64,000 bases of DNA, taken from contig CAZSFZ010000002.1 of assembly GCA_964606385.1 (NCBI GenBank), forward strand, positions 107,711 to 171,710. Reading direction: 5' to 3'. The notes below the pieces were generated by a model, which did no database searches, was not told where the DNA came from, and saw only the letters and a list, made by a program, of their open reading frames with translations. The position numbers and the translations under genes were made by a program. Source of the DNA: an uncultured bacterium. GTDB taxonomy: Bacteria > Omnitrophota > Omnitrophia > Omnitrophales > Aquincolibacteriaceae. Positions 1 to 64,000 of this stretch are shown one piece after another (position 1 is the stretch's first letter; every line of letters starts with the position of its first letter).

Positions 1-176
1 ACGTGACGCGTCAAGGCTACGCGGGCCGCTTCGATCTGAACGCCGGTCAGCCAGTGACAGTCCAGCGCCTTGAGTCCGAACTCTCCGAACGCCAGGCTGC
101 TGCCGCGCGTCGAAACGCCGCGCATCCAGCCGCGTTGCTGCTTGCGGAATTTAACCCTGCTAGGCTGTAGGGGCAT
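1..176 (-). CDS. rplP: 50S ribosomal protein L16, N-terminal part (gene runs off the window start)
   Basis: Reverse-complement translation from the ATG at 176-174 reads [54 protein letters not shown], a typical L16 N-terminus. It overlaps the rpsC stop as in S10-operon order. Confidence 0.85.
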
Positions 177-945
177 CGCTCTTATTCTCCTGTGCTCCGC
201 CGTCCTGGGATGCTTCCCCGGCGGGCTTTTCCGTTTCCTTATTTTCCGTTTTCTGGAGCTCTTCCTCGACCGTTTTGAATTTCTTCTCGAGCTCTAGCTT
301 CTGGGCTTCCTGCTCTTTCTTCACGAGCACATCGCCCTTGTAGATCCAGGTCTTGCAGCCGATCGTTCCGTACGTGGTGAACGCTTCCGCGAACCCGAAA
401 TCGATGTCCGCGCGGAACGTGCTGAGCGGCACTTTGCCTTCATGATATTTCTCTTCGCGCGCGATCTCGGCGCCGCCGAGGCGGCCCTTGCAAAGCACCT
501 TGATCCCCAAAGCGCCCTTCTGCATCGCGAGCTGCATGGCTTTTTTCATCGCGCGGCGGAACCCGATGCGTTTTTCAAGCTGCAGCGCGATGTTCTCGGC
601 CACCAGCTGCGCGTCGATCTGAGGCATCTTGACCTCTTTAATATCGAGGAACACTTCGTTCTTGGTCAGGGCCGCAAGGTCTTCCTTGATCTTGTCGATC
701 TCCTGGCCGCGGCGCCCGATGATCACGCCCGGCTTGGCCGCGAAAATACGGATACGGACACGGTTCGAAGCGCGGTCGATCTCGATCGAAGAGATCCCCG
801 CGATCGCGAGCTTCTTTTTCAGGTACGCCCGGATCTTGAGATCCTCCATCAGGATGGTCCCGGCGTCGCGCTTGGCGAACCACCGCGCCTTCCAGGGCTT
901 GATGTACCCGACTCTTAAACCGTAAGGATGAACTTTCTGACCCAA
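160..945 (-). CDS. rpsC: 30S ribosomal protein S3 (with K/E-rich C-terminal extension)
   Basis: [24 protein letters not shown]... with KH and S3-C domains recognisable; position between rplV and rplP. Confidence 0.95.
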
Positions 946-957
946 AATAACCCCCTT

Positions 958-1407
958 TTAAGCCGCCGCGGCGGCCTTTTTCTTGTTCTTCTCTTTGGCG
1001 TCTTCCGGTGATCTTCCGCCCCAGATCTTGTTTCCCTCACGGACTTCCACCGTCAGATGGGTGGTCCGCTTCAGGAGCTTGTCCGCGCGTCCCATGGACC
1101 GGGTCAGGAACCGCTTGAAGACCGGTCCCCCGTCCGCGCGCACATTCGAAACATAAAGACGATTTTCGTCCAGACCGAGGTTCTTGGCGTTCGCGATCGC
1201 GCTCTTTAGGGTCTTGACCGCCATCTTCGCGCCTTTTTTCTTAAGGAGCATCAGGATCCCGACCGCTTCCTGCGCCGGCTGCCTGCGGATCGTATCGATC
1301 ACGACGCGCATCTTGCGCGGGGCGATCCGGAGGTGCTTTGTCAGCGCTCTCACAACGCGGGGGGACGGTGCCGCGATGCCTTTTGATTTTTTATCTTCTT
1401 TAACCAT
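958..1407 (-). CDS. rplV: 50S ribosomal protein L22
   Basis: Translation has the L22 core (RIAPRKMRVVIDTIRRQPAQEAVGIL...); S10 operon order. Confidence 0.9.
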   Translation of the reverse strand: MVKEDKKSKGIAAPSPRVVRALTKHLRIAPRKMRVVIDTIRRQPAQEAVGILMLLKKKGAKMAVKTLKSAIANAKNLGLDENRLYVSNVRADGGPVFKRFLTRSMGRADKLLKRTTHLTVEVREGNKIWGGRSPEDAKEKNKKKAAAAA

Positions 1408-1421
1408 GATGTGCTTTCAGA

Positions 1422-1721
1422 TCAGGTCGTTGCGCCAGCGGCAAGGGCTTTTGCTTTATCGCCCGAAGCGCTGTGTTTTTTGAAAATACGGGTGGGGGAG
1501 AATTCCCCGACCTTATGTCCGATCATGCTCTCGGTCACGAATACGTTCGTGAAAGTCTTTCCGTTATGCACGGAAAGCGTCACTCCGATGAAATCCGGGG
1601 TGATCGTCGAGCGACGCGACCAGGTCTTGATCGGCCGGCGATCTTTCTTCTGGTTCGCGGTCTTTACCTTGCCCAACAATCTCTCGTCAACGTAGACGCC
1701 TTTTTTTGCCGAACGGCTCAT
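1422..1721 (-). CDS. rpsS: 30S ribosomal protein S19
   Basis: [19 protein letters not shown]...[16 protein letters not shown], classic S19. Confidence 0.95.
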
Positions 1722-2545
1722 TTTCTGCGATCCTTCACGATATATTTGTTCGATGCCTTGTACTTGCTCCGGGTCTTGAAGCCCTTGGACCTCACACCCG
1801 TCGGACTCTGAGGATGATTGCCGCCTTTGGATTTTCCTTCACCACCGCCGAGCGGATGGTCAACCGGGTTCCGCGCGACGCCGCGCGACACGGGACGGCG
1901 TCCCAGCCAGCGGGCGCGTCCGGCTTTCCCAAGCACGATATTCTCATGATCGATATTGGAGCACTGCCCGATCGTCGCATAGGACTTCGCGGGGACAAGC
2001 CTCACTTCCCCCGAAGGAAGCTTGATATGCGCCATATCGTTTTCTTTGGCAAGGATCTGCGCCACGACGCCTCCGGCGCGGGCAAGTTTCCCGCCCAATC
2101 CGGGACGAAGCTCGACATTATGGATCATCGAACCCTCCGGGATCTTTTCAAGCGGCAGATGATTCCCGATCTTGACTTCCACATCTGGTCCGCTCACCAC
2201 CTTGTCGCCCACCTTAAGTCCGTCCGGGCAAAGAATGTAACTTTTGAGACCGTCCGCGTACTGCACAAGCGCGATACGCGCGCTGCGGTTCGGATCATAC
2301 TCCACGGTCAAAACCGTCGCTTCAAGACCGATGCGATTTCTTCTAAAGTCGATCAGACGGAGACGGCGCTTATGCCCGCCCCCGATACGACGAGAAGTCA
2401 CATGTCCGTGATTGTTGCGGCCGCCTGTCCTCTTTTTGATATAGGTCAAGGGCCGGTACGGACGGTCCGTGGTGATCTCGGAATAATCTGAGACGTTCCC
2501 GTATCGCCGCGTCGGTGTTGTTGGTTTAAACTTGATGAGTCCCAT
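1718..2545 (-). CDS. rplB: 50S ribosomal protein L2
   Basis: 275 aa, [14 protein letters not shown]..., [13 protein letters not shown] and C-terminal GGGEGK motifs. Confidence 0.95.
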
Positions 2546-2563
2546 AGGTCCTTTTCTTCTTTC

Positions 2564-2851
2564 TTACTTCGTCAGATCGATCTTTTCGCCCTTTTTCAAG
2601 GTCACGATAGCCTTTTTCCAGGCCATGGTCTTCCCGGGAACATAACGCACGCGGCGCCATTTTCCCGAAACATTCATCGTATGGACTTTTTCCACATGCA
2701 CGTCAAAAACCTTCTCGACGGCAGCCTTCACTTCTTTTTTATTGGCCTGCACATGCACGCGAAAACCATACTGGCTTGCGGCCTCGGCGGCCTTCGAAAG
2801 CTTTTCGGTGATAAGCGGCTCGATGATCACATCATAAACATTAAGCTTCAT
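2564..2851 (-). CDS. rplW: 50S ribosomal protein L23
   Basis: 95 aa, MKLNVYDVIIEPLITEK... L23 family; operon position. Confidence 0.9.
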   Translation of the reverse strand: MKLNVYDVIIEPLITEKLSKAAEAASQYGFRVHVQANKKEVKAAVEKVFDVHVEKVHTMNVSGKWRRVRYVPGKTMAWKKAIVTLKKGEKIDLTK

Positions 2852-3497
2852 TCGATTTCTCCTTCGATGCCACCGCCAGACGCTTTTCGATCAATTCCAG
2901 CGCCGCTTCATCGATCACAAGCTTTTCGCGCTGCATCACGTCATAAGCCGTGAAATCCGCCGCTTCTTTTACTTCGACGCGCTCCCGCATGTTGCGGCTC
3001 GCGCGCTTGAGGGTCGGCGTGGCTTCTTTCACCACATAAAGAGCTCTCTTCTTGAGTACCGGCAACGCTTTCACGATCGCCGCAAACTCCTTGGTTTTCG
3101 GAGCTTCCAACTTCACGGGCTCCAAAAGCATCAGGTTCTTCTCCCCGGCCCGCTTGCTGAGCATCACTCGCAGGGCCTGGTTCCGGATCGCCTTGGACAG
3201 ATTGACCGTATAATCCCTCTGATGCGGGCCGAACGTCGTGCCGCCACCCACCCAGATCGGAGAACGGGTCGAACCGTGACGGGCGCGACCGGTCCCTTTT
3301 TGCTTCCAGGGTTTCTTGCCGCCGCCGCTCACTTCGCCGCGGGTTTTCGTGTCCACGGTCCCCTTGCGGAGGTTGCCGGAATACGCGTTCCTTACGAGCT
3401 CTAAAAGACGCGGGTTCGTCCGGACCCCGTAAATCTCGGGATTCAGCACCACTTCCTGTTTCTTCTTACCCTCTTTTGAGTAAAGAAGCACTTTCAT
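2841..3497 (-). CDS. rplD: 50S ribosomal protein L4
   Basis: 218 aa with GGGKKPWKQKGTGRARHGSTRSPIWVGGG motif. Confidence 0.95.
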   Translation of the reverse strand: MKVLLYSKEGKKKQEVVLNPEIYGVRTNPRLLELVRNAYSGNLRKGTVDTKTRGEVSGGGKKPWKQKGTGRARHGSTRSPIWVGGGTTFGPHQRDYTVNLSKAIRNQALRVMLSKRAGEKNLMLLEPVKLEAPKTKEFAAIVKALPVLKKRALYVVKEATPTLKRASRNMRERVEVKEAADFTAYDVMQREKLVIDEAALELIEKRLAVASKEKSNEA

Positions 3498-3547
3498 TTC
3501 TCACGCCTTTCTTGCGATCTTTACGATCGTCCGGCTGGTGCCGGTTG

Positions 3548-4282
3548 CTACGCCTGAGGATTTTCAGCTTTCGAAGTTTCCGAGGAGGTTTCCTTCGGGG
3601 ACTCCTGCTTACTGTTTCTCACTTTCCAGGAACCTTTTTTTCCGCGCTTGAACGAGTTGCGGATGATCAAATAGCCGCCTTCCGCGCCCGGCACGCTGCC
3701 GCTAAGCGCCAAAAGGTTGTTCTCGGAATCTACTTTCATGACTTTAAGATTATGAATACAGATCTTTTCATCGCCCATATGACCGGGAAGCCCCTTACCT
3801 TTGCGGACTTTTTTACGGCAGCCCACGCCGCCCGCCATCGAGCCGATACCGCCCGGGACGCGTCCGAACATGGAACCGTGGCTCTTGCTCGCGCCGCCCT
3901 TGTAATTCAGGCGCTTCACGACCCCCTGAAAACCTTTCCCGATGGAAATGCCTTCGATGTCCACGTACTGCCCGACCTCAAAATTTTCGGCGTTAAGCTC
4001 GCTGCCAACGCTCAGGTTCTTGATGTCTTCTGTGCGGATCTCCCGGATGAATCTCACCGGGGGCACGCTCGCCTTTTTAAGCGCTCCCAACTTAGCCTTG
4101 TTTAAAGTTTTTTCCCGGGCGGCGTCAAACCCCAGCTGAACCCCCAGATACCCATTCTTCTCTTTGGTGCGAAGCGCCGTCACGTAGCACGGCCCGACTT
4201 CAAGCACCGTAACGGGAACTTGGTGCCCTTCCCCGTCGAAGATCTGGGACATTCCGATTTTTTTACCTAATAGACCGATCAT
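3548..4282 (-). CDS. rplC: 50S ribosomal protein L3 (C-terminal low-complexity extension)
   Basis: MIGLLGKKIGMSQIFDGEGHQVPVTVLEVGP... L3 signature. Confidence 0.95.
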   Translation of the reverse strand: MIGLLGKKIGMSQIFDGEGHQVPVTVLEVGPCYVTALRTKEKNGYLGVQLGFDAAREKTLNKAKLGALKKASVPPVRFIREIRTEDIKNLSVGSELNAENFEVGQYVDIEGISIGKGFQGVVKRLNYKGGASKSHGSMFGRVPGGIGSMAGGVGCRKKVRKGKGLPGHMGDEKICIHNLKVMKVDSENNLLALSGSVPGAEGGYLIIRNSFKRGKKGSWKVRNSKQESPKETSSETSKAENPQA

Positions 4283-4291
4283 GATGTTCTC

Positions 4292-4606
4292 TTAAAGTTT
4301 GATCTCCACATCCACGCCAGCCGGCAGGTCGAGCTTCATCAGCGCGTCCACGGTGCGTGAAGTGGGTTCTTCCAGTTCAATAAGACGCTTATGGGTCCGG
4401 ATCTCAAATTGATCGCGCGCCTTTTTATCGATATGCGGGCCGCGAAGTACCGTTGTCTTCCAGACATGCGTCGGAAGCGGGATCGGGCCGATCACCTTGG
4501 CGCCGGTTTTCTTGGCGGTTCCCACGATCTCCTGGACCGACTGGTCCAGCACGCGGTGGTCATACGCTTTCAATTTGATACGGATCTTTTCTTTGATTTG
4601 GGCCAT
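4292..4606 (-). CDS. rpsJ: 30S ribosomal protein S10
   Basis: 104 aa, [23 protein letters not shown]...; immediately follows fusA (3-nt gap) with no tuf in between. Confidence 0.95.
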
Positions 4607-4609
4607 TGT

Positions 4610-6690
<2,081 letters not shown>

Positions 6691-6786
6691 TAATTCCCGT
6701 TATGCGCTCAACGCGCAATGCTCAACGTTAAAATAACTACTTTTGGTTTTCGTTGCGCTTCGCACGCTGTGCGTTGCGCCGTCTTT

Positions 6787-7254
6787 CTACCAGCGATAAT
6801 GCGCGAAAGCCCTGTTCGCTTCCGCCATTTTATGCATATCTTCACGCTTCTTGATCGAAGGCCCCGTCTTATTAAAACCGTCGATGATCTCCTGAGCCAG
6901 CTTCTCATGCATAGGCTTCCCCTTACGTTCACGGGAATAGCTCCGGATCCATCGAAGAGCCAGGGAGTAACCGCGATCTTCAGAAACGCTGACCGGCACC
7001 TGATACGTCGCCCCACCTACGCGCCGGGATTTTGTCTCCAGGAGAGGGCGCACATTATCTAACGAGGCGCGAAAAACTTCAAGTGCTTCTTTTGATGTTT
7101 TTTCTTTGACGATATCCAGGGCATCATAGACGATCCGCTCGGCGATGGACTTCTTGCCGCGCTCCATGACGATATTGATCAGTTTGGCGACCAAGAGGTC
7201 CCCGTACCGCGGGTCCGGATCGATCTTTCTTTTTTGCGCGCGTCTTCTTCTCAT
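6787..7254 (-). CDS. rpsG: 30S ribosomal protein S7
   Basis: 155 aa, [19 protein letters not shown]..., S7 family; str-operon order. Confidence 0.95.
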
Positions 7255-7640
7255 TTCTTAGCATCCTTTTTCGGGGTTTTCGCGCCGTATTTTGAACGCG
7301 ATTTCGTGCGATCCGCAACACCGGCAGCATCCAGTTTTCCACGGACGATATGATAACGGACCCCCGGAAGGTCTTTCACGCGGCCGCCCCTCACGAGCAC
7401 GATCGAGTGCTCCTGAAGATTATGCCCCACGCCCGGGATGTAGGCCGTGACTTCCTGGCCGTTCGTAAGACGCACACGGGCGATCTTGCGAAGTGCCGAG
7501 TTCGGTTTTTTCGGGGTCTGGGTCCTGACGATCAGGCACACACCTTTGCGGAATGGCGAGTTCTGCAACGCCGGCGACTTTGATTTCCCCTTGAATTTAT
7601 TCCTTCCAAAACGGATCAACTGATTGATGGTCGGCGCCAT
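7251..7640 (-). CDS. rpsL: 30S ribosomal protein S12
   Basis: [52 protein letters not shown]..., highly conserved S12. Confidence 0.97.
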
Positions 7641-10600
7641 TATGCTTTCTCCTTGGATGCGCTGGTCTCTTCTGAGGCTTTTTCGTCCTTGGCTTCTTCA
7701 GGGTCCGGAAGGACATCGGTCAGGTCTTTTTTAAGCTCGATGTCATGGTGGATCTTGAAACCGGTCCCCGCCGGGATCAAATGCCCCATGATCACGTTCT
7801 CCTTGAGGCCCTGGAGCATATCGCGTTTTCCGGCGGAAGCGGCTTCCGTGAGCACACGGGTCGTTTCCTGGAAGCTTGCGGCCGAAATAAAGCTGTCGGT
7901 GGTCAGGGACGCCTTGGTGATCCCGAGAAGGATCGAGGTGCCCTTGGCGGGTTCCTTGCCCTTCTTGATCATCTTGGCGTTCTCTTCCGCGAACTTAAGC
8001 TTCTCCACATGGGAACCCACGAGAAATTCCGTGTCGCCTGATTCTTCGATGCGAACCTTGCGGAGCATCTGACGGACGATACATTCCACATGTTTATCGT
8101 TCAACCGCACACCCTGCAGACGGTAAACTTCCTGAACTTCGTCCACGAGATATTGCTGAAGGCTTCTTTCGCCCGAAACGCGGAGGATGTCCTGCAACAC
8201 GACCGGCCCGTCCACAAGCTGCTGGCCGGCGAGCACGCGGTCGCCTTTGTAAACGTTCAGATGTTTGCCGTGCGGGATCAAGTATTCTTTGGCCATTCCG
8301 GTCGAGCTTTTCACGATGATCTGGCGCTGACCTTTGACGATCTCGCCGATCTCGACCACACCGTCGATCTCCGAGATCACGGCGGGATTCTTCGGCTTGC
8401 GGGCCTCAAAAAGCTCGGCGACGCGCGGCAGACCGCCCGTGATATCGCGGGTCTTGGCGACTTTGCGCGGCGTCTTCGCGAGAAGCGTACCGCCGGTGAT
8501 CGACTGGCCGTCTTTGACCACGATATGAGCGCCGGTCGGGATCGGATAGAACGCGAGGATCTCATCCTTGTCGCCGACCAAAAGCAACTGCGGGTGCATG
8601 TCTTCTTTGTGTTCGATGATCACGCGCTCGGTCAACCCGGTCGTGGCGTCCACTTCCTCGTTCATCGTGACGCCCGCCTTGATGTCTTCAAAGCGAACTT
8701 TTCCAGAAACCTCGGTCAAGATCGGAACCGTGTACGGGTCCCATTTCACAAAGATCTCGCCCTTCTTGACCTTTTCCCCGTCCTTGTAATGAATGATACC
8801 GCCGGTCGGGATCGTATAGCGTTCCAGTTCGCGGCCCGTCGGATCATGCAAGGAGAGTTGTCCGTTGCGGTTCAAAACGACAATTTCGTTCGTCTTGGTC
8901 ACAACGGTTTTCAGGTTGTGGTACTGGAGCACCCCTTCGTTGCGGGCGCGATAATAAGATTGTTCGACCACGCGGGACGCCGTACCGCCGATGTGGAACG
9001 TACGCATGGTGAGCTGGGTACCCGGCTCGCCGATGGATTGCGCGGCAATGATGCCCACCGCGGTCCCCTGCTCGACAAGGCGGCGCGTCGCGAGATCGCG
9101 GCCGTAGCATTTCGCGCAGATCCCTTTGGTGGATTCGCAGCAAAGGACGGAACGGACGCGGATCTTCTCGATCCCGGCTTCTTCGATCTTCTTCACGGTA
9201 GCTTCATCGATGAGATCGCCGGACTTCACGATCACTTGGTCGGTAATGACGTCCACCACGTTATCGAGCGCCACGCGGCCGAGGATCCTGTCGGAGAGGG
9301 ACACGATCACTTCTTCGCCCTCATAGACCGGTTCCATCACGATACCGTTCAGGGTGCCGCAGTCTTCCATATTGATGATCACATCCTGCGCCACGTCCAC
9401 CAGACGGCGGGTCAGGTATCCCGAGTCGGCGGTCTTGAGCGCGGTATCCGCCAAACCTTTGCGGGCGCCGTGCGTGGAGATGAAGTATTCGAGCACCGTG
9501 AGGCCTTCACGGAAGTTCGCCGTGATCGGGCTTTCAATGATCTCGCCCGAAGGTTTGGCCATCAAACCGCGCATCCCGGCAAGCTGACGGATCTGCTGCT
9601 TGGAACCGCGGGCGCCGGAGTCGGCCATCATGAAAATAGGATTGAAGGCGTCGAGCGCTTCGAACATCACGTCGGACACGCGGTCCGTCGTGTGCGTCCA
9701 GATATCGATCACCTTATTATAACGCTCACCGTCCGTGATCACGCCCTGCTTGTACTGGCTTTCGATGGATTTCACTTCCTTGCGCGCTTCGTTCAGGATG
9801 CCTTCCTTCGCGTCGGGGATCTGGATGTCATCGATCCCGATCGAAAGGCCGGCCTTGGTCGCTTCCGTGAAACCGAGGGCTTTCAACCGGTCGAGAAGGC
9901 TCACAACCTCCTCGTGACCGAACGTGTTGTAACATTCGGCGATGATCTTCGAAAGCTTGCCTTTGTTCACAATGTCGTTGACGTAACGGAACCCCTTCGG
10001 CAAAACCTCATTCAAAAGAATGCGCCCCATGGTCGTTTCGACGATCTCGCCGCTCGCAAGACGCAGTTTGCATTTCGCGTGACGATGGATCTGCCCGTCC
10101 TGATAGGCCAGGATCGCTTCCTGCGGACCACTGAACGACAGGCCTTCGCCGAGCACCTTTTCGCGTAACTTGGTCAAATAATAGATCCCGAGCACGATAT
10201 CCTGCGTCGGGGTCATGATCGGCTGGCCGCTCGCGGGTGAAAAGATGTTGTTGGCGGAAAGCATCAGGATACGCGCTTCCATCACGGCTTCCATGGAAAG
10301 CGGCACGTGAACGGCCATCTGGTCGCCGTCAAAGTCGGCGTTAAAAGCCGTACAAACGAGCGGGTGAATGCGGATGGCGTTCCCCTCGATGAGCATCGGT
10401 TCGAAAGCTTGGATGCCGAGACGATGGAGCGTCGGCGCGCGGTTGAGAAGCACCGGATGTTCCTTGATGACCTCTTCAAGAATGTCCCAAACTTCGGGCT
10501 TCACGCGTTCAACCATCTTCTTGGCGGAACGAATCGTGTGGACATGGCCGCGTTCTTTAAGTTTCCGGATGATGAAAGGCTCGAAAAGTTCGAGCGCCAT

Positions 10601-11689
10601 CTTTTTTGGCAACCCGCATTGATTGAGCTTGAGTTCGGGACCGATGACGATCACGGAACGGCCGGAATAGTCGACGCGTTTTCCGAGAAGGTTCTGACGG
10701 AAACGGCCTTGTTTCCCCTTAAGCATGTCGCTCAGGGATTTGAGCGGGCGGTTACCGGCACCGAGCACCGGGCGGCCATGGCGGCCGTTATCGAAAAGCG
10801 CGTCCACAGCTTCCTGGAGCATGCGTTTTTCATTGCGGATGATAACATCCGGGGCCTTGAGCTCGAGAAGTTTACGCAAACGGTTGTTACGATTGATGAC
10901 CCGGCGATAGAGGTCGTTCAGGTCGCTTGTCGCGAAACGTCCGCCGTCCAAAGCCACGAGCGGGCGAAGATCGGGCGGAATGACCGGGATCACTTTGAGG
11001 ATCATCCATTCAGGATGATTCCCTGATTTATAGAAGGCTTCGACGATCTTCAGGATCTTGACGGCGCGGGCGCGGGACTGTTTGGATTTAGCGGCCTTGA
11101 GCTGGCGATGATATTTCGCGGTCAATTTGTCGAGTTCGAGTTCCGACAAGAGCGTCTGGACAGCTTCAGCACCCATCTGGGCCGTGAAATTCTCGGGGCC
11201 GTACTGTTCCTGTGCTTTCAGGTATTCGTCTTCCGTCAGAAGCTGACGCGGCTTCAAAGGCGTCTGCTTCGGATCAATCACGATGTACTCTTCATAGTAG
11301 AGCACTTTTTCAAGAGCGCGAACGCTCAGATCGAGAAGGTTCCCGATACGCGACGGCATGGTCTTGAAGAACCAAATGTGGGAGACCGGTGTCACGAGAT
11401 CGATATGCCCCATCCGCTCACGACGAACGCGGGCCTGCGTCACTTCGACGCCGCAGCGGTCGCAGACGATCCCTTTATGCTTGATGCGCTTGTACTTGCC
11501 GCACGCGCATTCATAGTCTTTTGTGGGGCCGAAAATACGTTCGCAAAAAAGACCGTCTTTTTCGGGCTTCAGCGTCCGGTAATTGATGGTCTCGGGCTTT
11601 TTCACCTCACCCTTCGACCATTTGCGGATGGACTCGGGGGACGCGATGCGGATCGCAACGGAATCAAAAGTATTCACGCTATAGTTCAT
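7640..11689 (-). CDS. rpoC: DNA-directed RNA polymerase subunit beta'
   Basis: 1349 aa; [25 protein letters not shown]..., Zn-finger CxxC pairs, NADFDGD catalytic motif. Confidence 0.97.
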
Positions 11690-14600
11690 ACTTTTAGTCT
11701 CTCCCTGGCTTCTTCCTGTTTGTCTTCCGCGGATTTTTCCTTGGTTTCGGAGATCGCCAATTTACCACCCGCCGTTCGCTCGGGCTCGATATCGAGTCCA
11801 AGCGCCTGAAGTTCTTTGACAAGCACGTTAAAAGATTCAGGCGTTCCGGCATGCAGCGCGGGCTCGCCTTTGACAATCGCTTCATAGACGCGGGTTCTTC
11901 CGACCACATCGTCCGATTTCACAGTGAGAAGCTCCTGCAGCGTGAAGGCCGCGCCATAAGCCTCAAGCGCCCACACTTCCATCTCGCCGAAACGCTGTCC
12001 GCCGAACTGCGCTTTACCGCCGAGGGGCTGCTGCGTGACGAGAGAGTAAGGACCGATCGAGCGCGCGTGGATCTTGTCATCCGCGAGGTGCGCGAGTTTC
12101 AGCATGTAGATGTAACCGACCGTGATCTTCTCATCGAACTTGTCACCGGTACGGCCGTCATAGAGTGCGATCTTCCCGTCGTTCGGGATCTTCGCATCTT
12201 TCATGACCTGACGGATCTCTTCTTCCGTCGCGCCGCTGAACACCGGGGTTTCCACATGGAATCCAAGCGTCTTCGCCGCCCATCCGAGATGGGTCTCAAG
12301 GATCTGACCGACGTTCATACGGGAAGGCACGCCGAGCGGGTTCAGGATGATCTCAACCGGGGTTCCGTCCGCGAGGAACGGCATATCCTCTTCAGGAAGG
12401 ACCTTCGCGATGACACCTTTGTTCCCGTGACGGCCGGCCATTTTGTCACCGACCGAGATCTTGCGCTTGGAACAAACATACACAACGACTTTTTTGATAA
12501 CGCCCGGAGGAAGCTCGTCACCTTTGCGCACGCGATCGATCTCACGCGTCCGCTCCGCCACAAGCTCGTCGATCTCATCGCCCCAGACGCGGGCGATCTT
12601 CTTGATGCTTTCCTCGAGGTCCGGGTCTTCATCGATCCGGAGAGAGTCCCAATCACAGCCATCCAGCTTCTTCAGGTCGCCCTTCGTGATCACGTGACCG
12701 CTTTTCATCAGCACTTCGCCGAGCACGTCATCGAGAAGGTCTTCGGAAAGCTTACGGCCGATCACCATGTCGGCGACCTTGTGCAGGCGTTCGCGCTTCA
12801 AAAGCTCGATGCGCTCGTTGTAGCGTTCTTTGATCTCATTGATATCTTTATTTTCCTGGCGACGCTCTTCTTTGGTCTTCGCGGCCGATTCCTTGCGTGC
12901 AAACACCTTCACATCCACCACCACGCCCTCCACGCCCGGGGGCACGGTCAGGGACGCGTCGCGCACATCGCCGGCTTTTTCGCCGAAAATCGCGCGCAGC
13001 AGTTTTTCTTCCGGAGAAAGCTCGATCTCGGACTTCGGAGTGATCTTCCCGACAAGAATATCGCCGGGCTTCACTTCCGCGCCAACGCGGATCACGCCTT
13101 CTTTATCAAGATCTTTCAGGGCTTCTTCGCTCACGTTCGGGATGTCGCAGGTGATCTCTTCGTTCCCGAGCTTTGTGTCGCGCGCTTCGATCTCGAATTC
13201 TTCGATGTGAAGCGAGGTGTAAACGTCATCTTTGCAGAGTTTTTCGCTGACGATGATGGCGTCTTCGAAGTTGTACCCGCGCCACGGCATGAACGCCACG
13301 AGCACGTTCCTTCCGAGGGCCAATTCCCCGCCCTGGGTCGCCGCACCGTCCGCGATGATGTCGCCGCGCTTGACCTTATCGCCGATCTCAACGAGCGGAC
13401 GCTGGTTAATGCAGGTGCCGGCATTCGAGCGTTTGAATTTGCGAAGCTTATAAACAAAATCATCGATCACGATCTCTTCGGCGGAAACCGCTTTGACGGT
13501 CCCGCGGGATTTCGCCTGCAGCACCGCGCCAGAATCCTTCGCCACATGGCGTTCCATCCCGGTCCCCACGAACGGAGCTTCAGGGATGAGAAGCGGTACG
13601 GCCTGGCGCTGCATGTTCGAACCCATAAGGGCGCGGTTTGCGTCGTCGTGTTCAAGGAACGGGATCAGCGCCGCGGCTACTGACACGAGCTGGCGGGGCG
13701 ACACGTCCATATAATCGATCTCTTCGGGTTTCTTTTTCGGATAATCTTCGCGAAAACGGCAGGAGATCGCATCCGAAGTGAAATGCCCGTGTTTGTCGAG
13801 CGGCGCGTTCGCCTGCGCGATCACGTATTTATCTTCTTCGTCGGCAGTCAGATAATCGATCTGGTCCGTCACGCGGCCCTTCACGACCTTGCGGTACGGG
13901 CTTTCGAGAAAACCGATATCATTGACGCGCGCGAAAGTGCTCAAAGAAGAGATTAAACCGATGTTCGGACCTTCCGGCGTCTCGATCGGGCAAACGCGGC
14001 CGTAATGGGAAGGATGCACGTCGCGGACTTCAAAACCCGCGCGTTCACGGGAAAGACCGCCGGGACCGAGCGCGGAAAGACGGCGTTTGTGCGTTAACTC
14101 CGCAAGCGGGTTCGTCTGGTCCATGAATTGAGACAGCTGGCTGCGGCCGAAGAAATCCTTGATCGCGGCCGAGATCAGCTTCGGGTTGATCAGGTTGTGC
14201 GGCATCGCGGCTTCCAGGTCATAGATTGACATGCGCTCGATGCAGGAGCGTTTCATGCGCGCGAGACCCACGCGGAACTGGTTCTGCAAAAGTTCCCCTA
14301 CGGAACGCACGCGACGGTTCCCGAGGTGGTCGATATCATCGATACTGACCTCCCCGGAGCGGAGCTTGAGGAGCTTGCCGATCACTTTCATCACGTCATC
14401 GGGCTTCAGGGTCGTATTCTTCGTATCCGCGGCGCTTGTGCCGAGGCCAAGCTTCTTGTTCAGCATGAAACGGCCGACATGACCGAGGTCATAACGCTGG
14501 GGATCAAAAAAGAGCTTCTGGATCAGGTCTTTGGCGCTTGCTTCCGTCGGCGGATCGCCGGGACGGACGCGGCGGTAGATCGCGAGCTGCGCGTCCTGGG

Positions 14601-15480
14601 AATTACGGTAAGGATCGCGTTCAAGCGTATTGACGAGCGAGCGGTCCTCTTTCGAAAGCTTCACGATCGAAAAGGTCGTGACATCGTTCGAGAGGAGCGT
14701 GGAAATGACTTCTTTGGTAAGCTTCGTCGCGGCCGCGGCGATCAATTCCTTGCTCGTCGGATGGAACACGTCATCGGCGAGGATCTCATCTTCGACCTCT
14801 CTCGCCTTGGATTTATCAAAGGCGCGGATCTTTTCGACCGGATAGAGCTCTTTGCAGATATCGTAAGTGGAAGAATAGCCCAACGCCCTCAGGAGCGCGG
14901 TCGCGAGGATCTTGCGGCGGCGGTCGATATAGGCGTAAAGGACATCGTTCGCGTCGGATTCGAATTCCAGCCACGCGCCGCGGTACGGGATGATGCGCAC
15001 ACTATACATCTTCTTGCCGCTGGGATGGAGGCTTTCCTCAAGCGACATGCCCGGTGAACGGTGCAGCTGGCTGACGATGACGCGCTCGGCGCCGTTGATA
15101 ATGAAGGTCCCCGTCTCGGTCATGAGCGGGAGTTCCCCGATATAGACTTCCTGTTCCTTGGCGATGCCCTTGCGGACAAGGCGCAACTTCACCTTGAGCG
15201 GCGCGGCGTACGTCATCCCGCGCTTCTGGCATTCCGGAATGGAATATTTGGGTTTCCCAAGCGAATAGCCTTGATACTCGAGCCGGCAAGTCCCGTCAAA
15301 ACTTTCGATGGGAAAGCAATCCGCGAACGCCGCTTCGAGCCCCTGGCTCTTGCGACGGCGGTTAGAGCGGCCGCTCTGCAAAAATTCCTCGTACGACTTG
15401 ATCTGGATCTCCACCAAATTGGGCAGATCCATCGTATCTTGAATCTTCGTAAAGCTTTTTCTCTTGATCAAAGGCATCAT
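11686..15480 (-). CDS. rpoB: DNA-directed RNA polymerase subunit beta
   Basis: 1264 aa; rifampicin-region and C-terminal beta motifs; 4-nt overlap with rpoC. Confidence 0.97.
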
Positions 15481-15536
15481 ACTGGATTGTCCTCCTTAAG
15501 GACAGCGTTCCTGATTCGCCTGGTTCAAACGGGAAC

Positions 15537-15953
15537 TTACTTGATCTCGACCTTCGCGCCCTGAGCTTCCAGGACCTTCTTGATCTTTTCAGCTTCTTCT
15601 TTATTCACATCTTCTTTGATCGTCTTCGGAGCGCCTTCGACGAGGTCCTTGGCTTCTTTCAAGCCCAGGCTCGTGACCGTGCGGATCTCCTTGATCACGT
15701 TGATCTTCTTGTCACCCGCGTTGGCGAGAATGACCGTAAAACTGGTCTTCTCTTCCGCCGCTGCCGCGCCGCCGCCCGCTGCCGCCGCGCCGCCTGCCGC
15801 GACCATCATCGGAGCTGCCGCCGCCGCGCTGACGCCGAACTTCGCTTCGAGGGCCTTGACCAGGTCCGCGAGCTCGAGCACGGTGAGCGTTTCGATCGAC
15901 GTAAGGATCGATTGCAATTTTTCGGAAACTTTCACTTCAGTTGCTTCTGTCAT
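15537..15953 (-). CDS. rplL: 50S ribosomal protein L7/L12
   Basis: 138 aa; N-terminal dimerisation helix, Ala/Gly hinge, conserved C-terminal domain ...[39 protein letters not shown]. Confidence 0.95.
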
Positions 15954-15994
15954 TTTGCTGCCTCCTTGATTGAATTTCCCTTATCAGGACATTC

Positions 15995-16080
15995 GTTTTG
16001 TCTGTACTGTTCTCTGTTTAATTTTAGGGGTTAACAGTACTGTACCGCATACCCCCTATTTCAAATATAATGCGGCACTG
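15995..16080. repeat. Copy A of a duplicated ~85-bp two-hairpin element (second copy at 29708-29790)
   Basis: Shared blocks ACTGTTCTCT..TAATTTTAG.GGTTAACAGT..TACCGCATACCC..TAT.ATGCGG. Hairpin 1 (ACTGTT/AACAGT) shows two compensatory pair changes between copies (gtACTGTT/AACAGTac in A vs acACTGTT/AACAGTgt in B); hairpin 2 is ACCGCAT/ATGCGG. Lies in the 133-nt rplJ-rplL spacer. Confidence 0.6.
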
Positions 16081-16083
16081 GTG

Positions 16084-16109
16084 TTCTTAAGACGCAGCGC
16101 CAGTCGCTG
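16084..16109 (+). terminator. Plus-strand intrinsic-terminator-like hairpin (GCAGCG-CCAGT-CGCTGC + TTTTTT) antisense to the rplJ 3' end
   Basis: Perfect 6-bp GC stem and T6 tract directly downstream of repeat copy A on the plus strand. It overlaps the rplJ stop region on the minus strand (encodes KKKAATGAAS). Confidence 0.35.
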
Positions 16110-16620
16110 CTTTTTTCTTACGGACCTCTTCCAAAGCGACCACGAAATTGCGCGTGAGAGCTCCGAGGACGTTCGCAAACCCCTGAAGCGGCGAGTTCAT
16201 GCGCAGCACCAGCTGCGTCAGGAGCTCTTTGCGCGACGGGAGTTTTGCAAGCTGTTTCAGGAAATCCTCGCCGTAGACCTGACCTTCGAAGATCACGCCG
16301 GCGGGCTTCCATTTTTCGTTCGTCTTTGCGAAATCGATGAGCTTCTTGGAGATCTCCTGCGGGTCCTTGTCCCCGAAAGTGATCACGACCGAACCGCTCA
16401 GGTACTTGTCGGCCCCCGCGACGCTGAACTGCGCGAAGATCTTGCGCGCCATCGCATGTTTGACCATGAGGGAGCGCCGGGACACTTTTTCAAGACTGCG
16501 GCGCGCGTCGGAGATATCCAGCACCGAAACTCCGTTCAAATTAGAGATGAAAGCGTAAGGGCTCTTCTCGAACTCTTTGACGATCTCCTGATACATCAAT
16601 TCTTTTTCTAAGGAAGGCAT
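16087..16620 (-). CDS. rplJ: 50S ribosomal protein L10
   Basis: 177 aa L10 family; only 3 nt after rplA, so no room for a classical L10 leader. Confidence 0.93.
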   Translation of the reverse strand: MPSLEKELMYQEIVKEFEKSPYAFISNLNGVSVLDISDARRSLEKVSRRSLMVKHAMARKIFAQFSVAGADKYLSGSVVITFGDKDPQEISKKLIDFAKTNEKWKPAGVIFEGQVYGEDFLKQLAKLPSRKELLTQLVLRMNSPLQGFANVLGALTRNFVVALEEVRKKKAATGAAS

Positions 16621-16623
16621 GGC

Positions 16624-17310
16624 TTAAAGGGCTCCCGTATTGAGCTTGAGACCCGGTCCGTGGGTCGTCGCGATATGGATCGTCTTGAGGTACTCGCCTT
16701 TGCTCGTGGCGGGCTTGGAATCTTTCACGGCTTTGATCACGGTGCGCGCGTTCTCAAGGATCGCTTCTTCACCGAACGATAATTTACCGCACACAGCGTG
16801 AAGCCCGGCGGTCTTGTCGCTCTTGAACTCGATGCGGCCGCCCTTCACTTCTTTGACGGCCCGGCCGACCTGAGGCGTCACGGTGCCGGTTTTCGGCGTC
16901 GGCATCAATCCTTTGGGACCGAGCACGCGCCCGAGCTTGGAGACTTCCCGCATCATATCGGGATGGGCAACCACAACGTCAAAATCAAGAAAACCGTTCT
17001 TTACTCTTTCCACGAGTTCTTCGGCCCCGACAAAATCCGCTCCCGCGGCTTCAGCATCCTTGGCGCCCTCCCCCTTCGCAAAACAAAGCACGCGCTGCGT
17101 ACGGCCGCTGCCATGAGGAAGGCTCACGGTGCCGCGCACGTTCTCGTCACCCGCTTCGGACTTGATCCCGAGCTGGAAACTCAGGGAGACCGTTTCGTCA
17201 GCCTTGCCCATTTCAACTTTTTTCAGGATCTTCACGGCTTCCGGCAAAGAATAGATCTTGCCTTCTTCCACCAGCGCTGCTCTTTTTTGATACCGTTTGC
17301 TGCGTTTCAT
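16624..17310 (-). CDS. rplA: 50S ribosomal protein L1
   Basis: 228 aa, [30 protein letters not shown]..., L1 family. Confidence 0.95.
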
Positions 17311-17324
17311 TGTCTTTTCCGTTC

Positions 17325-17756
17325 TTACTTTGATTTGACGACTTCGATACCCATGCTGCGGGCCGCGCCTTCGACGATGCGGCAGGCGCTTTCGATCTTG
17401 GTCGTATTGAGGTCAACCATTTTCTTGCGCGCGATCTCAAGGACCTGATCGCGGGTGATCTTACCGATGATGGTCCGGCCGGGTTCCCCGGAGGCCTTTG
17501 CGAGCCCGACGGCTTTCTTGATCTCGGCCGCGACCGGCGGCGATTTCAGGATAAAGGTAAAGGATTTGTCCTTGTAAACCGTGAGCACCGCCGGAAGGAT
17601 CGTGCCCGGGCGGTCTTTGGTACGCTCGTTGAACTGCTTGCAGAACTCCATAATGTTGACGCCGTGTTGGCCGAGCGCGGGGCCGATCGGAGGAGCGGGA
17701 TTCGCTTGTCCGCCCGGGATCTGCAATTTGATCTTTACTTTGATTTCTTTTGCCAT
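17325..17756 (-). CDS. rplK: 50S ribosomal protein L11
   Basis: [43 protein letters not shown]..., classic L11. Confidence 0.97.
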
Positions 17757-17759
17757 GGT

Positions 17760-18293
17760 TTAGATCTTTTCTACTTGCCAGTATTCAAGTTCTACGGGTG
17801 TCGGCCGGCCGAAGATCGTGACCATCACGCGCATCTTGCCGCGGTCCGGATTGATCTGTTCGATCGTACCGTTAAAATTAGCGAAAGAGCCCTCTTTGAC
17901 GCGGACGCTTTCACCCTCTTCGAATTCTACTTTCGGTTTCGGCTTGGTCTGCTTCTCTTCCTGTTCCTTGATGATCGCGCCGACCTCACGCTCCGTCAGC
18001 GGGATCGGGTTCTTCCCCGATCCAATGAAGCCCGAGATCCCCGGCGTGTTCCGCACGAGGTACCAGCTCTCGTCGGTCAATTCCATCTTGACCAGGATGT
18101 AACCCGGAAAGAATTTCCGTTCGCTGATCCGTTTTTTGCCGCCCTTCACCTCGCTCACTTTTTCGAGCGGGATCAACACTTCATGGATCAGGTGCGAAAG
18201 ACCCGCGGTCTCCGCGTGGCTGATCAAGCTGGCGCGGGCTTTGGTTTCCACGCCCGTCTGCGTATGGACTACATACCACTTAGCGTCGGCCAT
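17760..18293 (-). CDS. nusG: Transcription termination/antitermination factor NusG
   Basis: Likely start MADAKWYVVHTQTG (ATG 18293-18291; the ORF track extends it to 18350). NGN domain plus C-terminal KOW (GESVRVKEGSFANFNGTIEQI). Confidence 0.9.
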   Translation of the reverse strand: MADAKWYVVHTQTGVETKARASLISHAETAGLSHLIHEVLIPLEKVSEVKGGKKRISERKFFPGYILVKMELTDESWYLVRNTPGISGFIGSGKNPIPLTEREVGAIIKEQEEKQTKPKPKVEFEEGESVRVKEGSFANFNGTIEQINPDRGKMRVMVTIFGRPTPVELEYWQVEKI

Positions 18294-18297
18294 GATC

Positions 18298-18483
18298 TTA
18301 ACTAATGACGATCCGGAGGAGCGTCGAAATGCAGAAATCGACAGCCGCAATGAACGCCGAAGCGAAAAGGGTGACCACGATCACGACAAGCGTCGCCTGC
18401 CAAAGTTCGTTCCAGGTCGGCCACGTGACTTTTTTCAGCTCCTGCATCGTTTCTTGAAAAAAATTCGCTGCTTTCTGCACCAT
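18298..18483 (-). CDS. secE: Preprotein translocase subunit SecE
   Basis: Start trimmed to MVQKAANFFQETMQELKKVTWPTWNELWQATLVVIVVTLF... because the longer track ORF would run through tRNA-Trp; good SD (AAAGAGGAAGTT-ATG). Confidence 0.85.
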   Translation of the reverse strand: MVQKAANFFQETMQELKKVTWPTWNELWQATLVVIVVTLFASAFIAAVDFCISTLLRIVIS

Positions 18484-18530
18484 AACTTCCTCTTTGTTAT
18501 TTCGAGTCCGCACCCATCGCCTTAAAAATC

Positions 18531-18604
18531 CAGGCCTGGCAGGACTCGAACCTGCAACATGCGGTTTTGGAGACCGCCGCTCTACCAATTGGAGCTACAG
18601 GCCT
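18531..18604 (-). tRNA. trnW: tRNA-Trp (anticodon CCA)
   Basis: Reverse complement AGGCCTGTAGCTCCAATTGGTAGAGCGGCGGTCTCCAAAACCGCATGTTGCAGGTTCGAGTCCTGCCAGGCCTG folds as a cloverleaf with anticodon loop CU-CCA-AA and a GGTTCGAGTCC T-arm. Confidence 0.9.
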
Positions 18605-18629
18605 CTGTTCCGCTTCGCTCCGAAAAAGG

Positions 18630-18779
18630 TTATTTCTTCTCCCGGAAAAGAACGCGCTTACGGCAAGCCGGACAGTACTTTTTCCGTTCGATCTTGTCCG
18701 GATTCTGTTTCTTATTCTTACGCGTCCAATACGTCGACTTGTGATCGCACGACGACACGAGGGAAATAATCTCTTGCAT
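18630..18779 (-). CDS. rpmG: 50S ribosomal protein L33 (49 aa; not in the ORF track because <60 aa)
   Basis: Translation MQEIISLVSSCDHKSTYWTRKNKKQNPDKIERKKYCPACRKRVLFREKK has the L33 pattern (TxKNKxNxPxxLExKKYCPxC) with a C4 zinc ribbon. Confidence 0.85.
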   Translation of the reverse strand: MQEIISLVSSCDHKSTYWTRKNKKQNPDKIERKKYCPACRKRVLFREKK

Positions 18780-18937
18780 TGAAATAAAACCTTTTCCTTT
18801 GTCTTAAAAAAACCGCGGAAAACGCACGGCTTTCAAAAATGATTTTCGGCTTGCAAGGCTTCTTACGGCGAAAATAAACGCCTTACAGCCAGCAGGGCTT
18901 CGCCAAAAAATGCTAGGATTTGTGGCCGAACGAGATG

Positions 18938-20137
<1,200 letters not shown>

Positions 20138-20179
20138 TGGGATTCTCCCTTATGATTGAAGTTTCGTTTTCACATCCTA

Positions 20180-20252
20180 AGCTGGAGATGGGAATTGAAC
20201 CCATGACCTCATCCTTACCAAGGATGTGCTCTACCGACTGAGCTACTCCAGC
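20180..20252 (-). tRNA. trnT: tRNA-Thr (anticodon GGU)
   Basis: Reverse complement GCTGGAGTAGCTCAGTCGGTAGAGCACATCCTTGGTAAGGATGAGGTCATGGGTTCAATTCCCATCTCCAGC, anticodon loop CUUGGUAAG; thrT-tufB-like arrangement. Confidence 0.88.
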
Positions 20253-20414
20253 GCTAAGCTTTTCCCAGCGCTTTCGATCGCTCGCTTCGACATCCGTGAC
20301 ACAAAAAGCGCGTCACAAAAAAAATAAAAAACCTGTTTTCCAACGGAAAAACATCTGCGCTTGAAGACAGAAACCACCTTAAGCAGAGACAGCTCTCCTA
20401 CGGAAAGAGTGCAC

Positions 20415-20442
20415 ATTCTATTAAAAAAGAAAACCGTGTCAA
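20415..20442 (-). promoter_or_regulatory. Sigma70-type promoter for the tRNA-Thr/tuf array (TTGACA-16-TAGAAT) with A/T-rich UP element and GC discriminator
   Basis: Minus strand reads aaaaaagcTTGACAcggttttcttttttaaTAGAATgtgcac; the A/T tract upstream of -35 resembles stable-RNA promoters. Confidence 0.55.
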
Positions 20443-20582
20443 GCTTTTTTAAAAAATCTTTTTTACTTTTTGGGAGGGATGGGGGCCACTTCTCCGGTCC
20501 ATGGACCTACGATCGATCCTGATCTTGTACCCCGCTATATAAGGAAGATCGCTCAGCAAGAACTTACAAAACAACCTAACCT

Positions 20583-20605
20583 ATTTAATTAAAATGAGTT
20601 AGGTG
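20583..20605. promoter_or_regulatory. 23-bp AT-rich near-palindromic motif AACCTATTTAATTAAAATGAGTT (site 1)
   Basis: Near-identical site (AACTCATTTAATTAAAATAGGTT) at 53797-53819 upstream of the nusA promoter; same half-sites (AACCTA / AACTCA) flank the TTTAATTAAAA core in both. Confidence 0.45.
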
Positions 20606-21364
20606 TTAATTTGAGGCGTCCCCGCCAAAGGTGGAGAGAATCTGACCCCAAAAGCCGCTTTTCTTGGCGATCGAAGAGACCGCCTTACCTTGGAGCTGTT
20701 GAAGCTGGGACTCAAGATAACCAAAGCCCATTTTTTTCAAGGCCTCGCCGACGAGGATCGCCATGACATCCCGGGTCCCCCGGATATCGTAATAGGTCGC
20801 TCCGCGGATCCCGGCATTGAAATGCGTTTCCTTTAAAGACGGCCCGGTGGCATCCAAATAACGGATCTCCCCTATAGAAAAAACAAATTCATCGATAAAA
20901 AGTTCCGGTATGTACTTTTTGACGGAACCGGGACCCGATCCCCCGGAAGGGGCCTCGCTTTCCTCTTTGCTTTTCTTGAAAGGTTTCAGTTCCAGGACAT
21001 TCAGGCCCTTCCTCGGAACATTCATGACCTGGAGCTCCCTGAGATCGATCCCGAGGCCTTTAAGACGCAATTTCCCCTCGGGGAGGGACGGAAGATCGAC
21101 CGAAACGATCACCAGCGGGATATTCGCCATGATCCCCTTCGGAAAACTGTACGGATTCCCGATCTCAAGGCCCTGGACCTCAAAGCCCGTATTCTTCCAG
21201 TCCATTTTGACGTTTCGGACCGACACGTCCGCGCCTAATTGATAGCTCATGGAAAAAGTGATCGCCTGCTTGATCGCCCAGGTGTGAAAAATCAATATCA
21301 GGATCAAAAGGATAATCGCGAGGCGTATAAGACCGAACAGGAACTTAAAAAGACCTTTGAACAT
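20606..21364 (-). CDS. Hypothetical protein, N-terminal transmembrane anchor plus ~220-aa extracytoplasmic domain
   Basis: 252-aa ORF; hydrophobic N-terminus (LIRLAIILLILILIF), no recognisable motifs; divergent from the atp operon. Confidence 0.55.
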   Translation of the reverse strand: MFKGLFKFLFGLIRLAIILLILILIFHTWAIKQAITFSMSYQLGADVSVRNVKMDWKNTGFEVQGLEIGNPYSFPKGIMANIPLVIVSVDLPSLPEGKLRLKGLGIDLRELQVMNVPRKGLNVLELKPFKKSKEESEAPSGGSGPGSVKKYIPELFIDEFVFSIGEIRYLDATGPSLKETHFNAGIRGATYYDIRGTRDVMAILVGEALKKMGFGYLESQLQQLQGKAVSSIAKKSGFWGQILSTFGGDASN

Positions 21365-21461
21365 AAGACTCCTTTTGTGTCAGAACCGGCTTCTTTTTTA
21401 TCGGCCAAAGAGTCAAAAACCATACTCCCTTTTGCCCCGCCCACCACTCCATGCAAGTTCC

Positions 21462-21491
21462 TTGACAATGAAAGAAGCTTTGCCAGATAAT
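21462..21491 (+). promoter_or_regulatory. Candidate atp operon promoter (TTGACA-18-GATAAT)
   Basis: cTTGACAatgaaagaagctttgccaGATAATg; spacer 18 nt is suboptimal and it overlaps one candidate atpZ start. Confidence 0.3.
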
Positions 21492-21791
21492 GTCGGCCAT
21501 CGTTCCATGAACAACCTGGCTGGCAGGGTGTGGACCCACCCCGATCCTTTGAACACCGCCAAGAAAGATCTTCAACGGCTTTTCTGGATGCTCGGATTGG
21601 CCCTTACTTTGCCCATGGTGCTTCTAAGCGGCCCTTTCGTGGGGTATTTGGTAAGCCAGTGGCTGATCGGAAAGTGGGGCTGGCCCTCCGGCACCACCCT
21701 GGTCCTAACGCTCCTGGGACTTGCGGGTTCGGTCACCCAGACCGTCAAGATCCTGAGACTTCTATATAAAGGAAGCGAAAACAAGACATGA
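21468..21791 (+). CDS. ATP synthase protein I/AtpZ-like small membrane protein (start uncertain: 21468, 21507 or 21588)
   Basis: C-terminal part LGLALTLPMVLLSGPFVGYLVSQWLIGKWGWPSGTTLVLTLLGLAGSVTQTVKILRLL resembles the AtpZ/'ATPase gene 1' family that precedes atpB; no clear SD for any start. Confidence 0.5.
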   Translation: MKEALPDNVGHRSMNNLAGRVWTHPDPLNTAKKDLQRLFWMLGLALTLPMVLLSGPFVGYLVSQWLIGKWGWPSGTTLVLTLLGLAGSVTQTVKILRLLYKGSENKT

Positions 21792-22642
21792 ACATGACAG
21801 AAGGTCACGTAACGGCCGCCGTACAGACCGCCGCCCAGAGGCATGCGGCCGAAGAGCTTCCGAATTTTATCACCCTCCTGGAGCATCTTTTCCCTAAGTC
21901 GCACTTTGTTCATTTCCTTTTCACGTGGGAAAATATTATTTTTTCGCTTCTCGTGCTGGGTTTTATCGCCGTCCGTTCGATCACCGCGGCGCGAAAAAAT
22001 GAATTCCTTCCGAAGGGCATCCAAAACCGCTGGGAGATCTGCGTCGAAGGTCTTTCGGAATTCGTCACCGGCATCCTCGGCCCCAGGGGCATGGAACATG
22101 TCCCCTTCCTCGGCACGATGTTCCTTTACATTCTTTTCCAGAACCTTCTCGGGCTTCTTCCGTTAATGAAATCGCCCACAAGCGCCTGGAGCACCACGAT
22201 CGCCCTGGCCCTGCTCACGACGGTCTATATCCAATGGGTCGGGATCAAAGAGCACGGCCTCTTTAACTACTTCAAACACCTCGCCGGCAATCCGGTGGGT
22301 TTTCTCGGGCTGCTGCTCGTCCCGCTCATGCTCGTGATCAACATGAGCATCGAATTCTTCGCGGTGCCTTTGAGCCTCTCGCTTCGTCTTTTCGCGAACA
22401 TCTCCAGCGAAGACAAGCTGCTTTACAAATTCGCGGAACTGAACGTGATGTATTACTGGGTGTTCTTCATCTTTCAGCTTTTTGCCAATATCCTCGTGAT
22501 CCTTTTCAGCTTCATCCAGGCTTTTGTTTTCCTTTTGCTTTCGACCGTGTATATTTCACTGGTCATGCCGCACGACCATGACGAAGAACACGCGACGGAA
22601 GCCAAAGACCCAACCAACGTCGTTCATTCAACTCAACCGTAA
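21788..22642 (+). CDS. atpB: F0F1 ATP synthase subunit a
   Basis: 284 aa, five to six TM helices, conserved ...LSLRLFANI... arginine-containing helix. Confidence 0.9.
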   Translation: MNMTEGHVTAAVQTAAQRHAAEELPNFITLLEHLFPKSHFVHFLFTWENIIFSLLVLGFIAVRSITAARKNEFLPKGIQNRWEICVEGLSEFVTGILGPRGMEHVPFLGTMFLYILFQNLLGLLPLMKSPTSAWSTTIALALLTTVYIQWVGIKEHGLFNYFKHLAGNPVGFLGLLLVPLMLVINMSIEFFAVPLSLSLRLFANISSEDKLLYKFAELNVMYYWVFFIFQLFANILVILFSFIQAFVFLLLSTVYISLVMPHDHDEEHATEAKDPTNVVHSTQP

Positions 22643-22654
22643 GGAGAATCAAAA

Positions 22655-22885
22655 ATGGATTCACACGTCGCATTAGGTTTCGCACTTCCGCTCGGCCTTG
22701 CCATCACGGCATTCGGGTCGGCGCTGGGCCTCGGGAAAGCCGTCGCCTCCGCCATGGACGCCACGGGCCGCCAGCCCGAAGCTTCCGGAAAGATCCTGGT
22801 CAACATGATGGCCGGATGCGCCCTGATCGAAGCCTTGACGCTTTATGTCCTGATCTTCGGTTTCGTATTGATGGGAAAGATCTAA
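22655..22885 (+). CDS. atpE: F0F1 ATP synthase subunit c
   Basis: 76 aa hairpin proteolipid, GxGxGxG helix and the conserved carboxylate (ALIEALTLYVLIFGFVLM). Confidence 0.93.
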   Translation: MDSHVALGFALPLGLAITAFGSALGLGKAVASAMDATGRQPEASGKILVNMMAGCALIEALTLYVLIFGFVLMGKI

Positions 22886-22898
22886 GCCGGAAATCCCC

Positions 22899-23399
22899 AT
22901 GGAATTCTTTCAAGAGAACATCCATCTCGCGGAGGTTGGGGTCCAGCTCGCCGCCTTTCTGATCGTCTTCTTCACGCTCAAGAAATTCGCCTGGAAACCG
23001 CTCCTGGAGATCATCCGGGCGCGGCGGGAACGCTTCGAGGACGAATGGAGCGGGATCGAGAAAACCAAGCAGAGCGTCGCGGCGCTGGAAAAGGATTACC
23101 GCCTGCATCTCCAGAAGATCGAGGAAGAGGCCCGCGCCAAGATGCAAGAAGCCGTCCAGGAAGGCCGCCGCCTCGCGCGGGAGATCCAGGAGAAAGCGCG
23201 CTTAGAATCCCAAGCCACATTCGAAAAGGCGAAGACCAATATCGACCTTGAGATCGAAAAAGCCCGGGTGACGCTCCGCCAGGAGATCGCGGGTCTCTCG
23301 ATCCGCGTGGCGGAAAAGGTGCTCGCGGAAAGGATCGACGGTTCCCAGCAGGAGAAAAAGGCTTTAGAGATCCTCGGGGAGCTTGAGAAAAAACTATGA
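22899..23399 (+). CDS. atpF: F0F1 ATP synthase subunit b
   Basis: 166 aa, N-terminal TM helix then long charged coiled coil. Confidence 0.85.
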   Translation: MEFFQENIHLAEVGVQLAAFLIVFFTLKKFAWKPLLEIIRARRERFEDEWSGIEKTKQSVAALEKDYRLHLQKIEEEARAKMQEAVQEGRRLAREIQEKARLESQATFEKAKTNIDLEIEKARVTLRQEIAGLSIRVAEKVLAERIDGSQQEKKALEILGELEKKL

Positions 23400-23953
23400 G
23401 CGACGTGATCGCCGCGGCCCGTTACACCCGCGCTCTTTTTGAACTCGCCGGAAAAGACGGTCGCCTTCCCGAGATCGACAAGGGGCTCCACGCGCTCGTC
23501 AAGGTCCTGCGCGAACAGCCCAAGGTTTTCCTTCTGATGGCGAATCCCACGCTCACGGAAGCGGAAAAATTTTCTTTGGCGATGAGCGCCCTTCCCGATC
23601 CCAGGCCGGGGCTTCTGGAAAGGTTCCTTCGGGTCCTGATCGAAAAAAAACGCTTCGCGCTTCTTCCGGAGATCCAGAAAGATTTTCACGACCGCTTCGA
23701 GAAGCAACAGGGCATCCGGGAGATCGAGCTCTTCTCGGCCGTGCCGTTCTCAAGCGGGGTCCAGGAGAAATTCAAATCCATGCTTACTAAAAAACTCCGT
23801 TCCGAGATCCGGTTGATCCCCAGGACCGATCGCGGCCTGCTCGGAGGTTTTATCCTGCGCTTTGACGGAAAAGAGATCGACTGCAGTTTCCGGAACCGTC
23901 TTCATGAGATCCAACAAAAACTTTTCAGCTCCGCCGAGGAAGGAATGATCTGA
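23396..23953 (+). CDS. atpH: F0F1 ATP synthase subunit delta (OSCP)
   Basis: 185 aa; overlaps atpF stop; OSCP-like C-terminus ([22 protein letters not shown]). Confidence 0.85.
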
Positions 23954-25466
23954 TGCTTAAGCCTGAAGAAGTCACGCAAGCCATTCAAAAAGAGATCCAG
24001 AAATACGAGACCAAGCTTGAGATGCAATCGGTCGGTTACGTGCTGCAGGTGGGCGACGGGATCGCGCGCGTCTACGGTCTGGATGAGGTCATGGCCGGAG
24101 AACTGGTCACCTTCCGCGACGGCACGACGGGCCTTGTGCTCAATCTCGAGCCGAATTACGTCGGCGTCGTGATCCTCGGCGAAGACCGGACCATCAAGGA
24201 AGGCGATCAGGTCAAACGCACGGGCAAGATCGCCCAGGTGCCCGTCGGCGATGCCCTGAAGGGCCGTGTCATCAATCCACTCGGGGAGCCGCTTGACGGC
24301 AAAGGCCCGATCGTCTCAAAAAAAACACGTCCGATCGAATCCCTGCCTCCTTCCGTCGTCCAGCGCCAGCCCGTCAAGGAACCACTCCAGACCGGCATCA
24401 AATCCATCGATGCCATGATCCCGATCGGCCGCGGCCAGCGCGAACTCATTATCGGCGACCGCCAAACGGGTAAAACGGCCATCCTGATCGACACGATCCT
24501 CAATCAAAAGACCACGGGGGTCCACTGCATTTATGTCGCGATCGGCCAAAAACTTTCAAGCGTGGTCGCGCTCGCCGAAACGCTCCGTAAATACGGGGCC
24601 ATGGAATACACCACGATCGTGTCCGCCTCTTCGGAAGATCCGGCGCCGCTTCAATACCTCGCGCCTTATGCCGGCGCCGCGATCGGCGAAGAATCCCTCT
24701 TCACGGGGAAACACGCTCTCGTGGTCTATGACGATCTTTCCAAACACGCGGTCGCTTACCGCCAGCTTTCGCTTCTCCTGCAGCGTCCCCCGGGCCGCGA
24801 AGCGTATCCGGGCGATGTGTTCTACCTTCATTCCCGTCTGCTGGAACGCGCGGCCAAATTGCGCGACGACCTGGGGGGCGGCTCGCTCACCGCGCTGCCT
24901 GTGATCGAAACGCAGCTCGGCGATATTTCAGCCTACATCCCGACGAACGTGATCTCCATCACGGACGGTCAGATCTATCTGGAAAGCGATCTTTTTTACG
25001 CGGGCGTCCGGCCGGCCATCAACGTCGGCCTTTCGGTCTCGCGCGTCGGCGGCAACGCCCAGACCAAAGCCATGAAGCAGGTCGCCGGCATGCTCCGCCT
25101 TTCACTGGCCCAGTACCGTGAGCTCCAGGCCTTCGCCCAGCTCGCGACCGATCTGGATAAAGCCACCAAAGACCAGCTCACCCGCGGTGAACGCATGGTC
25201 GAGATCCTGAAGCAAACGGACCTTAACCCGCTGCCGCTTGAACGCCAGATCGTCAGCATTTTCGCGGGCAATGAGGGTTTTCTGGATGACATTCCGGCCT
25301 CCGGGGTCCGGGATTTTGAAAAAAACCTCCTGGAATTCATCGATAAGAGCTATCACGAGATCTTTATGGAGATCGCGGAGAAAAAGGTTCTTTCGGATGC
25401 CCTGAAAGAGAGTCTCAAGAAAGCGATCACAAAATTTAAACAAACGGAGGAAACAACTCAAAAACC

Positions 25467-25470
<4 letters not shown>
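23953..25470 (+). CDS. atpA: F0F1 ATP synthase subunit alpha
   Basis: 505 aa; Walker A GDRQTGKT; highly conserved alpha. Confidence 0.97.
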
Positions 25471-27804
<2,334 letters not shown>

Positions 27805-27805
<1 letters not shown>

Positions 27806-28068
27806 TGGCCGCTTATTCGCTCAAGATCATCACACCTCAGGGAATCGCGTACGAGGGAAGCGTTTATCACGCGCTTGTCCCCGCGGAGAGCGGATTTGTG
27901 GGGGTCCTGGCCCATCACGCGCCCTATCTTTTATCTTCCAAAGGCGGGCGGATGGTCGTCAAAGAAAGTATCGGGCTGGAGAGGGATTTCGAGGTCGGCC
28001 CTGGATTTTTCGAGGTCCAGCACGACCAGGCTGTGTTCCTAACACAGACCTGTTCGGGCGGAAATTAA
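27805..28068 (+). CDS. atpC: F0F1 ATP synthase subunit epsilon, beta-sandwich domain only (87 aa)
   Basis: MAAYSLKIITPQGIAYEGSVYHALVPAESGFVGVLAHHAPYLL... N-terminal domain conserved; the C-terminal two-helix regulatory domain is absent; stop codon overlaps the stop of a convergent gene (TTAA). Confidence 0.85.
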
Positions 28069-28457
28069 AAAAAGAAAGCCATCACAAGAAGCGCCAAACC
28101 TACGGCGGCCGAACTCAGTACGACCGTGCGAAACGCGAGAGGCTCTGCCACAAGCGCCATCAGGAATTCCCGGGACTTCTTGTAATAGAAGACAAATGGC
28201 GCCGCTTTGGCCAGCCCGAGGCTCATGACAAGCGTCACCACAAAATTCTCCAGGCTCAAAGCCCTGAAAAATTCTCCCCAGGTCCATAAAACCAGCGCCA
28301 ACACGATCACTCCGGCCGCGAACATCCACCGGGGGCGGACCTCCGGATAAGTCCGCACGATAAAACGTTTCATGCTTTCCAAGCCCCAAACGGCCCAAAG
28401 GCCCCCCAAAACCATCCACACCCCAAGAACGATCCCGAGAATTTTAAAATAGGTCAT
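28065..28457 (-). CDS. Hypothetical 4-TM membrane protein
   Basis: 130 aa, hydrophobic segments; no recognised motif. Confidence 0.5.
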   Translation of the reverse strand: MTYFKILGIVLGVWMVLGGLWAVWGLESMKRFIVRTYPEVRPRWMFAAGVIVLALVLWTWGEFFRALSLENFVVTLVMSLGLAKAAPFVFYYKKSREFLMALVAEPLAFRTVVLSSAAVGLALLVMAFFF

Positions 28458-28520
28458 GAGACCTCCGTGAAACGGGGAACGTGGAACGGAAAACGAAAGC
28501 GTTCATCGTTCACTGTTCCC
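28458..28520. repeat. REP-like imperfect palindrome (GGGGAACG family)
   Basis: gaaacggggaacgtggaacggaaaacgaaagcgttcatcgttcactgttccccgcgcc; shares the core aaaacg..gcgttcatcgttc..gttccccgcg with the 26334 element. Confidence 0.5.
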
Positions 28521-28691
28521 CGCGCCTTTTTTAAGGCGCTTACGTCCCTCAATGATCAGCGCTACCCCCGCCAAAAAGAACGAGAGAAACCCAACGAGCG
28601 CGAAGATCGTGCTGGGCAAGGTCCCGACCCAGAACGCGCATAAGATCAAAACCAGGCCCGGTAAAAAATATTTCCAAAGGTAGTCCTTCAT
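28503..28691 (-). CDS. Hypothetical small 2-TM membrane protein (62 aa)
   Basis: ORF with two hydrophobic helices; its 3' end overlaps the REP-like element; weak call. Confidence 0.35.
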   Translation of the reverse strand: MKDYLWKYFLPGLVLILCAFWVGTLPSTIFALVGFLSFFLAGVALIIEGRKRLKKGAGNSER

Positions 28692-28804
28692 AGCGAAGTC
28701 ATTCTCGCAGAATCGCTCCCTAACCGCAAGCGGAAGGCTCCCGCCGCCTTGATTTTAGAGACATTCCCAAGTAGCATGTGTGCCCGTGAAAGGAGCGTGA
28801 CGGA

Positions 28805-29683
28805 ATGACCGAAGTGCTGCTGGATGCCTTGAAAGATACGCTGGCCATGGCCCCATGGCTTCTGGGGATCTATATCGCCCTCGAGGTCCTTGAGAACCGT
28901 TCGGAATCCTTTATCGGGGAAAAGATCAGCCACAGAATGGGAGCGGCGCCCTTGCTCGGAGCCCTTTTGGGGTGCATGCCGCAATGTGGATTTTCGGTGA
29001 TTGCCGCAACGCTCTACGCACGTAAATGTATTTCCATCGGAACGCTCCTGGCTGTTTTTATTTCCACCTCCGATGAAGCCATCCCCGTGATCCTGGCCCA
29101 GCAAGACAAGGCCCCCCTGGTCTTCTGGCTTCTCTTTGTGAAGGTGATCCTCGCGACGATCGCTGGTTATGCGGTTGACCTCCTCTTAAAAACAAAAAAG
29201 GAGAAAGAACTTCACGCCCCGCATGGCCCCGTAATCCCCCAGGGAGGGCATCGGTCCTGCGATTGCCACGCTCACGGCAGCAATATCCCCCAATGGAAAA
29301 CTTTTTTTCTATTCCCGCTAAAACACACGCTCAAAGTGCTGTTTTTTATTTTTCTGGTCTCGCTCCTGATCGGAGCCGTGATCTCAAGGTCCGGCGAGGA
29401 AGGACTGCACCGTTTGTTCCTGTCGGGAACTCCTTTTCAGCCGCTCGTCGCCGTATTGGTCGGCATGATCCCGAATTGCGCCGCGTCCGTGGCGGTAACC
29501 GAAGTTTACCTTAAAGGCGCGATCACTTTCGGCTCGGCTATCGCGGGCCTTTCCGCGGGAGCCGGATTGGGCCTCCTGGTGTTATGGAAAGAGAACAAGA
29601 ACGGGAAAGAGAATGCCCTGGTGACAGGACTCCTCATCCTGATCAGTCTGACCGCCGGCATCCTCCTTAATCTTTTTCTTTAA
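28805..29683 (+). CDS. Predicted permease with two internal repeats each carrying a conserved Cys (DUF318/ArsP-like family)
   Basis: 292 aa polytopic; repeat motifs GCMPQCGFSVIAATLY and GMIPNCAASVAVTEVY; candidate promoter TTGATT-17-TAGCAT about 50 nt upstream. Confidence 0.6.
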   Translation: MTEVLLDALKDTLAMAPWLLGIYIALEVLENRSESFIGEKISHRMGAAPLLGALLGCMPQCGFSVIAATLYARKCISIGTLLAVFISTSDEAIPVILAQQDKAPLVFWLLFVKVILATIAGYAVDLLLKTKKEKELHAPHGPVIPQGGHRSCDCHAHGSNIPQWKTFFLFPLKHTLKVLFFIFLVSLLIGAVISRSGEEGLHRLFLSGTPFQPLVAVLVGMIPNCAASVAVTEVYLKGAITFGSAIAGLSAGAGLGLLVLWKENKNGKENALVTGLLILISLTAGILLNLFL

Positions 29684-29707
29684 TTCCTTTCTCTCTTTTT
29701 CCGTTTA

Positions 29708-29790
29708 CACTGTTCTCTACTAAATTTTAGAGGTTAACAGTGTTATACCGCATACCCATAAATTGAATATTATGCGGTATTAAGCTACAA
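29708..29790 (+). repeat. Copy B of the duplicated two-hairpin element, in the 5' leader of the UPF0016 gene
   Basis: acACTGTTCTCTactaaATTTTAGaGGTTAACAGTgttaTACCGCATACCCataaattgaaTATTATGCGGTAt; runs into GGAGG-ATG of the next gene without a terminator. Confidence 0.6.
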
Positions 29791-29823
29791 TTCAGTCCGA
29801 TCATCATCTCCGAAGGAGGATTT

Positions 29824-30096
29824 ATGGATCTAAAGGTTTTTCTGGCAACTTTAAGCGCCATTTTTTTTGCCGAGCTCGCGGACAAAACACAGCTCGTGGG
29901 CCTCACGATGGCCTCAAAGACCGGGAAGCCCCTTTCCGTGTTCCTGGGCTCCCTCGCCGGTTACGCCCTGGTCACCCTGATCTCGGTCGTGATCGGGACC
30001 CTCTTGGCAAAATACGTGAAGCCTGATTTTATCCGTTATGGCGGCGCCACCGCGTTCGTCGTGATCGGGATCCTGATGTTCTTCAACAAGCTTTAA
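29824..30096 (+). CDS. UPF0016 (GDT1/TMEM165/MneA-like) single-repeat membrane protein, putative Mn2+/Ca2+:H+ antiporter family
   Basis: 90 aa, 3 TM, signature E-L-A-D-K-T (E-x-G-D-K/R-T/S variant) in the first helix (AELADKTQLV); strong SD GAAGGAGG. Confidence 0.7.
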   Translation: MDLKVFLATLSAIFFAELADKTQLVGLTMASKTGKPLSVFLGSLAGYALVTLISVVIGTLLAKYVKPDFIRYGGATAFVVIGILMFFNKL

Positions 30097-30118
30097 ACTT
30101 AAAAAAGGAGAGTGCCAT

Positions 30119-30202
30119 GGCCTGTAAAACCAAGAAAGCCAAGAAAACAAAGAAAAAAGCAAAAAAAGCAGCAAAGAAATCCTGTTGCTGCTGCCGTTAA
30201 CC
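30119..30202 (+). CDS. Small ORF (27 aa) MACKTKKAKKTKKKAKKAAKKSCCCCR: Lys-rich peptide ending in four consecutive Cys codons
   Basis: Excellent SD (AAGGAG, 6-nt spacer); followed 14 nt later by a 9-bp GC hairpin (30217-30238). Not in the ORF track because <60 aa. Confidence 0.45.
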
Positions 30203-30216
30203 CTTTCGCCGATCCT

Positions 30217-30238
30217 GGAGGCGGGTCTTCCCGCCTCC
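30217..30238 (+). promoter_or_regulatory. Stable stem-loop GGAGGCGGG-TCTT-CCCGCCTCC between the small ORF and rluA-like gene (no U-tract)
   Basis: Perfect 9-bp GC-rich stem read directly from sequence. Confidence 0.5.
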
Positions 30239-30267
30239 GGGATTGAAACGGGTTCTCTGCCGGCTCC

Positions 30268-31026
30268 ATGACACAGCCTTCCTTCACTTCACACCCGGTC
30301 CTCTTCGAGGATGCAGATCTGATCGTTATTGATAAGCCCGAGAGAATTCTCTCACATCCCAATCCGGGGTCTCCCAAAGCCTCCTGCGCGTTCGAGGGGA
30401 CTTACGACATGAATGAGCGGCGCTTTCAGACGCCGCAGGGGCCTTTATGGCTTATCCATCGCCTGGATCAGGACACTTCCGGCATCCTCCTGGCGGCCAA
30501 AAACAAGAAAAGCGCCGTGGCCTGCCGGGACGCCTTTGAAAAACGGTCCGTCAAAAAAAATTATCTCGCCCTCATTGCGAGGCGCCCCATGCCGCCTCAA
30601 GGCTTATGGCGTGATACCCTTATCGAAAAAAGAACGGGTGGTCATGTCCGGGCTATGATCGCGCGGTCAGGCGCTCCCAACGCTTTTTTGAATTACAAAA
30701 TGAAGGAATATTTTCCGAAATTCAATCTAGCCCTGCTTGAGATCGGTCTTTTAAGCGGAAAAACACATCAGATCCGGGCGCAAGCGGCTTTCCGGGGACA
30801 TTCGGTGGCGGGCGACCGGATCTACGGAAATTTCACGATCAATAAGGAGTTGCGTGAAGCCCTGGGGCTCCGCCGCCTGTTTCTTCACGCCTGGAGCCTC
30901 ATCCTGCCGCATCCCGCAAGCGGTAAAATGCTAGAAATCACATCTCCATTGCCTGAAGATCTTGAAGATTTTTTATTCAAGTGCAACGCGCAACGCACAA
31001 TGAAAAACGAAAAACGCGGACGTTGA
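30268..31026 (+). CDS. RluA-family pseudouridine synthase (no S4 domain)
   Basis: LIVIDKPERILSHP...LWLIHRLDQDTSGILLAAKN (catalytic HRLD), ...GKTHQIRAQ... Confidence 0.8.
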   Translation: MTQPSFTSHPVLFEDADLIVIDKPERILSHPNPGSPKASCAFEGTYDMNERRFQTPQGPLWLIHRLDQDTSGILLAAKNKKSAVACRDAFEKRSVKKNYLALIARRPMPPQGLWRDTLIEKRTGGHVRAMIARSGAPNAFLNYKMKEYFPKFNLALLEIGLLSGKTHQIRAQAAFRGHSVAGDRIYGNFTINKELREALGLRRLFLHAWSLILPHPASGKMLEITSPLPEDLEDFLFKCNAQRTMKNEKRGR

Positions 31027-31036
31027 ACTTAGAACG

Positions 31037-32698
31037 TTGCCCGTTGAGCGAGCTTTTATGAAAGTCCTGCTTTTACAGCCCCCGATCGAGGATTTCTACA
31101 ATACCGACATCCGTTTGCAGCCGATCGGCCTGGCTTACCTGAAAGCCGCCGCGGAAAAATACCTGCCCTGGGCCCGGATCACGGTCAGGGACTTTCACCA
31201 TGGCTGGAGCCGCAAAACGATCCCCCTTCCAAGAGAATTAGCTTATTTAAAAGATTATTATTCCAAGGACGACCAAAGCCCGTTCTCGACGTTCCATCAT
31301 TATTATCACTTTGGCGCGGATTTTGACCGCATCGCGAAGGAAGTCTCCCAAGAAAGGCCCGATCTGGTCGGCATCGCCTCCCTTTTCGCCCCCTATCACC
31401 GGGAAGTCCTGCGATGCGCGGAAGCGATCAAAAAACACTGCCGTGTCCCGATCCTTCTCGGGGGTTCCCAGGTTTCCGCCATGCCAGAAGCGATGCTGGC
31501 GCATCCCGCCGTGGATTTTGTGATCCAGGGGGAAGGCGAGAAACCGTTCGTGGAGCTTTTAAAGGCTCTTCAAAGAGGGAAAAGCTTCGAGAAGGCCCCC
31601 AATCTAGGCTATAAAAAAAACGGCCGTCTGATCCTGAATCCGCGGAAAGAGAATTTTCCGATCGAAGCGATCCCTTTTCCGGATCTTTCCGACCTGCCCC
31701 AACACCATTACCTTTTCGAAAAAAAGCCGCTGTGTTTTATCATTACGTCACGCGGTTGCCCCTATCGCTGCGCGTTCTGCTCCGTTCACAAGACTTTCGG
31801 GCATCAATGCCGCCGGCGCAGCGCGGCCCACATCCTTGCCGAGATCCGCGAGCGTTACGCTCAAGGTTATCGTGTCTTTGACTTTGAGGACGACAACCTT
31901 ACGTTTGACCGCCAGGAGATGACCGCGGTCTGCGAGGAATTGATCCGGGCTTTCCCTAAAAAAGATATCCAGTTGCTTGCCATGAACGGAGTTTGTTATT
32001 GGACGCTGGACCTGAAGATCCTGAAGCTGATGCGGCGGGCGGGATTCACTCATTTGAACCTTTCGCTGGTGAGCACGAATGCCGCGCTGCTCAAAAAAGT
32101 CCGAAGACCGGCTTTTCCTCAAAAATACCGTCGGGTCGTAAAACAGGCAACGGCGCTCGGATTCAAGGTAGTCGCTTATCAGATCCTGGGGCTTCCGGGC
32201 GACACGCTTCCTTCGATGGTCCAAACCCTTCTTTTCAATGCCCGGCTTCCGGTGCTTCTAGGCGCCTCCCCTTTTTATTTGATCCCTCATTCGCCGATCG
32301 CAAAACAATTTAACGCTCCTTCCGAAGCGGATGTCTTCAAAGCGAGGCTGACGGCCATGGCGGTCGAAACCCGGGATTTTCAGCGGGGAGACCTCTACAC
32401 GCTCCTGATCACGACCCGCATCCTGAATTTTTTGAAGGGGATCCCTCTCCAGACCCCCTCGACCTTCCTTTCCAGGGCGTTGGCCATCGCCTCAAAACAG
32501 GATCCTCGCTCCTCTTGGGGTGTTCGGATCCTGAAAAAGCTCCTGAAAGAAAAAAAATTGTACGCGGCAACCTCCCGGGGGCTTGAACCGCTTCCCCGCT
32601 TTAAGGCCGGGCTCTTCTTTCAATTGTGGCGAAAACTTGATAGGATTCAGACCCAGGAAGGAAAAACCATCAGAACCCGGGGAGGACGATCATGTTGA
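31037..32698 (+). CDS. B12-binding domain / radical SAM domain protein (class B radical SAM)
   Basis: N-terminal Rossmann-like cobalamin-binding region (KVLLLQPP...; likely true start at MKVLLL, 31058) and CxxxCxxC cluster TSRGCPYRCAFCSV. Confidence 0.8.
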   Translation: MPVERAFMKVLLLQPPIEDFYNTDIRLQPIGLAYLKAAAEKYLPWARITVRDFHHGWSRKTIPLPRELAYLKDYYSKDDQSPFSTFHHYYHFGADFDRIAKEVSQERPDLVGIASLFAPYHREVLRCAEAIKKHCRVPILLGGSQVSAMPEAMLAHPAVDFVIQGEGEKPFVELLKALQRGKSFEKAPNLGYKKNGRLILNPRKENFPIEAIPFPDLSDLPQHHYLFEKKPLCFIITSRGCPYRCAFCSVHKTFGHQCRRRSAAHILAEIRERYAQGYRVFDFEDDNLTFDRQEMTAVCEELIRAFPKKDIQLLAMNGVCYWTLDLKILKLMRRAGFTHLNLSLVSTNAALLKKVRRPAFPQKYRRVVKQATALGFKVVAYQILGLPGDTLPSMVQTLLFNARLPVLLGASPFYLIPHSPIAKQFNAPSEADVFKARLTAMAVETRDFQRGDLYTLLITTRILNFLKGIPLQTPSTFLSRALAIASKQDPRSSWGVRILKKLLKEKKLYAATSRGLEPLPRFKAGLFFQLWRKLDRIQTQEGKTIRTRGGRSC

Positions 32699-33159
32699 TC
32701 AAAATTCTTTTTTCTACGGCTTTATGCCTGTCCGCAGGAGCGATTGGATCTGCTTTTACGATCGCGGCGATCCCTGAGTGGTACGCGACGCTCCAGAAAC
32801 CTTCTTTCTCACCGCCCAACTGGATGTTCGGCCCGGTGTGGACGCTTCTCTATGTCCTGATGGCCGTGGCAGCAGCGATGGTGTGGCAAAAGGGGCTTCA
32901 AAATCCTCCCGTCCGGAAGGCTCTTACGGTCTTTTTGCTGCAACTGATCTTAAACACAGTCTGGTCCTACCTCTTCTTCGGGCTCCGTTCCCCGCTTTAC
33001 GGCCTCGTCGATATTTTGTTCCTTTGGGCCATGATCTTGGTTACAATAGCGCAATTTTCCAAGGTCTCGGTCCCGGCCGCCTTGCTCCTTATTCCCTATC
33101 TCTTATGGGTAACGTTCGCGACGGGCCTGAACTTGGGAATTTTGCTTTTGAACCCTTAG
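32692..33159 (+). CDS. tspO: TspO/MBR family tryptophan-rich sensory protein
   Basis: IPEWYATLQKPSFSPPNWMFGPVWTLLYVLMAVAA...WSYLFF; 7-nt overlap (ATGTTGA) with the rSAM gene indicates translational coupling. Confidence 0.85.
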   Translation: MLIKILFSTALCLSAGAIGSAFTIAAIPEWYATLQKPSFSPPNWMFGPVWTLLYVLMAVAAAMVWQKGLQNPPVRKALTVFLLQLILNTVWSYLFFGLRSPLYGLVDILFLWAMILVTIAQFSKVSVPAALLLIPYLLWVTFATGLNLGILLLNP

Positions 33160-33187
33160 ACAATCCGCGGAAAGGTTCTCCGGTCTC

Positions 33188-33517
33188 ATGCGAGCGATAG
33201 CTTTATTGGTGGTTTCCAACGTTTTTATGACGGCCGCCTGGTACGGCCATTTGAGGTTCAAGAACGCCTCGCTCTGGCTTGTCATTCTGATCAGCTGGCT
33301 GATCGCTTTTGTGGAATATTGTTTCCAGGTCCCCGCGAACCGGATCGGCTCAAACCAGTTCTCAACGGCTCAGCTGAAAACGATCCAGGAGATCATCACG
33401 CTCGTGGTTTTCTGCGGTTTTTCTGTTATTTATCTTAAGGAAGAATTAAAATGGAATTACCTGGTCGGCTTCGGATTCATGGTCCTGGCCGCCTTTTTTA
33501 TTTTTAAAAAATGGTGA
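33188..33517 (+). CDS. DUF486-family small 4-TM DMT-like membrane protein
   Basis: MRAIALLVVSNVFMTAAWYGHLRFK... matches the conserved DUF486 N-terminus (SN.FMT.AWYGHLK). Confidence 0.6.
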   Translation: MRAIALLVVSNVFMTAAWYGHLRFKNASLWLVILISWLIAFVEYCFQVPANRIGSNQFSTAQLKTIQEIITLVVFCGFSVIYLKEELKWNYLVGFGFMVLAAFFIFKKW

Positions 33518-33565
33518 GATAATACCTCCCCGGGATCGGTTTTCCCGTTACAACGAAAGGTTCTT

Positions 33566-34312
33566 ATGGCTCTCAAAGAAACGTATGAAAAACAGGGTGA
33601 ATTCCTCTTCAAGCACCGGAGCTATCTTCCGCTTCTTACGGCTCCTTTGGTGATCGCGGCGCTGCTGGACCCACAGTATTCTCATCCCTTGTTCAGCGGT
33701 TTTTCGGGAGGTCTCTGGAAAACGATCTGTATCTGCATTTCCTTCGCAGGCCTCATGGTGCGCTGCCTCGTGGCGGGTTATGTCCCGCTGGGAACTTCGG
33801 GACGCAATACGGAACGCCAGGTGGCGAACAGCCTGAATACCAAAGGCATGTATTCCCTGGTCCGGAACCCCCTTTACCTCGGGAATTTCCTGATCATTCT
33901 GGGACTTCTTCTTTTTATCCAGGTCTGGTGGTTCGCGCTCGCGGGGATCGCTATTTTCTGGATCTTTTATGAGCGCATTATTTTCACGGAAGAAGAATTC
34001 CTCCGCGGCAAATTCGGCGCTGCTTATGTGGACTGGACCCTGAAAACACCTGTCTTCATTCCGAAATGCTCGGGCTGGCAGAAACCGGAGCTTCCGTACG
34101 CGTGGAAAACAGTTCTGAAGCGCGAGCACTCGACCCAATTCGGCATGGTCTCGGCGCTGACCGTGCTCGGGATCGCCTCGGACCTCTTTACAACCCCCGA
34201 CCACAGGATCTCGAATTTCTGGTGGTTCTTCTGGGGAACTTCGCTTGTTGTTTATCTCGTGTTCCGCTTTTTGAAGAAAAAAACCAAGGTCCTCAACATC
34301 GAAGGCCGCTAA
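33566..34312 (+). CDS. Isoprenylcysteine carboxyl methyltransferase / phospholipid methyltransferase (ICMT/PEMT) family membrane methyltransferase
   Basis: GMYSLVRNPLYLGNFLIILG and EEEFLRGKFGAAY motifs typical of the family; multiple TM helices. Confidence 0.7.
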   Translation: MALKETYEKQGEFLFKHRSYLPLLTAPLVIAALLDPQYSHPLFSGFSGGLWKTICICISFAGLMVRCLVAGYVPLGTSGRNTERQVANSLNTKGMYSLVRNPLYLGNFLIILGLLLFIQVWWFALAGIAIFWIFYERIIFTEEEFLRGKFGAAYVDWTLKTPVFIPKCSGWQKPELPYAWKTVLKREHSTQFGMVSALTVLGIASDLFTTPDHRISNFWWFFWGTSLVVYLVFRFLKKKTKVLNIEGR

Positions 34313-34330
34313 CCTTTCACGGAGTGCTCT

Positions 34331-34897
34331 ATGAAAAAATCGCTCGGCACCAAAACCCTTCTTTTTCCCACTCCTGTTTTGATCGTTTGCTCCTATGATG
34401 CCCAAGGCGTTCCCAACGCGATGAACGTAGCCTGGGGCGGTATCGCCTGCTCCGAACCCCCCTGCGTGGCCGTTTCGGTGCGCGACCACCGCAAGACCTA
34501 CGAGAACATCCTGGCCAAAAAGGCTTTTACGGTGAACATTCCCTCCGAAAAATATATGAAGGAAGCGGATTATTTCGGGATCGTCTCCGGAAAAACCGAA
34601 GATAAATTCAAGGCGACGGGACTGACGCCCGTCAAAAGCGATCTTGTCGATGCCCCCTACATCAAGGAATTCCCTTTCGTATTGGAATGCGTCCTCCGGG
34701 AAACCCACAAGCTCGGCATCCACACGCAATTCATCGGGGAGATCAAGGATATCAAGGTGGAAGATGCCGCGCTCAATTCAAAAGGGTTCCCGGACCCCGA
34801 GAAAATGAAGGCCTTTATGTTCGACCCCGGCACGAGCTCTTATTACGCAACCGGGAAATTCCTCGGCCAGGCCTTTACCGTCGGCAAGAAGAAATAG
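34331..34897 (+). CDS. Flavin reductase-like FMN-binding domain protein
   Basis: LLFPTPVLIVCSYDAQGVPNAMNVAWGGIACSEPPCVAVSVR... matches the flavin-reductase fold family. Confidence 0.75.
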   Translation: MKKSLGTKTLLFPTPVLIVCSYDAQGVPNAMNVAWGGIACSEPPCVAVSVRDHRKTYENILAKKAFTVNIPSEKYMKEADYFGIVSGKTEDKFKATGLTPVKSDLVDAPYIKEFPFVLECVLRETHKLGIHTQFIGEIKDIKVEDAALNSKGFPDPEKMKAFMFDPGTSSYYATGKFLGQAFTVGKKK

Positions 34898-34899
34898 CC

Positions 34900-35274
34900 A
34901 TGACCAAGTGGCTGGGACTGGCGGCGGGCGGTCTTTTAGGGACTTTCGCGCGTTATTTCCTTGCCGGAGCCGTTCACCGATTTTGGGGGGCGACCTTTCC
35001 TTTCGGGACCCTGGTGGTCAATCTGACCGGTTGTTTCGCGATCGGCTTCCTCGCCGTGCTCGCGGAAGAAAAATTCCTCCTCGGGCCGACGGCACGCGTA
35101 TTCCTTATGATCGGTTTTTGCGGGGCCTTTACGACTTTTTCGACTTTCATCTTTGAAACCGCCAATCTCACCAAAGACGGCGAAACTCTTTCCGCGCTGA
35201 TGAATATCGTGCTCAGTGTGGTCTTGGGTTTTCTGGTCTTTCGCCTGGGTGTCATACTTGCAAGAGCGCTTTAA
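34900..35274 (+). CDS. crcB: Fluoride ion channel CrcB/FluC
   Basis: MTKWLGLAAGGLLGTFARYFL...FPFGTLVVNLTGCFAIGF...GFCGAFTTFSTF; start 2 nt after the flavin-reductase stop (the ORF track's longer 34687 start overlaps it). Confidence 0.88.
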   Translation: MTKWLGLAAGGLLGTFARYFLAGAVHRFWGATFPFGTLVVNLTGCFAIGFLAVLAEEKFLLGPTARVFLMIGFCGAFTTFSTFIFETANLTKDGETLSALMNIVLSVVLGFLVFRLGVILARAL

Positions 35275-35292
35275 TTCGAACCGGAGGCATTT

Positions 35293-35625
35293 ATGAAAAT
35301 ACCTGAAGACGGCAAGCTTTTAAGGATTTTTATCGGTGAAGCGGACAAATGGGAAGGCCGGCCGCTCTATGAAGCGATCGTGCTCCTGGCCAAAAAAGAA
35401 GGCCTGGCCGGCGCCACGGCCATGAAAGGTTTTATGGGCTTTGGTTGTAAAAGCCATCTGCACACTACCAAGATCCTTCGGCTTTCCGAAGACCTCCCGA
35501 TCGTGATCGAGATCGTAGATAGTGAGGAAAAGATCGCCAAGTTCCTCCCCCTTCTCAATCCGATGGTCAAAGAAGGGCTCATGACGCTTGAGAAGGCGAG
35601 TGTCCTTCTTTACCGCGCGGGATAA
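35293..35625 (+). CDS. DUF190 (PII-like) protein, the usual crcB partner
   Basis: 110 aa; LLRIFIGEADKWEGRPLYEAIVLLAKKEGLAGATAMKGFMGFG fits DUF190; known genomic association with crcB. Confidence 0.7.
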   Translation: MKIPEDGKLLRIFIGEADKWEGRPLYEAIVLLAKKEGLAGATAMKGFMGFGCKSHLHTTKILRLSEDLPIVIEIVDSEEKIAKFLPLLNPMVKEGLMTLEKASVLLYRAG

Positions 35626-35649
35626 GACGCTTATCCCCTCTTTTTTCCC

Positions 35650-36579
35650 ATGATTTTTCCGCACGCAGGAGCTCAAAAGTTTTTTTTGACAGCCGTTTTT
35701 ACAGGATGCCTCGGCACGATTTCGATCCTGCCGCTTTCGGCCGAAACGGGGAAAAGCCCGGTGTTTTATGTCCGTGCTGAAAAACCGGCTCCGGTACTGA
35801 ATACCGCTGATTTCAGTTCCACCTTTGGCGGAAAAGACGGAAAAACCCTGAAGCGCGACGCCCAGGGCCTTGTCCGTGAAGTGGAATTTATCGCGCTGCC
35901 CGGAACGGCCTTCATGGTCGAGGCCTCTTACGCCATGGACGGTTTCCGGATCTACCGGGTCCGCACCGCCGATTACCCTTCACCCCCGGAAGGACTCTTT
36001 GTGGACAGCCGTTTTGTTGCGACGGCTTCCCGCCCTTTTCCGCCTCGGCCCCAAAAAATACCTCCCCGGAAACAGATCCTGGACCGGATGGTAAGCCGCC
36101 AGGGCCTTCCCTATGTTTGGGGAGGCAATATCGCTGAAGGTGTCCCCGAGATTTTAAAGTTCTACCCTCCCGGCGGAAGGCTTTCGCCCGCTATCAAAAA
36201 TATGTGGATGCTCCGCGGGCTGGATTGCTCGGGACTTTTATACGAAGCCTCGGATGGCGCCACTCCGCGCAACACTTCAGACCTCACCCGTTTCGGAAAA
36301 CCCGTTCCGATCGCCGGGCTGGTTCCGTCTCAGATCGCGTCCAAACTTCAGCCTCTGGATCTGATCGTCTGGAAAGGGCATGTCATCATCGTGCTCGACC
36401 GGGAGCGCACGATCGAAAGCTGCATGGGGTGTTCGTCCAAAAGCGGCGTCACCATCAGAAAATTAGATGCCGTGCTCAAAGAGATCATGAAGACCCGTAC
36501 TCCCATGAACACCTATCCTGAAAAAAACGCTCCGGGCGAAAAACCTTTTGTTATCCGCCGCTGGCATCACGGAGCCTAG
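35650..36579 (+). CDS. NlpC/P60 (C40) family cell-wall peptidase, secreted/lipoprotein-like
   Basis: N-terminal signal-like segment; C-terminal catalytic region YVWGGN...LRGLDCSGLLYEA...GHVIIVL (Cys-His pattern). Confidence 0.7.
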   Translation: MIFPHAGAQKFFLTAVFTGCLGTISILPLSAETGKSPVFYVRAEKPAPVLNTADFSSTFGGKDGKTLKRDAQGLVREVEFIALPGTAFMVEASYAMDGFRIYRVRTADYPSPPEGLFVDSRFVATASRPFPPRPQKIPPRKQILDRMVSRQGLPYVWGGNIAEGVPEILKFYPPGGRLSPAIKNMWMLRGLDCSGLLYEASDGATPRNTSDLTRFGKPVPIAGLVPSQIASKLQPLDLIVWKGHVIIVLDRERTIESCMGCSSKSGVTIRKLDAVLKEIMKTRTPMNTYPEKNAPGEKPFVIRRWHHGA

Positions 36580-36660
36580 CATGCCGATTTCTGATTACCT
36601 CTAAGAGGCCCGTTTAGCGTATACTTACACAAACTATTTGGATGTGTTCCAGGGGACAAT

Positions 36661-38322
36661 ATGCTGCTTTTTATTTTTATTTCTGTTTTAGTCCTTTTCT
36701 ATGCCGCCTACCGCTTTTACGGAGCCCGTGTCCTTTCGAGGCTCTTCGGCATCAATGACCAGACCCCGACGCCCTCCCACGCCCAAAGCGACGGGGTGGA
36801 TTATGTCCCCACCAAAAACATCATTTTGTTCGGACATCATTTTTCTTCCATCGCCGGCGCGGGACCGATCGTGGGACCGATCATCGTCGGGGTCGCGTTC
36901 GGCTGGCTTCCCGCCCTGATCTGGATCGTCATCGGGTCTATTTTGATCGGTGGGCCCCATGACATGGGGTCGATTATCGCCTCGGTCAGGCATCAAGGAC
37001 GTTCTATCTCGGAGATCGCGCACCGCTACATTTCACCGCTTTCCTACAAACTCTTTTTGCTTTTCGTGTGGCTCGCGCTTATCTACATCCTGATCGTCTT
37101 CGCGGACCTGACCTCTACCTCTTTTGTCGAGGATGGCGCGACGGCCACTTCTTCATGTTTGTATATCTTTTTGGCCGTCTTGTTCGGCTTGGCTGTCTAT
37201 AAGTTTCGCATGAAAGTTTCTCACGGCTCATGGATCTTCGTGCCCCTTGTTTTTTTGGGAATTTATCTTGGGGTCCAGTTCCCCATGGAAAATGTTCCCG
37301 AGCTTTTTGGTTCCGCAAACCGGTTTTTCAACGTAGCGCTCATGATCTATGTTTTTTTCGCCTCCACATTGCCCGTCTGGCTTCTTCTGCAGCCCCGGGA
37401 TTACCTGAGCTCTTATCTTTTATATTTTTCCGTATTGGCCGGAGTCGTCGGTATCGCCCTGGGGGGATTCAGCGTTTCTTATCCCGCTTTTACTTCCTAT
37501 CGATCGGATTATTTGGGCCCGATGTTTCCGCTCGTCTTCGTGACCATTGCCTGCGGGGCGGTGTCGGGATTTCACGCGCTGGTCGCTTCAGGCACCACTT
37601 CGAAGCAGATCAACAAAGAAAGCGATGCCGTCAAGATCGGCTACGGCGGCATGCTTGTGGAAGGGGTGGTCGCTGTGATCGCCCTCATGACCGTCATGAT
37701 CCTGCTACCATCGCAGGGACTTTCGTCCCGCGACCCCCTTGATATTTACGCCGAAGGCATCGCGAAATTCCTCGCGATCTTCCACCTCCCGCTGCAGTTC
37801 GGGAAAACGTTCGGGCTGATGGCACTCGCGGCTTTCATCCTGACGACCCTCGATACGGCCACGAGGCTCGGCCGCTATGTTTTTCAGGAATTTTTTAACC
37901 TGACGGACGCCAAGCACCGGTGGACGGCTACGGCGGTAACCTTGATCTTTCCGGTCATCGGACTTTTTTCTACCCTAAGGGATCCCTTGTCCGGTAAGGT
38001 GCTTCCCGCCTGGAAAGTGATCTGGCCGCTTTTCGGCACCACCAACCAGCTCCTGGCGGGGCTTGTCTTGCTGGTCCTGTCGGTTTACCTGCTAAAAAAG
38101 CGCAAAAGCGTCCTCTACACCCTGATCCCTTGCATCTTCATGGTGATCATGAGCCTTTGGTCCCTGATGGAATTGATCACCCAATATCAATTTTCCATGA
38201 TCGGGTGGATCGCCATCGCGATCCTTGCCCTGACCATCGTCATTATTTTCGACTCCGTCATCACTATCAGAAACCATCTAAGGACAAAAGAGGCTCAAGC
38301 GTGCCCTTCTCCAGGCGCCTGA
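36661..38322 (+). CDS. cstA: Carbon starvation protein A (CstA family peptide/pyruvate transporter)
   Basis: 553 aa polytopic; N-terminal AAYRFYGARVLSRLFGINDQTPTP...HHFSSIAGAGPIVGPIIVGVAFGWLPALIW characteristic of CstA. Confidence 0.85.
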   Translation: MLLFIFISVLVLFYAAYRFYGARVLSRLFGINDQTPTPSHAQSDGVDYVPTKNIILFGHHFSSIAGAGPIVGPIIVGVAFGWLPALIWIVIGSILIGGPHDMGSIIASVRHQGRSISEIAHRYISPLSYKLFLLFVWLALIYILIVFADLTSTSFVEDGATATSSCLYIFLAVLFGLAVYKFRMKVSHGSWIFVPLVFLGIYLGVQFPMENVPELFGSANRFFNVALMIYVFFASTLPVWLLLQPRDYLSSYLLYFSVLAGVVGIALGGFSVSYPAFTSYRSDYLGPMFPLVFVTIACGAVSGFHALVASGTTSKQINKESDAVKIGYGGMLVEGVVAVIALMTVMILLPSQGLSSRDPLDIYAEGIAKFLAIFHLPLQFGKTFGLMALAAFILTTLDTATRLGRYVFQEFFNLTDAKHRWTATAVTLIFPVIGLFSTLRDPLSGKVLPAWKVIWPLFGTTNQLLAGLVLLVLSVYLLKKRKSVLYTLIPCIFMVIMSLWSLMELITQYQFSMIGWIAIAILALTIVIIFDSVITIRNHLRTKEAQACPSPGA

Positions 38323-38380
38323 GTCTTCTTCTGCGGTCGCGGATCCTGGGCTGCATTTAAAGATCCGGGAGGATAAGCTT

Positions 38381-38409
38381 TTGTCGTCGGGTCATTTCTA
38401 CAGTAGAAT
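38381..38409 (+). promoter_or_regulatory. Candidate promoter TTGTCG-17-TAGAAT for the ferritin-like/ZIP gene pair
   Basis: ttTTGTCGtcgggtcatttctacagTAGAATgg about 65 nt upstream of the start codon. Confidence 0.4.
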
Positions 38410-38476
38410 GGAGGCCTCTCAAGCAGCGGGCCTTTGAAATAGCAGTGGGTTAAAAAGCAAAAAAGGAGAAACAGTC

Positions 38477-38968
38477 ATGGGCACAAAAGGAAAAGAAATC
38501 GTCGGTGTGAACGTGGATGAATTGCTCAAGCTGATGAATAAGGCCTACGCGGATGAATGGCTTGCCTATTACCAGTACTGGGTCGGCGCCAAGGTCGCCG
38601 CGGGCCGGATGCGCGGGATCGTCGCGAAGGAACTCGAAGAGCACGCAGAAGAAGAACTGAAGCACGCCGGCATGCTGGTCGAACGCATGATCCAGCTCGG
38701 CGGAGCGCCGCTCCTCACACCGCAGGACATCCTCAAGGAAACGAATTGCGGGTATGACGCTCCTACGGACCCCTGCACCAAAAAACTCCTGGCGCAGAAT
38801 ATCAAGGGCGAGCAGTGCGCGATCGCGACCTATAAAAAGCTCTTCGACTTTGTGAAGGGCAAAGACCCGATCACGGAAAAGATCATCCTCGAGATCCTGG
38901 AAGATGAAGTGGAACACGAAGAAGATCTTGAGGCGATGCTCGCTGACATGAAGGCGCCGGTCGCTTAA
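38477..38968 (+). CDS. Ferritin-like diiron-carboxylate protein (bacterioferritin/Dps-like)
   Basis: Two ExxH motifs (EEELKHAGM, EDEVEHEED) in a four-helix-bundle-sized 163-aa protein; AAKEL...E pattern. Confidence 0.65.
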   Translation: MGTKGKEIVGVNVDELLKLMNKAYADEWLAYYQYWVGAKVAAGRMRGIVAKELEEHAEEELKHAGMLVERMIQLGGAPLLTPQDILKETNCGYDAPTDPCTKKLLAQNIKGEQCAIATYKKLFDFVKGKDPITEKIILEILEDEVEHEEDLEAMLADMKAPVA

Positions 38969-38983
38969 AAGCATGTAATGCCT

Positions 38984-39017
38984 CGTAGGACAGGTTTAAC
39001 CCTGTCCTACGAGGGAT
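38984..39017 (+). promoter_or_regulatory. Perfect 14-bp inverted repeat CCTCGTAGGACAGG-TTTAAC-CCTGTCCTACGAGG between ferritin-like and ZIP genes
   Basis: Read directly; no U-tract follows; lies in the 63-nt spacer before the ZIP gene start. Confidence 0.55.
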
Positions 39018-39031
39018 CCATCCCATCTTCT

Positions 39032-39847
39032 ATGACCGACTCCCTGACCCAATATCCCGTCATCCTTCAGGCCTTCTTGGCCGGGCTCTTCACCTGGAGC
39101 ATGACCGGTCTCGGCGCAGCGACGATCTTCATTTTTAAAAAAATCAACCAGAAGATCCTTGATGTCATGCTCGGTTTCGCGGCTGGCGTCATGATCGCCG
39201 CGAGTTTTTGGTCGCTCCTTACTCCCTCGATCGAAATGGCCCGTGACCAGGGCATGATCCCGTGGCTTCCGGCGCTTATCGGGTTTCTCCTGGGCGCTGC
39301 GTTCTTCCGCGTGATCGACAAGGTCCTCCCCCACCTTCACCCCCTCATGCCGGACGAAAAGATCGAGGGGATCAAAACCAAATTACCGAAGTGCACCCTG
39401 CTGGTGCTTGCGCTTACGATCCACAATATCCCTGAAGGCCTTGCGGTCGGCGTTGCGTTCGGGTCCACGGGGGCTGCCGCCAATCCCATGCCGATGATGG
39501 CCGCCCTGGCACTCGCAGTCGGGATCGGGATCCAGAATTTTCCGGAGGGACTCGCGGTTTCATTTCCGCTTCACCGGGACGGGTTTTCGAAGGGAAAAAG
39601 TTTTTGGTATGGGTGGCTCTCGGGCGCCGTAGAACCGGTCGCCGCGGTGATCGGCGCGGCGGTCGTGATGATGGTCCAGCCCCTGCTTCCCTACGCGCTC
39701 GCGTTCGCTGCCGGCGCCATGATCTTTGTGGTCGTGGAAGAAGTGATCCCGGAGTCCCAACAGAACGGGAATAGCGACCTCGCGACGACGGGCACCATCC
39801 TCGGCTTCGCTCTCATGATGCTGCTCGACGTCGCTTTCGGGAAATAA
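39032..39847 (+). CDS. zupT: ZIP-family divalent metal transporter (ZupT-like)
   Basis: Start taken at MTDSLTQYPVIL (the ORF track's longer start would translate the hairpin); HNIPEGLAVGVAF and QNFPEGLAVS motifs. Confidence 0.85.
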   Translation: MTDSLTQYPVILQAFLAGLFTWSMTGLGAATIFIFKKINQKILDVMLGFAAGVMIAASFWSLLTPSIEMARDQGMIPWLPALIGFLLGAAFFRVIDKVLPHLHPLMPDEKIEGIKTKLPKCTLLVLALTIHNIPEGLAVGVAFGSTGAAANPMPMMAALALAVGIGIQNFPEGLAVSFPLHRDGFSKGKSFWYGWLSGAVEPVAAVIGAAVVMMVQPLLPYALAFAAGAMIFVVVEEVIPESQQNGNSDLATTGTILGFALMMLLDVAFGK

Positions 39848-39866
39848 CCGTCGGGATGGCTTTTTT

Positions 39867-40499
39867 TTAGATTTTCGACGCAGACGATCGGTCTCCGGCA
39901 AGACGGTCCAGGCCGCGGCGAAGAGACTCACGGAGTGAATAGAGACAGCCGCAATAGCGTTGGCGGTAGATCTGCTGTTCTTTCACGATCTTGTCCATAA
40001 GTGCCTGTCCGCCGCCCGCCCGCCAATCCTGATCCCAATAGATCAATCCTGGAAAAGGCGCCGCCGCCTTCTCTCCGGCGCGGTTGACCTGCGCGAGGTC
40101 CTTCCATCGGGAAATGCCGAGGCTCGTCGCGAAGATCTTGAAGTGATGCCGGGAAGCATATTCCGCCGTTTTTCCGAGCCGCATCTCAAAACAAAGATCG
40201 CAACGCTCTCCCCGCTCGGGATCCTCTTCATGGCCTTTGATCGCTTCAAACCACCGGTCGATCTCATGGTCCGCATCGATAAAAGGGGTTTCTTTTTGAT
40301 GCGCAAAACGGATCACTTCTTGTTTGCGTTTTTCGTATTCCTCGCGGGGATAAATGTTGGGGTTATAAAAAAAGACCGTTAGCTCGATCTTGTTTTCGAT
40401 CAGTCGTTGGATGATCGAACAGGAGCAAGGTGCGCAGCAGCAGTGAAGCAGGACTCTTTTTTCGCTGTTGGGAACTTGGAGATCCAGAAGACCTGTCAT
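39867..40499 (-). CDS. queH: Epoxyqueuosine reductase QueH (DUF208)
   Basis: LLHCCCAPCSCSIIQRL... CCAPC signature plus the conserved YCGCLYS C-terminus. Confidence 0.8.
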   Translation of the reverse strand: MTGLLDLQVPNSEKRVLLHCCCAPCSCSIIQRLIENKIELTVFFYNPNIYPREEYEKRKQEVIRFAHQKETPFIDADHEIDRWFEAIKGHEEDPERGERCDLCFEMRLGKTAEYASRHHFKIFATSLGISRWKDLAQVNRAGEKAAAPFPGLIYWDQDWRAGGGQALMDKIVKEQQIYRQRYCGCLYSLRESLRRGLDRLAGDRSSASKI

Positions 40500-40547
40500 A
40501 AAGCGGCACCTCCAAAATAAAAAATTACAGATCTCGCTTTTAGAAAT

Positions 40548-42947
40548 TTAAGCGTTATCTTCGTCGTCTGATTCAGATTCGACGGGGGTCGCTTCCGCAT
40601 AATCGCCGGCAGGATTCGGGAGGAGGATCTCGCGCGGCTTGGCGCCGTCCTGGGGGCCGATCACGCCGGCGGCCTCCAGCTGATCCACCACGCGGGCCGC
40701 GCGGGAATAACCAAGCCGCAACCGGCGCTGCAGGTAGGAGGTCGAAGCCTGACGCGTCGTCAAAACGATACGCTTGGCCTCTTCAAAGATCTCGTCTTTT
40801 TCCCCCGCGCCGCCCGGCATGGAGGTATTCTGCGCGGCCTGGATCTCGGAGTGATATTCGGGTTTTCCCTGGGTTGCGGCAAACGCCACGATCTTGTTGA
40901 TCTCTTCGTCTTCAATGAGAGGGGCTTGTCCGCGGATCATATTATCGCTCCCGGGCTGGATAAAGAGCATATCGCCACGGCCCAGGAGTTTGTCGGCGCC
41001 TTTGTTGTCGAGAATGGTCCGCGAATCCACGACCGAGGCTACCTTGAACGCGACGCGGGCCGGAAAATTCGCTTTGATGACACCGGTGATGACATCCACG
41101 GAGGGCCGCTGCGTCGCGAGGATCAAATGGATGCCGACCGCGCGGGAAAGCTGGGCCAGACGCGTGATCGCCGTTTCAACCTTGTCCTGCGCCACCAGCA
41201 TCAGGTCCGCGAGTTCGTCGATAATGACCACAATATAAGGAATGGTCGCGGGAACCACGTTGTCCGAATCCCCCGCGGCCTCGACCTGTTTCACTCCTTC
41301 TTCAGAAATTTCGCGGGTGTTGAACCCGACGATATTCCTCACACCCACGGTGGCAAAAAGCCGGTAACGCTTTTCCATTTCCATCACGACCCAATTGAGC
41401 GTGTTGGCCGCCTTACGGACATCGGTCACGACCGGCGAAAGCATATGCGGGATCTTGTTGTAGACCGCAAGCTCCACCATCTTCGGGTCGACCATCACAA
41501 GTTTCAGCTGCGACGGCGTGCAGTGATAGAGAAATCCCGCAATAATGGAATTGATACAAACGGTTTTGCCGCTCCCCGTGGTCCCGGCGATCAGGATGTG
41601 CGGCATGGAAGCCAGGTCCGCGATCATCGGTTTCCCGCCCGTGTCTTTTCCCAGGATCAGGGGAAGCATGCATTTATGCGAACGGAAGTCGGAATTTTCG
41701 ATCATCTCCCGGACCAGGATCGGGCGCGACACGGAATTCGGAACCTCGATCCCGATCGTCTGTTTGCCGGGGATCGGGATGATCATTCGGATGCTGGTCG
41801 CCTTCAAGGCCATGGAGATATCGTTTTCGTAGGTCGCGATCGAGTCGGCGCGCACGCCCGGCGCCGGAAGGAGCTCATAGAGCGTGATCTTAGGCCCCTG
41901 CTCCACTTCGACCACCTTGACCTCGATGCCAAACTCCGCAAGCGTCGCTTCGATCGCCTTGGAATTGGCCGCCAGATCGTCCCCTCCGCCCAAAGCGCCT
42001 TCTTTCGGCCTTTTCAGGAGATCGACCGAGGGGAACTGATAATTTTGATCGGCTTTGATTTGGGATCCGATGACGCCTTTAAAAGAAGCTTCATCCCCGG
42101 ATGCCGGTTCGGCCGGTTTTTCTTTAGAGGCGATTTCGGTCTTGATCACCGGCGCCTGCGGGACCGGTTTTTTGACGGATTCTTTCGGTTCTTCTTTGGA
42201 TTTTTTCTCAGCCTTCGTTTTGTCATCGGTCATGCCGGCCGTCGGCTGGTAGGTTTTGATCTTAAGCGGGATATCCGGGATCCGCGGTGCGGGCTTTTCT
42301 TTCTCTTTTTCCTTTTCGCGCTGCTTCAGCTCTTTCAGCTGACGTTCCTGTTCCTTTTTCAAGGCAGCGGCATTTCCGTTCTTTTTGGATTCGCGGGGGA
42401 ACCGCTCGGCCATGCCTTCAAAAAGAGCCCGGCACTTTTCAACGATCGCCCGAAACAGAGGATAAAGAAGGAAATCCGTAGCCAAAAGAAATGCCAGAAG
42501 AAGCGCGAACCCGGAAACGAAATAGCTCCCGAGCCGTCCGAAGAGGCGTAAAAGATGGTTTCCTGCCAGATACCCGAGGGCTCCTCCGAAGACAAAGCGC
42601 TGTTCCGGGCTTACGGTGATCGTCACGATCGTCGAGATCGAGAAGAGCGCGAGGACAAGCCCGATGAATTTAAAGAGCTTCCGCTCGGGAACTTTTTGAA
42701 GAAAGAAGCACTCCGCCCACAGAAGGAAAACGAACGGGATCACGAACGCGCTGATGCCGAAAACGAGGAAAAGCCCGAACGCGATGTAGGCTCCGAAAAC
42801 CCCCGTATAGTTCGCGACCGGTACCGTCGGTTGTGAGGAATAGAACGGAATGTCTTCGGCGTGGTAGAAGAAGAGGCTCGCGAAGGTAAAAAGCCCCAGC
42901 AGAAGGAAAAAAACACCCCAGATCTCGTTGACTCGTTCTTTTTTCAT
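40548..42947 (-). CDS. ftsK: DNA translocase FtsK
   Basis: 799 aa; N-terminal 4-5 TM, Pro/Lys/Glu-rich linker, motor domain with Walker A GTTGSGKT, C-terminal gamma winged-helix (STSYLQRRLRLGYSRAARVVDQLE). Confidence 0.95.
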   Translation of the reverse strand: MKKERVNEIWGVFFLLLGLFTFASLFFYHAEDIPFYSSQPTVPVANYTGVFGAYIAFGLFLVFGISAFVIPFVFLLWAECFFLQKVPERKLFKFIGLVLALFSISTIVTITVSPEQRFVFGGALGYLAGNHLLRLFGRLGSYFVSGFALLLAFLLATDFLLYPLFRAIVEKCRALFEGMAERFPRESKKNGNAAALKKEQERQLKELKQREKEKEKEKPAPRIPDIPLKIKTYQPTAGMTDDKTKAEKKSKEEPKESVKKPVPQAPVIKTEIASKEKPAEPASGDEASFKGVIGSQIKADQNYQFPSVDLLKRPKEGALGGGDDLAANSKAIEATLAEFGIEVKVVEVEQGPKITLYELLPAPGVRADSIATYENDISMALKATSIRMIIPIPGKQTIGIEVPNSVSRPILVREMIENSDFRSHKCMLPLILGKDTGGKPMIADLASMPHILIAGTTGSGKTVCINSIIAGFLYHCTPSQLKLVMVDPKMVELAVYNKIPHMLSPVVTDVRKAANTLNWVVMEMEKRYRLFATVGVRNIVGFNTREISEEGVKQVEAAGDSDNVVPATIPYIVVIIDELADLMLVAQDKVETAITRLAQLSRAVGIHLILATQRPSVDVITGVIKANFPARVAFKVASVVDSRTILDNKGADKLLGRGDMLFIQPGSDNMIRGQAPLIEDEEINKIVAFAATQGKPEYHSEIQAAQNTSMPGGAGEKDEIFEEAKRIVLTTRQASTSYLQRRLRLGYSRAARVVDQLEAAGVIGPQDGAKPREILLPNPAGDYAEATPVESESDDEDNA

Positions 42948-42953
42948 AATAAC

Positions 42954-43048
42954 TTTAGGGTTTAGGGTATAGCGATAGGGGATAGAAAAACAGCGAAGAA
43001 ATTAAGACGAAGGTGTCCTAAAACCTATACCCTATAAACTATACGCTA
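42954..43048. promoter_or_regulatory. Extended dyad of TATAG / CTATA repeats in the dut-ftsK spacer (candidate operator for ftsK)
   Basis: TTTAGGGTTTAGGGTATAGCGATAGGGGATAG ... CCTAAAACCTATACCCTATAAACTATACGCTAT; right arm is approximately the reverse complement of the left arm. Confidence 0.35.
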
Positions 43049-43498
43049 TTAATGACCGGTATGGCCGAAACCGCCGGCACCCCGGCGTGTTGCTTCAAGA
43101 TTATCGACTATCTCGAGCTTCGCCTTTACCACTTCAGCGAGGACCATTTGGGCGATCCGCATGCCGCGTGTCACGGTAAATGTCTCTTTCGCGAGATTGA
43201 TTAGAATGATCTGGATCTCGCCGCGATAATCAGCATCGATCGTCCCGGGAGTGTTCAAAAGCGTGATGCCGTGCTTGATCGCCAGCCCGCTTCGCGGACG
43301 GATCTGGGCTTCGTAATGCGGCGGAAGCGCGATGATCATGCCGGTGGGAACAAGCGCCCGGTCCCCCGGCTGCAGCGTGATCGGGTCCTGGCAGGCCGCC
43401 AAAAGATCGATGCCGCTTGCACCTTCGGTGTGGTATTGCGGGAGGGGAAGCCCTTCAAAATGCGGCAGTGTTTTAACTTCGATGCGGATTTCTTTCAT
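43049..43498 (-). CDS. dut: dUTP diphosphatase
   Basis: GASGIDLLA...[36 protein letters not shown] dUTPase motifs. Confidence 0.93.
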
Positions 43499-43555
43499 GG
43501 GGGAAATAAAAGAGGAAAGGCGGGGAATCCCCCGCCTTTCCTCCGAATTTATTTT

Positions 43556-45745
43556 TTAGTCCCGGCGACGGCCGCGGCCACGTCCCCCGCGATCATCCCG
43601 GTCGCGTCTCGGAGGGGCGGCTTCGACTACTGTTCGCTGATCTTCCGGCAGGATCGGGAGAGGTTCGGTCATGGCCTGCTTGATGCTAAGGCTGATCTTG
43701 CCCCGCTCATCGATGCTCAGGACCTTGACCTTCACCTTATCGCCAACGCGGAGATAATCCCCAGCGCTTTTCACGAATCCTTCGGTGATCTCGGAAACAT
43801 GGCAAAGTCCGTCCTTGCCCGGCAGCACTTCGCAAAAAGCGCCGAAAGGCATGAGTTTCTGGACCGTGCTGTCGTAGATCTTACCGATCTCGGCGTCTTC
43901 GGTCATGGACTGAACGCGCGCGATCGCGGCTTCCGAGGACTGGCTGCTCACAGCGGCGATGAACACGCGGCCGTCGTCCTCGATATCGATCTTGGCGCCG
44001 GTCTCTTCGACGATCTTGCGGATGTTCTTGCCGCCAGGACCGATCAGGAGACCGATCTTTTCCGGATCGATCTTGAGGGTCGTGATGCGCGGCGCGTACT
44101 CGGAAAGCTCGTTCGGTTTCTTGATGCAATCCGCGATCAGGTCCAGGATCTTGAAGCGGGCCTGTTTGGCCTGTTCAAAAGCTTCCTTGAGCTGTTCCAC
44201 GGTGATCCCGTCGATCTTCATATCCATCTGAAGGGCCGTTAAACCTTCGCGGGTCCCCGCGGCCTTGAAATCCATATCGCCCAAATGATCTTCCAATCCG
44301 GCGATATCGGTGACGACCTTCCAGCGGTTCTTATCGGTCACGAGACCAAGCGCGATCCCGGCCACCGGGGCTTTGATCGGCACGCCGGCATCCATCAGCG
44401 CGAGCGTTCCGCCGCAAACGGTCGCCATCGAGCTGGAACCGTTCGATTCCATGATCTCGGATACCAAGCGGATCGTGTACGGGAATTCCTCCTGCGAAGG
44501 GATCACAGCTTCAAGCGCCCGCGAGGCAAGCGCTCCGTGACCGATCTCGCGGCGGCCCGGCCCGCGGTTCGGCCCGGTTTCCCCGACGCTATAGGGAGGA
44601 AAGTTGTAATGGAGCATGAACCGCTTGATCAGGTCCCCTTCCAGGGCATCGATCCTTTGTTCGTCATCGCCGGTCCCGAGGGTTACAACGCTCAGGCTCT
44701 GGGTCTGTCCGCGGGTGAAAAGCGCGGAACCGTGCGTCCGGGGCAGGATCCCCGTTTCACAGGTGATCTTGCGGATCTCGCGCTCCGCGCGGCCATCCGC
44801 CCGTTTTCCGGTCGCGAGCATGATCTCACGGACCTTTTCATACTCAAGCCGCCCGAAGGCGATCTTGATGAGCACTTCGTTAAAATCGTCCGCTTTTTTA
44901 TCGAACTGCGCGAGCGCTTTGTCATAAAGGCCTTTGAAATGCGCTTCCTGCTCTTCCTTGCTCTTCATGCTGAAGGCTTTTTCAAATTCGTTGCCGACCG
45001 CCGCGCGGATCTTGTCTTCCATTTCTTTCGTGATCCCGAGGGGCTTCACTTCTTTTTTTGTCTTGCCGGCTTTCTTCTGAAGATCCAGCTGAAGTTGGAT
45101 GGCTTTCTTCACGGCCTCATGGCCGATCTGAAGGGCCTCCATCATCTGTTCTTCGGAAAGCTCCTTGGAACCGGATTCGATCATGACGATCTTTTCCATC
45201 GTCCCCGCCACCAAAAGGTCCAGCGCGCTCTGGTCGAGCTCCTGCTGGGTGGGATTCACGATGAACTGTCCGTCCACCAACCCGACGCGGGCGGCGCCCA
45301 AGGCCGTCGTGTACGGGATATCCGAGATCATGAGAGCGGCTGAAGCGCCGATCATGGCCAGGATCTCCGTCGGGTTCTCGCCGTCAAAGGAAAGAACGTT
45401 CGCGGTGATCTGGACTTCCGTGAGGTAATCTTCCGGAAAGAGGGGACGGATCGGACGGTCGATCAGACGCGACGTCAGGATCTCTTTTTCCGTGGGCTTG
45501 CTTTCCCGCTTGAAATAACCGCCGGGGATCTTCCCCGCGGCGTAGGTCCGTTCGCGGTAATCCACGGTCAGCGGAAAGAAGTCGCGGATCTCTTTGGATT
45601 CCGATCCGGAAACAGCAGCCACGAAGACCACCGTGCCGCCGCACTGAACGGTCACGGCGCCGTGCGCTTGTTTGGCCATACGGCCGGTTTCGATGGAGAC
45701 CTCGCGGCCCCCGATTTCAAGAACAGCTTTTGAGATGTTTTTCAT
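43556..45745 (-). CDS. pnp: Polyribonucleotide nucleotidyltransferase (PNPase)
   Basis: 729 aa; two RNase PH domains, KH and S1 domains, R/D/G-rich tail. Confidence 0.96.
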   Translation of the reverse strand: MKNISKAVLEIGGREVSIETGRMAKQAHGAVTVQCGGTVVFVAAVSGSESKEIRDFFPLTVDYRERTYAAGKIPGGYFKRESKPTEKEILTSRLIDRPIRPLFPEDYLTEVQITANVLSFDGENPTEILAMIGASAALMISDIPYTTALGAARVGLVDGQFIVNPTQQELDQSALDLLVAGTMEKIVMIESGSKELSEEQMMEALQIGHEAVKKAIQLQLDLQKKAGKTKKEVKPLGITKEMEDKIRAAVGNEFEKAFSMKSKEEQEAHFKGLYDKALAQFDKKADDFNEVLIKIAFGRLEYEKVREIMLATGKRADGRAEREIRKITCETGILPRTHGSALFTRGQTQSLSVVTLGTGDDEQRIDALEGDLIKRFMLHYNFPPYSVGETGPNRGPGRREIGHGALASRALEAVIPSQEEFPYTIRLVSEIMESNGSSSMATVCGGTLALMDAGVPIKAPVAGIALGLVTDKNRWKVVTDIAGLEDHLGDMDFKAAGTREGLTALQMDMKIDGITVEQLKEAFEQAKQARFKILDLIADCIKKPNELSEYAPRITTLKIDPEKIGLLIGPGGKNIRKIVEETGAKIDIEDDGRVFIAAVSSQSSEAAIARVQSMTEDAEIGKIYDSTVQKLMPFGAFCEVLPGKDGLCHVSEITEGFVKSAGDYLRVGDKVKVKVLSIDERGKISLSIKQAMTEPLPILPEDQRTVVEAAPPRRDRDDRGGRGRGRRRD

Positions 45746-45786
45746 GTGAGATATCGCCTTTCGATTGTGAAGTTGGTCTTATCCAA

Positions 45787-45820
45787 GATAAGAAAAAAGG
45801 AAAGAGGAAATTACTTCCTC
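45787..45820 (-). terminator. rpsO terminator/attenuator hairpin (GAGGAA-GUAAU-UUCCUC then UUUCCUUUUUUCUUAUC) allowing read-through into pnp
   Basis: Hairpin spans the rpsO stop codon, T-rich tract follows on the minus strand; analogous to the E. coli rpsO t1/pnp arrangement. Confidence 0.45.
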
Positions 45821-46080
45821 AGATCGAGGCGAGCGATGATCTGCTGGTATTTCTCGGGAGCCTCAGCCTGGAGGTGTTTCAGCAGCTTTTTACGGCGGCT
45901 GACCATCTTGATAAGCCCGTAGCGCGAATGGTGGTCTTTAACGTTCTTCTCAAAATGACCGGAAAGACCGTTGATGCGCTCGGTAAGGAGGGCTATCTGG
46001 ACCTCGGCGGACCCTGTGTCGTTCTTGCTGACCTTGTAGTCGGATATGATCTTTTTCTTTTTCGTCTTTGCTAATGCCAT
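45811..46080 (-). CDS. rpsO: 30S ribosomal protein S15
   Basis: 89 aa, MALAKTKKKKIISDYKVSKNDTGSAEVQIALLTERINGLSGHF... classic S15. Confidence 0.95.
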   Translation of the reverse strand: MALAKTKKKKIISDYKVSKNDTGSAEVQIALLTERINGLSGHFEKNVKDHHSRYGLIKMVSRRKKLLKHLQAEAPEKYQQIIARLDLRK

Positions 46081-46247
46081 TTTCTTCTCTAACTCCTTAT
46101 TTCTCTTATGGTTATGTCGTTTTTCTCATCTCTGAGGTTGCGGAAGTATACCCCGACCCTTCCGTTTTGTCCAGATGTTACTCATTTTTACGGTTTAAGG
46201 CATGAATGCCCCGACCTTGCGCCCAAACAGAGAATATAAGGATCCTT

Positions 46248-47993
46248 TTAACGGCATGCAGAAACACCTGTCCACTGTTCGCAGGAAGTCCGCATGGCTT
46301 CGGGATCTTCATCGAAACGTAAGTCTTGACGGTTGAAAGGGTAGATCAAACATTCCACCAGACACGCATCAGGGAATGGCGCTTTAAAGTTATCTGTAAG
46401 CGCGCGTTTTCGATGATCTGGCGGTTCTGCTGGACCTTTAATATAATAATAATCCACATCAGGATAATGCTCGACACGATCGGCGCGGGATTGAAGCCAA
46501 GCCCTTATTTTGTTGCTTTTATCAGGATCCCCTATGGCCCTAGAAAATTTGATAACCAGCAGCCGACCAACCTCACTCAGGCGACCCAATGCCGACATAT
46601 CATCTAAACCATAAAGAATCACTTTGGAATTTTGATAAACATAATAATCATCCCCGTTGGAACGGTTTCGCATCACAACCAAAGGGGAAATATTAGGCTC
46701 ATCTAGATAGTACTGTATAGCATGTATGGCGGCCGGAGGCAGGATGACCGTGAAATCGACCGCATGGGGGTTCTTTTCAACAAAAGAAGCTATGCTGGGA
46801 AAATCCAGCGAGCTGTTCTGAATATAGTCCACAGGAACATAATAACGATCCGTCAAGCCTGCTCGAAAAAATCCATAAACACATAGTGGAATAAAAAAAA
46901 CGAATGCCCCAGCGAAACGCACAAACCTTGAAGACCAAGAGGCGATCCCCGCGGCCGCCATGAGAAGAAAAAAGGGATAGCCGAACAAGAAATAACGGGG
47001 CGCTAGACTCATTCGGAACATCCAAACGCAAAACAAACAAAGACTGACGGGAACGACAATCAAAATCAGAAGGAGCAACGCCTGAGATTGTTTTTTTTGA
47101 AAAAACGAAACCCATAAAAAACTTAAAATAAATACAAGCCCTCCTAGTGGGAAAAACCCATGTATGCCACCAAAGTGATCCTGAAAAGACTCCAAAATCT
47201 CCCAACCCTGAAGTCCCCAGCTGTCCACTCCGTTCTGTCTAAATTGCAAGGCGCTATTTAATCGTTTTAGGATTGGAATGATCGCGATCAGAATCGATGC
47301 CGCCGAAATGAAGTATTGGCTTATTAACTTTTTTTGTTTTCGAAAAAAAAGAAAAAGCCAGCAAGCGTGAGCGGCTAGGAAAAACAGGCTTGGAAAAAAC
47401 GCGTAGAAGGCAAGCGCTCCGGTCGCAGCATATAAAATCCAGTCCCTCGTTTTTAGGGTCTGAACGCTTCGGCATAAAAAAAAGCTGTTCGCGATTAGTA
47501 AAAAATAATAAAGAGGATAGTCTCTCGCGGATATTGCGTAATGGATATGCCAGACAGAGACTGCCATGAAAACGCTCGCAAGAAGCCCGGACCGCGCATC
47601 AAAAAGCAAAGCGCCTAAATAAAACAAAAAAAGGATGGAGGCGAGATCAAAAAAAAGCGATGGAAGAACCAGTAAGAACTCGCTACGGCCCAAATAAAGC
47701 ACTGCGTGGAGGATAAAGTATTTCAAGGGCCCTTGATCAGGACAGATGCCTTCGATGATCTTTGACACGGGGGCTGATGCCGCAGCGATCGTGATGCCTT
47801 CCGAAAGACCAAGTTCTTCTCGAGGCAATTTTTCGAAGAAGTGAAGGCGTAGAAAAAGCGCGAATAAGGCAATCGCGCTTAAACTCAGAATGAATCTTAC
47901 TTTTTTTGAAATAAAAGTTTCCTTCAAAAAAAGACCTTTTTGGGAGAATAATTTTTGGAATAAAAGCTTTTCGCCAATTTCACATCCGAACAA
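46248..47993 (-). CDS. GT-C fold membrane glycosyltransferase (GT39/GT83, ArnT/PMT-like), noticeably lower GC than neighbours
   Basis: 581 aa, about 10 TM helices in the N-terminal two-thirds then a soluble domain; the ORF's 5' end overlaps ribF by ~70 nt (true start probably internal/non-ATG). Confidence 0.6.
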   Translation of the reverse strand: MFGCEIGEKLLFQKLFSQKGLFLKETFISKKVRFILSLSAIALFALFLRLHFFEKLPREELGLSEGITIAAASAPVSKIIEGICPDQGPLKYFILHAVLYLGRSEFLLVLPSLFFDLASILFLFYLGALLFDARSGLLASVFMAVSVWHIHYAISARDYPLYYFLLIANSFFLCRSVQTLKTRDWILYAATGALAFYAFFPSLFFLAAHACWLFLFFRKQKKLISQYFISAASILIAIIPILKRLNSALQFRQNGVDSWGLQGWEILESFQDHFGGIHGFFPLGGLVFILSFLWVSFFQKKQSQALLLLILIVVPVSLCLFCVWMFRMSLAPRYFLFGYPFFLLMAAAGIASWSSRFVRFAGAFVFFIPLCVYGFFRAGLTDRYYVPVDYIQNSSLDFPSIASFVEKNPHAVDFTVILPPAAIHAIQYYLDEPNISPLVVMRNRSNGDDYYVYQNSKVILYGLDDMSALGRLSEVGRLLVIKFSRAIGDPDKSNKIRAWLQSRADRVEHYPDVDYYYIKGPAEPPDHRKRALTDNFKAPFPDACLVECLIYPFNRQDLRFDEDPEAMRTSCEQWTGVSACR

Positions 47994-48970
47994 ATTTGGA
48001 TCTTTAAAGCGGTTTCATTGGGAAATTTTGCCTCGGGGCGAATAAAGCGATGAAGGGCGATCTCCATCATTTCCCCATAGACCTGTCCTTTGAAGTCCAA
48101 AAGATGAAGTTCCAGCACCGGACGGGGTGTTTCTGCCTTGGGATAGGTGGGACGCTTGCCAAAATTCATGACCCCCTGGAGCCAATCCCCCGGGACAGGG
48201 TCCGCGATCAACGGTCCATGCTTCATGCCCAAGTGATGGCGTGACTCACGGCCCTTGGCCCGTGGCCCAGCACTTAAAAACCTTGCCGAGGCGACATAAA
48301 CCCCAAGCGGCAACAGGATCTCGGAGTGCACCTCCAGGTTCGCCGTCGGAAAACCGAGATGGAGCCCGTGGCCTTTCCCGTGAATGACCTTGCCGAACAT
48401 GCTGAAGGGACGGCCGAGACATGCCCGGGCTTGTTCAACTTTTCCGTGCACGAGCAGTTCCCGCACACGGGAGCTTGAAACAGGTTTTTTACCGACCATG
48501 ACCGGCTTCATTCTTTTGAAAAGGAATCCGTTGGACCGGGCAAGACGGGCCATGAGGTCCGTATCGCCTCTCCTGCCGCGTCCAAAATGCGCATCATATC
48601 CCATGCAAATCTCGCGAATATGCAGTTTTTTTACAAGGATCCTCTCAACAAAATCCCGCGGCATCATGCCGGCGAAAGACGGCGTGAAGGATTGCAAAAA
48701 ACACAGATCGATCCCGGCCCGGGCCAGATAAAAGAGTTTTTGCTCGATGCTCATGAGCATCATGGGTTTCTGCTTGGGGTGAAGAATGCTGTGGGGATGC
48801 TCGGGGAATGTCAGGACCGCAGCCAGCGCGTGTTCTTTTTTTGCCTGCCGGACCACATAACGCAGGAGCTTTTGATGCCCCAGATGGAACCCGTCGAAAT
48901 TTCCAAGCGCGAGAACGACCGGCCTGGCCGGACGGGCCTTATAGCTTTGAAGATCCGATATGATCTGCAT
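47924..48970 (-). CDS. ribF: Bifunctional riboflavin kinase / FMN adenylyltransferase
   Basis: N-terminal FAD-synthetase nucleotidyltransferase (LALGNFDGFHLGHQKL) and C-terminal riboflavin kinase (PTANL...G.Y) motifs. Confidence 0.9.
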   Translation of the reverse strand: MQIISDLQSYKARPARPVVLALGNFDGFHLGHQKLLRYVVRQAKKEHALAAVLTFPEHPHSILHPKQKPMMLMSIEQKLFYLARAGIDLCFLQSFTPSFAGMMPRDFVERILVKKLHIREICMGYDAHFGRGRRGDTDLMARLARSNGFLFKRMKPVMVGKKPVSSSRVRELLVHGKVEQARACLGRPFSMFGKVIHGKGHGLHLGFPTANLEVHSEILLPLGVYVASARFLSAGPRAKGRESRHHLGMKHGPLIADPVPGDWLQGVMNFGKRPTYPKAETPRPVLELHLLDFKGQVYGEMMEIALHRFIRPEAKFPNETALKIQICSDVKLAKSFYSKNYSPKKVFF

Positions 48971-49697
48971 GGAGAAGGGCGGCGCTTAATGGGATCACTT
49001 TATCGCGGAATTGTGCCGGTTGCATGTTCTTGAGCTCTTCGATCGTCACGCCTTGCTCCAGTTTAAAGGGACCGCTCCGGAGCCGGCGCAGCCTCGCCAG
49101 GGTCGCGTAACAGCCTAAAGCCTCACCGAGATCGTTCACGAGCGTGCGGACATAAGTGCCTTTCGATACATACGCCAAGAATTCGACGAACTTTCCTTCT
49201 TTTTTATCAAAACGGAATTCGTGGACTTTGACCGGCCGGCCTTCCCGGACCACGGTCTTGCCTTGACGCGCAAGCTTGTAAAGGCGCGTCCCTTCATGCT
49301 TCAGCGCCGAGACCATGGGCGGCACCTGAATAATGTCGCCCGTAAATTGCGCTTTCGCCTTTTCGCGGATCATTTCAAGCGTGATGTGCTCCCAGGGGGC
49401 TTCGGCCGTCACCTTCCCCTGCCGGTCATGGGAATCGGTCTGGACGCCAAGCTCCAGCGCACCGAAATATTCCTTGTCGCAGGCGCTTAATTGCATGGAA
49501 TGTTTGGTGGACTTGCCGAGCAAAAGCACCAAGAGGCCGGTAGCCAGCGGGTCGAGCGTTCCGGCGTGGCCGACTTTTTTGATCCCGAACCGGCGGCGCA
49601 CGAAGGCGCACACGTCATGCGAGGTCCATTGTTCGGGTTTATCGACCAACAGGACGCCATCGATAAAATTCGGATCAATCATGCGGATTCGCCCCAT
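48939..49697 (-). CDS. truB: tRNA pseudouridine(55) synthase TruB
   Basis: GVLLVDKPEQWTSHDVCAFVRRRFGIKKVGHAGTLDPLATGLLVLLLG with the catalytic Asp motif. Confidence 0.93.
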   Translation of the reverse strand: MGRIRMIDPNFIDGVLLVDKPEQWTSHDVCAFVRRRFGIKKVGHAGTLDPLATGLLVLLLGKSTKHSMQLSACDKEYFGALELGVQTDSHDRQGKVTAEAPWEHITLEMIREKAKAQFTGDIIQVPPMVSALKHEGTRLYKLARQGKTVVREGRPVKVHEFRFDKKEGKFVEFLAYVSKGTYVRTLVNDLGEALGCYATLARLRRLRSGPFKLEQGVTIEELKNMQPAQFRDKVIPLSAALLHADHIGSSKL

Positions 49698-50073
49698 CCG
49701 CTTCCGGATCTTTGGACGCAGGGGGGTTGTCCTTTTCTTCGATCTTGCGGATCACTTGGCCGATCTCAAAGTCCTTGTCGAGGGAATCGTCCAGCTCAAA
49801 TTGGAGCCTCGGGGTGTAGCGCATCTTGATCGCCAGACCGACTTCATGCTGAAGAAAGCCGGCGGCCCGTTCGAGCACTTTGAGGGATTCTTCCTTTTTC
49901 TTTTTTTCGCCCATGATGCTCACGAACACCACGGCGGATTTAAGGTCCGGCGTGATCTTGACGTGGGTCACGGTCACAAAACCCAGGCGCGGGTCTTTGA
50001 CCCGTTCGAGAATGAGATTGCTGAGCTCCATTTGAAGCAGCGATGCGACGCGTTCCGTCCGTTTTCCTTGCAT
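49675..50073 (-). CDS. rbfA: Ribosome-binding factor A
   Basis: RVASLLQMELSNLILERVKDPRLGFVTVTHVKITPDLKSAVVFVS... RbfA KH-like fold sequence. Confidence 0.9.
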   Translation of the reverse strand: MQGKRTERVASLLQMELSNLILERVKDPRLGFVTVTHVKITPDLKSAVVFVSIMGEKKKKEESLKVLERAAGFLQHEVGLAIKMRYTPRLQFELDDSLDKDFEIGQVIRKIEEKDNPPASKDPEADGANPHD

Positions 50074-50162
50074 GAAACACCTCTTAAATTAAAAAAGCGT
50101 TACTGAAAGCGCCAGCACCGAAGTCCGGCTTCTTGGGTCAGTAACGCCTCAGCGGTCAATGA

Positions 50163-52385
50163 TTACAATTTTGCGGCAAATTTGTCGATGCGGTAAGACT
50201 CCAGGATATCCCCTTCCCGAAGGTCGTTGAAACCTTCCAGGGCAACCCCGCACTCATACCCCTCGGCAACATCCTTCACATCATCCTTGAACCGCTTGAG
50301 AGAAGAAAGTTTCCCGTCAAAGATCACGACGTTATCGCGCACCAGCCTCACGCGGTGCTGCCGGGTGATGCGGCCTTTGATCACGATCGCCCCGCCGATA
50401 TTCCCCACCCTCGAGGACTTGAAGATCTGGCGGATCTTGGTCTTCCCTTCGACAACTTCCTTGAGATCGGGCTCGAGGATCCCTTCCATGGCTTTACGGA
50501 TCTTTTCGACCGCTTCGTAGATGATGCTGTAAAAATGAATGTCCACGCCTTCTTTTTCGGCCAAGACCTGCGCCTTGGGATCAGCTTTGACATGGAAACC
50601 GATGATGATCGCATCAGAGGCCGCCGCGAGCATCACGTCCGACTCGTTGATCCCGCCGACGATCCCGTGGATCACATGGAGCCGGCATTTCTCAGAACTG
50701 ATCTTATCAAGCGATTGGGTCAGGGCTTCGATGGAACCCTGCACGTCCGCTTTAAGGATGATCTTGAGCTCCTTGAAATTCCCCTCCGAGATCTTGGAGT
50801 AGAGGCTTTCGAGGGACATATGTTTGGGCGTTCCCCGCATCTGCTTTTCACGAAGCTCGAGGATCTTCTGTTCGGTGATCGTTTTAGCGATCTTCTCATC
50901 CGCCACCGCGTAAACTGTTTCCCCGGCTTCCGGCACGCCGTTCAATCCGGAAAGTTCCACCGCGTAGGCGGGTCCGGCTTCGCGCACGGTCTTGCCAAGA
51001 TCGTTCTTCATGGCGCGAACACGACCGGTATATTGCCCGGCCACAACGATATCGCCCAACTTCAGGGTTCCTTTTTGTACGATAATGCTTGCCACCGGTC
51101 CGCTCCCTTTAGAGATATGGCTTTCGATCACAACACCCACAGCCGGGCGGTCGGGATTTGCCTTGAGCTCCAGGACTTCCGATTCCAAAAGCAACATATC
51201 AAGAAGATCCTCGATGCCCTTGCCGGTCTTTGCGGAAACTTTGACCACGATCGTTTTCCCGCCCCACTCCTCGGGTACGAGTCCGATCTTTTGAAGTTCT
51301 CCAAGCACTTTGGCGGGATTCGCGACCGGAAGATCGATCTTGTTCATGGCCACCACGATCGGGCATCCGGCTTCGCGCGCGTGGTCGATCGCTTCGATCG
51401 TCTGAGGCATCACACCATCATCGGCCGCCACCACGAGCACAACCACATCGGTCACATTCGCGCCACGGGCGCGCATGGCCGTAAAGGCTTCATGGCCCGG
51501 GGTGTCCAGAAAGGTCACATGCCCTTTGCCGGGAATATCCACGCCGTAGGCCCCGATATGCTGCGTGATAAAGCCTTTTTCTTTGGCCGCCACGTTCGTG
51601 CTGCGGATCGCGTCCAAAAGCGACGTTTTTCCGTGGTCGACATGGCCCATCATGGTCACGACCGGCGGACGCGGCTTGAGTTTGGCAACGTCTTCATCTT
51701 CCCCGCGGTCAATGATCTCTTTAGCTTCGTCCTCCATCTTCTGGATCTCGATGCCCAGAGCCTCTCCGGCCGCGTAAACGATCTCTTCGTTCAAAAGCTG
51801 GTTCACATTCGCGAAAATGCCGATCCCCATCAGCGCCTTAATGACTTCCGGGATCCTCCGGCTCATCTTTTCCGCAAGATTCCCCACCGTGATCGGGAAA
51901 CGGACCGAGACTACTGGTTTCACGGGTGGCGGAGGGGGAGCGGCCGGTTTCGGGGCCTCTTGGACGGGTGCCGGTTTGGGTGCTGCGGCCGGCGCCGGTT
52001 TACTTTCAACAGGCTTCGGCTCAGGTTTTTTCTCTACAACGGGAGCAACCGGCAACTCCGCCTTTTTAACCGGTTCGGCCACGGGAGCCTTGGGAGCGGC
52101 CGCAACTACTGGCTTAGGCGGCGCTGTTTTTACTTCCGGAGCAACTTTAACCTCGGAAGTAACCGGTTTTTCATGGATCTTGTTTTCTGCCGGAATTTTG
52201 GATTTGACCGCGGCCTTCACGGAAGCCTTTTTTTCTTTAACGGGTTTTGCTTCAGTGGTTTTTGCGGCGGCCTTCACAGTAGTTTTTTTAGGGGCAGTTT
52301 TCTTGACGGCGGGGGCTTTGACGGCTTTTTTGACCGCTTCTTTTTTTTCTTTGGCTTTCTCTTTTTTCTCGGTCATTTCACTCAC
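50163..52385 (-). CDS. infB: Translation initiation factor IF-2
   Basis: 740 aa; K/A/P-rich N-terminal region, G-domain ([12 protein letters not shown]), C-terminal IF2 domains. Confidence 0.96.
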
Positions 52386-53625
52386 CCGCTCCTTCTTGTC
52401 CCGTCTCCTCTTGAGAGGTCTTTCCTTCGCTTTCTGCCGGCGCTACCTCTTGACTCGCCGCTTCTTCAGGCGCCGGCGTTTTATCAGCGGCCTTATTCGC
52501 GACGTTCTTTTTCGAGGCAGCTTCTTTACCCGACGCGAGGATCTTTTCAGCCGTCTTGAGACCGATCCCGGGGATCTCAGCCAATTCTTCCGCCGTTTTC
52601 TTGAGAAGGTCCTTCAAGGCCAGGATACCCGCTCCGTTCAGGATCTGTTCTGTTTTTTCGCCTACGCCGTCGAGGGCGCTCAGGGCGACTTTTTGAGAAG
52701 TGCTGCGGACATCAAGCTCCCAGCCGATCAGCTTGGACGCAAGCCGCACGTTCTGTCCTTTTTTCCCGATCGCAAGCGACAGCTGGTCATCTTCCACAAG
52801 GATCTCGGCGCTTTGCCGTTCGGGGTTTAAAGTGATCTTTTTAAGCTCAGCGGGCGCCATCGCGTTCTTGATATAGGTTTCCACATCCTCGCTGTAACGG
52901 ATGATGTCGATCTTTTCTCCGCCAAGTTCGCGAACGATGCTTTTCACGCGCTGCCCGCGAACTCCCACGCAGGAACCCACGCAGTCGATCTTTTCGTCGG
53001 AAGAAGTTACGGCGATCTTGGTGCGGGACCCGGCTTCGCGCGCCACCGCCTTGACCTTCACAAGACCATCATGGATCTCCGGCACTTCCATCGCGAAAAA
53101 TTGCGTCACAAGGTCCGGATGAGTCCGGGACAGGATCACCTCGGGCCCTTTGGAGGTTTTCTTCACTTCCATCACATAGGCGCGTACCACATTCCCCTGC
53201 CTGAAACTGTCGAGAGGTGATTGCTCGCGCGCGGGAAGGATGCCTTCGGTTTTTCCGAAGTCCACGATAATGGCTTTCGATTCGATCCGGTGCACGCTGC
53301 CGGAGACGATATCGCCCTGCTTGTGGCTGTATTCGTTAAAAATGGATTCACGCTCGGCTTCGCGGATCTTTTGAATGATGACTTGCTTGGCGGTTTGCGC
53401 AGCAATACGCCCGAACCGGGCATCGTTGATCTCTTTGCCGTCCAACAGCATGGTGATACGAAAGGTCTTTGGATCGATCTGGACGTCAAAAACATCGCCT
53501 TTTTCGGGGAAGCTCTTGCGACAGGCAGAGATCAGGGCATGGCGAAGCGCGTCCAGGAGGACCTCTTTCGTAATCCCCTTTTCCTTCTCAATATATTCCA
53601 GTGAAGCCAGCAGATCCTGTGACAT
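52378..53625 (-). CDS. nusA: Transcription termination/antitermination protein NusA
   Basis: 415 aa; N-terminal domain, S1, KH1/KH2, acidic C-terminal extension; 8-nt overlap with infB. Confidence 0.95.
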   Translation of the reverse strand: MSQDLLASLEYIEKEKGITKEVLLDALRHALISACRKSFPEKGDVFDVQIDPKTFRITMLLDGKEINDARFGRIAAQTAKQVIIQKIREAERESIFNEYSHKQGDIVSGSVHRIESKAIIVDFGKTEGILPAREQSPLDSFRQGNVVRAYVMEVKKTSKGPEVILSRTHPDLVTQFFAMEVPEIHDGLVKVKAVAREAGSRTKIAVTSSDEKIDCVGSCVGVRGQRVKSIVRELGGEKIDIIRYSEDVETYIKNAMAPAELKKITLNPERQSAEILVEDDQLSLAIGKKGQNVRLASKLIGWELDVRSTSQKVALSALDGVGEKTEQILNGAGILALKDLLKKTAEELAEIPGIGLKTAEKILASGKEAASKKNVANKAADKTPAPEEAASQEVAPAESEGKTSQEETGQEGAGE

Positions 53626-53652
53626 TTTGTCCCTGATTCCGTCCGTTTGATT

Positions 53653-53686
53653 AGAAAAAAAAGAAGTGGGTTTGTGCGCCCACTTC
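53653..53686 (-). terminator. Intrinsic terminator/attenuator in the nusA leader (GAAGUGGG-CGCACAAA-CCCACUUC followed by U8)
   Basis: Perfect 8-bp stem plus 8 Us on the minus strand, located between the predicted promoter (TSS ~53705) and the nusA start (53625). Confidence 0.6.
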
Positions 53687-53711
53687 TTCGCATGCCTTGA
53701 TTGATTTGTTT

Positions 53712-53739
53712 ATTATAGGGAAAATCCTCCCAAAGTCAA
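53712..53739 (-). promoter_or_regulatory. Strong sigma70-type promoter for nusA-infB-rbfA-truB-ribF (TTGACT-16-TATAAT)
   Basis: Minus strand reads cgTTGACTttgggaggattttcccTATAATaaac. Confidence 0.6.
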
Positions 53740-53796
53740 CGAGAGTGTCTGAAGGTTCGTAAATGGCGTTTTCATCCTAGCTCTCAGAAAAACCTG

Positions 53797-53819
53797 CAAC
53801 TCATTTAATTAAAATAGGT
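53797..53819. promoter_or_regulatory. 23-bp AT-rich motif AACTCATTTAATTAAAATAGGTT (site 2), upstream of the nusA promoter / M24 peptidase start
   Basis: Matches site 1 at 20583-20605 with swapped half-sites around the same TTTAATTAAAA core. Confidence 0.45.
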
Positions 53820-53871
53820 TATGTAAAGCCTTGTCCTTCGGGGCGTAAGTATTGCGCTTCTTGCCCCAAGC

Positions 53872-55011
53872 ATGTTATTCTCTCCCATGCCAAAACAAGA
53901 CCTCCTGATCATCGCCTCAAGCGATAAAGATGCCGACCTTTATTACGCGACGAAATTCATTGCCCCCGACCCGTTCGTTTTTGTCCAAGTCCATGGGAAA
54001 AAATACATTCTTGTAAGCGACCTCGAGATCGACCGGGCAAGGAAACAGGCCCATGTGGACGATGTCTTCTCAAGTTCCCGTCTTGCCCTGGATTACAAAC
54101 AAACCCACAAAAAAAAATGCTCCTTTATCGAGCTGGTCCTTTATTTCCTCAAAAAACTCGGGATCCATAGCGTTCTTGTCCCCGGAAATTTTCCCGTTCA
54201 ATATTACGTGCCCTTACGCCATGCCGGCCTCAGGGTCCAATACAAGCACGGGATCTTCTTTGAAGAACGTCTGATCAAGAGCCGTCCGGAGATCGTCGCG
54301 ATCACTCGGGCTTTGCGCGCTACGGAAAAAGCCGTTGATCAAGCCGTCAAGCTTTTGAGATCTTCGAAGATCCGGCGGAACAAACTTTATTTCCAGGGAA
54401 AATTACTCACGAGTGAAACCCTTCGCACCCTGATCCACCAAGCGCTTCTCGCGAACGGGTGCACCGGAGAACACACGATCGTCGCCTCCGGTCGTCACTC
54501 GATCGATCCTCACGACCAGGGATCGGGCCCGCTTGAAGCTCATCAACCGATCATCATGGATATTTTCCCGCGCAGTGAAAAAACGCTTTATTACGCGGAT
54601 TTCACCCGCACGGTCGTCCGCGGCAAAGCCTCCCCGGCCCTCAAAAAGATGTATGCCGCGGTGAAAGAAGCTCAACGGATCGCTTTTAAAATGATCCGCC
54701 ACGGCGCCCACGCGAAGAAGGTCCACGAGGCGATCCAGAACAGATTCGCGGAACTCGGATTTAAAACAGGCTTCAAAAACGGCCGGATGCAGGGATTTTT
54801 TCACAGCACGGGGCATGGGCTCGGCCTCGATATCCATGAACCGCCCCGCATCAGCGTCGGGGACGATGTGCTTAGAGAGGGCCAGGTTGTAACGGTAGAA
54901 CCCGGCCTGTATTACAAAGGCGTCGGCGGCATTCGCTTGGAAGACGTGGTCGTCGTCACCCGAAACGGCTGCAACAATCTCACGAAATTCCCCAAACAAC
55001 TCGAGATCTAA
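53872..55011 (+). CDS. M24-family metallopeptidase (Xaa-Pro aminopeptidase/creatinase-like)
   Basis: C-terminal pita-bread fold motifs [13 protein letters not shown] and [22 protein letters not shown]. Confidence 0.85.
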
Positions 55012-55017
55012 AAAACC

Positions 55018-55287
55018 ATGGAAATCCTCTTAAAGATCAGCGCGCTGGCAGGAGCGATCCTTCCTCTTTTTAATATTCCCCTCATCATGCGGATCGTGAA
55101 ACGCAAGTCCGCTGACGATATCAGTCTTGTTTGGGTATTCGGAGTTTGGATCTGCATCCTTCTCATGTCCCCTGCCGCACTCACTTCCCAAGATTTCGCC
55201 TTCAGGTCGTTCGGCTGGGCCAATGTTGTTTTCTTCACCGGCGTCGTCTTTGTCACCGTGAAGTATCATCATAAATTCAAAAAATAG
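55018..55287 (+). CDS. Small 3-TM membrane protein, possibly PQ-loop/SemiSWEET-like
   Basis: 89 aa; FNIPLIMRIVKRKSADDISL resembles a PQ-loop motif with L for Q; weak. Confidence 0.4.
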   Translation: MEILLKISALAGAILPLFNIPLIMRIVKRKSADDISLVWVFGVWICILLMSPAALTSQDFAFRSFGWANVVFFTGVVFVTVKYHHKFKK

Positions 55288-55362
55288 GGCTACGTTCTAC
55301 GGGCCACGCCCCACGCAGTAGCAACTCGTGGACCGTGGATCGGGAGCGCGTGGACCGGAAAA

Positions 55363-55731
55363 ATGCATCCCAAATACAAACGTATGCTGGAAGGTCTGAA
55401 AAAGCAGTATGGGGGAAAGAAGAAATCCTCCGACCCATGGTCCCTTTACATTCTCCGTTGCTGCGACGGAACTTTCTACACGGGCATCACGAATGACCTC
55501 GAGCGCCGCTTTAAAATGCATCAAGCGGGCAAGGCCTCCCGCTACACACGCACGCGGGGACCGGTGGAAATGCTCTACTCGGAGACGTGCGGCGACCGCT
55601 CCAGCGCCTTGATCCGTGAGTGTGAAGTGAAGGAATGGCCGCGCGCTAAAAAGCAAGCGCTGACAGAATCGGGGAATGGGAAACGGGGAACGCGGCGAAA
55701 AACGAAAGCTGTGAAACGCGCGGAAAGTTGA
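55363..55731 (+). CDS. GIY-YIG nuclease-superfamily protein (YhbQ/UPF0213-like)
   Basis: WSLYILRCCDGTFYTGITNDLERRFKMHQAGKASRYTRTRGPVEMLYSE GIY-YIG core; C-terminal basic tail overlaps a REP-like element. Confidence 0.75.
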   Translation: MHPKYKRMLEGLKKQYGGKKKSSDPWSLYILRCCDGTFYTGITNDLERRFKMHQAGKASRYTRTRGPVEMLYSETCGDRSSALIRECEVKEWPRAKKQALTESGNGKRGTRRKTKAVKRAES

Positions 55732-55780
55732 TGGTTTTGCGTTACCCGTTCCACGAGTAACGTTCCCCGCGTTAGTCCAG
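55673..55780. repeat. Long REP-like palindrome (GGGGAACG family) spanning the convergent intergenic region
   Basis: gggaatgggaaacggggaacgcggcg...gcgttacccgttccacgagtaacgttccccgcgtt; arms mutually reverse-complementary (acggggaacgcg / cgcgttccccg). Confidence 0.5.
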
Positions 55781-56398
55781 CTGATCTTCCAGCTTGCTCT
55801 TCAGCGCATCCATCTGCTTCAGAAGATAGTCCGGTACCAGGTCCTCTTCTTCCAGCTGGGTCTTCGCGGAATTCAAAAACCCGATCAATCGCCGTAAGAT
55901 AGAACCACGCTTTTGCTCTTTCATTTCCGGCGTTTCTTTCGGCGCGTGGGTCTCGAGGATCTTCTTCACCTGCGCCCGGACCTCTTTAATTTCTTTTCCC
56001 TCGTTCAGGACATCGTTCCGGAGCTCGGCGAATTCATTGGTGGGAATATTCTTGTTATTCTTCGCAAGCCGCAGCGCGTTCACGGCTTCATAATCGGGGA
56101 TCTTCCGCGGCGCCTCTTCTTCCGTGTAATCGGGCTTCACGATACGCGGTTCTTCTTTTTCAAGGAACGCGTAGGACTTGATGAGCTTGGACGCCGTCGC
56201 TTCTTTGATGTTCAGCTCTTTTTTACAATACGTCTCAAAGGCTTGGTAGCCCCAATCTTTAAAAAGCTTGTTTTTGTAGATGGAGAACAGGTGTTGTCCC
56301 AACTGGATCCAGCTGGCTTTGTGCTGTTTCGCGATCTCAACCGTTTTAACGCGTAATTCGTCGTTGCTCATAATTTTTTCCCGGGAAACGATGAACAT
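55772..56398 (-). CDS. Hypothetical K/E-rich protein, AT-richer than surroundings, flanked by REP-like elements
   Basis: 208 aa (probable start MSNDELRVK); N-terminal ~70 aa could be a helix-turn-helix-like domain; no firm family assignment. Confidence 0.5.
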   Translation of the reverse strand: MFIVSREKIMSNDELRVKTVEIAKQHKASWIQLGQHLFSIYKNKLFKDWGYQAFETYCKKELNIKEATASKLIKSYAFLEKEEPRIVKPDYTEEEAPRKIPDYEAVNALRLAKNNKNIPTNEFAELRNDVLNEGKEIKEVRAQVKKILETHAPKETPEMKEQKRGSILRRLIGFLNSAKTQLEEEDLVPDYLLKQMDALKSKLEDQLD

Positions 56399-56450
56399 GA
56401 AACGGATAACGTGAATGTTCAGCGTTCCCCGTTTCCCATTCCCCTGTTTT
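56399..56450. repeat. REP-like palindrome (gaaacggataacgtgaatg / ttcagcgttccccgtttc)
   Basis: Halves are near reverse complements; same unit family as the other elements. Confidence 0.5.
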
Positions 56451-57371
56451 CTAAATGAATTCTAACTCCACCTTTTTCGGAATGATCTTGTGTTCGTACG
56501 CCCTATCAAGAAGCTTGCGGAATCCCGCCTCCCCGTCCTGGCCGATATCGATCGTGCGATCGTTCACATACATCGCCACAAAACGGTCGTTCAGCTCGTG
56601 GGAGATGCCGCGGCCGAACTGACCCGCGTATTCTAGGGCATCTTTGCGGTGGTTCAAGGCGTATTCGATGCTTTCTTTAAAGAGTTTTGAGAACTCCAAA
56701 ATCGTTTCTTTGCCCAGGTCCCGCCGTATGATATCGATCCCGAGAGGAAGCGGCAGCTTTGTCTCTTCATACCACCAGGCCCCGAGATCCACGATCTTTT
56801 CAAGCCCATGTTGGGCGTGCGTGATCTGCCCTTCATGGATCACAAGCCCGAGATCGGCTTCTCCTGATTTTACGGCATTGAAAATTTTGTCGAAGGGAAC
56901 AAAGATGGCTTCGAAGTCGCCATCCGGGGAACGGGGAACGGGAAACGTCTTTTCTTCTATCTTTTGAAAAAGTTGCAGGGCCAGATAGGCTGTTGTCAAT
57001 TGCCCCGGGATGGCGATTCGCTTTCCGCGAATCGAGGAGAACGCTGAACGATAAGGATCCTGCGTTCCCCATTCCCCGTTAACCGTTCCCCGGGCAACAA
57101 GAATCGGCCCGTACTTATACCCCACGCTCGCGCCGGACCGCATGACGATATATGTGTCCGCGAGATAGGCATAGGCGTGACAGGAAACGGCGGTGACTTC
57201 AAGCTCGCCCTTGAGCGCGCGTTGGTTCAGGGATTCGATGTCTTCGATCACATGTTCGACCTTGAAGCCGCGCATGTCGATCTTTTCATGGGCAAGCGCG
57301 TAGAACATGAACGCGTCATCGGGGTCCGGGCTGTGGCCGATACGGATCGGGATCGTTGGGGTCTTTTTCAT
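56451..57371 (-). CDS. MqnA/MqnD-family protein (futalosine-pathway menaquinone biosynthesis, periplasmic-binding-protein-like fold)
   Basis: N-terminal IRIGHSPDPDDAFMFYAL signature typical of MqnA/MqnD. The coding sequence contains GTTCCCCGTTCCCCG-type repeat units (encoding TFPVPRSPDG and RGTVNGEWGT). Confidence 0.55.
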   Translation of the reverse strand: MKKTPTIPIRIGHSPDPDDAFMFYALAHEKIDMRGFKVEHVIEDIESLNQRALKGELEVTAVSCHAYAYLADTYIVMRSGASVGYKYGPILVARGTVNGEWGTQDPYRSAFSSIRGKRIAIPGQLTTAYLALQLFQKIEEKTFPVPRSPDGDFEAIFVPFDKIFNAVKSGEADLGLVIHEGQITHAQHGLEKIVDLGAWWYEETKLPLPLGIDIIRRDLGKETILEFSKLFKESIEYALNHRKDALEYAGQFGRGISHELNDRFVAMYVNDRTIDIGQDGEAGFRKLLDRAYEHKIIPKKVELEFI

Positions 57372-57435
57372 AGGAGCGGCATTATAGCCTGATTCTCTTT
57401 TGGGTAAAACGAGAAACGGAAAAGCGGTTCGCGAA
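57372..57435. repeat. Intergenic element with GAAACGG / GGAACGGGATAACG units (REP-like family)
   Basis: aaaacgagaaacggaaaagcggttcgcgaattacgcggaacgggataacgcgaac. Confidence 0.4.
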
Positions 57436-60400
57436 TTACGCGGAACGGGATAACGCGAACTGGCCCGCGATCTTGTCCGCCAGAGACTGGAAGAGTTGGC
57501 CCGCGGCAGTGAGGAACCGCTCGCGCATGCCCTTGTCCATTACGATCAGGTCGTCCTTGAGCTCGGCCTTGAGTTCTTCGGCGAGCATCAATTCGTCGGA
57601 ACTGATCATGCCGCGGAGGGCGGCGCCGGGCTTTGCGATCCTAGAACGGGCAAGTTTCACGTCGGTAATGACGAACACGCGGTCCTGCAAGCCTTCCTGT
57701 TTAATCAGAGCTTCCGCTTGGGCGACTAGCGCCGCGTCGTTTTTCACAAGGATCGCGAACGTGCTGTCCTTCAGGATGCTCTTCGCCATTTCGATCATAC
57801 CTTTACGCAGGGCGAGATCCGAACCCAGGATAAAGGCGTAGCCAATATTCGGGGCAAGGCCGAGGACTCGCTTCGCCGCTTCCGCATGAACCTGTTGAAC
57901 GACAGGAACTTTCGCAATCGCCGGCATAAGCGTTTCCACAGCGTTCAGCGTATGCGCCAGGAGCGGGATGATCCCGTCCATGATCTTCTCTGTGACGGAA
58001 CGTATGCCTTTTTCGCCGCTTCCTCCCCGCCGTATATTCTCGCGGACAAACAGATCATAGGTAGAGATCATGGGGGTCTTTTCCTCTACCTTCAGGACCT
58101 GATCATCCATAAAAGCCGGCACGGGCAAACTCACAAATTTCGGTAAATCGGAACCGGATTCTTTTCTAAGCTCGCTTCGAAGCGCCGCGAGTTTAGAGGT
58201 GTCTGAGGATTTTTCCCCGAATACGTAGCCGCGTACTTCGGCCGGTGTATCCATGAAAAGCGGGATCATGATCTGCTCCATGACCTTGGCATATTCCTCA
58301 TTCACCGCCTGGTCCATTCCCGGTTTTTCGTTCATCCCCGTGAACCAGTATCCCCGTTCATCGCTCGACCAAACGGTCACGAGCATATCCAGCGTCCGGC
58401 GGAGCCCGTACGTGAACGCCTGATCTTCTTTGAAGTTGGAAAGTTTTGCAAGCTGATCCTGCACATCGCCATAGATCCTGCCGATCGTTTCAGCAAGCAT
58501 GGGAGAGCGCGCATCATAGAAAGCTTTGCGCTGTCCAAGAAGCTCGTGAAGGCCCGCCAAACGCGCTAGAACCTGTTCTCGGTCCGCGGGAGCCTGGGAA
58601 GCGGGTTTCGGATCAAGCTTTTTGACCATGGAGATCCTGGGCTGCTTCTCCAGAAGATTGATGGAAAAATGCGCGAGCTCCCGGTCCTGGCCGTTCAAAA
58701 TGACCGCGCCTGTTTTTTGGAGGAAGTGAAGCTGGACGATATCTTTGATCAGGAAATACCGCATTTCCGGATGCTCGCCGGCAGCGGCAACTTCGATCAT
58801 CGCAAGCGTCCTGTCCCGGACCAGATTTTGTAACCGGACAAATTCCCTGAAAAGTTTTTCGATCCGAACCTTGAGAGCGCCGGCATCCGTCGGATCCACC
58901 GGGGCCCGGAGAAGCGCTTCAATGGCCGCCTCACTTTTAGCGATCTGACCGTAGGGAGTTTCTTTTAAAAGGATTTTTCCAAAATCCCTGCGGACATCCT
59001 GTTTCGCTTTTTCTATTTCGAATTCCGGAAAACTTTCCTGATAAAGCGCTCGATAAAGCACCTGCGCCTGCATCGAAGCCTTATCTTCAGCCTGTCGCAG
59101 AATACCTTGCCACGTCTGATTGTAGGCCTTAATGAGCTCATCATAAGCTTCCAAAGCGGTCCGTGCGGTCTCAACGCGCTGGATCCCCCAGTGAGATTGC
59201 CGTTCATTCCAGGCTTCCTGGATCCCGGAAAGGACTTTGGAAAACGAAGCCGCTTTCGGGGAAATAACAGGCTGTTTTGGAGTTTCTTCTTTCGTGACAA
59301 CAGGCGTTGTGACTGGTAAACCGGCATATTCGGCTTGAGTCACTACGGCATCCGCAACAACCCCCGCCTCCAATCCCAACCCTTCTGCCAGCGTCGTTTC
59401 GTCCATCAAAACATACTCTAAGGGCGCGGGCTCCTTGAACCGGATCCCGCCTCTCTGAACCTCAGTAGTAAAGCTTTCGATCCCCTTTTGCCTTTCGATC
59501 CCCTGCAAAGCGTTAGCCATCAGGTTTTCGAGCATTCGCGAGTGCTTGGCGTTCGTCAGAACAAGGGCCGTGCGTTCGCCGTTCGAGAAAGTAAGGGTGA
59601 CATGACTGCCGAGACGGGCAAATAAAGCTCCTTTATCGGCCGCAAGACGTTCGGGCAAGGCCCCCAGCAAGGCATTCTCCTGCTCCTGCCTCGATTGCAG
59701 CGGCGCAAAACCCAGCATCGCCAGAAGCGCGTCCTGATCGGGATCATTCGAAACGGCCACGAGACGGATGGGTTGGCGGTCCGCCTCTGCTTGCCGCACA
59801 ACCTGAGAAAGGCTCGCGAGCGTGCGGTCGATATCCTGAGCAAAGAACCATTCTTTCGCGCCCACGGTTTTAACTTGATCTTGCACCATAACTCCGGTTC
59901 TGTTTATTGTTCGAACTTCCGAGCGAATATTAGGCGTCTGCTTTTTAAGAAGTAAAAATTGGGCGCGCGGGGCGTTCGGGGCAGCCCGAACTTTATGGGT
60001 CCAGCCCTGGAGCAAGTCTTCGCGCAAACCATAATCTTCTTTTGTAACCAGGTTCGTCACTTGATAACGCACCCCCGATTCGATGAACCTCTCCAGACCG
60101 TTTTGGATCCTCGTCGCGACTTTTCCGTCGCTCTCATATTCGCTTTTATCGGTCCCTAAAATGATCGAAGCGAAAAAAACGTCTCCGGTCATTGGTATTT
60201 TTCTCGCCAAAACAAGCGAACCTTGGTGGGAAGCGTCAAATACATAATAGTGATGGCCATTGGGATCAAAGAACTGATCCCCGAACAATTCTTTCAAAGT
60301 CATGATCGCTTTATTAAGATCGGCCAGGAAACGCGGGCTTCCCCACGAAGGAATGCGGGAAGCCGTAAGAAGATCGGGCCTGAAAAGGCCCAGGATCGCC

Positions 60401-63400
60401 AGCAAAGGACGCACGTTGTCTTTGAAAAGGAATTGCGCGTTTTTCTGATCGTAATAAGAAAGATCTTCGAGCTGTTCAAAAAAGTGGCTGGTGATCACCT
60501 CTCCTTCCGCGCGCTGGTAATCAGCCCCCGCTTGCCGGATCAATTGCTTTAAAGAGGCCATGGCTGTCATGTCGCGATCGCTGATCCGGTCGATGATCCT
60601 CACGATTTCCGGTAACCGCACCGGCGTCCACTTCAAGATTTCAATGCCCAGCGGCATGGGGATTCCGATCCCGATCTCGTCCATCAATTCTGATTTTGGA
60701 TGAATTTTGTAGACCCTTCCAAGTTTTGGTTCCGAAATCCGGACTTCCTGGGCCTCCGTATCCCCCCCCACCAGATCCGAAAAAGTTCCGGGATCGATGG
60801 ATACCCGAGTGCGTGCTTTATACCCCTGGAATTCCTGTTTCTCCTCATGTTTAACGGGGGCATCCACGTTCAGATTCACCAGGAATGACTTGCCATCCTT
60901 CATTTTGAAAAGGTAGGACAAGATCGAATGATCCTGCGTCCCGAGCGATCGCGCATTGGAGTGATGGTCTAAATAGCGGGCGATATAACCGGCCCATGGC
61001 TGGTAATTGATCTTCACGCCCTGAACCAATTGTTCTGCTAAAACACGCGCCTCTGCGGGGGTAGAAGTTTCCATATAGCGCTCGAACCAGTTCCCCGCCA
61101 TGCGCACCAAAAGCGTCTCGGTGAGCTCCATGGCTTGCAAGTTCAGCGTGATCCGTTCTTTTTCATCGGCTATCGCGGCGCGAGCAGCTAGATCCTCTAT
61201 CTGTTTTTTAAAAGGATCCAATCCCGGAGAAAGACGGACTAGTATAGTTTCTTTTAAATATTTAAAAATGTCCCCATAGAAAGCGTGATGTCTGACGCTG
61301 TTATGCGCTTCAATCCCGCGCGTAGACGCATCATAGTCTTCCCGGATCGAACCATCCGGCTGTTTCTTGGGAACTTTATTCTGCCAACTCTTAAGGTCCC
61401 GGAAAGATCTGAACATCCCGAAAAGCCCCATGCCGGGCGCCGAATGTTTTCGTCTTCCGCTGATCCCCTGCCATTCAAAATCCGGCGCCTGAACAGGAAC
61501 GACATAATCGGAAGCTTCGAATTTCAATTGGGAGAACATCGCTTCCCGCTCCGCGTCTTCCTGCAACATGTTCTCGATCATCAGCGCGTGACCCATCGCC
61601 TGACCGACCACCATATCCACACGCCATGCGTTGGAAACCGACTGGTACATGCGCTCCCGGCGCCCCGCCGGATCCTTGCGCAGCGTCTTGACCGTTTTTA
61701 GGGCTTCCAGAAGACTGCGGGCTGAAGGTCTCCATTCGCCGCCCTCCTGGGTGCTTTTTTCGCTTTCGTTATAATCCACGTACACTCCGTTCAAAAGTCG
61801 CCATTCACCGCTGTGTAATTTTTCACGGAGCGTTTTATAATCGAAGGCTGGTTCTCCCTTTTCATTCAAGACTTCGATGTTTTTTCCTGTTTTCGTGTCG
61901 CGAATGATCCAGATCTCCGGGTTGCTGCCCGCGAAAGGACCGATGACTTCTCCGCCATTCGCCATCACTTTCATCATGCTTGTCGCGGAAGCTTCGAGGT
62001 CCTTGTCCGAAAGCATGACCCCGCCTTGCACGCCTTGGAAAATGATCTCGGCCTCGTAGTAGGTATAATCATCCAGAGTCGCGATGCGGTCTTCCAGGCC
62101 TAATAATTCGGACATGAACCCGATGTAAAGATAACGCTCATAGGCGTCCGCTTCGTCAAAGGTGCGACCGCCGATCAAAACGCGGCAGATCGACTCCCGG
62201 ACTTCCTGAACCGCGGCCTGGTCTTTCAGCCGAGCGCGAACCGCTTCGAATTCCCGCTGGAAACGGCCCTGGTCCTGATTTTCGCCTTTGCGGTAACTTT
62301 TCCAAAATTGAAACAAGGGATCAAACGGGCGATTGAACCTTCCGCTCCGGTCCGCGGAAATTCCCGCCTGCCGGGCCGCTTCGGCAGCCGCCGGCAAGAT
62401 CTTGCCCAAGATCTCTTCAACTTCGATCTCTTCATATTTGTCCGGGCCTTTATAAGCGACTTGTCTTCGAATATTCGAAACAACCGGATCGGCAAGAATA
62501 AGGTCGCGGATTTTTGCAAATCTTGTTTCCAGTGCATCCCAATCCTCCGGCTGGTTTGCAAAAGCAGCTTTTTGAATCAACTCCTGCATGTCTTTTAAAC
62601 GAGCCATAAGCGTTACGTCGTCCCATCCCTGCTCCCGCTGGTATTCCTTTAAGGTGTTGCCCAGCCAGTCCCGGAGCCCTTTAAACCCGCGTTTTTCCCG
62701 CAGCCAGGCCAAGAACCGGGCGGCATCCGAAGCCATGATCCATTCATTTTGAGCTTTAAAATATTCCCGCAAATCCGGATGTTTGTCCAATTCTAGGAAA
62801 AATTCCCGGTCGTTCGACGCTGGAGGAAGCCCATATTCGGGAGGTTGAAACGCGATCTGACGTTTATATTGTTCGATCAAGGCGCGCCGGGCCTTTGCCT
62901 GCCAGCGCGGGAGGAAAACCCCATTCGTGCTTCGGATCTGTTGTTGAGGATCATAAAAACCTTTGACGCGATGCCACGCAACTCGAAAAATATTCTTGAG
63001 AAGAGCGGGTAGATGTTCTACCAGATTGACGCCGGAAATAAGATCGTAGATCTCGGCCGTAAAATCCGCGATGCTGATCTTGCCGTCATGAACGATCACT
63101 GAACGCAGCCATTCCGGAAACCTGAAAAGACCATAATGGCCTTCCCACGCTTCAAAGAGTCCGGGGCGGAAAACGGTGTGGTTCAGGGTAACGCGCTTGG
63201 CTTTTTTAAGAAAAACCTGGGGGAGACTCACAAAAACCTCGTGATCAAGGATCACAAGATGGTCAGGGTCCGGGTTGCCTTCGAGCGCCTGGATCAGGCG
63301 TTCGCTTGCCTCTTGAAAGGCCGCCATGTGGATCTCACGCATCCCGGTGTCGTCGTACACTTCTTCGAAAAACGGCTCCTCTTTTCCTTCCGCGCTTTTT

Positions 63401-64000
63401 GTATAACCGTCGAGATAATACTGCGGGGACCGATGTTCCTGATAATACGTTTTGTAAACGCGGAAAAAGACCGTTGTCGGAACGCCGCGTTTGACCGTTG
63501 GTACCTTTATTTCGATCGGCGTCAATTCCATGGCTTTTTTGACGATTTCGCCAAAAAGAATACGCTGCCCCTGCGCATCCATTCCCTTGATAGGCTTGTT
63601 CTTGATAAAGTTCCATAAAGGATGGATCCCTGTGACATTCAGGCCGATAGCGGGCCAGGCCTCGAAAAGATCCGGCAAAAGAGCCCCCAAACCGCCGGTC
63701 AAGGTCGTCTGTGAAATTTGCCCGGCCTGGTAGGCGTCATGCAGTTCTTCGACTTTTTTCAAGACATGCATCGGATAGCCCGCCTCAAACTGACGGCTGT
63801 ACAGGTGCTGGTCGGCAGCCCTTGGCGTTTTGGCCGCTGCCCATGTTTTCTCTGTGACCGTACGGATTTCAGAGCGGCCGCGAAGAGCTCCCATTTCCCG
63901 GGCAAGAACCGCATGGGAAGAACCGAACTTTGCAGCGAGATCTCCTACCGTATCAGAGGGTTTCTGGTAGTTGGTTAGGATGATGTTACGGATGATATCT
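57436..64000 (-). CDS. Giant multidomain protein (>2187 aa; 5' end beyond the window): N-terminal alpha-glucan phosphorylase (GT35)-like domain plus ~1400-aa unrecognised C-terminal region
   Basis: Reading frame stays open from 63894 to the window edge. Phosphorylase-like motifs: TGGLGALLPD (cf. SGGLGVLAGD), TNGVFLPRW (cf. TNGVHxPTW), EASATSMMKVMANGGEVIGPFAGSNPEIW (cf. EASGTSGMKAALNGxLxxGTLDGANVEI, PLP lysine retained). The C-terminal two-thirds has no motif recognised by eye. Confidence 0.6.
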   Translation of the reverse strand, partial: DIIRNIILTNYQKPSDTVGDLAAKFGSSHAVLAREMGALRGRSEIRTVTEKTWAAAKTPRAADQHLYSRQFEAGYPMHVLKKVEELHDAYQAGQISQTTLTGGLGALLPDLFEAWPAIGLNVTGIHPLWNFIKNKPIKGMDAQGQRILFGEIVKKAMELTPIEIKVPTVKRGVPTTVFFRVYKTYYQEHRSPQYYLDGYTKSAEGKEEPFFEEVYDDTGMREIHMAAFQEASERLIQALEGNPDPDHLVILDHEVFVSLPQVFLKKAKRVTLNHTVFRPGLFEAWEGHYGLFRFPEWLRSVIVHDGKISIADFTAEIYDLISGVNLVEHLPALLKNIFRVAWHRVKGFYDPQQQIRSTNGVFLPRWQAKARRALIEQYKRQIAFQPPEYGLPPASNDREFFLELDKHPDLREYFKAQNEWIMASDAARFLAWLREKRGFKGLRDWLGNTLKEYQREQGWDDVTLMARLKDMQELIQKAAFANQPEDWDALETRFAKIRDLILADPVVSNIRRQVAYKGPDKYEEIEVEEILGKILPAAAEAARQAGISADRSGRFNRPFDPLFQFWKSYRKGENQDQGRFQREFEAVRARLKDQAAVQEVRESICRVLIGGRTFDEADAYERYLYIGFMSELLGLEDRIATLDDYTYYEAEIIFQGVQGGVMLSDKDLEASATSMMKVMANGGEVIGPFAGSNPEIWIIRDTKTGKNIEVLNEKGEPAFDYKTLREKLHSGEWRLLNGVYVDYNESEKSTQEGGEWRPSARSLLEALKTVKTLRKDPAGRRERMYQSVSNAWRVDMVVGQAMGHALMIENMLQEDAEREAMFSQLKFEASDYVVPVQAPDFEWQGISGRRKHSAPGMGLFGMFRSFRDLKSWQNKVPKKQPDGSIREDYDASTRGIEAHNSVRHHAFYGDIFKYLKETILVRLSPGLDPFKKQIEDLAARAAIADEKERITLNLQAMELTETLLVRMAGNWFERYMETSTPAEARVLAEQLVQGVKINYQPWAGYIARYLDHHSNARSLGTQDHSILSYLFKMKDGKSFLVNLNVDAPVKHEEKQEFQGYKARTRVSIDPGTFSDLVGGDTEAQEVRISEPKLGRVYKIHPKSELMDEIGIGIPMPLGIEILKWTPVRLPEIVRIIDRISDRDMTAMASLKQLIRQAGADYQRAEGEVITSHFFEQLEDLSYYDQKNAQFLFKDNVRPLLAILGLFRPDLLTASRIPSWGSPRFLADLNKAIMTLKELFGDQFFDPNGHHYYVFDASHQGSLVLARKIPMTGDVFFASIILGTDKSEYESDGKVATRIQNGLERFIESGVRYQVTNLVTKEDYGLREDLLQGWTHKVRAAPNAPRAQFLLLKKQTPNIRSEVRTINRTGVMVQDQVKTVGAKEWFFAQDIDRTLASLSQVVRQAEADRQPIRLVAVSNDPDQDALLAMLGFAPLQSRQEQENALLGALPERLAADKGALFARLGSHVTLTFSNGERTALVLTNAKHSRMLENLMANALQGIERQKGIESFTTEVQRGGIRFKEPAPLEYVLMDETTLAEGLGLEAGVVADAVVTQAEYAGLPVTTPVVTKEETPKQPVISPKAASFSKVLSGIQEAWNERQSHWGIQRVETARTALEAYDELIKAYNQTWQGILRQAEDKASMQAQVLYRALYQESFPEFEIEKAKQDVRRDFGKILLKETPYGQIAKSEAAIEALLRAPVDPTDAGALKVRIEKLFREFVRLQNLVRDRTLAMIEVAAAGEHPEMRYFLIKDIVQLHFLQKTGAVILNGQDRELAHFSINLLEKQPRISMVKKLDPKPASQAPADREQVLARLAGLHELLGQRKAFYDARSPMLAETIGRIYGDVQDQLAKLSNFKEDQAFTYGLRRTLDMLVTVWSSDERGYWFTGMNEKPGMDQAVNEEYAKVMEQIMIPLFMDTPAEVRGYVFGEKSSDTSKLAALRSELRKESGSDLPKFVSLPVPAFMDDQVLKVEEKTPMISTYDLFVRENIRRGGSGEKGIRSVTEKIMDGIIPLLAHTLNAVETLMPAIAKVPVVQQVHAEAAKRVLGLAPNIGYAFILGSDLALRKGMIEMAKSILKDSTFAILVKNDAALVAQAEALIKQEGLQDRVFVITDVKLARSRIAKPGAALRGMISSDELMLAEELKAELKDDLIVMDKGMRERFLTAAGQLFQSLADKIAGQFALSRSA

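Follow-up and report, generated by a model that had tools for sequence, protein, structure and literature searches.

A compact same-strand gene block with conserved order in one Candidatus Omnitrophota lineage

Gene content and spacing of the block

The stretch of DNA analysed here (64,000 nt, hereafter the window) derives from a Candidatus Omnitrophota genome and carries a plus-strand gene array that meets a convergent queH gene. The plus-strand open reading frames found by us agree with the public gene calls for an identical contig and, together with profile searches, gave the following features.

28805-29683, plus strand: ArsP_2-type permease, multi-TM (Pfam PF11449, 77 bits; NCBIfam NF037962, 244 bits, cut-off 100)
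29824-30096, plus strand: single-domain GDT1/UPF0016 cation transporter, 90 aa (Pfam PF01169, 74 bits)
30268-31026, plus strand: RluA-family pseudouridine synthase, opens the tight core (Pfam PF00849, 82 bits; TIGR00005, 164 bits, under the cut-off of 193)
31058 (ATG) or 31037 (TTG)-32698, plus strand: class B (B12-binding) radical SAM protein (rSAM), 546 aa (Pfam B12-binding, 54.9 bits; Radical_SAM, 69.2 bits)
32692-33159, plus strand: TspO/MBR family membrane protein (Pfam PF03073, 169 bits; PDB TspO chains, at most 82 bits)
33188-33517, plus strand: DUF486/DMT_6 small membrane protein, 109 aa (Pfam PF04342, 158 bits)
33566-34312, plus strand: LmtA-like membrane O-methyltransferase, PEMT/ICMT fold, 248 aa (TIGR04571; Pfam PEMT/ICMT)
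34331-34897, plus strand: flavoredoxin-type FMN-binding protein (PDB 2d5m, 206.7 bits; Pfam Flavin_Reduct, 117 bits)
34900-35274, plus strand: CrcB fluoride channel (TIGR00494, 89.7 bits, passing the cut-off of 80.45)
35293-35625, plus strand: DUF190 protein (COG1993; Pfam PF02641, 137 bits)
35619-35648, plus strand: terminator-like hairpin GGGATAAG-acg-CTTATCCC, then CTCTTTTTT (pattern scan, sequence and fold)
35650-36579, plus strand: protein of 309 aa, hydrophobic segment near the N-terminus (Pfam PF00877 NlpC/P60, 17.7 bits, below the cut-off of 23; no NCBIfam match)
36661-38322, plus strand: CstA-family transporter (Pfam PF02554, 483 bits)
38477-38968, plus strand: ferritin/Dps-like protein (Pfam Ferritin, 94 bits; NCBIfam Dps models, approx. 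77 bits, under their cut-offs)
38978-39847, plus strand: ZIP (ZupT-like) metal transporter, end of the plus-strand run (Pfam Zip, 87 bits; ZupT model, 150 bits, cut-off 252)
39867-40499, minus strand: QueH, convergent (Pfam PF02677, 210 bits)

The strand and the gene families had been read correctly in an earlier note on this DNA, with the exception of the permease: it had been labelled DUF318, which is ArsP_1, a Pfam family separate from the ArsP_2 found here. The fourteen genes counted there in 28805-38322 are reached only by including the ferritin/Dps-like and ZIP genes, both past that end; twelve lie inside. From ArsP_2 to ZIP, the successive gaps are 140, 171, 31, -7, 28, 48, 18, 2, 18, 24, 81, 154 and 9 nt (the RluA-rSAM gap of 31 nt, measured from the ATG start, shrinks to 10 nt with the TTG start). 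The separation was thus found to range from -7 to 171 nt, with 171 and 154 nt as the two largest values, and not from 2 to 140 nt as described before. Two junctions were read directly and are as reported: the rSAM and tspO genes overlap by 7 nt (ATGTTGA at 32692-32698, the tspO start codon overlapping the rSAM stop), and 2 nt separate the flavin reductase gene from crcB (TAG-cc-ATG at 34895-34902).

Neither the spacing nor the run length of the block is more than chance would give. Approximately 94% of the window is coding, the median same-strand gap is 28 nt in the block (n=13) versus 13 nt elsewhere in the window (n=41), and a 20-gene run on the minus strand is also present; dense spacing and long runs are therefore normal for this genome.

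We infer three likely transcription units. The ArsP_2 permease and GDT1 genes would form the first, at the 5' end, set apart by the 140- and 171-nt gaps. A pattern scan revealed a promoter-like TTGAAT-17-TACAAT at 29763-29791, at the GDT1 gene, where Rfam found no Mn riboswitch. The second would be the tight core from RluA to DUF190 (30268-35625), closing at the hairpin and T-run. This hairpin spans the DUF190 stop (fold -10.1 kcal/mol, z = -2.0) and is likely the end of the core transcript. Because its gaps are only -7 to 48 nt and the terminator-like hairpin follows directly after DUF190, the core is probably co-transcribed; of the long co-directional operon proposed earlier, the array is real and co-transcription is probable for RluA to DUF190. 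No fluoride riboswitch was detected in the window or in relatives. The third unit would be a variable four-gene insertion (NlpC-like, CstA, ferritin/Dps-like and ZIP genes).

Synteny and gene losses among related loci

The order RluA-rSAM-TspO-(DedA)-DUF486-LmtA-like-flavoredoxin-CrcB-DUF190 is retained in 13 related loci, which bears out the conserved adjacency expected in close relatives; rSAM is carried by 12 of the 13, at 62-79% identity. The DedA/VTT gene lies upstream of DUF486 in most relatives and is absent from the window, and the ArsP_2-type permease (approx. 7 hydrophobic segments) has the same location in relatives. The flanks, which are the atp operon on the upstream side and queH-ftsK-dut-pnp-rpsO on the downstream side, are retained as well as the block itself. 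Since the gene order extends equally into these unrelated housekeeping flanks, it reflects general chromosome collinearity. QueH is the conserved downstream boundary of the array: every clade locus has it beside the array, with ftsK, dut, pnp and rpsO coming next, and in relatives it comes directly after DUF190. The NlpC-like and CstA genes have no counterpart at the site in 10 clade loci and, among the clade loci compared, ZIP was found at the equivalent site in L008 only. The former label "accessory" does not suit a block that belongs to the conserved backbone, with the atp operon on one side and ftsK-pnp-rpsO on the other; the variable part is the four-gene insertion alone.

Members of the block have been lost independently. 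TspO is missing from two loci (L009 and L026), DUF486 from three (L006, L016 and L028), DedA from the window and L010, and CrcB and DUF190 are missing together from L026 and L028. The sister-lineage locus L171 has TspO-DedA-DUF486-flavoredoxin-CrcB, and lacks rSAM, the LmtA-like gene and DUF190; the joint loss of rSAM and the LmtA-like gene is a single case. Three genes, encoding rSAM, the LmtA-like enzyme and flavoredoxin, are common to all rSAM-bearing clade loci.

RluA is found directly upstream of rSAM in every site-covering clade locus that has rSAM; in L002, L003 and L086 the two genes share 4 nt at the stop/start junction. Such an arrangement would suit a translationally coupled RNA-modification pair, in which one RNA is first pseudouridylated and then methylated by radical chemistry. 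We consider this extremely improbable, as L171 retains RluA with an unrelated 195-aa ORF where rSAM would be, RluA adjoins rSAM in none of the 24 non-clade rSAM loci described below, and structural comparison of the conserved rSAM C-terminal domain gave no match. Furthermore, class B radical SAM enzymes are not known to include an RNA methylase.

Neighbourhoods outside the clade

Linkage was judged from co-occurrence in gene neighbourhoods. Non-clade homologues of rSAM were found at 24 loci (35-61% identity) from Leptospira weilii, Leptospira borgpetersenii, Thermodesulfobacteriota, Nitrospirota, Acidobacteriota, Verrucomicrobiia and other Omnitrophota. None of them has partner genes nearby (up to 10 kb, contig permitting), and no neighbour family is common to them. 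For the methyltransferase, 83 LmtA-like loci were compared (3 clade and 80 non-clade, 45 of the latter at least 4 kb long). Flavoredoxin, an rSAM ortholog, TspO or DUF486 is carried by only 3 of the 83, all from the clade, and thus by 0 of the 80; elsewhere, the 248-aa family occurs in other lineages at 45-66% identity, without common neighbours. Two non-clade flavoredoxin loci (64-67% identity) show unrelated contexts. In a Deltaproteobacteria MAG (L088), an LmtA-like homologue lies within an alternative-heme (tetrapyrrole) gene cluster, a context that was not repeated in other LmtA-like loci.

DUF190 is the usual partner of CrcB, and the CrcB-DUF190 pair recurs by itself in another Deltaproteobacteria MAG (L066). 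The two are a separate module; they would act as a pair of their own in the core, CrcB being annotated as a fluoride efflux transporter.

It had been suggested that rSAM, TspO, DUF486, the ICMT-like methyltransferase and the flavin reductase, all taken as membrane or membrane-associated, make up a single pathway that modifies membrane lipids or tetrapyrroles. In it, rSAM would receive its electrons from the flavoprotein, and TspO would be the protein that binds a substrate or product. Consistent with this are the tight spacing and rSAM/TspO overlap, the order retained in the 12 rSAM-bearing loci, the three genes always found together there, the heme context of L088 and the presence of BchE among the weak rSAM matches (97 bits). 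However, the housekeeping flanks are equally conserved in order, TspO and DUF486 were each lost with the rest intact, L171 keeps TspO, DUF486 and flavoredoxin without rSAM or the methyltransferase, and linkage is absent from the non-clade loci of both enzymes; the L088 context stands alone, and the BchE, HpnJ and HpnR models gave rSAM 73-102 bits against cut-offs of 481-650. The reading is also weakened by the match of members to separate described families (flavoredoxin PDB 2d5m, LmtA-like, CrcB-DUF190). Nor does the "all membrane" description hold, because neither rSAM nor the flavin-reductase-like protein has hydrophobic segments. A single pathway is, in our view, very unlikely.

The block is best explained (probability of about 0.7) as a compact same-strand part of the chromosomal backbone that one Candidatus Omnitrophota lineage has conserved, with no dedicated pathway. 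What the data show directly are the gene content, the junctions, the synteny pattern, the separate gene losses and the missing linkage beyond the clade; the transcription units and all individual biochemical roles are predictions. RluA, rSAM, TspO, DUF486, the LmtA-like enzyme, flavoredoxin and CrcB with DUF190 appear functionally independent, and their proximity, including the stop/start overlaps, would result from genome compaction and inherited order, not from common biochemistry.

Several observations count against this explanation. The order is stable down to 62% rSAM identity, with RluA/rSAM and rSAM/TspO overlaps, which makes co-expression of the core likely, and genes expressed together are often functionally related. 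Further, the rSAM, LmtA-like and flavoredoxin genes accompany each other in all rSAM-bearing clade loci, the first two are lost together in L171 (one case), both of these families occur in Leptospira, and a DedA-like domain fused to PAP2 comes directly after an LmtA-like gene on a Nitrospirae contig, which leaves some probability to a small envelope-lipid sub-module.

Likeness of the proteins to known systems

The methyltransferase aligns end-to-end with TIGR04571 (LmtA_Leptospira) at 232 bits, short of the cut-off of 325, and less well with Pfam PEMT (39 bits), Pfam ICMT (27.6 bits) and PDB ICMT (approx. 26 bits). It is nearest to Leptospira LmtA (lipid A 1-phosphate methyltransferase model), and the group that it methylates is most likely a phosphate or carboxylate of an envelope lipid, e.g. 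the lipid A 1-phosphate. LmtA occurs in Leptospira (PMC4402001), as do rSAM family homologues.

On a Nitrospirae contig, an LmtA-like gene is followed directly by a VTT(DedA)-PAP2 fusion, with PAP2 and Metallophos genes in the flanks.

A smaller envelope-lipid sub-module, (DedA)-DUF486-LmtA-like, with the remaining genes as bystanders, may be considered. In it, the LmtA-like enzyme would methylate a phosphorylated lipid (lipid A or polyprenyl phosphate) that is handled by a DedA-type lipid-phosphate flippase together with the small DMT protein. This agrees with the end-to-end LmtA match, with the DedA gene of relatives (197 bits to the DedA family and a weak match to undecaprenyl-phosphate transporter UptA models), with the Nitrospirae arrangement, with DedA-like genes within approx. 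2 kb of the LmtA-like gene in L093 and L122, and with Metallophos genes adjoining it in L087, L147 and L153. Against it, DedA and DUF486 are each absent from some clade members, L171 has DedA-DUF486 without the methyltransferase, and among the 45 non-clade loci that reach 4 kb only approx. 4 have a DedA-like gene nearby, DedA paralogs being common; the curated LmtA cut-off is not reached, and the activity is predicted from sequence. We therefore hold the sub-module to be unlikely, and prefer the reading of independent genes in a conserved backbone.

Under this preferred reading, each product would have its own role. NF037962, matched by the permease, is the NCBIfam "arsenic efflux protein" subfamily, and TspO would act as a tetrapyrrole-binding membrane protein. 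The name flavin reductase stands at the level of the Flavin_Reduct family; the protein matches the flavoredoxin PDB 2d5m, aligned over residues 1-186 of 190, and this homologue, with no predicted hydrophobic or TM segment, would be a soluble FMN electron carrier. The cluster motif of rSAM is CPYRCAFC, with its three Cys invariant, and no transmembrane segments were predicted. The BchE, HpnJ and HpnR HMMs did not place this class B enzyme, given the scores above; every match to NCBIfam equivalogs was far under cut-off, and no curated family fits. Its role is probably that of a cobalamin-dependent methylase or of another kind of radical enzyme, and its predicted fold resembles those of TsrM, MgmA, CysS, TokK, AprD4 and OxsB, at an identity of just 15-19%.

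Gene content, spacing and likely transcription units

Between positions 28805 and 39847 the plus strand of the window carries 14 genes, and public gene calls for an identical contig are in agreement.

Genes of the array (window positions, strand, product)
28805-29683, +, ArsP_2-type permease
29824-30096, +, single-domain GDT1/UPF0016 transporter
30268-31026, +, RluA-family pseudouridine synthase
31058-32698, +, B12-binding radical SAM enzyme (rSAM); alternative TTG start at 31037
32692-33159, +, TspO
33188-33517, +, DUF486/DMT_6 protein
33566-34312, +, PEMT/ICMT-fold methyltransferase
34331-34897, +, Flavin_Reduct protein (flavoredoxin)
34900-35274, +, CrcB
35293-35625, +, DUF190 protein
35650-36579, +, 309-aa protein with a sub-threshold NlpC/P60 match
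36661-38322, +, CstA
38477-38968, +, ferritin/Dps-like protein
38978-39847, +, ZIP transporter

The earlier note had counted fourteen plus-strand genes in 28805-38322, which holds only 12; the count is right for 28805-39847 (the block). Two junctions were found exactly as it described them, namely the ATGTTGA overlap between the rSAM gene and tspO and the 2-nt gap from the flavoredoxin stop to the crcB start. Its range of gaps (2-140 nt) was too narrow, the largest being 171 and 154 nt, and the first gene, which it had assigned to DUF318/ArsP_1, belongs to ArsP_2. Its picture of a core made entirely of membrane or membrane-associated proteins fails for rSAM and the flavoredoxin, since both are devoid of a hydrophobic segment. 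The 309-aa protein scored 17.7 bits against the Pfam NlpC/P60 model (cut-off 23) and had no NCBIfam match; its sequence contains a DCSG motif, with a His farther downstream, which makes distant membership of NlpC/P60 plausible. A long minus-strand ORF (33548-34729) was rejected as a gene, as it overlaps two plus-strand genes that are well supported, and such conservation as it seems to have follows theirs.

The coding share of the window is approximately 94%, its strand runs comprise 20, 8, 2, 14, 11, 3 and 3 genes, and the median same-strand gap is 13 nt outside the block (n=41) versus 28 nt inside (n=13). With compaction prevailing throughout the window, the tight spacing, the stop/start overlaps and the long same-strand run of the array are normal and, taken alone, carry little information. 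The 20-gene minus-strand run (160-21364), which served as the compaction background, has gaps mostly below 20 nt; among its members are two ORFs as long as rpoB/rpoC (1349 and 1264 aa), an EF-Tu-size ORF, tRNA-Trp and tRNA-Thr. Another minus-strand ORF of the window (57436-63894, 2152 aa) has good codon usage and no Pfam domain above threshold.

Within the core, from RluA to DUF190 (30268-35625), gaps range from -7 to 48 nt. Upstream of it lie the 140-nt and 171-nt gaps and a promoter-like site (29763-29791); these suggest that the two 5' transporter genes are likely set apart from the core. A terminator-like hairpin (35619-35648; GGGATAAG-acg-CTTATCCC, then CTCTTTTTT; -10.1 kcal/mol, z = -2.0) straddles the DUF190 stop, at the site where relatives change over to the convergent queH, and the genes from RluA to DUF190 likely form a transcription unit ending at this hairpin.

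Conservation and gene loss in the Omnitrophota clade

Homologues of rSAM, the methyltransferase and the flavoredoxin were used to fetch 13 relatives (loci L001, L002/L003, L006, L008, L009, L010, L016, L026, L028, L086, L127, L134 and L171). Identity of rSAM in the relatives carrying it is 62-79%, and the closest homologues (76-78% identity and below) are, by their source names, proteins of Candidatus Omnitrophota MAGs. The common gene order is RluA-rSAM-TspO-DedA(VTT)-DUF486-methyltransferase-flavoredoxin-CrcB-DUF190; beyond DUF190 the other strand carries queH, ftsK, dut, pnp and rpsO, and several relatives have ArsP_2, GDT1 and the atp operon ahead of RluA. Among the clade loci these housekeeping flanks are as well kept as the block itself, so that the conserved order of the block reflects the general collinearity of the clade chromosome; the block thus belongs to the conserved chromosomal backbone and is not the ‘accessory’ operon that had been proposed. 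In the ten relatives that were compared, the four window genes that separate DUF190 from queH (NlpC-like, CstA, ferritin-like and ZIP) are absent from this position, except for ZIP in L008.

Several side observations concern the same loci. Two small minus-strand ORFs that separate the atp operon from the array (28065-28457 and 28503-28691; 130 and 62 aa) have no family match, and their position is kept in several clade relatives. In the relative L006, approximately 2 kb of extra sequence (12097-14057) separates TspO from DedA, and the gaps before crcB and DUF190 are larger. A minus-strand ORF of 581 aa (46248-47993), multi-TM and with a PMT_2 (ArnT/GT39-like glycosyltransferase) domain, sits in a stretch of low GC (44% versus approximately 55%) between rpsO (45811-46080) and ribF (47924-48970); as these two genes are adjacent in the relative L086, the ORF looks like an inserted gene, possibly acquired horizontally.

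Single genes of the array are missing from individual members of the clade.

Array genes missing from clade members
TspO: L009, L026
DUF486: L006, L016, L028
DedA: the window, L010
CrcB and DUF190: L026, L028

The sister lineage represented by locus L171 (flavoredoxin 73% identical, same backbone) has TspO, DedA, DUF486, the flavoredoxin and CrcB, and is devoid of rSAM, the methyltransferase and DUF190; the rSAM position between RluA and TspO is filled by an unrelated 195-aa ORF (4797-5384) with no Pfam match. The retention of TspO, DUF486 and the flavoredoxin in this lineage indicates that all three are independent of rSAM, and the loss of TspO from rSAM-bearing loci indicates that rSAM is independent of TspO. 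The array was not gained or lost as a whole in the clade, TspO, DedA, DUF486 and CrcB/DUF190 each dropping out independently. A weaker possibility is that DedA, DUF486 and the LmtA-like methyltransferase, consecutive in the common order, would form a small sub-module for envelope lipids; two of these three genes, DedA and DUF486, are among those lost in this way.

Gene families and their contexts beyond the clade

The rSAM protein possesses a B12-binding domain (PF02310, 54.9 bits, cut-off 32.1), a radical SAM domain (PF04055, 69.2 bits, cut-off 29.5) and the cluster motif CPYRCAFC (CxxxCxxC) with invariant cysteines, and on these features is a class B radical SAM enzyme. The earlier note had proposed an HMM classification into BchE-like, HpnP/HpnR-like or other class B. 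Scores against all the curated NCBIfam equivalogs were 4- to 9-fold under their cut-offs: Sden_1168 (110 against 575 bits), HpnJ (102 against 578), BchE (97 against 481), HpnR (73 against 650) and the P-methyltransferase PhpK (82 against 600). The order of an N-terminal B12-binding domain and then a radical SAM domain is that of TsrM, TokK, CysS, MgmA, OxsB, BchE and HpnJ/HpnR, and the fold predicted for rSAM can be superposed on TsrM, MgmA, CysS, TokK, AprD4 and OxsB; identity to solved class B members is only 15-19%. The AlphaFold model (pLDDT 74) matches generic class B enzymes alone, and no structural match was obtained for the conserved C-terminal domain of approximately 100 aa, although its prediction is confident (domain pLDDT 89).

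A scan of species-representative genomes detected full-length rSAM homologues (35-61% identity) in several phyla: in Leptospira weilii and L. borgpetersenii (54%), Thermodesulfobacteriota and Deltaproteobacteria, Nitrospirota, Acidobacteriota, Verrucomicrobiia, Bdellovibrionales and other Omnitrophota.

Members of the rSAM family
window, 31058-32698, +
L018 (fetched locus), 10001-11695
L031 (fetched locus), 10001-11704

In these other phyla the gene is solitary, unlike in the clade array. None of the 24 non-clade loci had an array gene within the up to 10 kb searched, and all-against-all clustering of flanking ORFs revealed no common neighbour family but one, a radical SAM/SPASM gene that three loci (L004, L011 and L012) have downstream. 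The immediate same-strand neighbours outside the clade are unrelated by Pfam (FecR, TetR, FadL, cytidylyltransferase, DNA glycosylase, SDH protease, PCC and HTH), and both genes flanking the Leptospira orthologue are on the opposite strand and unrelated (GNAT, histidine kinase). The protein represents a well-defined class B radical SAM family, widespread and approximately 545 aa long, that fits no curated family, and its 54%-identical homologues in cultivable Leptospira make it a candidate for genetic study there.

The methyltransferase resembles Leptospira LmtA in its full-length alignment and in its PEMT/ICMT membrane methyltransferase fold (Pfam PEMT 39.1 bits, cut-off 25; ICMT 27.6 bits, cut-off 24); PDB ICMT chains score approximately 26 bits. 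It differs in its score against the NCBIfam LmtA model TIGR04571, which at 232 bits (E = 9e-69) lies under the curated cut-off of 325 despite an end-to-end alignment (protein 1-248, model 1-252); LmtA function is putative here. LmtA of Leptospira interrogans is a lipid A 1-phosphate O-methyltransferase (Hinckley et al. 2005, cited by PMC4402001). The family is sharply conserved at 248 aa and occurs widely in MAGs of Omnitrophota, Nitrospirae and Deltaproteobacteria; its neighbours are not fixed. LmtA-like methyltransferases are common far outside Leptospira. Among its 83 loci (48 of at least 4 kb), the flavoredoxin, an rSAM orthologue, TspO or DUF486 were nearby only in the three from the clade; the 80 non-clade loci (45 of at least 4 kb) had none of these partners, and clustering across these 80 metagenome loci yielded no widespread neighbour.

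Individual LmtA-like loci have contexts of their own. On a Nitrospirae contig (L087, 8001-10099) the gene abuts a VTT(DedA)-PAP2 fusion gene with no intergenic gap, and immediately upstream, in the opposite orientation, are PAP2 and Metallophos genes; these surroundings could be a lipid-phosphate remodelling neighbourhood. A Metallophos gene adjoins the LmtA-like gene in two further loci, L147 and L153. In a Deltaproteobacteria MAG (L088, 741-11306) it lies within a tetrapyrrole/alternative-heme cluster with GluTR, PBG deaminase, TP_methylase-HEM4, two radical SAM genes, ALAD and an NirD/L-like regulator. The DedA-PAP2 and heme contexts are single cases among the LmtA-like loci; on another contig the gene has an ABC-F gene on one side and an AsmA-like gene on the other.

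That rSAM and the LmtA-like enzyme share one envelope-lipid substrate, e.g. lipid A, is very improbable and more speculative than the DedA-DUF486-LmtA-like sub-module. The two genes are always together in clade loci carrying rSAM and jointly absent from L171, and both families are found in Leptospira, but outside the clade they are never neighbours. If true, the link would mean an undescribed cobalamin-dependent lipid modification common to the Omnitrophota clade and Leptospira.

The Flavin_Reduct protein (PF01613, 116.9 bits) is, by alignment, a full-length homologue of Desulfovibrio flavoredoxin (PDB 2d5m_A, 206.7 bits, residues 1-186 of 190), an FMN protein with which it shares the Flavin_Reduct split-barrel, a length of approximately 190 aa and the lack of a membrane segment. 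A role in thiosulfate reduction has been assigned to the Desulfovibrio protein (Broco et al. 2005, cited by PMC4243691). For the protein of the window we found no indication of reducing a radical SAM cluster, and two non-clade flavoredoxin loci (64-67% identity) have unrelated contexts.

TspO belongs to the TspO/MBR family (PF03073, 169 bits over 2-144 of 145; approximately five hydrophobic helices) and resembles the tetrapyrrole-binding proteins of Rhodobacter and Bacillus, with 77-82 bits to solved bacterial TspO chains. It scores 123 against a cut-off of 180 for the alphaproteobacterial equivalog, has no photosynthesis or porphyrin genes around it, and is absent from some clade members. A literature search returned no paper linking TspO with a B12 radical SAM enzyme; the two top matches for ‘DUF486’ were set aside, as they concerned DUF4861 and DUF4867.

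CrcB is a member of the CrcB/Fluc fluoride channel family (TIGR00494, 89.7 bits, cut-off 80.45) and, as in CrcB (Fluc)-DUF190 systems, is directly followed by DUF190. On its own, the pair also occurs in a Deltaproteobacteria MAG (L066), and in two clade members both genes were lost together. The crcB of the window differs in its start 2 nt after the flavoredoxin stop and in the lack of a detected fluoride riboswitch: Rfam models detected no fluoride or Mn riboswitch in 28000-39000 at gathering score or E <= 1, nor in seven related loci.

The proposed pathway and comparison with uber-operons

The observation on which the earlier note was built was largely correct. The adjacency of rSAM, TspO, DUF486 and the methyltransferase is kept within the clade; outside it, no adjacency of the partners was found at the rSAM, LmtA-like and flavoredoxin loci compared. 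A single membrane-lipid or tetrapyrrole modification pathway, as had been suggested, finds no support in view of this, of the independent loss of members and of the equal collinearity of the flanks. The best explanation for the array is a compact piece of inherited backbone that would hold independent small modules, and not an rSAM-TspO-DUF486-methyltransferase-flavoprotein pathway. As the gene combination reflects compaction and inherited order, its annotation as a lipid or tetrapyrrole pathway is to be avoided, and the main value of the result is that a false lead is prevented.

The closest parallel is provided by the ‘uber-operons’ of compact bacterial genomes, in which functionally unrelated genes, closely spaced or overlapping on one strand, keep an order inherited with their housekeeping neighbours, as single genes come and go. 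Compared with these, the array has nothing distinctive, and its gene set is specific to one Omnitrophota clade.

Follow-up and report, generated by a model that had tools for sequence, protein, structure and literature searches.

Metallothioneins and the small metal-binding peptides of bacteria (SmtA, MymT) are small, lysine- and cysteine-rich and contain CC motifs, and mammalian MT-2 contains the stretch KKSCCSCC. Mammalian protamines combine a polycation with cysteine pairs that make disulfide and zinc bridges, and AKKA repeats are found in H1-like proteins of bacteria. C-terminal CC or vicinal cysteines in HgcB, SaoC and SaoE/SO_0444 have been read as heavy-metal-handling sites (Haft & Gwadz, bioRxiv 10.1101/2022.07.06.499078). 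Regulation of metal exporters by small proteins is established (PMC4361602; bioRxiv 10.1101/2023.06.02.543501), one example being MntS, a 42-aa small protein of E. coli that modulates the Mn exporter MntP (PMC4361602). Mycobacterial polycysteine small ORFs (sORFs) are cysteine-responsive attenuators in which ribosome stalling prevents a duplex from sequestering the next ribosome-binding site, and the operons regulated by them are cysteine-metabolic (Canestrari et al., bioRxiv 10.1101/834739).

Here we describe an sORF with features of each of these systems in a 64-kb stretch of Omnitrophota DNA (64,000 nucleotides, referred to as the window; positions are those of the window and lie on the + strand unless stated otherwise). 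The predicted micro-protein gene comprises 27 codons and a TAA stop (30117..30200), and its product is MACKTKKAKKTKKKAKKAAKKSCCCCR. An AAGGAG Shine-Dalgarno (SD) sequence at 30105..30110 is separated from the ATG at 30117 by the 6-nt spacer AGTGCC. Residues 4-22 (KTKKAKKTKKKAKKAAKKS; 30126..30182) form a polybasic segment with the composition typical of the family, in which lysine is kept, and the C-terminal tail consists of four cysteines followed by an arginine (30183..30197; TGT TGC TGC TGC CGT), with the Cys codons at 30183-30194 and the stop codon at 30198-30200. A preceding sequence-only reading of this DNA had pointed out both the SD with its 6-nt spacing and the 27-aa ORF ending in TGT-TGC-TGC-TGC-CGT-TAA, and both are borne out; its lysine content of 50% needs correction to 12 of 27 residues (44%), or 48% basic residues with Arg added. 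Four TGY codons in a row are found only once on the two strands of the window, compared to 0.02 expected (mean per window from first-order Markov simulations), and the sORF is the sole SD-preceded small ORF with a K/R content of at least 40% inside the window. The stop codon of the gene upstream, which encodes a GDT1-type transporter, lies only 20 nt before the sORF start, so that the two genes are probably co-transcribed.

In total, we collected 33 distinct peptides of this kind, of which 31 are from Omnitrophota and two further ones are DPANN archaeal look-alikes. The Omnitrophota variants are 24-30 aa long, carry a net charge of +11 to +16, and none of the 31 contains an acidic residue (Asp or Glu). 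Lysine accounts for 44% of the residues in the family, followed by alanine (18%), cysteine (14%), serine (6.5%) and threonine (5%), and aromatic or large hydrophobic residues are absent across the family save for Met, as the initiator and at one internal position in the variant of locus L158. Of the 31 Omnitrophota variants, 13 carry a CCCC tail, 8 a CCC tail, 7 a CGCCC tail and 3 a CC tail. Conservation of the Cys run, the absence of which from orthologous loci had been named in the sequence-only reading as an argument against its own proposal, is complete: all 33 variants have a tail of two to five cysteines that ends at most one residue from the C-terminus. Behind the tail, 14 variants have a final R, ten have no further residue, and the others have S, K, G or Q. 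Every orthologue is preceded by a strong SD (AAGGAG, GGAGG or GGTGA).

Contigs with the same or a 90%-identical GDT1 all carry the sORF at the equivalent site (MAKKAKKAAKKKVKKVAKKSGCCCC, MAKKAKKAAKKKSKKAAKKSGCCCC, MAKKAKKAAKKKTQKAAKKSSRGCCCS). In a sample of 80 metagenomic loci, drawn without bias by GDT1 similarity alone, all 17 loci with a GDT1 of 78% identity or more contained the sORF, and none of the 63 loci with a GDT1 of 71% identity or less did. The neighborhoods of the latter are unrelated, and a search after GDT1 in these 63 distant loci for polylysine sORFs, including ones that lack cysteines, found none. Scanning one genome per GTDB species with a degenerate DNA pattern revealed at least 13 further Omnitrophota species-representative loci, each with a strong SD. 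The pattern has at least 120 matches, and since most of those listed are due to chance, the number of species carrying the sORF is to be read as a lower bound. A loose filter for polybasic, CC-tailed sORFs gave a background of 2 chance matches in 885 kb of unrelated DNA. We thus regard the occurrence of the sORF as more than chance, and the sORF itself as a predicted clade-wide gene within one Omnitrophota clade. Two DPANN archaea are also among the listed pattern matches, with SD-preceded look-alikes (MAKKEKKDKKKHGKGCCCCK and MAKKTKKKTVKKAKPKKTSGCCCCCD) in non-transporter contexts, and these are possibly homologous to the Omnitrophota sORF. Another Omnitrophota genome harbors a divergent stand-alone copy on a 3.6-kb contig (L068), with a promoter-like TTGACA-18-TACGAT just upstream and a hairpin followed by a U-run.

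Comparison of eight orthologues of equal length (25 aa) gave a pS of 0.73 and a pN of 0.07, i.e., a pN/pS of 0.10, compared to 1.06 and 1.36 for the same nucleotides in the other two frames, indicating that the peptide itself is selected, its polylysine part included. Variable sites at the three codon positions number 8/4/22 among these orthologues, an asymmetry that is unaffected by the lack of phylogenetic independence between the orthologue pairs. AAA and AAG are frequently swapped with Lys preserved, and changes from Lys to Glu (GAA/GAG), which would preserve the purines, are never observed among the orthologues. Therefore, selection acts on the positive charge of the protein and not on A-rich RNA. 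For an ORF of 25 codons, this signal of purifying selection is among the clearest possible. Together with the frame specificity of this selection, start codon, stop codon and SD are conserved across species, and the sORF is very probably a real micro-protein gene that is selected for its peptide.

Standard gene callers discard ORFs of less than 30 codons, and the family is invisible to them. An exact look-up of 18 variants in ∼15 billion predicted proteins found none of them, and a search with two concatenated variants returned a single match, the 56-aa gene call P0155, which ends in the sORF. Its N-terminal extension is spurious, and it represents the only trace of the family among the ∼15 billion predicted proteins. 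Scans of the peptide against Pfam, NCBIfam and PDB (E ≤ 1-10) gave no meaningful match, the lone one being CLC_0170 with one variant at E = 1, and homology to metal-binding families was not detected by sequence or profile even at E ≤ 10. The family is new, unannotated and clade-restricted, whereas its parts resemble known things, namely Cys-tail metal motifs, polycationic binders and small transporter-associated proteins.

In the window, the transporter and sORF genes are preceded by an F-type ATP synthase operon and by a gene for a 130-aa membrane protein on the − strand (28065-28457). Upstream of the sORF lie a 292-aa exporter of the ArsP_2 or ‘arsenic efflux protein’ family (28805..29683; NCBIfam NF037962, 1.8e-72, above cutoff; Pfam PF11449) and a half-size GDT1/UPF0016 cation transporter of 90 aa (29824..30096; Pfam PF01169, 1.3e-20). 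Upstream of GDT1, a promoter-like site is overlapped by an inverted repeat (29745-29780) that related loci do not conserve. Downstream follow an RluA-family pseudouridine synthase assigned by family scans (30268..31026), a B12-binding radical SAM enzyme (31037..32698) without a curated subfamily, all its NCBIfam matches being far below cutoff, TspO (32692-33159) and a DMT_6 protein (33188-33517), and further on an ORF for a probable CrcB (34687-35274; synteny with L138/L139 alone) and a probable DUF190 gene (35293-35625; synteny with L139 alone). The sequence-only reading had the sORF right after two putative metal/metalloid transporters and just before a radical SAM enzyme; the two upstream transporters are confirmed, but the next gene is of the RluA family, and radical SAM comes only after that.

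This arrangement is a variant of a core synteny that reads [ArsP_2]-[P-type cation ATPase]-[GDT1]-sORF-[49-aa micro-gene + ArsP_1 permease]-RluA-B12-rSAM-TspO, with brackets for optional members. GDT1 is the upstream neighbor of the sORF in most loci, at a distance of 20-110 nt; alternatives are NRAMP and an MgtE-like protein (L110) or CDF-Amt-PII (L131, L139), and locus L101 is cut off upstream of the sORF. Locus L138 carries the sORF MAKKAKKAVKKKKPAKKAKKKSRRCC within the kept cluster, and its B12-rSAM is 59% identical. The gene on the 3′ side also varies, being RluA in some loci and the 49-aa micro-gene with the ArsP_1 permease in others; the window belongs to the type that has neither of the latter two. 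The sORF sits inside one transporter cluster in more than 30 loci with flanking genes swapped, associated with metal/metalloid transport genes that comprise ArsP_2, P-type ATPase, GDT1, CDF, NRAMP, MgtE-like and ArsP_1 transporters. Genes of cysteine metabolism are absent from its surroundings. The 49-aa micro-gene overlaps the start of the ArsP_1 permease gene and is translationally coupled to it, and its product follows the pattern MEKE..KKKGFFAKLFExLDKKLEDKAKK.G.CCG....DSCCG, with Cys pairs at the end. Since this second micro-protein belongs to no known family and has only 18 homologues, all unnamed, it allows no transfer of function.

The sORF stop codon is followed by a stem-loop (30199..30254) with a predicted folding energy of −40.2 kcal/mol (z = −6.5 compared to shuffled sequences). 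Its inner stem of 15 bp (30211-30225/30230-30244) is closed by a TCTT loop, and an outer 9-bp helix (30199-30207/30245-30254) begins within the stop codon. The 9-bp GC hairpin originally noticed (30217-30225/30230-30238) exists, yet is merely the core of this 15-bp stem. Strong stem-loops (z ≤ −2) that start 0-8 nt past the stop codon are found in 26 of 34 distinct downstream sequences, and they differ widely in sequence between loci. Across 11 loci of the window type, five pairs of a 12-bp consensus stem have changed on both sides in a compensatory manner, indicating that the hairpin is a selected RNA element.

A short ORF with a run of codons for one amino acid and a stable hairpin invites comparison with the mycobacterial attenuators, and the sequence-only reading had indeed proposed a Cys-tRNA-sensing attenuator of the rluA-like gene. 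When Cys-tRNA is scarce, ribosomes held up at the Cys codons would alter folding of the hairpin and thereby transcription or translation of the gene that follows. In common with the mycobacterial case (Canestrari et al., bioRxiv 10.1101/834739), the ORF is very short, carries late consecutive Cys codons (four in the window and two to five in orthologues, directly before the stop) and is followed by a stable, covarying RNA duplex, which in sister loci of the L006/L029/L037/L107 type includes the SD of the next ORF in its 3′ arm; these loci may show some translational coupling from the sORF to that ORF. In contrast, such sORFs in mycobacteria are leaderless, stand as first cistrons ahead of cysteine-metabolism operons and are not selected for the peptide that they encode, whereas the Omnitrophota sORF is SD-driven, internal to a transporter operon and strongly conserved in its polylysine body, with variable downstream genes and some orthologues that are free of a hairpin. 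It is thus found behind GDT1, whereas an attenuator would be expected in the 5′ leader of genes for cysteine synthesis, charging or transport, and neither RluA nor the micro-gene and permease that take its place elsewhere are cysteine-metabolic. Purifying selection on the whole peptide, as opposed to selection on codons or RNA but not on the rest of the product, is also unneeded in a leader peptide.

The RNA structure argues in the same direction. Instead of mutually exclusive structures that are set by ribosome position, we found a single hairpin: the Cys codons of the window have no alternative pairing with the hairpin arms and pair only with upstream GCAGCA Ala codons. The usual downstream reach of a ribosome is 12-15 nt, and as the main stem starts 11 nt past the sORF stop, it would be left untouched by a ribosome paused on the Cys codons, while a terminating ribosome would open the outer helix at most. 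Moreover, the hairpin is missing in L101, L151, L155 and L158, where the sORF is intact and the next micro-gene lies 3-25 nt past its stop; the hairpin is dispensable for the sORF. Finally, the L064 copy faces a convergent gene, and stand-alone copies exist. Given the variable downstream gene, the lack of cysteine-metabolism genes and the dispensable hairpin, the attenuator interpretation is unsupported, and we consider it improbable. The locus also serves as a caution that a codon run plus a hairpin can resemble an attenuator without being one.

A further point against attenuation is that the window hairpin lacks a U-tract or T-run, and a terminator scan calls no intrinsic terminator there; only in the L068 copy is the hairpin followed by a U-run. 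At gathering thresholds, Rfam searches found no riboswitch or leader. A match to SgrS in a relaxed Rfam scan lies on the opposite strand and is sub-threshold (20 vs 37 bits); we attribute it to the hairpin and rejected it. We take the hairpin as a conserved RNA element in its own right that would most likely end or stabilize the transcript, setting expression of the GDT1-sORF segment relative to the downstream genes, and would not act as a sensor.

Because the sORF is conserved in one clade within a group of metal-transporter genes, a small metal-handling protein appears likelier than a cysteine-sensing switch. The sequence-only reading had offered, as its alternative, a small polycationic Cys peptide encoded beside metal/metalloid transporters, and the conserved coding gene and the conserved transporter neighborhood lend support to this suggestion. 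Neither a signal sequence nor a hydrophobic segment is present, and the peptide is therefore presumably cytosolic. Its ∼20-residue polylysine/alanine segment, with charge spread around any helix it might form, would dock on polyanions, i.e., the acidic inner leaflet of the membrane, RNA or DNA. The two to five C-terminal thiols, clustered in a CC, CCC, CCCC or CGCCC tail in all 33 variants in a manner suited to soft metals, could bind thiophilic ions such as Cu(I), Zn, Cd, Hg or As(III), held probably in thiolate clusters formed between peptides. The peptide would then buffer these ions or pass them to the ArsP_2 and GDT1 exporters, and in sister lineages the recipient might also be the SaoE/SO_0444-like ArsP_1 permease with its own CC-tailed micro-protein. 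We favor such a thiolate buffer or chaperone in view of the constant position of the sORF amid swapped transporters and of the second Cys-tailed micro-protein that is coupled to an ArsP-like permease. Taken as a whole, the statement that a real gene encodes a cytosolic polycation whose thiols serve the neighboring exporters is tentative, and we would put its chances at somewhat below even.

Parallels are found in the C-terminal Cys-Cys tails of HgcB and SaoC (‘CC-COOH’) and in the vicinal-Cys motifs of SaoE/SO_0444 permeases (Haft & Gwadz, bioRxiv 10.1101/2022.07.06.499078), shared features being a Cys cluster at most one residue from the C-terminus and ArsP-like permease neighbors. There, however, the tail is carried by full-size folded proteins, and here by a 20-residue polycation without sequence homology to any of them; the local ArsP_1 permease scores well under the respective cutoffs, reaching 114 bits (cutoff 325) for SaoE and 101 bits (cutoff 300) for SO_0444, a family of Cu/Zn efflux proteins. 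Compared to metallothioneins, which have 9-20 cysteines in CxC/CxxC patterns, the sORF product has only two to five, or about 14% of its residues, all of them in a single run at the terminus, and it matches no entry of Pfam, NCBIfam or PDB. Should the peptide act as a carrier or buffer of metals through its thiolates, no smaller device of this type would be known, and it would add a new accessory to the ArsP/GDT1-type exporters.

Several observations weigh against a role in metal handling. Four adjacent cysteines are poorly placed to chelate one ion, the cations handled by GDT1 and P-type IIA/B transporters (Mn/Ca) are hard and not thiol-bound, and the module of permease and second micro-protein is missing from the window. 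The gene neighborhood is the only functional clue to the sORF, and the polybasic part, without a hydrophobic face that could insert into a membrane, looks equally like a nucleic-acid binder.

The transporter linkage could alternatively reflect a small regulator that acts like MntS on MntP, binding to the cytoplasmic face of GDT1- or ArsP-type permeases with a Cys tail that senses redox state or metal. Both peptides are cytoplasmic, below 50 aa and found in a metal-homeostasis setting, GDT1/UPF0016 proteins being Mn/Ca transporters, and in most loci the sORF is tightly linked to GDT1. Yet no single transporter partner is constant, as GDT1 is not the upstream neighbor in L110 and L131/L139 and ArsP_1 is missing from loci of the window type. 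MntS is also not polybasic and is without a Cys tail, and the sORF peptide is homologous neither to MntS nor to a family of Pfam or NCBIfam. We give this possibility little weight.

The B12-dependent radical SAM enzyme encoded 1-2.5 kb downstream of the sORF in nearly all Omnitrophota loci raises the question of a RiPP precursor or carrier peptide that is modified by this enzyme, the weak NCBIfam matches of which include RiPP methyltransferases (ApyD, rSAM_ocin_1), far below cutoffs. Peptide gene and putative maturase are neither adjacent nor obligately linked: RluA always intervenes and is translationally coupled to the radical SAM gene, and the sORF occurs without this gene on the L068 contig and in the DPANN loci. 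Conversely, five of seven sampled radical SAM orthologues (57-61% identical) have unrelated surroundings in which a stretch of 5-6 kb contains no such sORF, which led us to downgrade the idea. No leader/core split, protease or RRE was seen, and a RiPP function is very improbable.

The main rival to the metal-handling reading is a nucleic-acid binder, i.e., a protamine- or histone H1-like polycation that would coat and condense the DNA or RNA of nucleoid or ribosome in cells of very small size, with the Cys tail cross-linking adjacent peptides by disulfides or zinc and the transporter context being incidental. AKKA-type repeats, the high net charge, the lack of a hydrophobic face and of acidic residues, and the combination of extreme basic charge with cross-linkable cysteines all recall such proteins, and the DPANN sORFs as well as the stand-alone L068 copy, none of which is beside transporters, fit better with this view. 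However, the DPANN sORFs are candidate homologues, more than 30 loci keep the gene in the transporter cluster despite swaps of the flanking genes, and restriction to one clade is not expected of a general nucleoid component. Linkage to ribosomal or nucleoid genes was not found, and unlike protamines the peptide is based on Lys instead of Arg, bacterial, only 25 aa long and encoded in a transporter operon. We therefore rate a protamine-like function as unlikely, although worth considering; if the peptide does sit on nucleic acid as a cross-linkable polycation, bacteria would have an analogue of protamines.

More speculatively, these sORFs may represent an unrecognized class of micro-proteins of ∼25 residues, each a ‘polylysine anchor plus polycysteine claw’, that occurs in ultra-small prokaryotes, i.e., the Omnitrophota clade and possibly DPANN. 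The anchor would serve as a tether to membrane or nucleic acid, and the claw either as a carrier of thiophilic metals or metalloids to ArsP-type exporters or as a cross-linker in a protamine-like coat that is switchable by redox state or zinc. We consider this generalization possible but rather doubtful; in either role, these peptides would constitute a new functional type among the small proteins of bacteria. In any case, the family holds a fixed place in a metal/ion homeostasis cluster of an uncultivated phylum. A copy from Micrarchaeota is followed on its 3′ side by an oligo-T stretch and then by a convergent gene.

Loci of the type represented by L006 carry, between the sORF with its hairpin and the RluA gene, a module of a second Cys-tailed micro-gene (L006 3441-3589; 48-53 aa across loci) and a gene for an ArsP_1 (SaoE/SO_0444-like) permease (3577-4536), whose start is overlapped by the end of the micro-gene. 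The micro-gene product combines a charged helix, KKKGFFAKLFExLDKKLEDKAKK, with the C-terminal pattern ..CCG....DSCCG. The same module is present in L007-L010, L015/L029, L037, L107, L036 and L131/L139. The second micro-gene is lineage-specific; a search of 5.8 billion clusters returned only 18 homologues, none of them named. Neither gene is found at 30200-30268 of the window, whose lineage lacks the module.

In loci whose next gene is RluA, the sequence TTGAAA(T/C)GG is conserved as a short motif just 3′ of the hairpin stem (window 30243-30252; also in loci L084, L048, L144, L149, L154 and L013). This motif is part of the outer helix and pairs with CATT/CCTTT after the sORF stop. In these window-type loci RluA has no recognizable SD 3′ of the hairpin. 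An Rfam match to SgrS on the minus strand (30160-30238), which spans the hairpin, scored 20.2 bits vs. a gathering score of 37, and we regard this hit as fortuitous and due to the stem-loop.

The genes for the RluA-family synthase and the B12-binding radical SAM protein (B12-rSAM) form a pair (window 30268-32698; L006 4542-6273) that is conserved in the window's clade, frequently with a 4-nt overlap. This conserved, often overlapping arrangement suggests a joint function of the two proteins, possibly in RNA modification. The top NCBIfam matches of the uncharacterized B12-rSAM (P-methyltransferases, HpnJ and BchE) all fall far below their cutoffs. In another genome (L136 6001-9040), a 58%-identical orthologue of B12-rSAM precedes a 34-aa ORF (MTNKLTPKVMAKEAAYWDKVKKVLKENPGKVCHK), and a gene for a SPASM-domain radical SAM protein comes next, a gene order typical of peptide-modification clusters.

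The GDT1/UPF0016 gene (window 29824-30096) is a single half-size copy of 90 aa. No second half to pair with it lies nearby, and this arrangement implies that GDT1 would act as a homodimeric transporter. Half-size UPF0016 proteins of cyanobacteria have been described in a preprint as hemi manganese exchangers (bioRxiv 10.1101/2023.02.16.528846). Upstream of GDT1, a perfect 10-nt inverted repeat (29745-29754, ATACCGCATA; 29771-29780, TATGCGGTAT) flanks TTGAAT, which resembles a −35 element and belongs to a promoter-like site; the repeat is not kept in L006, L013 or L138.

Look-alike sORFs with strong SDs occur on the reverse strand of two DPANN archaeal MAGs, a Micrarchaeota (L064, position 1735 in reverse-complement orientation) and an Anstonellales (L076, position 4071, likewise). 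Their peptides, MAKKTKKKTVKKAKPKKTSGCCCCCD and MAKKEKKDKKKHGKGCCCCK, share the polylysine and Cys-tail design of the Omnitrophota sORF, and their contexts are non-transporter; the L064 sORF is followed by an oligo-T and a convergent gene. A divergent stand-alone copy on the reverse strand of an AT-rich Omnitrophota MAG (L068, ATG at + coordinate 2003) encodes MATKAKKTAKKAPAKKSCKTKKVRSCCCC. A promoter-like site, TTGACA-18-TACGAT, lies ∼30 nt upstream, and the sORF has a 16-bp hairpin followed by UUUUGUCUU. This copy is flanked by a 2-hydroxyacid dehydrogenase-like gene on one side and an unrelated membrane protein on the other.

Follow-up and report, generated by a model that had tools for sequence, protein, structure and literature searches.

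The open reading frame at the end of the stretch analysed here (64,000 nucleotides, hereafter the window) is the last quarter of a giant Omnitrophota gene, in which unrelated whole proteins are strung together. The chain consists of gene-sized units, and the pentapeptide R-S-E-x-R lies at the junctions between them. In our best overall reading, to which we give roughly even chances, the product would be an operon-like polyprotein with R-S-E-x-R as a protease site.

Extent and genomic setting of the giant gene

On the minus strand, the frame with the stop codon 57436-57438 is open over 2,187 codons to base 63999 at the window edge, with no stop upstream, as the earlier note had described. The first ATG of this frame within the window, at 63894, is not the gene start, because an identical Logan contig carries a gene called at 8,126 codons. 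This contig (SRR15237811_10501), which has 100% identity to the window across 7,550 nt, provided the extension that the earlier note had proposed. The locus sequence L049 matches the window exactly and lengthens the frame by 1,124 aa. The window holds the 3ʹ end alone, the last 27% of the 8,126-aa product, and the frame runs about 5,900 aa further upstream.

The chain in the window runs from the end of a kinase-like unit through RSEIR, unit A, RSEVR, unit B and RSELR to unit C. The last 41 residues of the kinase-like unit are encoded at 63877..63999 (minus strand), and both the unit and the gene continue past the window edge. This unit, which lies between RSEMR and RSEIR, showed weak matches to ABC1 (E 0.005) and APH (E 0.048). 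Its homologues were also found upstream of the phosphorylase-like unit in the relatives L012 and P0084, the latter being 6,796 aa long and 89% identical to the query in the shared units.

The giant-gene family is almost confined to Omnitrophota; the few other genomes carry the labels Elusimicrobia, Planctomycetia or Eisenbacteria. Many genomes have the giant gene in one conserved chromosomal slot, followed by an mqnA-like gene, a conserved 208-aa gene and an M24 peptidase gene; at 14 or more Omnitrophota loci these downstream genes are shared and 64-88% identical, and the giant gene ranges there from 3,218 to over 6,000 aa. The syntenic giant orthologues, from at least 14 genomes, measure 3.2-8.1 kaa and vary in content; the proposed search for co-occurrence in related genomes found the giant gene with varying units. 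Orthologues start with a Sec-type signal peptide; an N-terminal signal of this type is hard to square with cytoplasmic-type enzymes unless they are released or have an unusual topology, a point that counts against our best reading. The neighbouring gene in the window (56451-57371), previously described as MqnA/MqnD-like, matched VitK2_biosynth (PF02621, E 2e-70). The "REP-rich patch" described around it was an overstatement: a single perfect inverted-repeat pair of 23 nt (55671-55693 / 56422-56444) was found, along with some degenerate copies, few in number.

Units A, B and C

The catalytic part of unit A (61480..63861, minus strand; about aa 47-840, with an approximate C-terminal boundary) has a divergent GT35-type GT-B fold. 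The GT35 hallmark blocks noticed before were confirmed. With residue 1 at the first full codon (63999), the minus-strand frame contains TGGLGAL (aa 101-107), LNHTVFRPG (aa 272-280), STNGVFLPRW (aa 357-366), RRQVAYKGPD (aa 511-520), EASATSMMK (61969..61995, aa 669-677; presumed PLP Schiff-base lysine K677), ANGG (aa 680-683) and GSNPEI (aa 691-696). A profile search of the PDB aligned EASATSMMK with EASGTSNMK, as found in the yeast enzyme and in further phosphorylases. Across 17 family members (25-58% identical), the following catalytic motifs do not vary: GGLG, NH, NG, RRQV.YKGP, GGR, E-A-x-x-T-x-x-x-K (the E, A, T and K of EASATSMMK) and N.

Unit A reached none of the curated GT35 HMM thresholds (PF00343, TIGR02093, TIGR02094), and the proposed HMM search gave a PF00343 score of 18.8 bits vs a threshold of 27. 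In the PDB, the family profile matched phosphorylases and nothing else (best E 3e-7). Structure prediction and Foldseek, also proposed earlier, were run on unit A: the AlphaFold2 model (pLDDT 83.5, pTM 0.81) returned glycogen and maltodextrin phosphorylases for all of the top 50 PDB hits (E 7e-15, about 900 columns), at 12-14% identity in the structural alignments. Because the family profile matches only PDB phosphorylases and the predicted fold agrees, the motif matches are beyond chance. We concluded that unit A is a very divergent GT35-fold enzyme at the levels of motif, fold and catalytic residues; the earlier assignment of a phosphorylase-like region stood at these levels and fell short at the HMM thresholds. 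Since unit A keeps the PLP lysine as well as the residues that bind phosphate and glucose, it is probably active as a PLP-dependent phosphorylase of alpha-glucan or a related glycoside, and we put forward alpha-glucan as its substrate only tentatively.

Compared with GT35 alpha-glucan phosphorylases, whose GT-B fold superposes with unit A, the order of motifs is the same: GGLG loop, NHT, TNG, R-R-x-x-x-Y-K, EAS.TS.MK with the PLP lysine, and N-G. Unit A differs in having GGR where phosphorylases have GGK, and in an extra family-specific extension of about 500 aa. Judged from motif positions relative to rabbit phosphorylase numbering, the helical insertions on either side of RRxxxYK, after TNG and before GGR, are presumably longer as well. 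The extension (59926..61479, minus strand; about aa 841-1358) is predicted by AlphaFold2 to form a helical bundle, a beta-sandwich and a helical tail, and it matched no PDB, Pfam or NCBIfam family. Stand-alone relatives of 577-734 aa exist, and one of them can be aligned with residues 567-704 of rabbit phosphorylase. Strong matches hardly ever stand alone; the majority lie within proteins of 2-8 kaa, and most of the short ones are contig fragments.

Unit B (58180..59910, minus strand; aa 1364-1940, about 580 aa) is an orphan, laid out as an alpha/beta domain, a linker and a long helical domain. It is an independent unit, present in only a few relatives, and its homologues in L003, L005, L006 and L033 have RSE.R at the same starting place. 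Unit C (57436..58164, minus strand; aa 1946-2187 plus the stop codon) is built on a Rossmann-like alpha/beta core, and LSRSA are the last residues of the protein. This 247-aa unit occurs in 26 related giant sequences, taken from 18 loci and from 8 database proteins (some of them the same gene), forms the extreme C-terminus in all of them, and is restricted to RSE.R-carrying proteins. Neither unit C nor any other residues outside the phosphorylase part matched a family in Pfam, NCBIfam or PDB sequence searches. The earlier statement that this remainder has no recognisable catalytic or binding motif agrees with these searches but overlooked the R-S-E-x-R delimiters.

The R-S-E-x-R junctions

The three junctions of the window, all on the minus strand, are RSEIR (63862..63876, aa 42-46), RSEVR (59911..59925, aa 1359-1363) and RSELR (58165..58179, aa 1941-1945). 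All three fall in segments of pLDDT <50: residues 1-8 of the unit A model, residues 1-11 of model 2, and a 55-residue segment of model 2 (residues 572-626), respectively. BLAST alignments to many relatives begin exactly at RSEIR and at RSE.R of the subject, and 28 alignment starts fall on RSE.R in query and subject alike. RSELR aligns with RSE.R in 15 of 16 sequences, the query included, the exception being RVDRR in L023.

In an unbiased count, RSE.R was the top gapped 5-mer. It occurred 221 times in ORFs >2,000 aa, vs 3.6 expected from composition, and 4 times in the last 3,311 aa of the query gene, vs 0.065 expected (P 7e-7). Its density was about 20 times higher in giant ORFs than in ORFs or frames of 100-1000 aa from the same loci. 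The x residue is mostly L, V, A, M, T, I or S, and the flanks are rich in A, S, P, G, T and E. The median distance between motifs is 260 aa, and one ORF carries up to 19. Three equally long relatives (L014, L021 and L022; 7.3-7.9 kaa) have 0-1 RSE.R; therefore, long chains do not need it. No description of R-S-E-x-R was found in the literature searched.

Unit types in the family include Dus, URO-D, the MarC membrane protein, UDP-glucose pyrophosphorylase (UDPGP) and the receiver domain. One unit of L001, 223 aa between motifs, is filled by a complete MarC profile (positions 2-202 of 203), and receiver and URO-D domains occupy others. Textbook Sec signal peptides come straight after the motif, for instance in L002 (RSEVR-MSAISKLVITGLLVLGLQAQSALA|QMT) and at residue 1055 of P0084, and because of this the units look like former independent proteins. 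Internal signal-peptide-like segments could also serve as membrane anchors only, which counts against the polyprotein reading. The query and P0084 share 89% identity starting 2 aa ahead of the motif and are unrelated upstream of it (Dus-like vs UDPGP). UDPGP, a kinase-like unit and a GT35-like unit adjoin in P0084, and other members contain an alpha-amylase, a UDP-glucose dehydrogenase and a weak GlgE_C match. The conserved N-terminal unit of the family showed weak Tiki/ChaN matches (E 0.009-0.28); it is not specifically tied to the motif, because motif-less members have it too.

Readings of the chain and known counterparts

The main alternative to a polyprotein is an uncut chain, a membrane-associated multi-enzyme megaprotein ("beads on a string") in which R-S-E-x-R is a linker feature that acts as a hinge, docks a partner protein or carries a regulatory modification on its serine. 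Giant multi-domain membrane-associated proteins are reported to be typical of Omnitrophota (10.64898/2026.06.07.730766), relatives of similar length lack the motif, no protease was found, and tethering would also help adjacent, functionally related units as in P0084. We nevertheless consider it rather unlikely: a strict five-residue motif with unconserved disordered flanks is typical of the site of a trans-acting enzyme, units that open with a complete Sec signal peptide or consist of a complete six-helix MarC protein are hard to use in an uncut chain, and close relatives swap whole units at the motif. The earlier note had seen a single enzyme, a phosphorylase domain with one large novel C-terminal region and a new carbohydrate-processing or scaffolding function. 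The extension suits this idea, being always attached to and conserved with the catalytic part, present in part in stand-alone relatives (P0062 domain 3), and equipped with a predicted beta-sandwich that could bind carbohydrate. Beyond aa 1358, however, there are two independent units with their own distributions among genomes, and the roughly 5,900 aa upstream consist of unrelated units. The C-terminal region is actually an extension, unit B and unit C of a multi-unit chain, so the single-enzyme reading is contradicted for aa 1359-2187 and improbable as a whole.

The fast turnover of unit content with breakpoints at the motif, the unequal divergence of L023 from the query (unit C 76% identical, unit A just 27%) and the duplications at junctions in L005 and P0084 could also mean that the motif is only the translated trace of a junction in the DNA, at which recombination or cassette insertion would add units in frame, and that it has no function as a peptide. 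The codon-family bias at the first Arg (CGN 96%) and Ser (TCN 92%), which could come from common descent or from some nucleotide-level constraint, would fit as well. Against this, the last Arg is encoded by all six codons at their background frequencies, the x codon varies, and a 15-nt site would suit a recombinase poorly when five of its positions are free, the pattern fitting amino acids instead. Because the third codon positions vary freely and conservation stops at the limits of the 15 nt, the codon pattern indicates that selection acts on the peptide, and we give a DNA-level footprint little probability. As for an artefact, in which misassembly or the frameshifts considered earlier had joined separate genes, several gene-sized units with unrelated functions are indeed fused, the sole point in its favour. 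The fusion is genuine and conserved, however: an independent assembly has the identical sequence, the same architecture with long open frames occurs in 48 loci from many studies and in dozens of metagenome-assembled genomes, and the junctions have a conserved in-frame motif, not stops and starts. The chance of an artefact is negligible.

Giant or very long proteins of Omnitrophota are known to combine many unrelated Pfam families (10.1101/2023.11.21.568195; 10.64898/2026.06.07.730766), of which hundreds have been reported (10.64898/2026.06.07.730766). The query resembles them (West-Roberts et al. 2023; Nielsen and Lui 2026) in phylum and in its very long ORF, and its family shares with them signal peptides and/or transmembrane segments and glycosyltransferase-type domains. 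Their post-translational cleavage has already been suggested (10.1101/2023.11.21.568195; 10.64898/2026.06.07.730766), with cleavage points unknown according to the 2023 paper (10.1101/2023.11.21.568195). Neither paper mentions a junction motif, and the word "motif" occurs 0 times in the 2026 text (10.64898/2026.06.07.730766). The published giants have at least 10 kaa and reach 147 kaa, vs 8.1 kaa for the query product, and the query family, unlike them, has a specific pentapeptide at unit boundaries and a conserved syntenic slot.

MARTX toxins of Vibrio and relatives are single polypeptides of 3.5-5 kaa with conserved N- and C-terminal parts, in which the set of effector units varies between strains by whole-unit exchange and the units are released by cutting of unstructured linkers. 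They contain repeats rich in glycine and an internal cysteine protease domain, activated by inositol hexakisphosphate, that cuts after Leu. Neither was found in the query family, whose units are housekeeping-type enzymes, membrane proteins and regulators and not known toxins. Viral polyproteins and the gingipains RgpA/Kgp also give several proteins from one ORF, through a protease that reads a short junction motif; their protease and cleavage were experimentally shown, whereas we infer both for the query family. To our knowledge, the number of motifs per ORF and the diversity of units in this family exceed those of other bacterial polyproteins.

The product is a series of self-contained gene-sized units with disordered linkers between them, and each linker carries an R-S-E-x-R that, in the polyprotein reading, an endoprotease would recognize. 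Proteolytic release at these sites, taken by itself, has in our estimate slightly less than an even chance. Sugar-nucleotide and glucan enzymes adjoin in the chain, giving it an operon-like content, and the gene would act as an operon that is translated into one polyprotein, with its units freed after translation.

The giant gene and its phosphorylase-like unit

The long minus-strand frame described in the earlier note was found as claimed: it ends with a stop codon at 57436-57438 and is open over 2,187 codons up to base 63999, from which residues are numbered here. The first ATG also lies at 63894 as the note had it, but the gene does not start there. An exact look-up of the neighboring Mqn protein located Logan contig SRR15237811_10501, which matches the window at 100% identity over 7,550 nt and carries a gene call of 8,126 aa for the giant. 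The 1,124 aa read upstream of the window ORF contained two further units of the same gene, a Dus-type unit (PF01207, E 3e-13) and a kinase-like unit that precedes unit A, the phosphorylase-like unit of the window. The kinase-like unit gave weak Pfam matches to ABC1 (E 0.005) and APH (E 0.048) and no match in NCBIfam. Because the independent assembly is identical and the architecture is present in many orthologues, misassembly is excluded, as is the frameshift-generated fusion that the note had named as a possible refutation.

Unit A consists of a GT35-like catalytic part (aa 47 to ~840) and a family-specific extension (aa ~841-1358). All phosphorylase motif blocks named earlier were recovered in the catalytic part, namely TGGLGAL (aa 101-107), STNGVFLPRW (aa 357-366), the PLP-lysine motif EASATSMMK (aa 669-677), ANGG (aa 680-683) and GSNPEI (aa 691-696), together with two extra blocks, LNHTVFRPG (aa 272-280) and RRQVAYKGPD (aa 511-520). 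With the glycine loop TGGLG (aa 101-105), NHT (aa 273-275) and RRQVAYK (aa 511-517), the phosphate-binding, loop and His features of phosphorylases were present. The GT35 HMM check that had been proposed failed at curated thresholds: PF00343 reached 18.8 bits against a gathering threshold of 27 and covered only 58 residues (aa 639-696), while TIGR02094 and TIGR02093 scored 15.9 and 13.6 against cut-offs of 191.7 and 552.9, respectively. Several homologues carry a precomputed PF00343 match, and the database protein P0012 scores 30.4 bits.

Protein searches returned 16 relatives, each of them giant (1.4-3.7 kaa) and from Omnitrophica or Elusimicrobiota MAGs, which have in common a block of ~1,300 aa corresponding to query aa 42-1358. 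In alignments of 15-17 sequences with 23-58% identity to the query, the invariant residues were T-G-G-L-G, N-H of NHT, N-G of TNG, R-R-Q-V-x-Y-K-G-P, G-G-R, Y of E-N-Y, E-A-x-x-T-x-x-x-K and N; the E, A, T and K of the PLP motif and this N hold in 17 members. When the family profile was compared with the PDB, it matched phosphorylases exclusively; the best match, yeast glycogen phosphorylase (E 3e-7), spanned the PLP-lysine motif, and EASATSMMK...ANGG was aligned with EASGTSNMK...NG in yeast and bacterial phosphorylases. The family profile also found stand-alone unit A relatives of 577-734 aa (P0055, P0062 and P0064; domain E 1e-24 to 1e-27). The region that P0062 aligned is residues 567-704 of rabbit muscle phosphorylase, in which K568, R569 and K574 are the phosphate-binding residues. 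This alignment ties R-R-x-x-x-Y-K to K568/R569...K574 and K677 to the PLP lysine, so that K677 is linked by alignment to the lysine that forms the Schiff base with PLP in phosphorylases.

An AlphaFold2 model of aa 42-1241 had a pLDDT of 83.5 and a pTM of 0.81. When this model was compared with the PDB by Foldseek, each of the best 50 matches was a phosphorylase of glycogen or maltodextrin, with E 7e-15 to 1e-13 and a probability of 1.00, over 890-930 columns at 12-14% identity and a target-normalised TM-score of ~0.5. Unit A is accordingly modelled with a GT-B fold of two Rossmann domains that can be superposed on phosphorylases of known structure. In the model, the conserved extension of ~500 aa after the catalytic part is predicted to form a helical bundle, then a beta-sandwich, then a helical tail; PDB profile, Pfam and NCBIfam searches detected no relative of it outside its own family. 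When 1.84 billion cluster representatives were searched exhaustively, unit A had 78 matches at E <=1e-3, 42 of them at E <=1e-30, and most of these 42 are proteins of 2-7.5 kaa. From the motifs, the profile, the predicted fold and the stand-alone relatives, we conclude that unit A is a deep and rare branch of the GT35 fold that keeps the complete set of catalytic residues. It is probably catalytically active.

The pentapeptide R-S-E-x-R at unit junctions

The window ORF contains the pentapeptide R-S-E-x-R three times, at aa 42 (RSEIR), 1359 (RSEVR) and 1941 (RSELR), and most of the first 16 homologues have 3-5 copies. The note had suggested looking for the same architecture in related genomes, and a scan of species-representative genomes found giant ORFs bearing unit A at 48 loci, with varying unit content. 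Most of these loci are labelled Omnitrophota/Omnitrophica, and the rest 'uncultured bacterium', Elusimicrobia, Planctomycetia or Eisenbacteria. Their unit A-bearing ORFs measure 2.6 to >7.8 kaa and carry up to 19 copies of the motif. Pooled over ORFs >2,000 aa, 221 copies were observed against 3.6 expected from composition, and the last 3,311 aa of the gene contained 4 against 0.065 (P 7e-7). Its density was ~20 times that of the ORFs and frames measuring 100-1000 aa in the same loci, all taken together, and it ranked first in an unbiased count of gapped 5-mers. The variable residue is L, V, A, M, T, I or S, and the flanks are rich in A/S/P/G/T/E with no other conservation. The sole other in-gene copy in the window, an RSEIR inside the OSCP domain of the ATP synthase delta subunit (23396-23953), was taken as a chance occurrence.

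The motif coincides with the boundaries of units. All three window copies fall in segments with pLDDT <50 (residues 1-8 of the aa 42-1241 model; residues 1-11 and 572-626 of a second model over units B and C, the two units behind unit A), and 28 BLAST alignments start <=5 aa from the motif in both query and subject, many at distance 0. A breakpoint is seen with P0084, a close relative of 6,796 aa. It shares 89% identity with the query across the kinase-like unit and unit A, and 76% across units B and C. The 89% identity begins two residues ahead of the motif, and upstream of it the sequences are unrelated, Dus-like in the query and UDPGP in P0084. The chain of P0084 comprises, in order, an N-terminal unit, URO-D, a beta-rich unit that has a signal peptide of its own, a unit weakly resembling sigma-70 region 4, PPDK_N with PEP-utilizers, UDPGP, the kinase-like unit and units A, B and C. 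Its N-terminal unit opens within the hydrophobic core of the signal peptide of its orthologues; the initial residues are missing.

Units between motifs were self-contained. L001, the closest species representative (76% identity in unit A), has a receiver domain, URO-D and a complete MarC (profile 2-202 of 203, in a unit of 223 aa) as separate inter-motif units. Self-contained units in a single ORF were thus found in L001, in P0084 and, with the Dus unit, in the window gene, and unit A has stand-alone relatives; the enrichment, the homology breakpoints and the low-confidence linkers together show that the junctions share a short, conserved motif. Motifs lie a median of 260 aa apart. A hydrophobic 14-mer stood right behind 13 of 243 motifs, compared with 2.2% of control windows. 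Sec-type signal peptides with a positive start, a hydrophobic core and A-x-A directly followed the motif at aa 204 and 682 of L002 and at aa 1055 of P0084, and in one case Met came immediately after R-S-E-x-R. In L007 and L008, an additional long ORF (1,859 aa and 2,089 aa) with four copies of the motif lies immediately upstream of the giant gene, so one genome can carry several such genes side by side.

A different recurring string, GARLA, was noticed in L013, L014 and P0007, giant relatives without R-S-E-x-R. L014 (7,356 aa) contains GARL seven times and ARLA eight times, and GARLA also occurs shortly before unit A in P0007. It may be an alternative junction motif.

Unit turnover in a fixed chromosomal slot

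Unit C (aa 1941-2187) is the extreme C-terminus in 18 loci and 8 database proteins (26 sequences, some of them the same gene). The motif stands ahead of it in most of these sequences (15 of the 18 loci), and none of the 47 family sequences without the motif was found to have it. L023 is 76% identical to the query in unit C and merely 27% in unit A. Unit B (aa 1359-1940) was seen in just a few relatives, and L005 has two copies in tandem (nt 14246-17725). In P0084, we observed that the first ~55 aa of unit B are repeated around an additional R-S-E-x-R (aa 5844-6030); this repeat and the duplication in L005 look like footprints of rearrangement at junctions. Neither unit B nor unit C had a significant match in Pfam, NCBIfam or PDB profile searches, and protein searches by word index found no match for the last 829 aa, whether as a single sequence or as a 16-row alignment; their homologues came from translated genome loci and the exhaustive representative search only. 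The second model, built from a shallow alignment of database-protein substrings, had a moderate pLDDT of 69.

At the other end, every complete unit A protein opens with a common unit of ~600 aa, in which a Sec-type signal peptide is followed by HIQEAHAN...LEGAG...ITGGFHTEG. This N-terminal unit matched PF04187 (Tiki/ChaN superfamily) weakly in three of six sequences and had no match in NCBIfam. It is also present in members of ~2.2 kaa without R-S-E-x-R. The ancestral protein probably consisted of the N-terminal unit and unit A alone; the extra units were probably gained later, at motif-bearing junctions, in one large branch of Omnitrophota. Other family members have alpha-amylase, UDP-glucose dehydrogenase and GNAT units and a weak GlgE_C match. 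The alpha-amylase, UDP-glucose dehydrogenase and GlgE_C match, together with UDPGP in P0084, give the neighborhood of unit A in the chain a glucan and sugar-nucleotide theme.

Nearly all of 30 complete giant ORFs (L002-L046 and database proteins) have a short conserved tail whose last residue is Ala, with the variants ...ATARSA, ...ISSMA, ...ISTMA, ...ISVAA and ...GSAA. Ala-terminated degradation or sorting tags are known, and the tails are reminiscent of them; they could be a C-terminal recognition signal. We also considered whether ...ARSA mimics the left half of the junction motif, but this does not hold generally, as there are motif-bearing members with the endings ...SMA, ...TMA and ...AA.

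On the chromosome, the neighbor that the earlier note called MqnA/MqnD-like proved to be a VitK2_biosynth gene of the MqnA/MqnD type (56451-57371). Downstream lies a 208-aa ORF on the minus strand (55772-56398), and further downstream an M24 peptidase gene followed by nusA, infB, truB and ribF, an ordinary chromosomal context. The 208-aa ORF is 68-88% identical in 14 Omnitrophota loci, where it is always the second gene downstream of the giant; it had no match in Pfam or NCBIfam, and its product looks like a helix-rich, small DNA-binding protein. The order of giant gene, Mqn gene, 208-aa gene and M24 peptidase gene is kept in at least 14 loci, in which the neighbor genes are 57-88% identical, whereas the giant genes vary in length and unit content. 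Because the neighbors are conserved and the giants differ, the giant genes are positional orthologues with fast turnover of units.

The 'REP-rich patch' reported here was reduced to a single perfect 23-nt inverted-repeat pair, GGGGAATGGGAAACGGGGAACGC and its complement (55671-55693 and 56422-56444), in the intergenic gaps on either side of the 208-aa ORF; degenerate TTCCCCGTT-type copies, few in number, lie at 55722-55754 and, within the Mqn gene, at 57045-57091. At 55297-55731, candidate ORFs of 119 aa (minus strand) and 122 aa (plus strand) overlap; the translated 119-aa frame recurs at 13 loci with 33-51% identity, running either with or against the giant gene, and there is no Rfam match. 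Elsewhere in the window, 46001-48000 has a G+C content of 0.44 against 0.52-0.58 in the rest, and contains a 581-aa ORF (46248-47993) matching PMT_2, presumably a dolichyl-phosphate-mannose-type glycosyltransferase. This region may have been horizontally acquired.

Possible cleavage of the chain and its alternatives

Trans-acting proteases read strict, short motifs set in linkers that are disordered and otherwise unconserved, and units that bear signal peptides or are whole membrane proteins make most sense when freed. It is therefore a serious, if tentative, possibility that R-S-E-x-R is an endoprotease site and the gene an operon-like polyprotein. Operon-like sets of enzymes, membrane proteins, regulators and secreted proteins with signal peptides would then be made as one chain, 3-8 kaa in length or longer, a dedicated endoprotease would cut at R-S-E-x-R to free the units, and whole units would be gained, lost and swapped at the motif. 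The wider proposal, that the motif is the processing site of a chromosomal polyprotein system whose units are released and exchanged in one large Omnitrophota branch, is only slightly less probable.

The main rival is that the chain stays uncut as a multi-enzyme protein and the linker motif serves another function. Counting against the polyprotein reading, the long relatives L014, L021 and L022 lack the motif, and no junction protease was found among the candidates considered, the N-terminal unit and the M24 neighbor. The N-terminal unit was demoted to a lead on its weak PF04187 matches and its equal presence in motif-less family members. The M24 family consists of exopeptidases, and the synteny of the M24 gene resembles that of the surrounding housekeeping genes. 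We nevertheless regard a chain that stays uncut as the less likely reading, given the signal peptides and the membrane protein inside it. That the motif is instead a junction at the DNA level is very improbable. Codon families are biased within it (CGN in 96% for the first Arg, TCN in 92% for Ser), but its third codon positions are nearly free and conservation is confined to the 15 nt, which argues for selection on the peptide and, together with the unconserved flanks, against a signal in RNA or DNA; no Rfam family was found in the window at 53000-64000.

Viral polyproteins and MARTX toxins are nearest in logic to the proposed polyprotein, but the window gene shows none of their defining domains in the parts scanned. 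MARTX toxins have glycine-rich A/B/C repeats and an internal C80 cysteine protease, neither of which was matched in Pfam scans of the query, P0084 and the homologues scanned. The gene resembles the giant or very long proteins of Omnitrophota in its 8,126 aa, its unrelated units (Dus, kinase-like, GT35-like) and the Sec-type signal peptide of its orthologues, but its length is below the cut-offs (>=10 kaa) of the giant-protein catalogues (10.64898/2026.06.07.730766). For such proteins, cleavage has been proposed from peptidase domains, and the cleavage points were stated to be unknown, a gap that by the account of that study ruled out an analysis unit by unit (10.1101/2023.11.21.568195). The motif is nowhere mentioned in the 2026 catalogue of 916 long proteins (10.64898/2026.06.07.730766), and our search of the literature available found no relevant account of it or of polyproteins in Omnitrophica. 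The gene is therefore a member of a known Omnitrophota phenomenon, with two features for which we found no description: it contains a deep GT35-like branch, and its units, each about as large as a gene, are bounded by a pentapeptide at the junctions.

It is an openly posed question whether Omnitrophota giants are cut, and at which points, or act as single molecules, and a pentapeptide marking boundaries offers a concrete rule for cutting that can be tested. It would let giant ORFs be divided into units for annotation and structure prediction, and it offers defined sites for a proteomic search for new termini and a bait for the protease. Cleavage aside, the in-frame fusion of operon-like linked units (UDP-glucose pyrophosphorylase, kinase-like, phosphorylase-like) is an unusual gene organisation, and the units of the giant gene turn over fast within one fixed chromosomal slot. 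If the polyprotein reading is true, R-S-E-x-R would give the giant proteins of Omnitrophota their first cleavage rule, and the gene would represent a mode of organisation that has not been described in cellular organisms.
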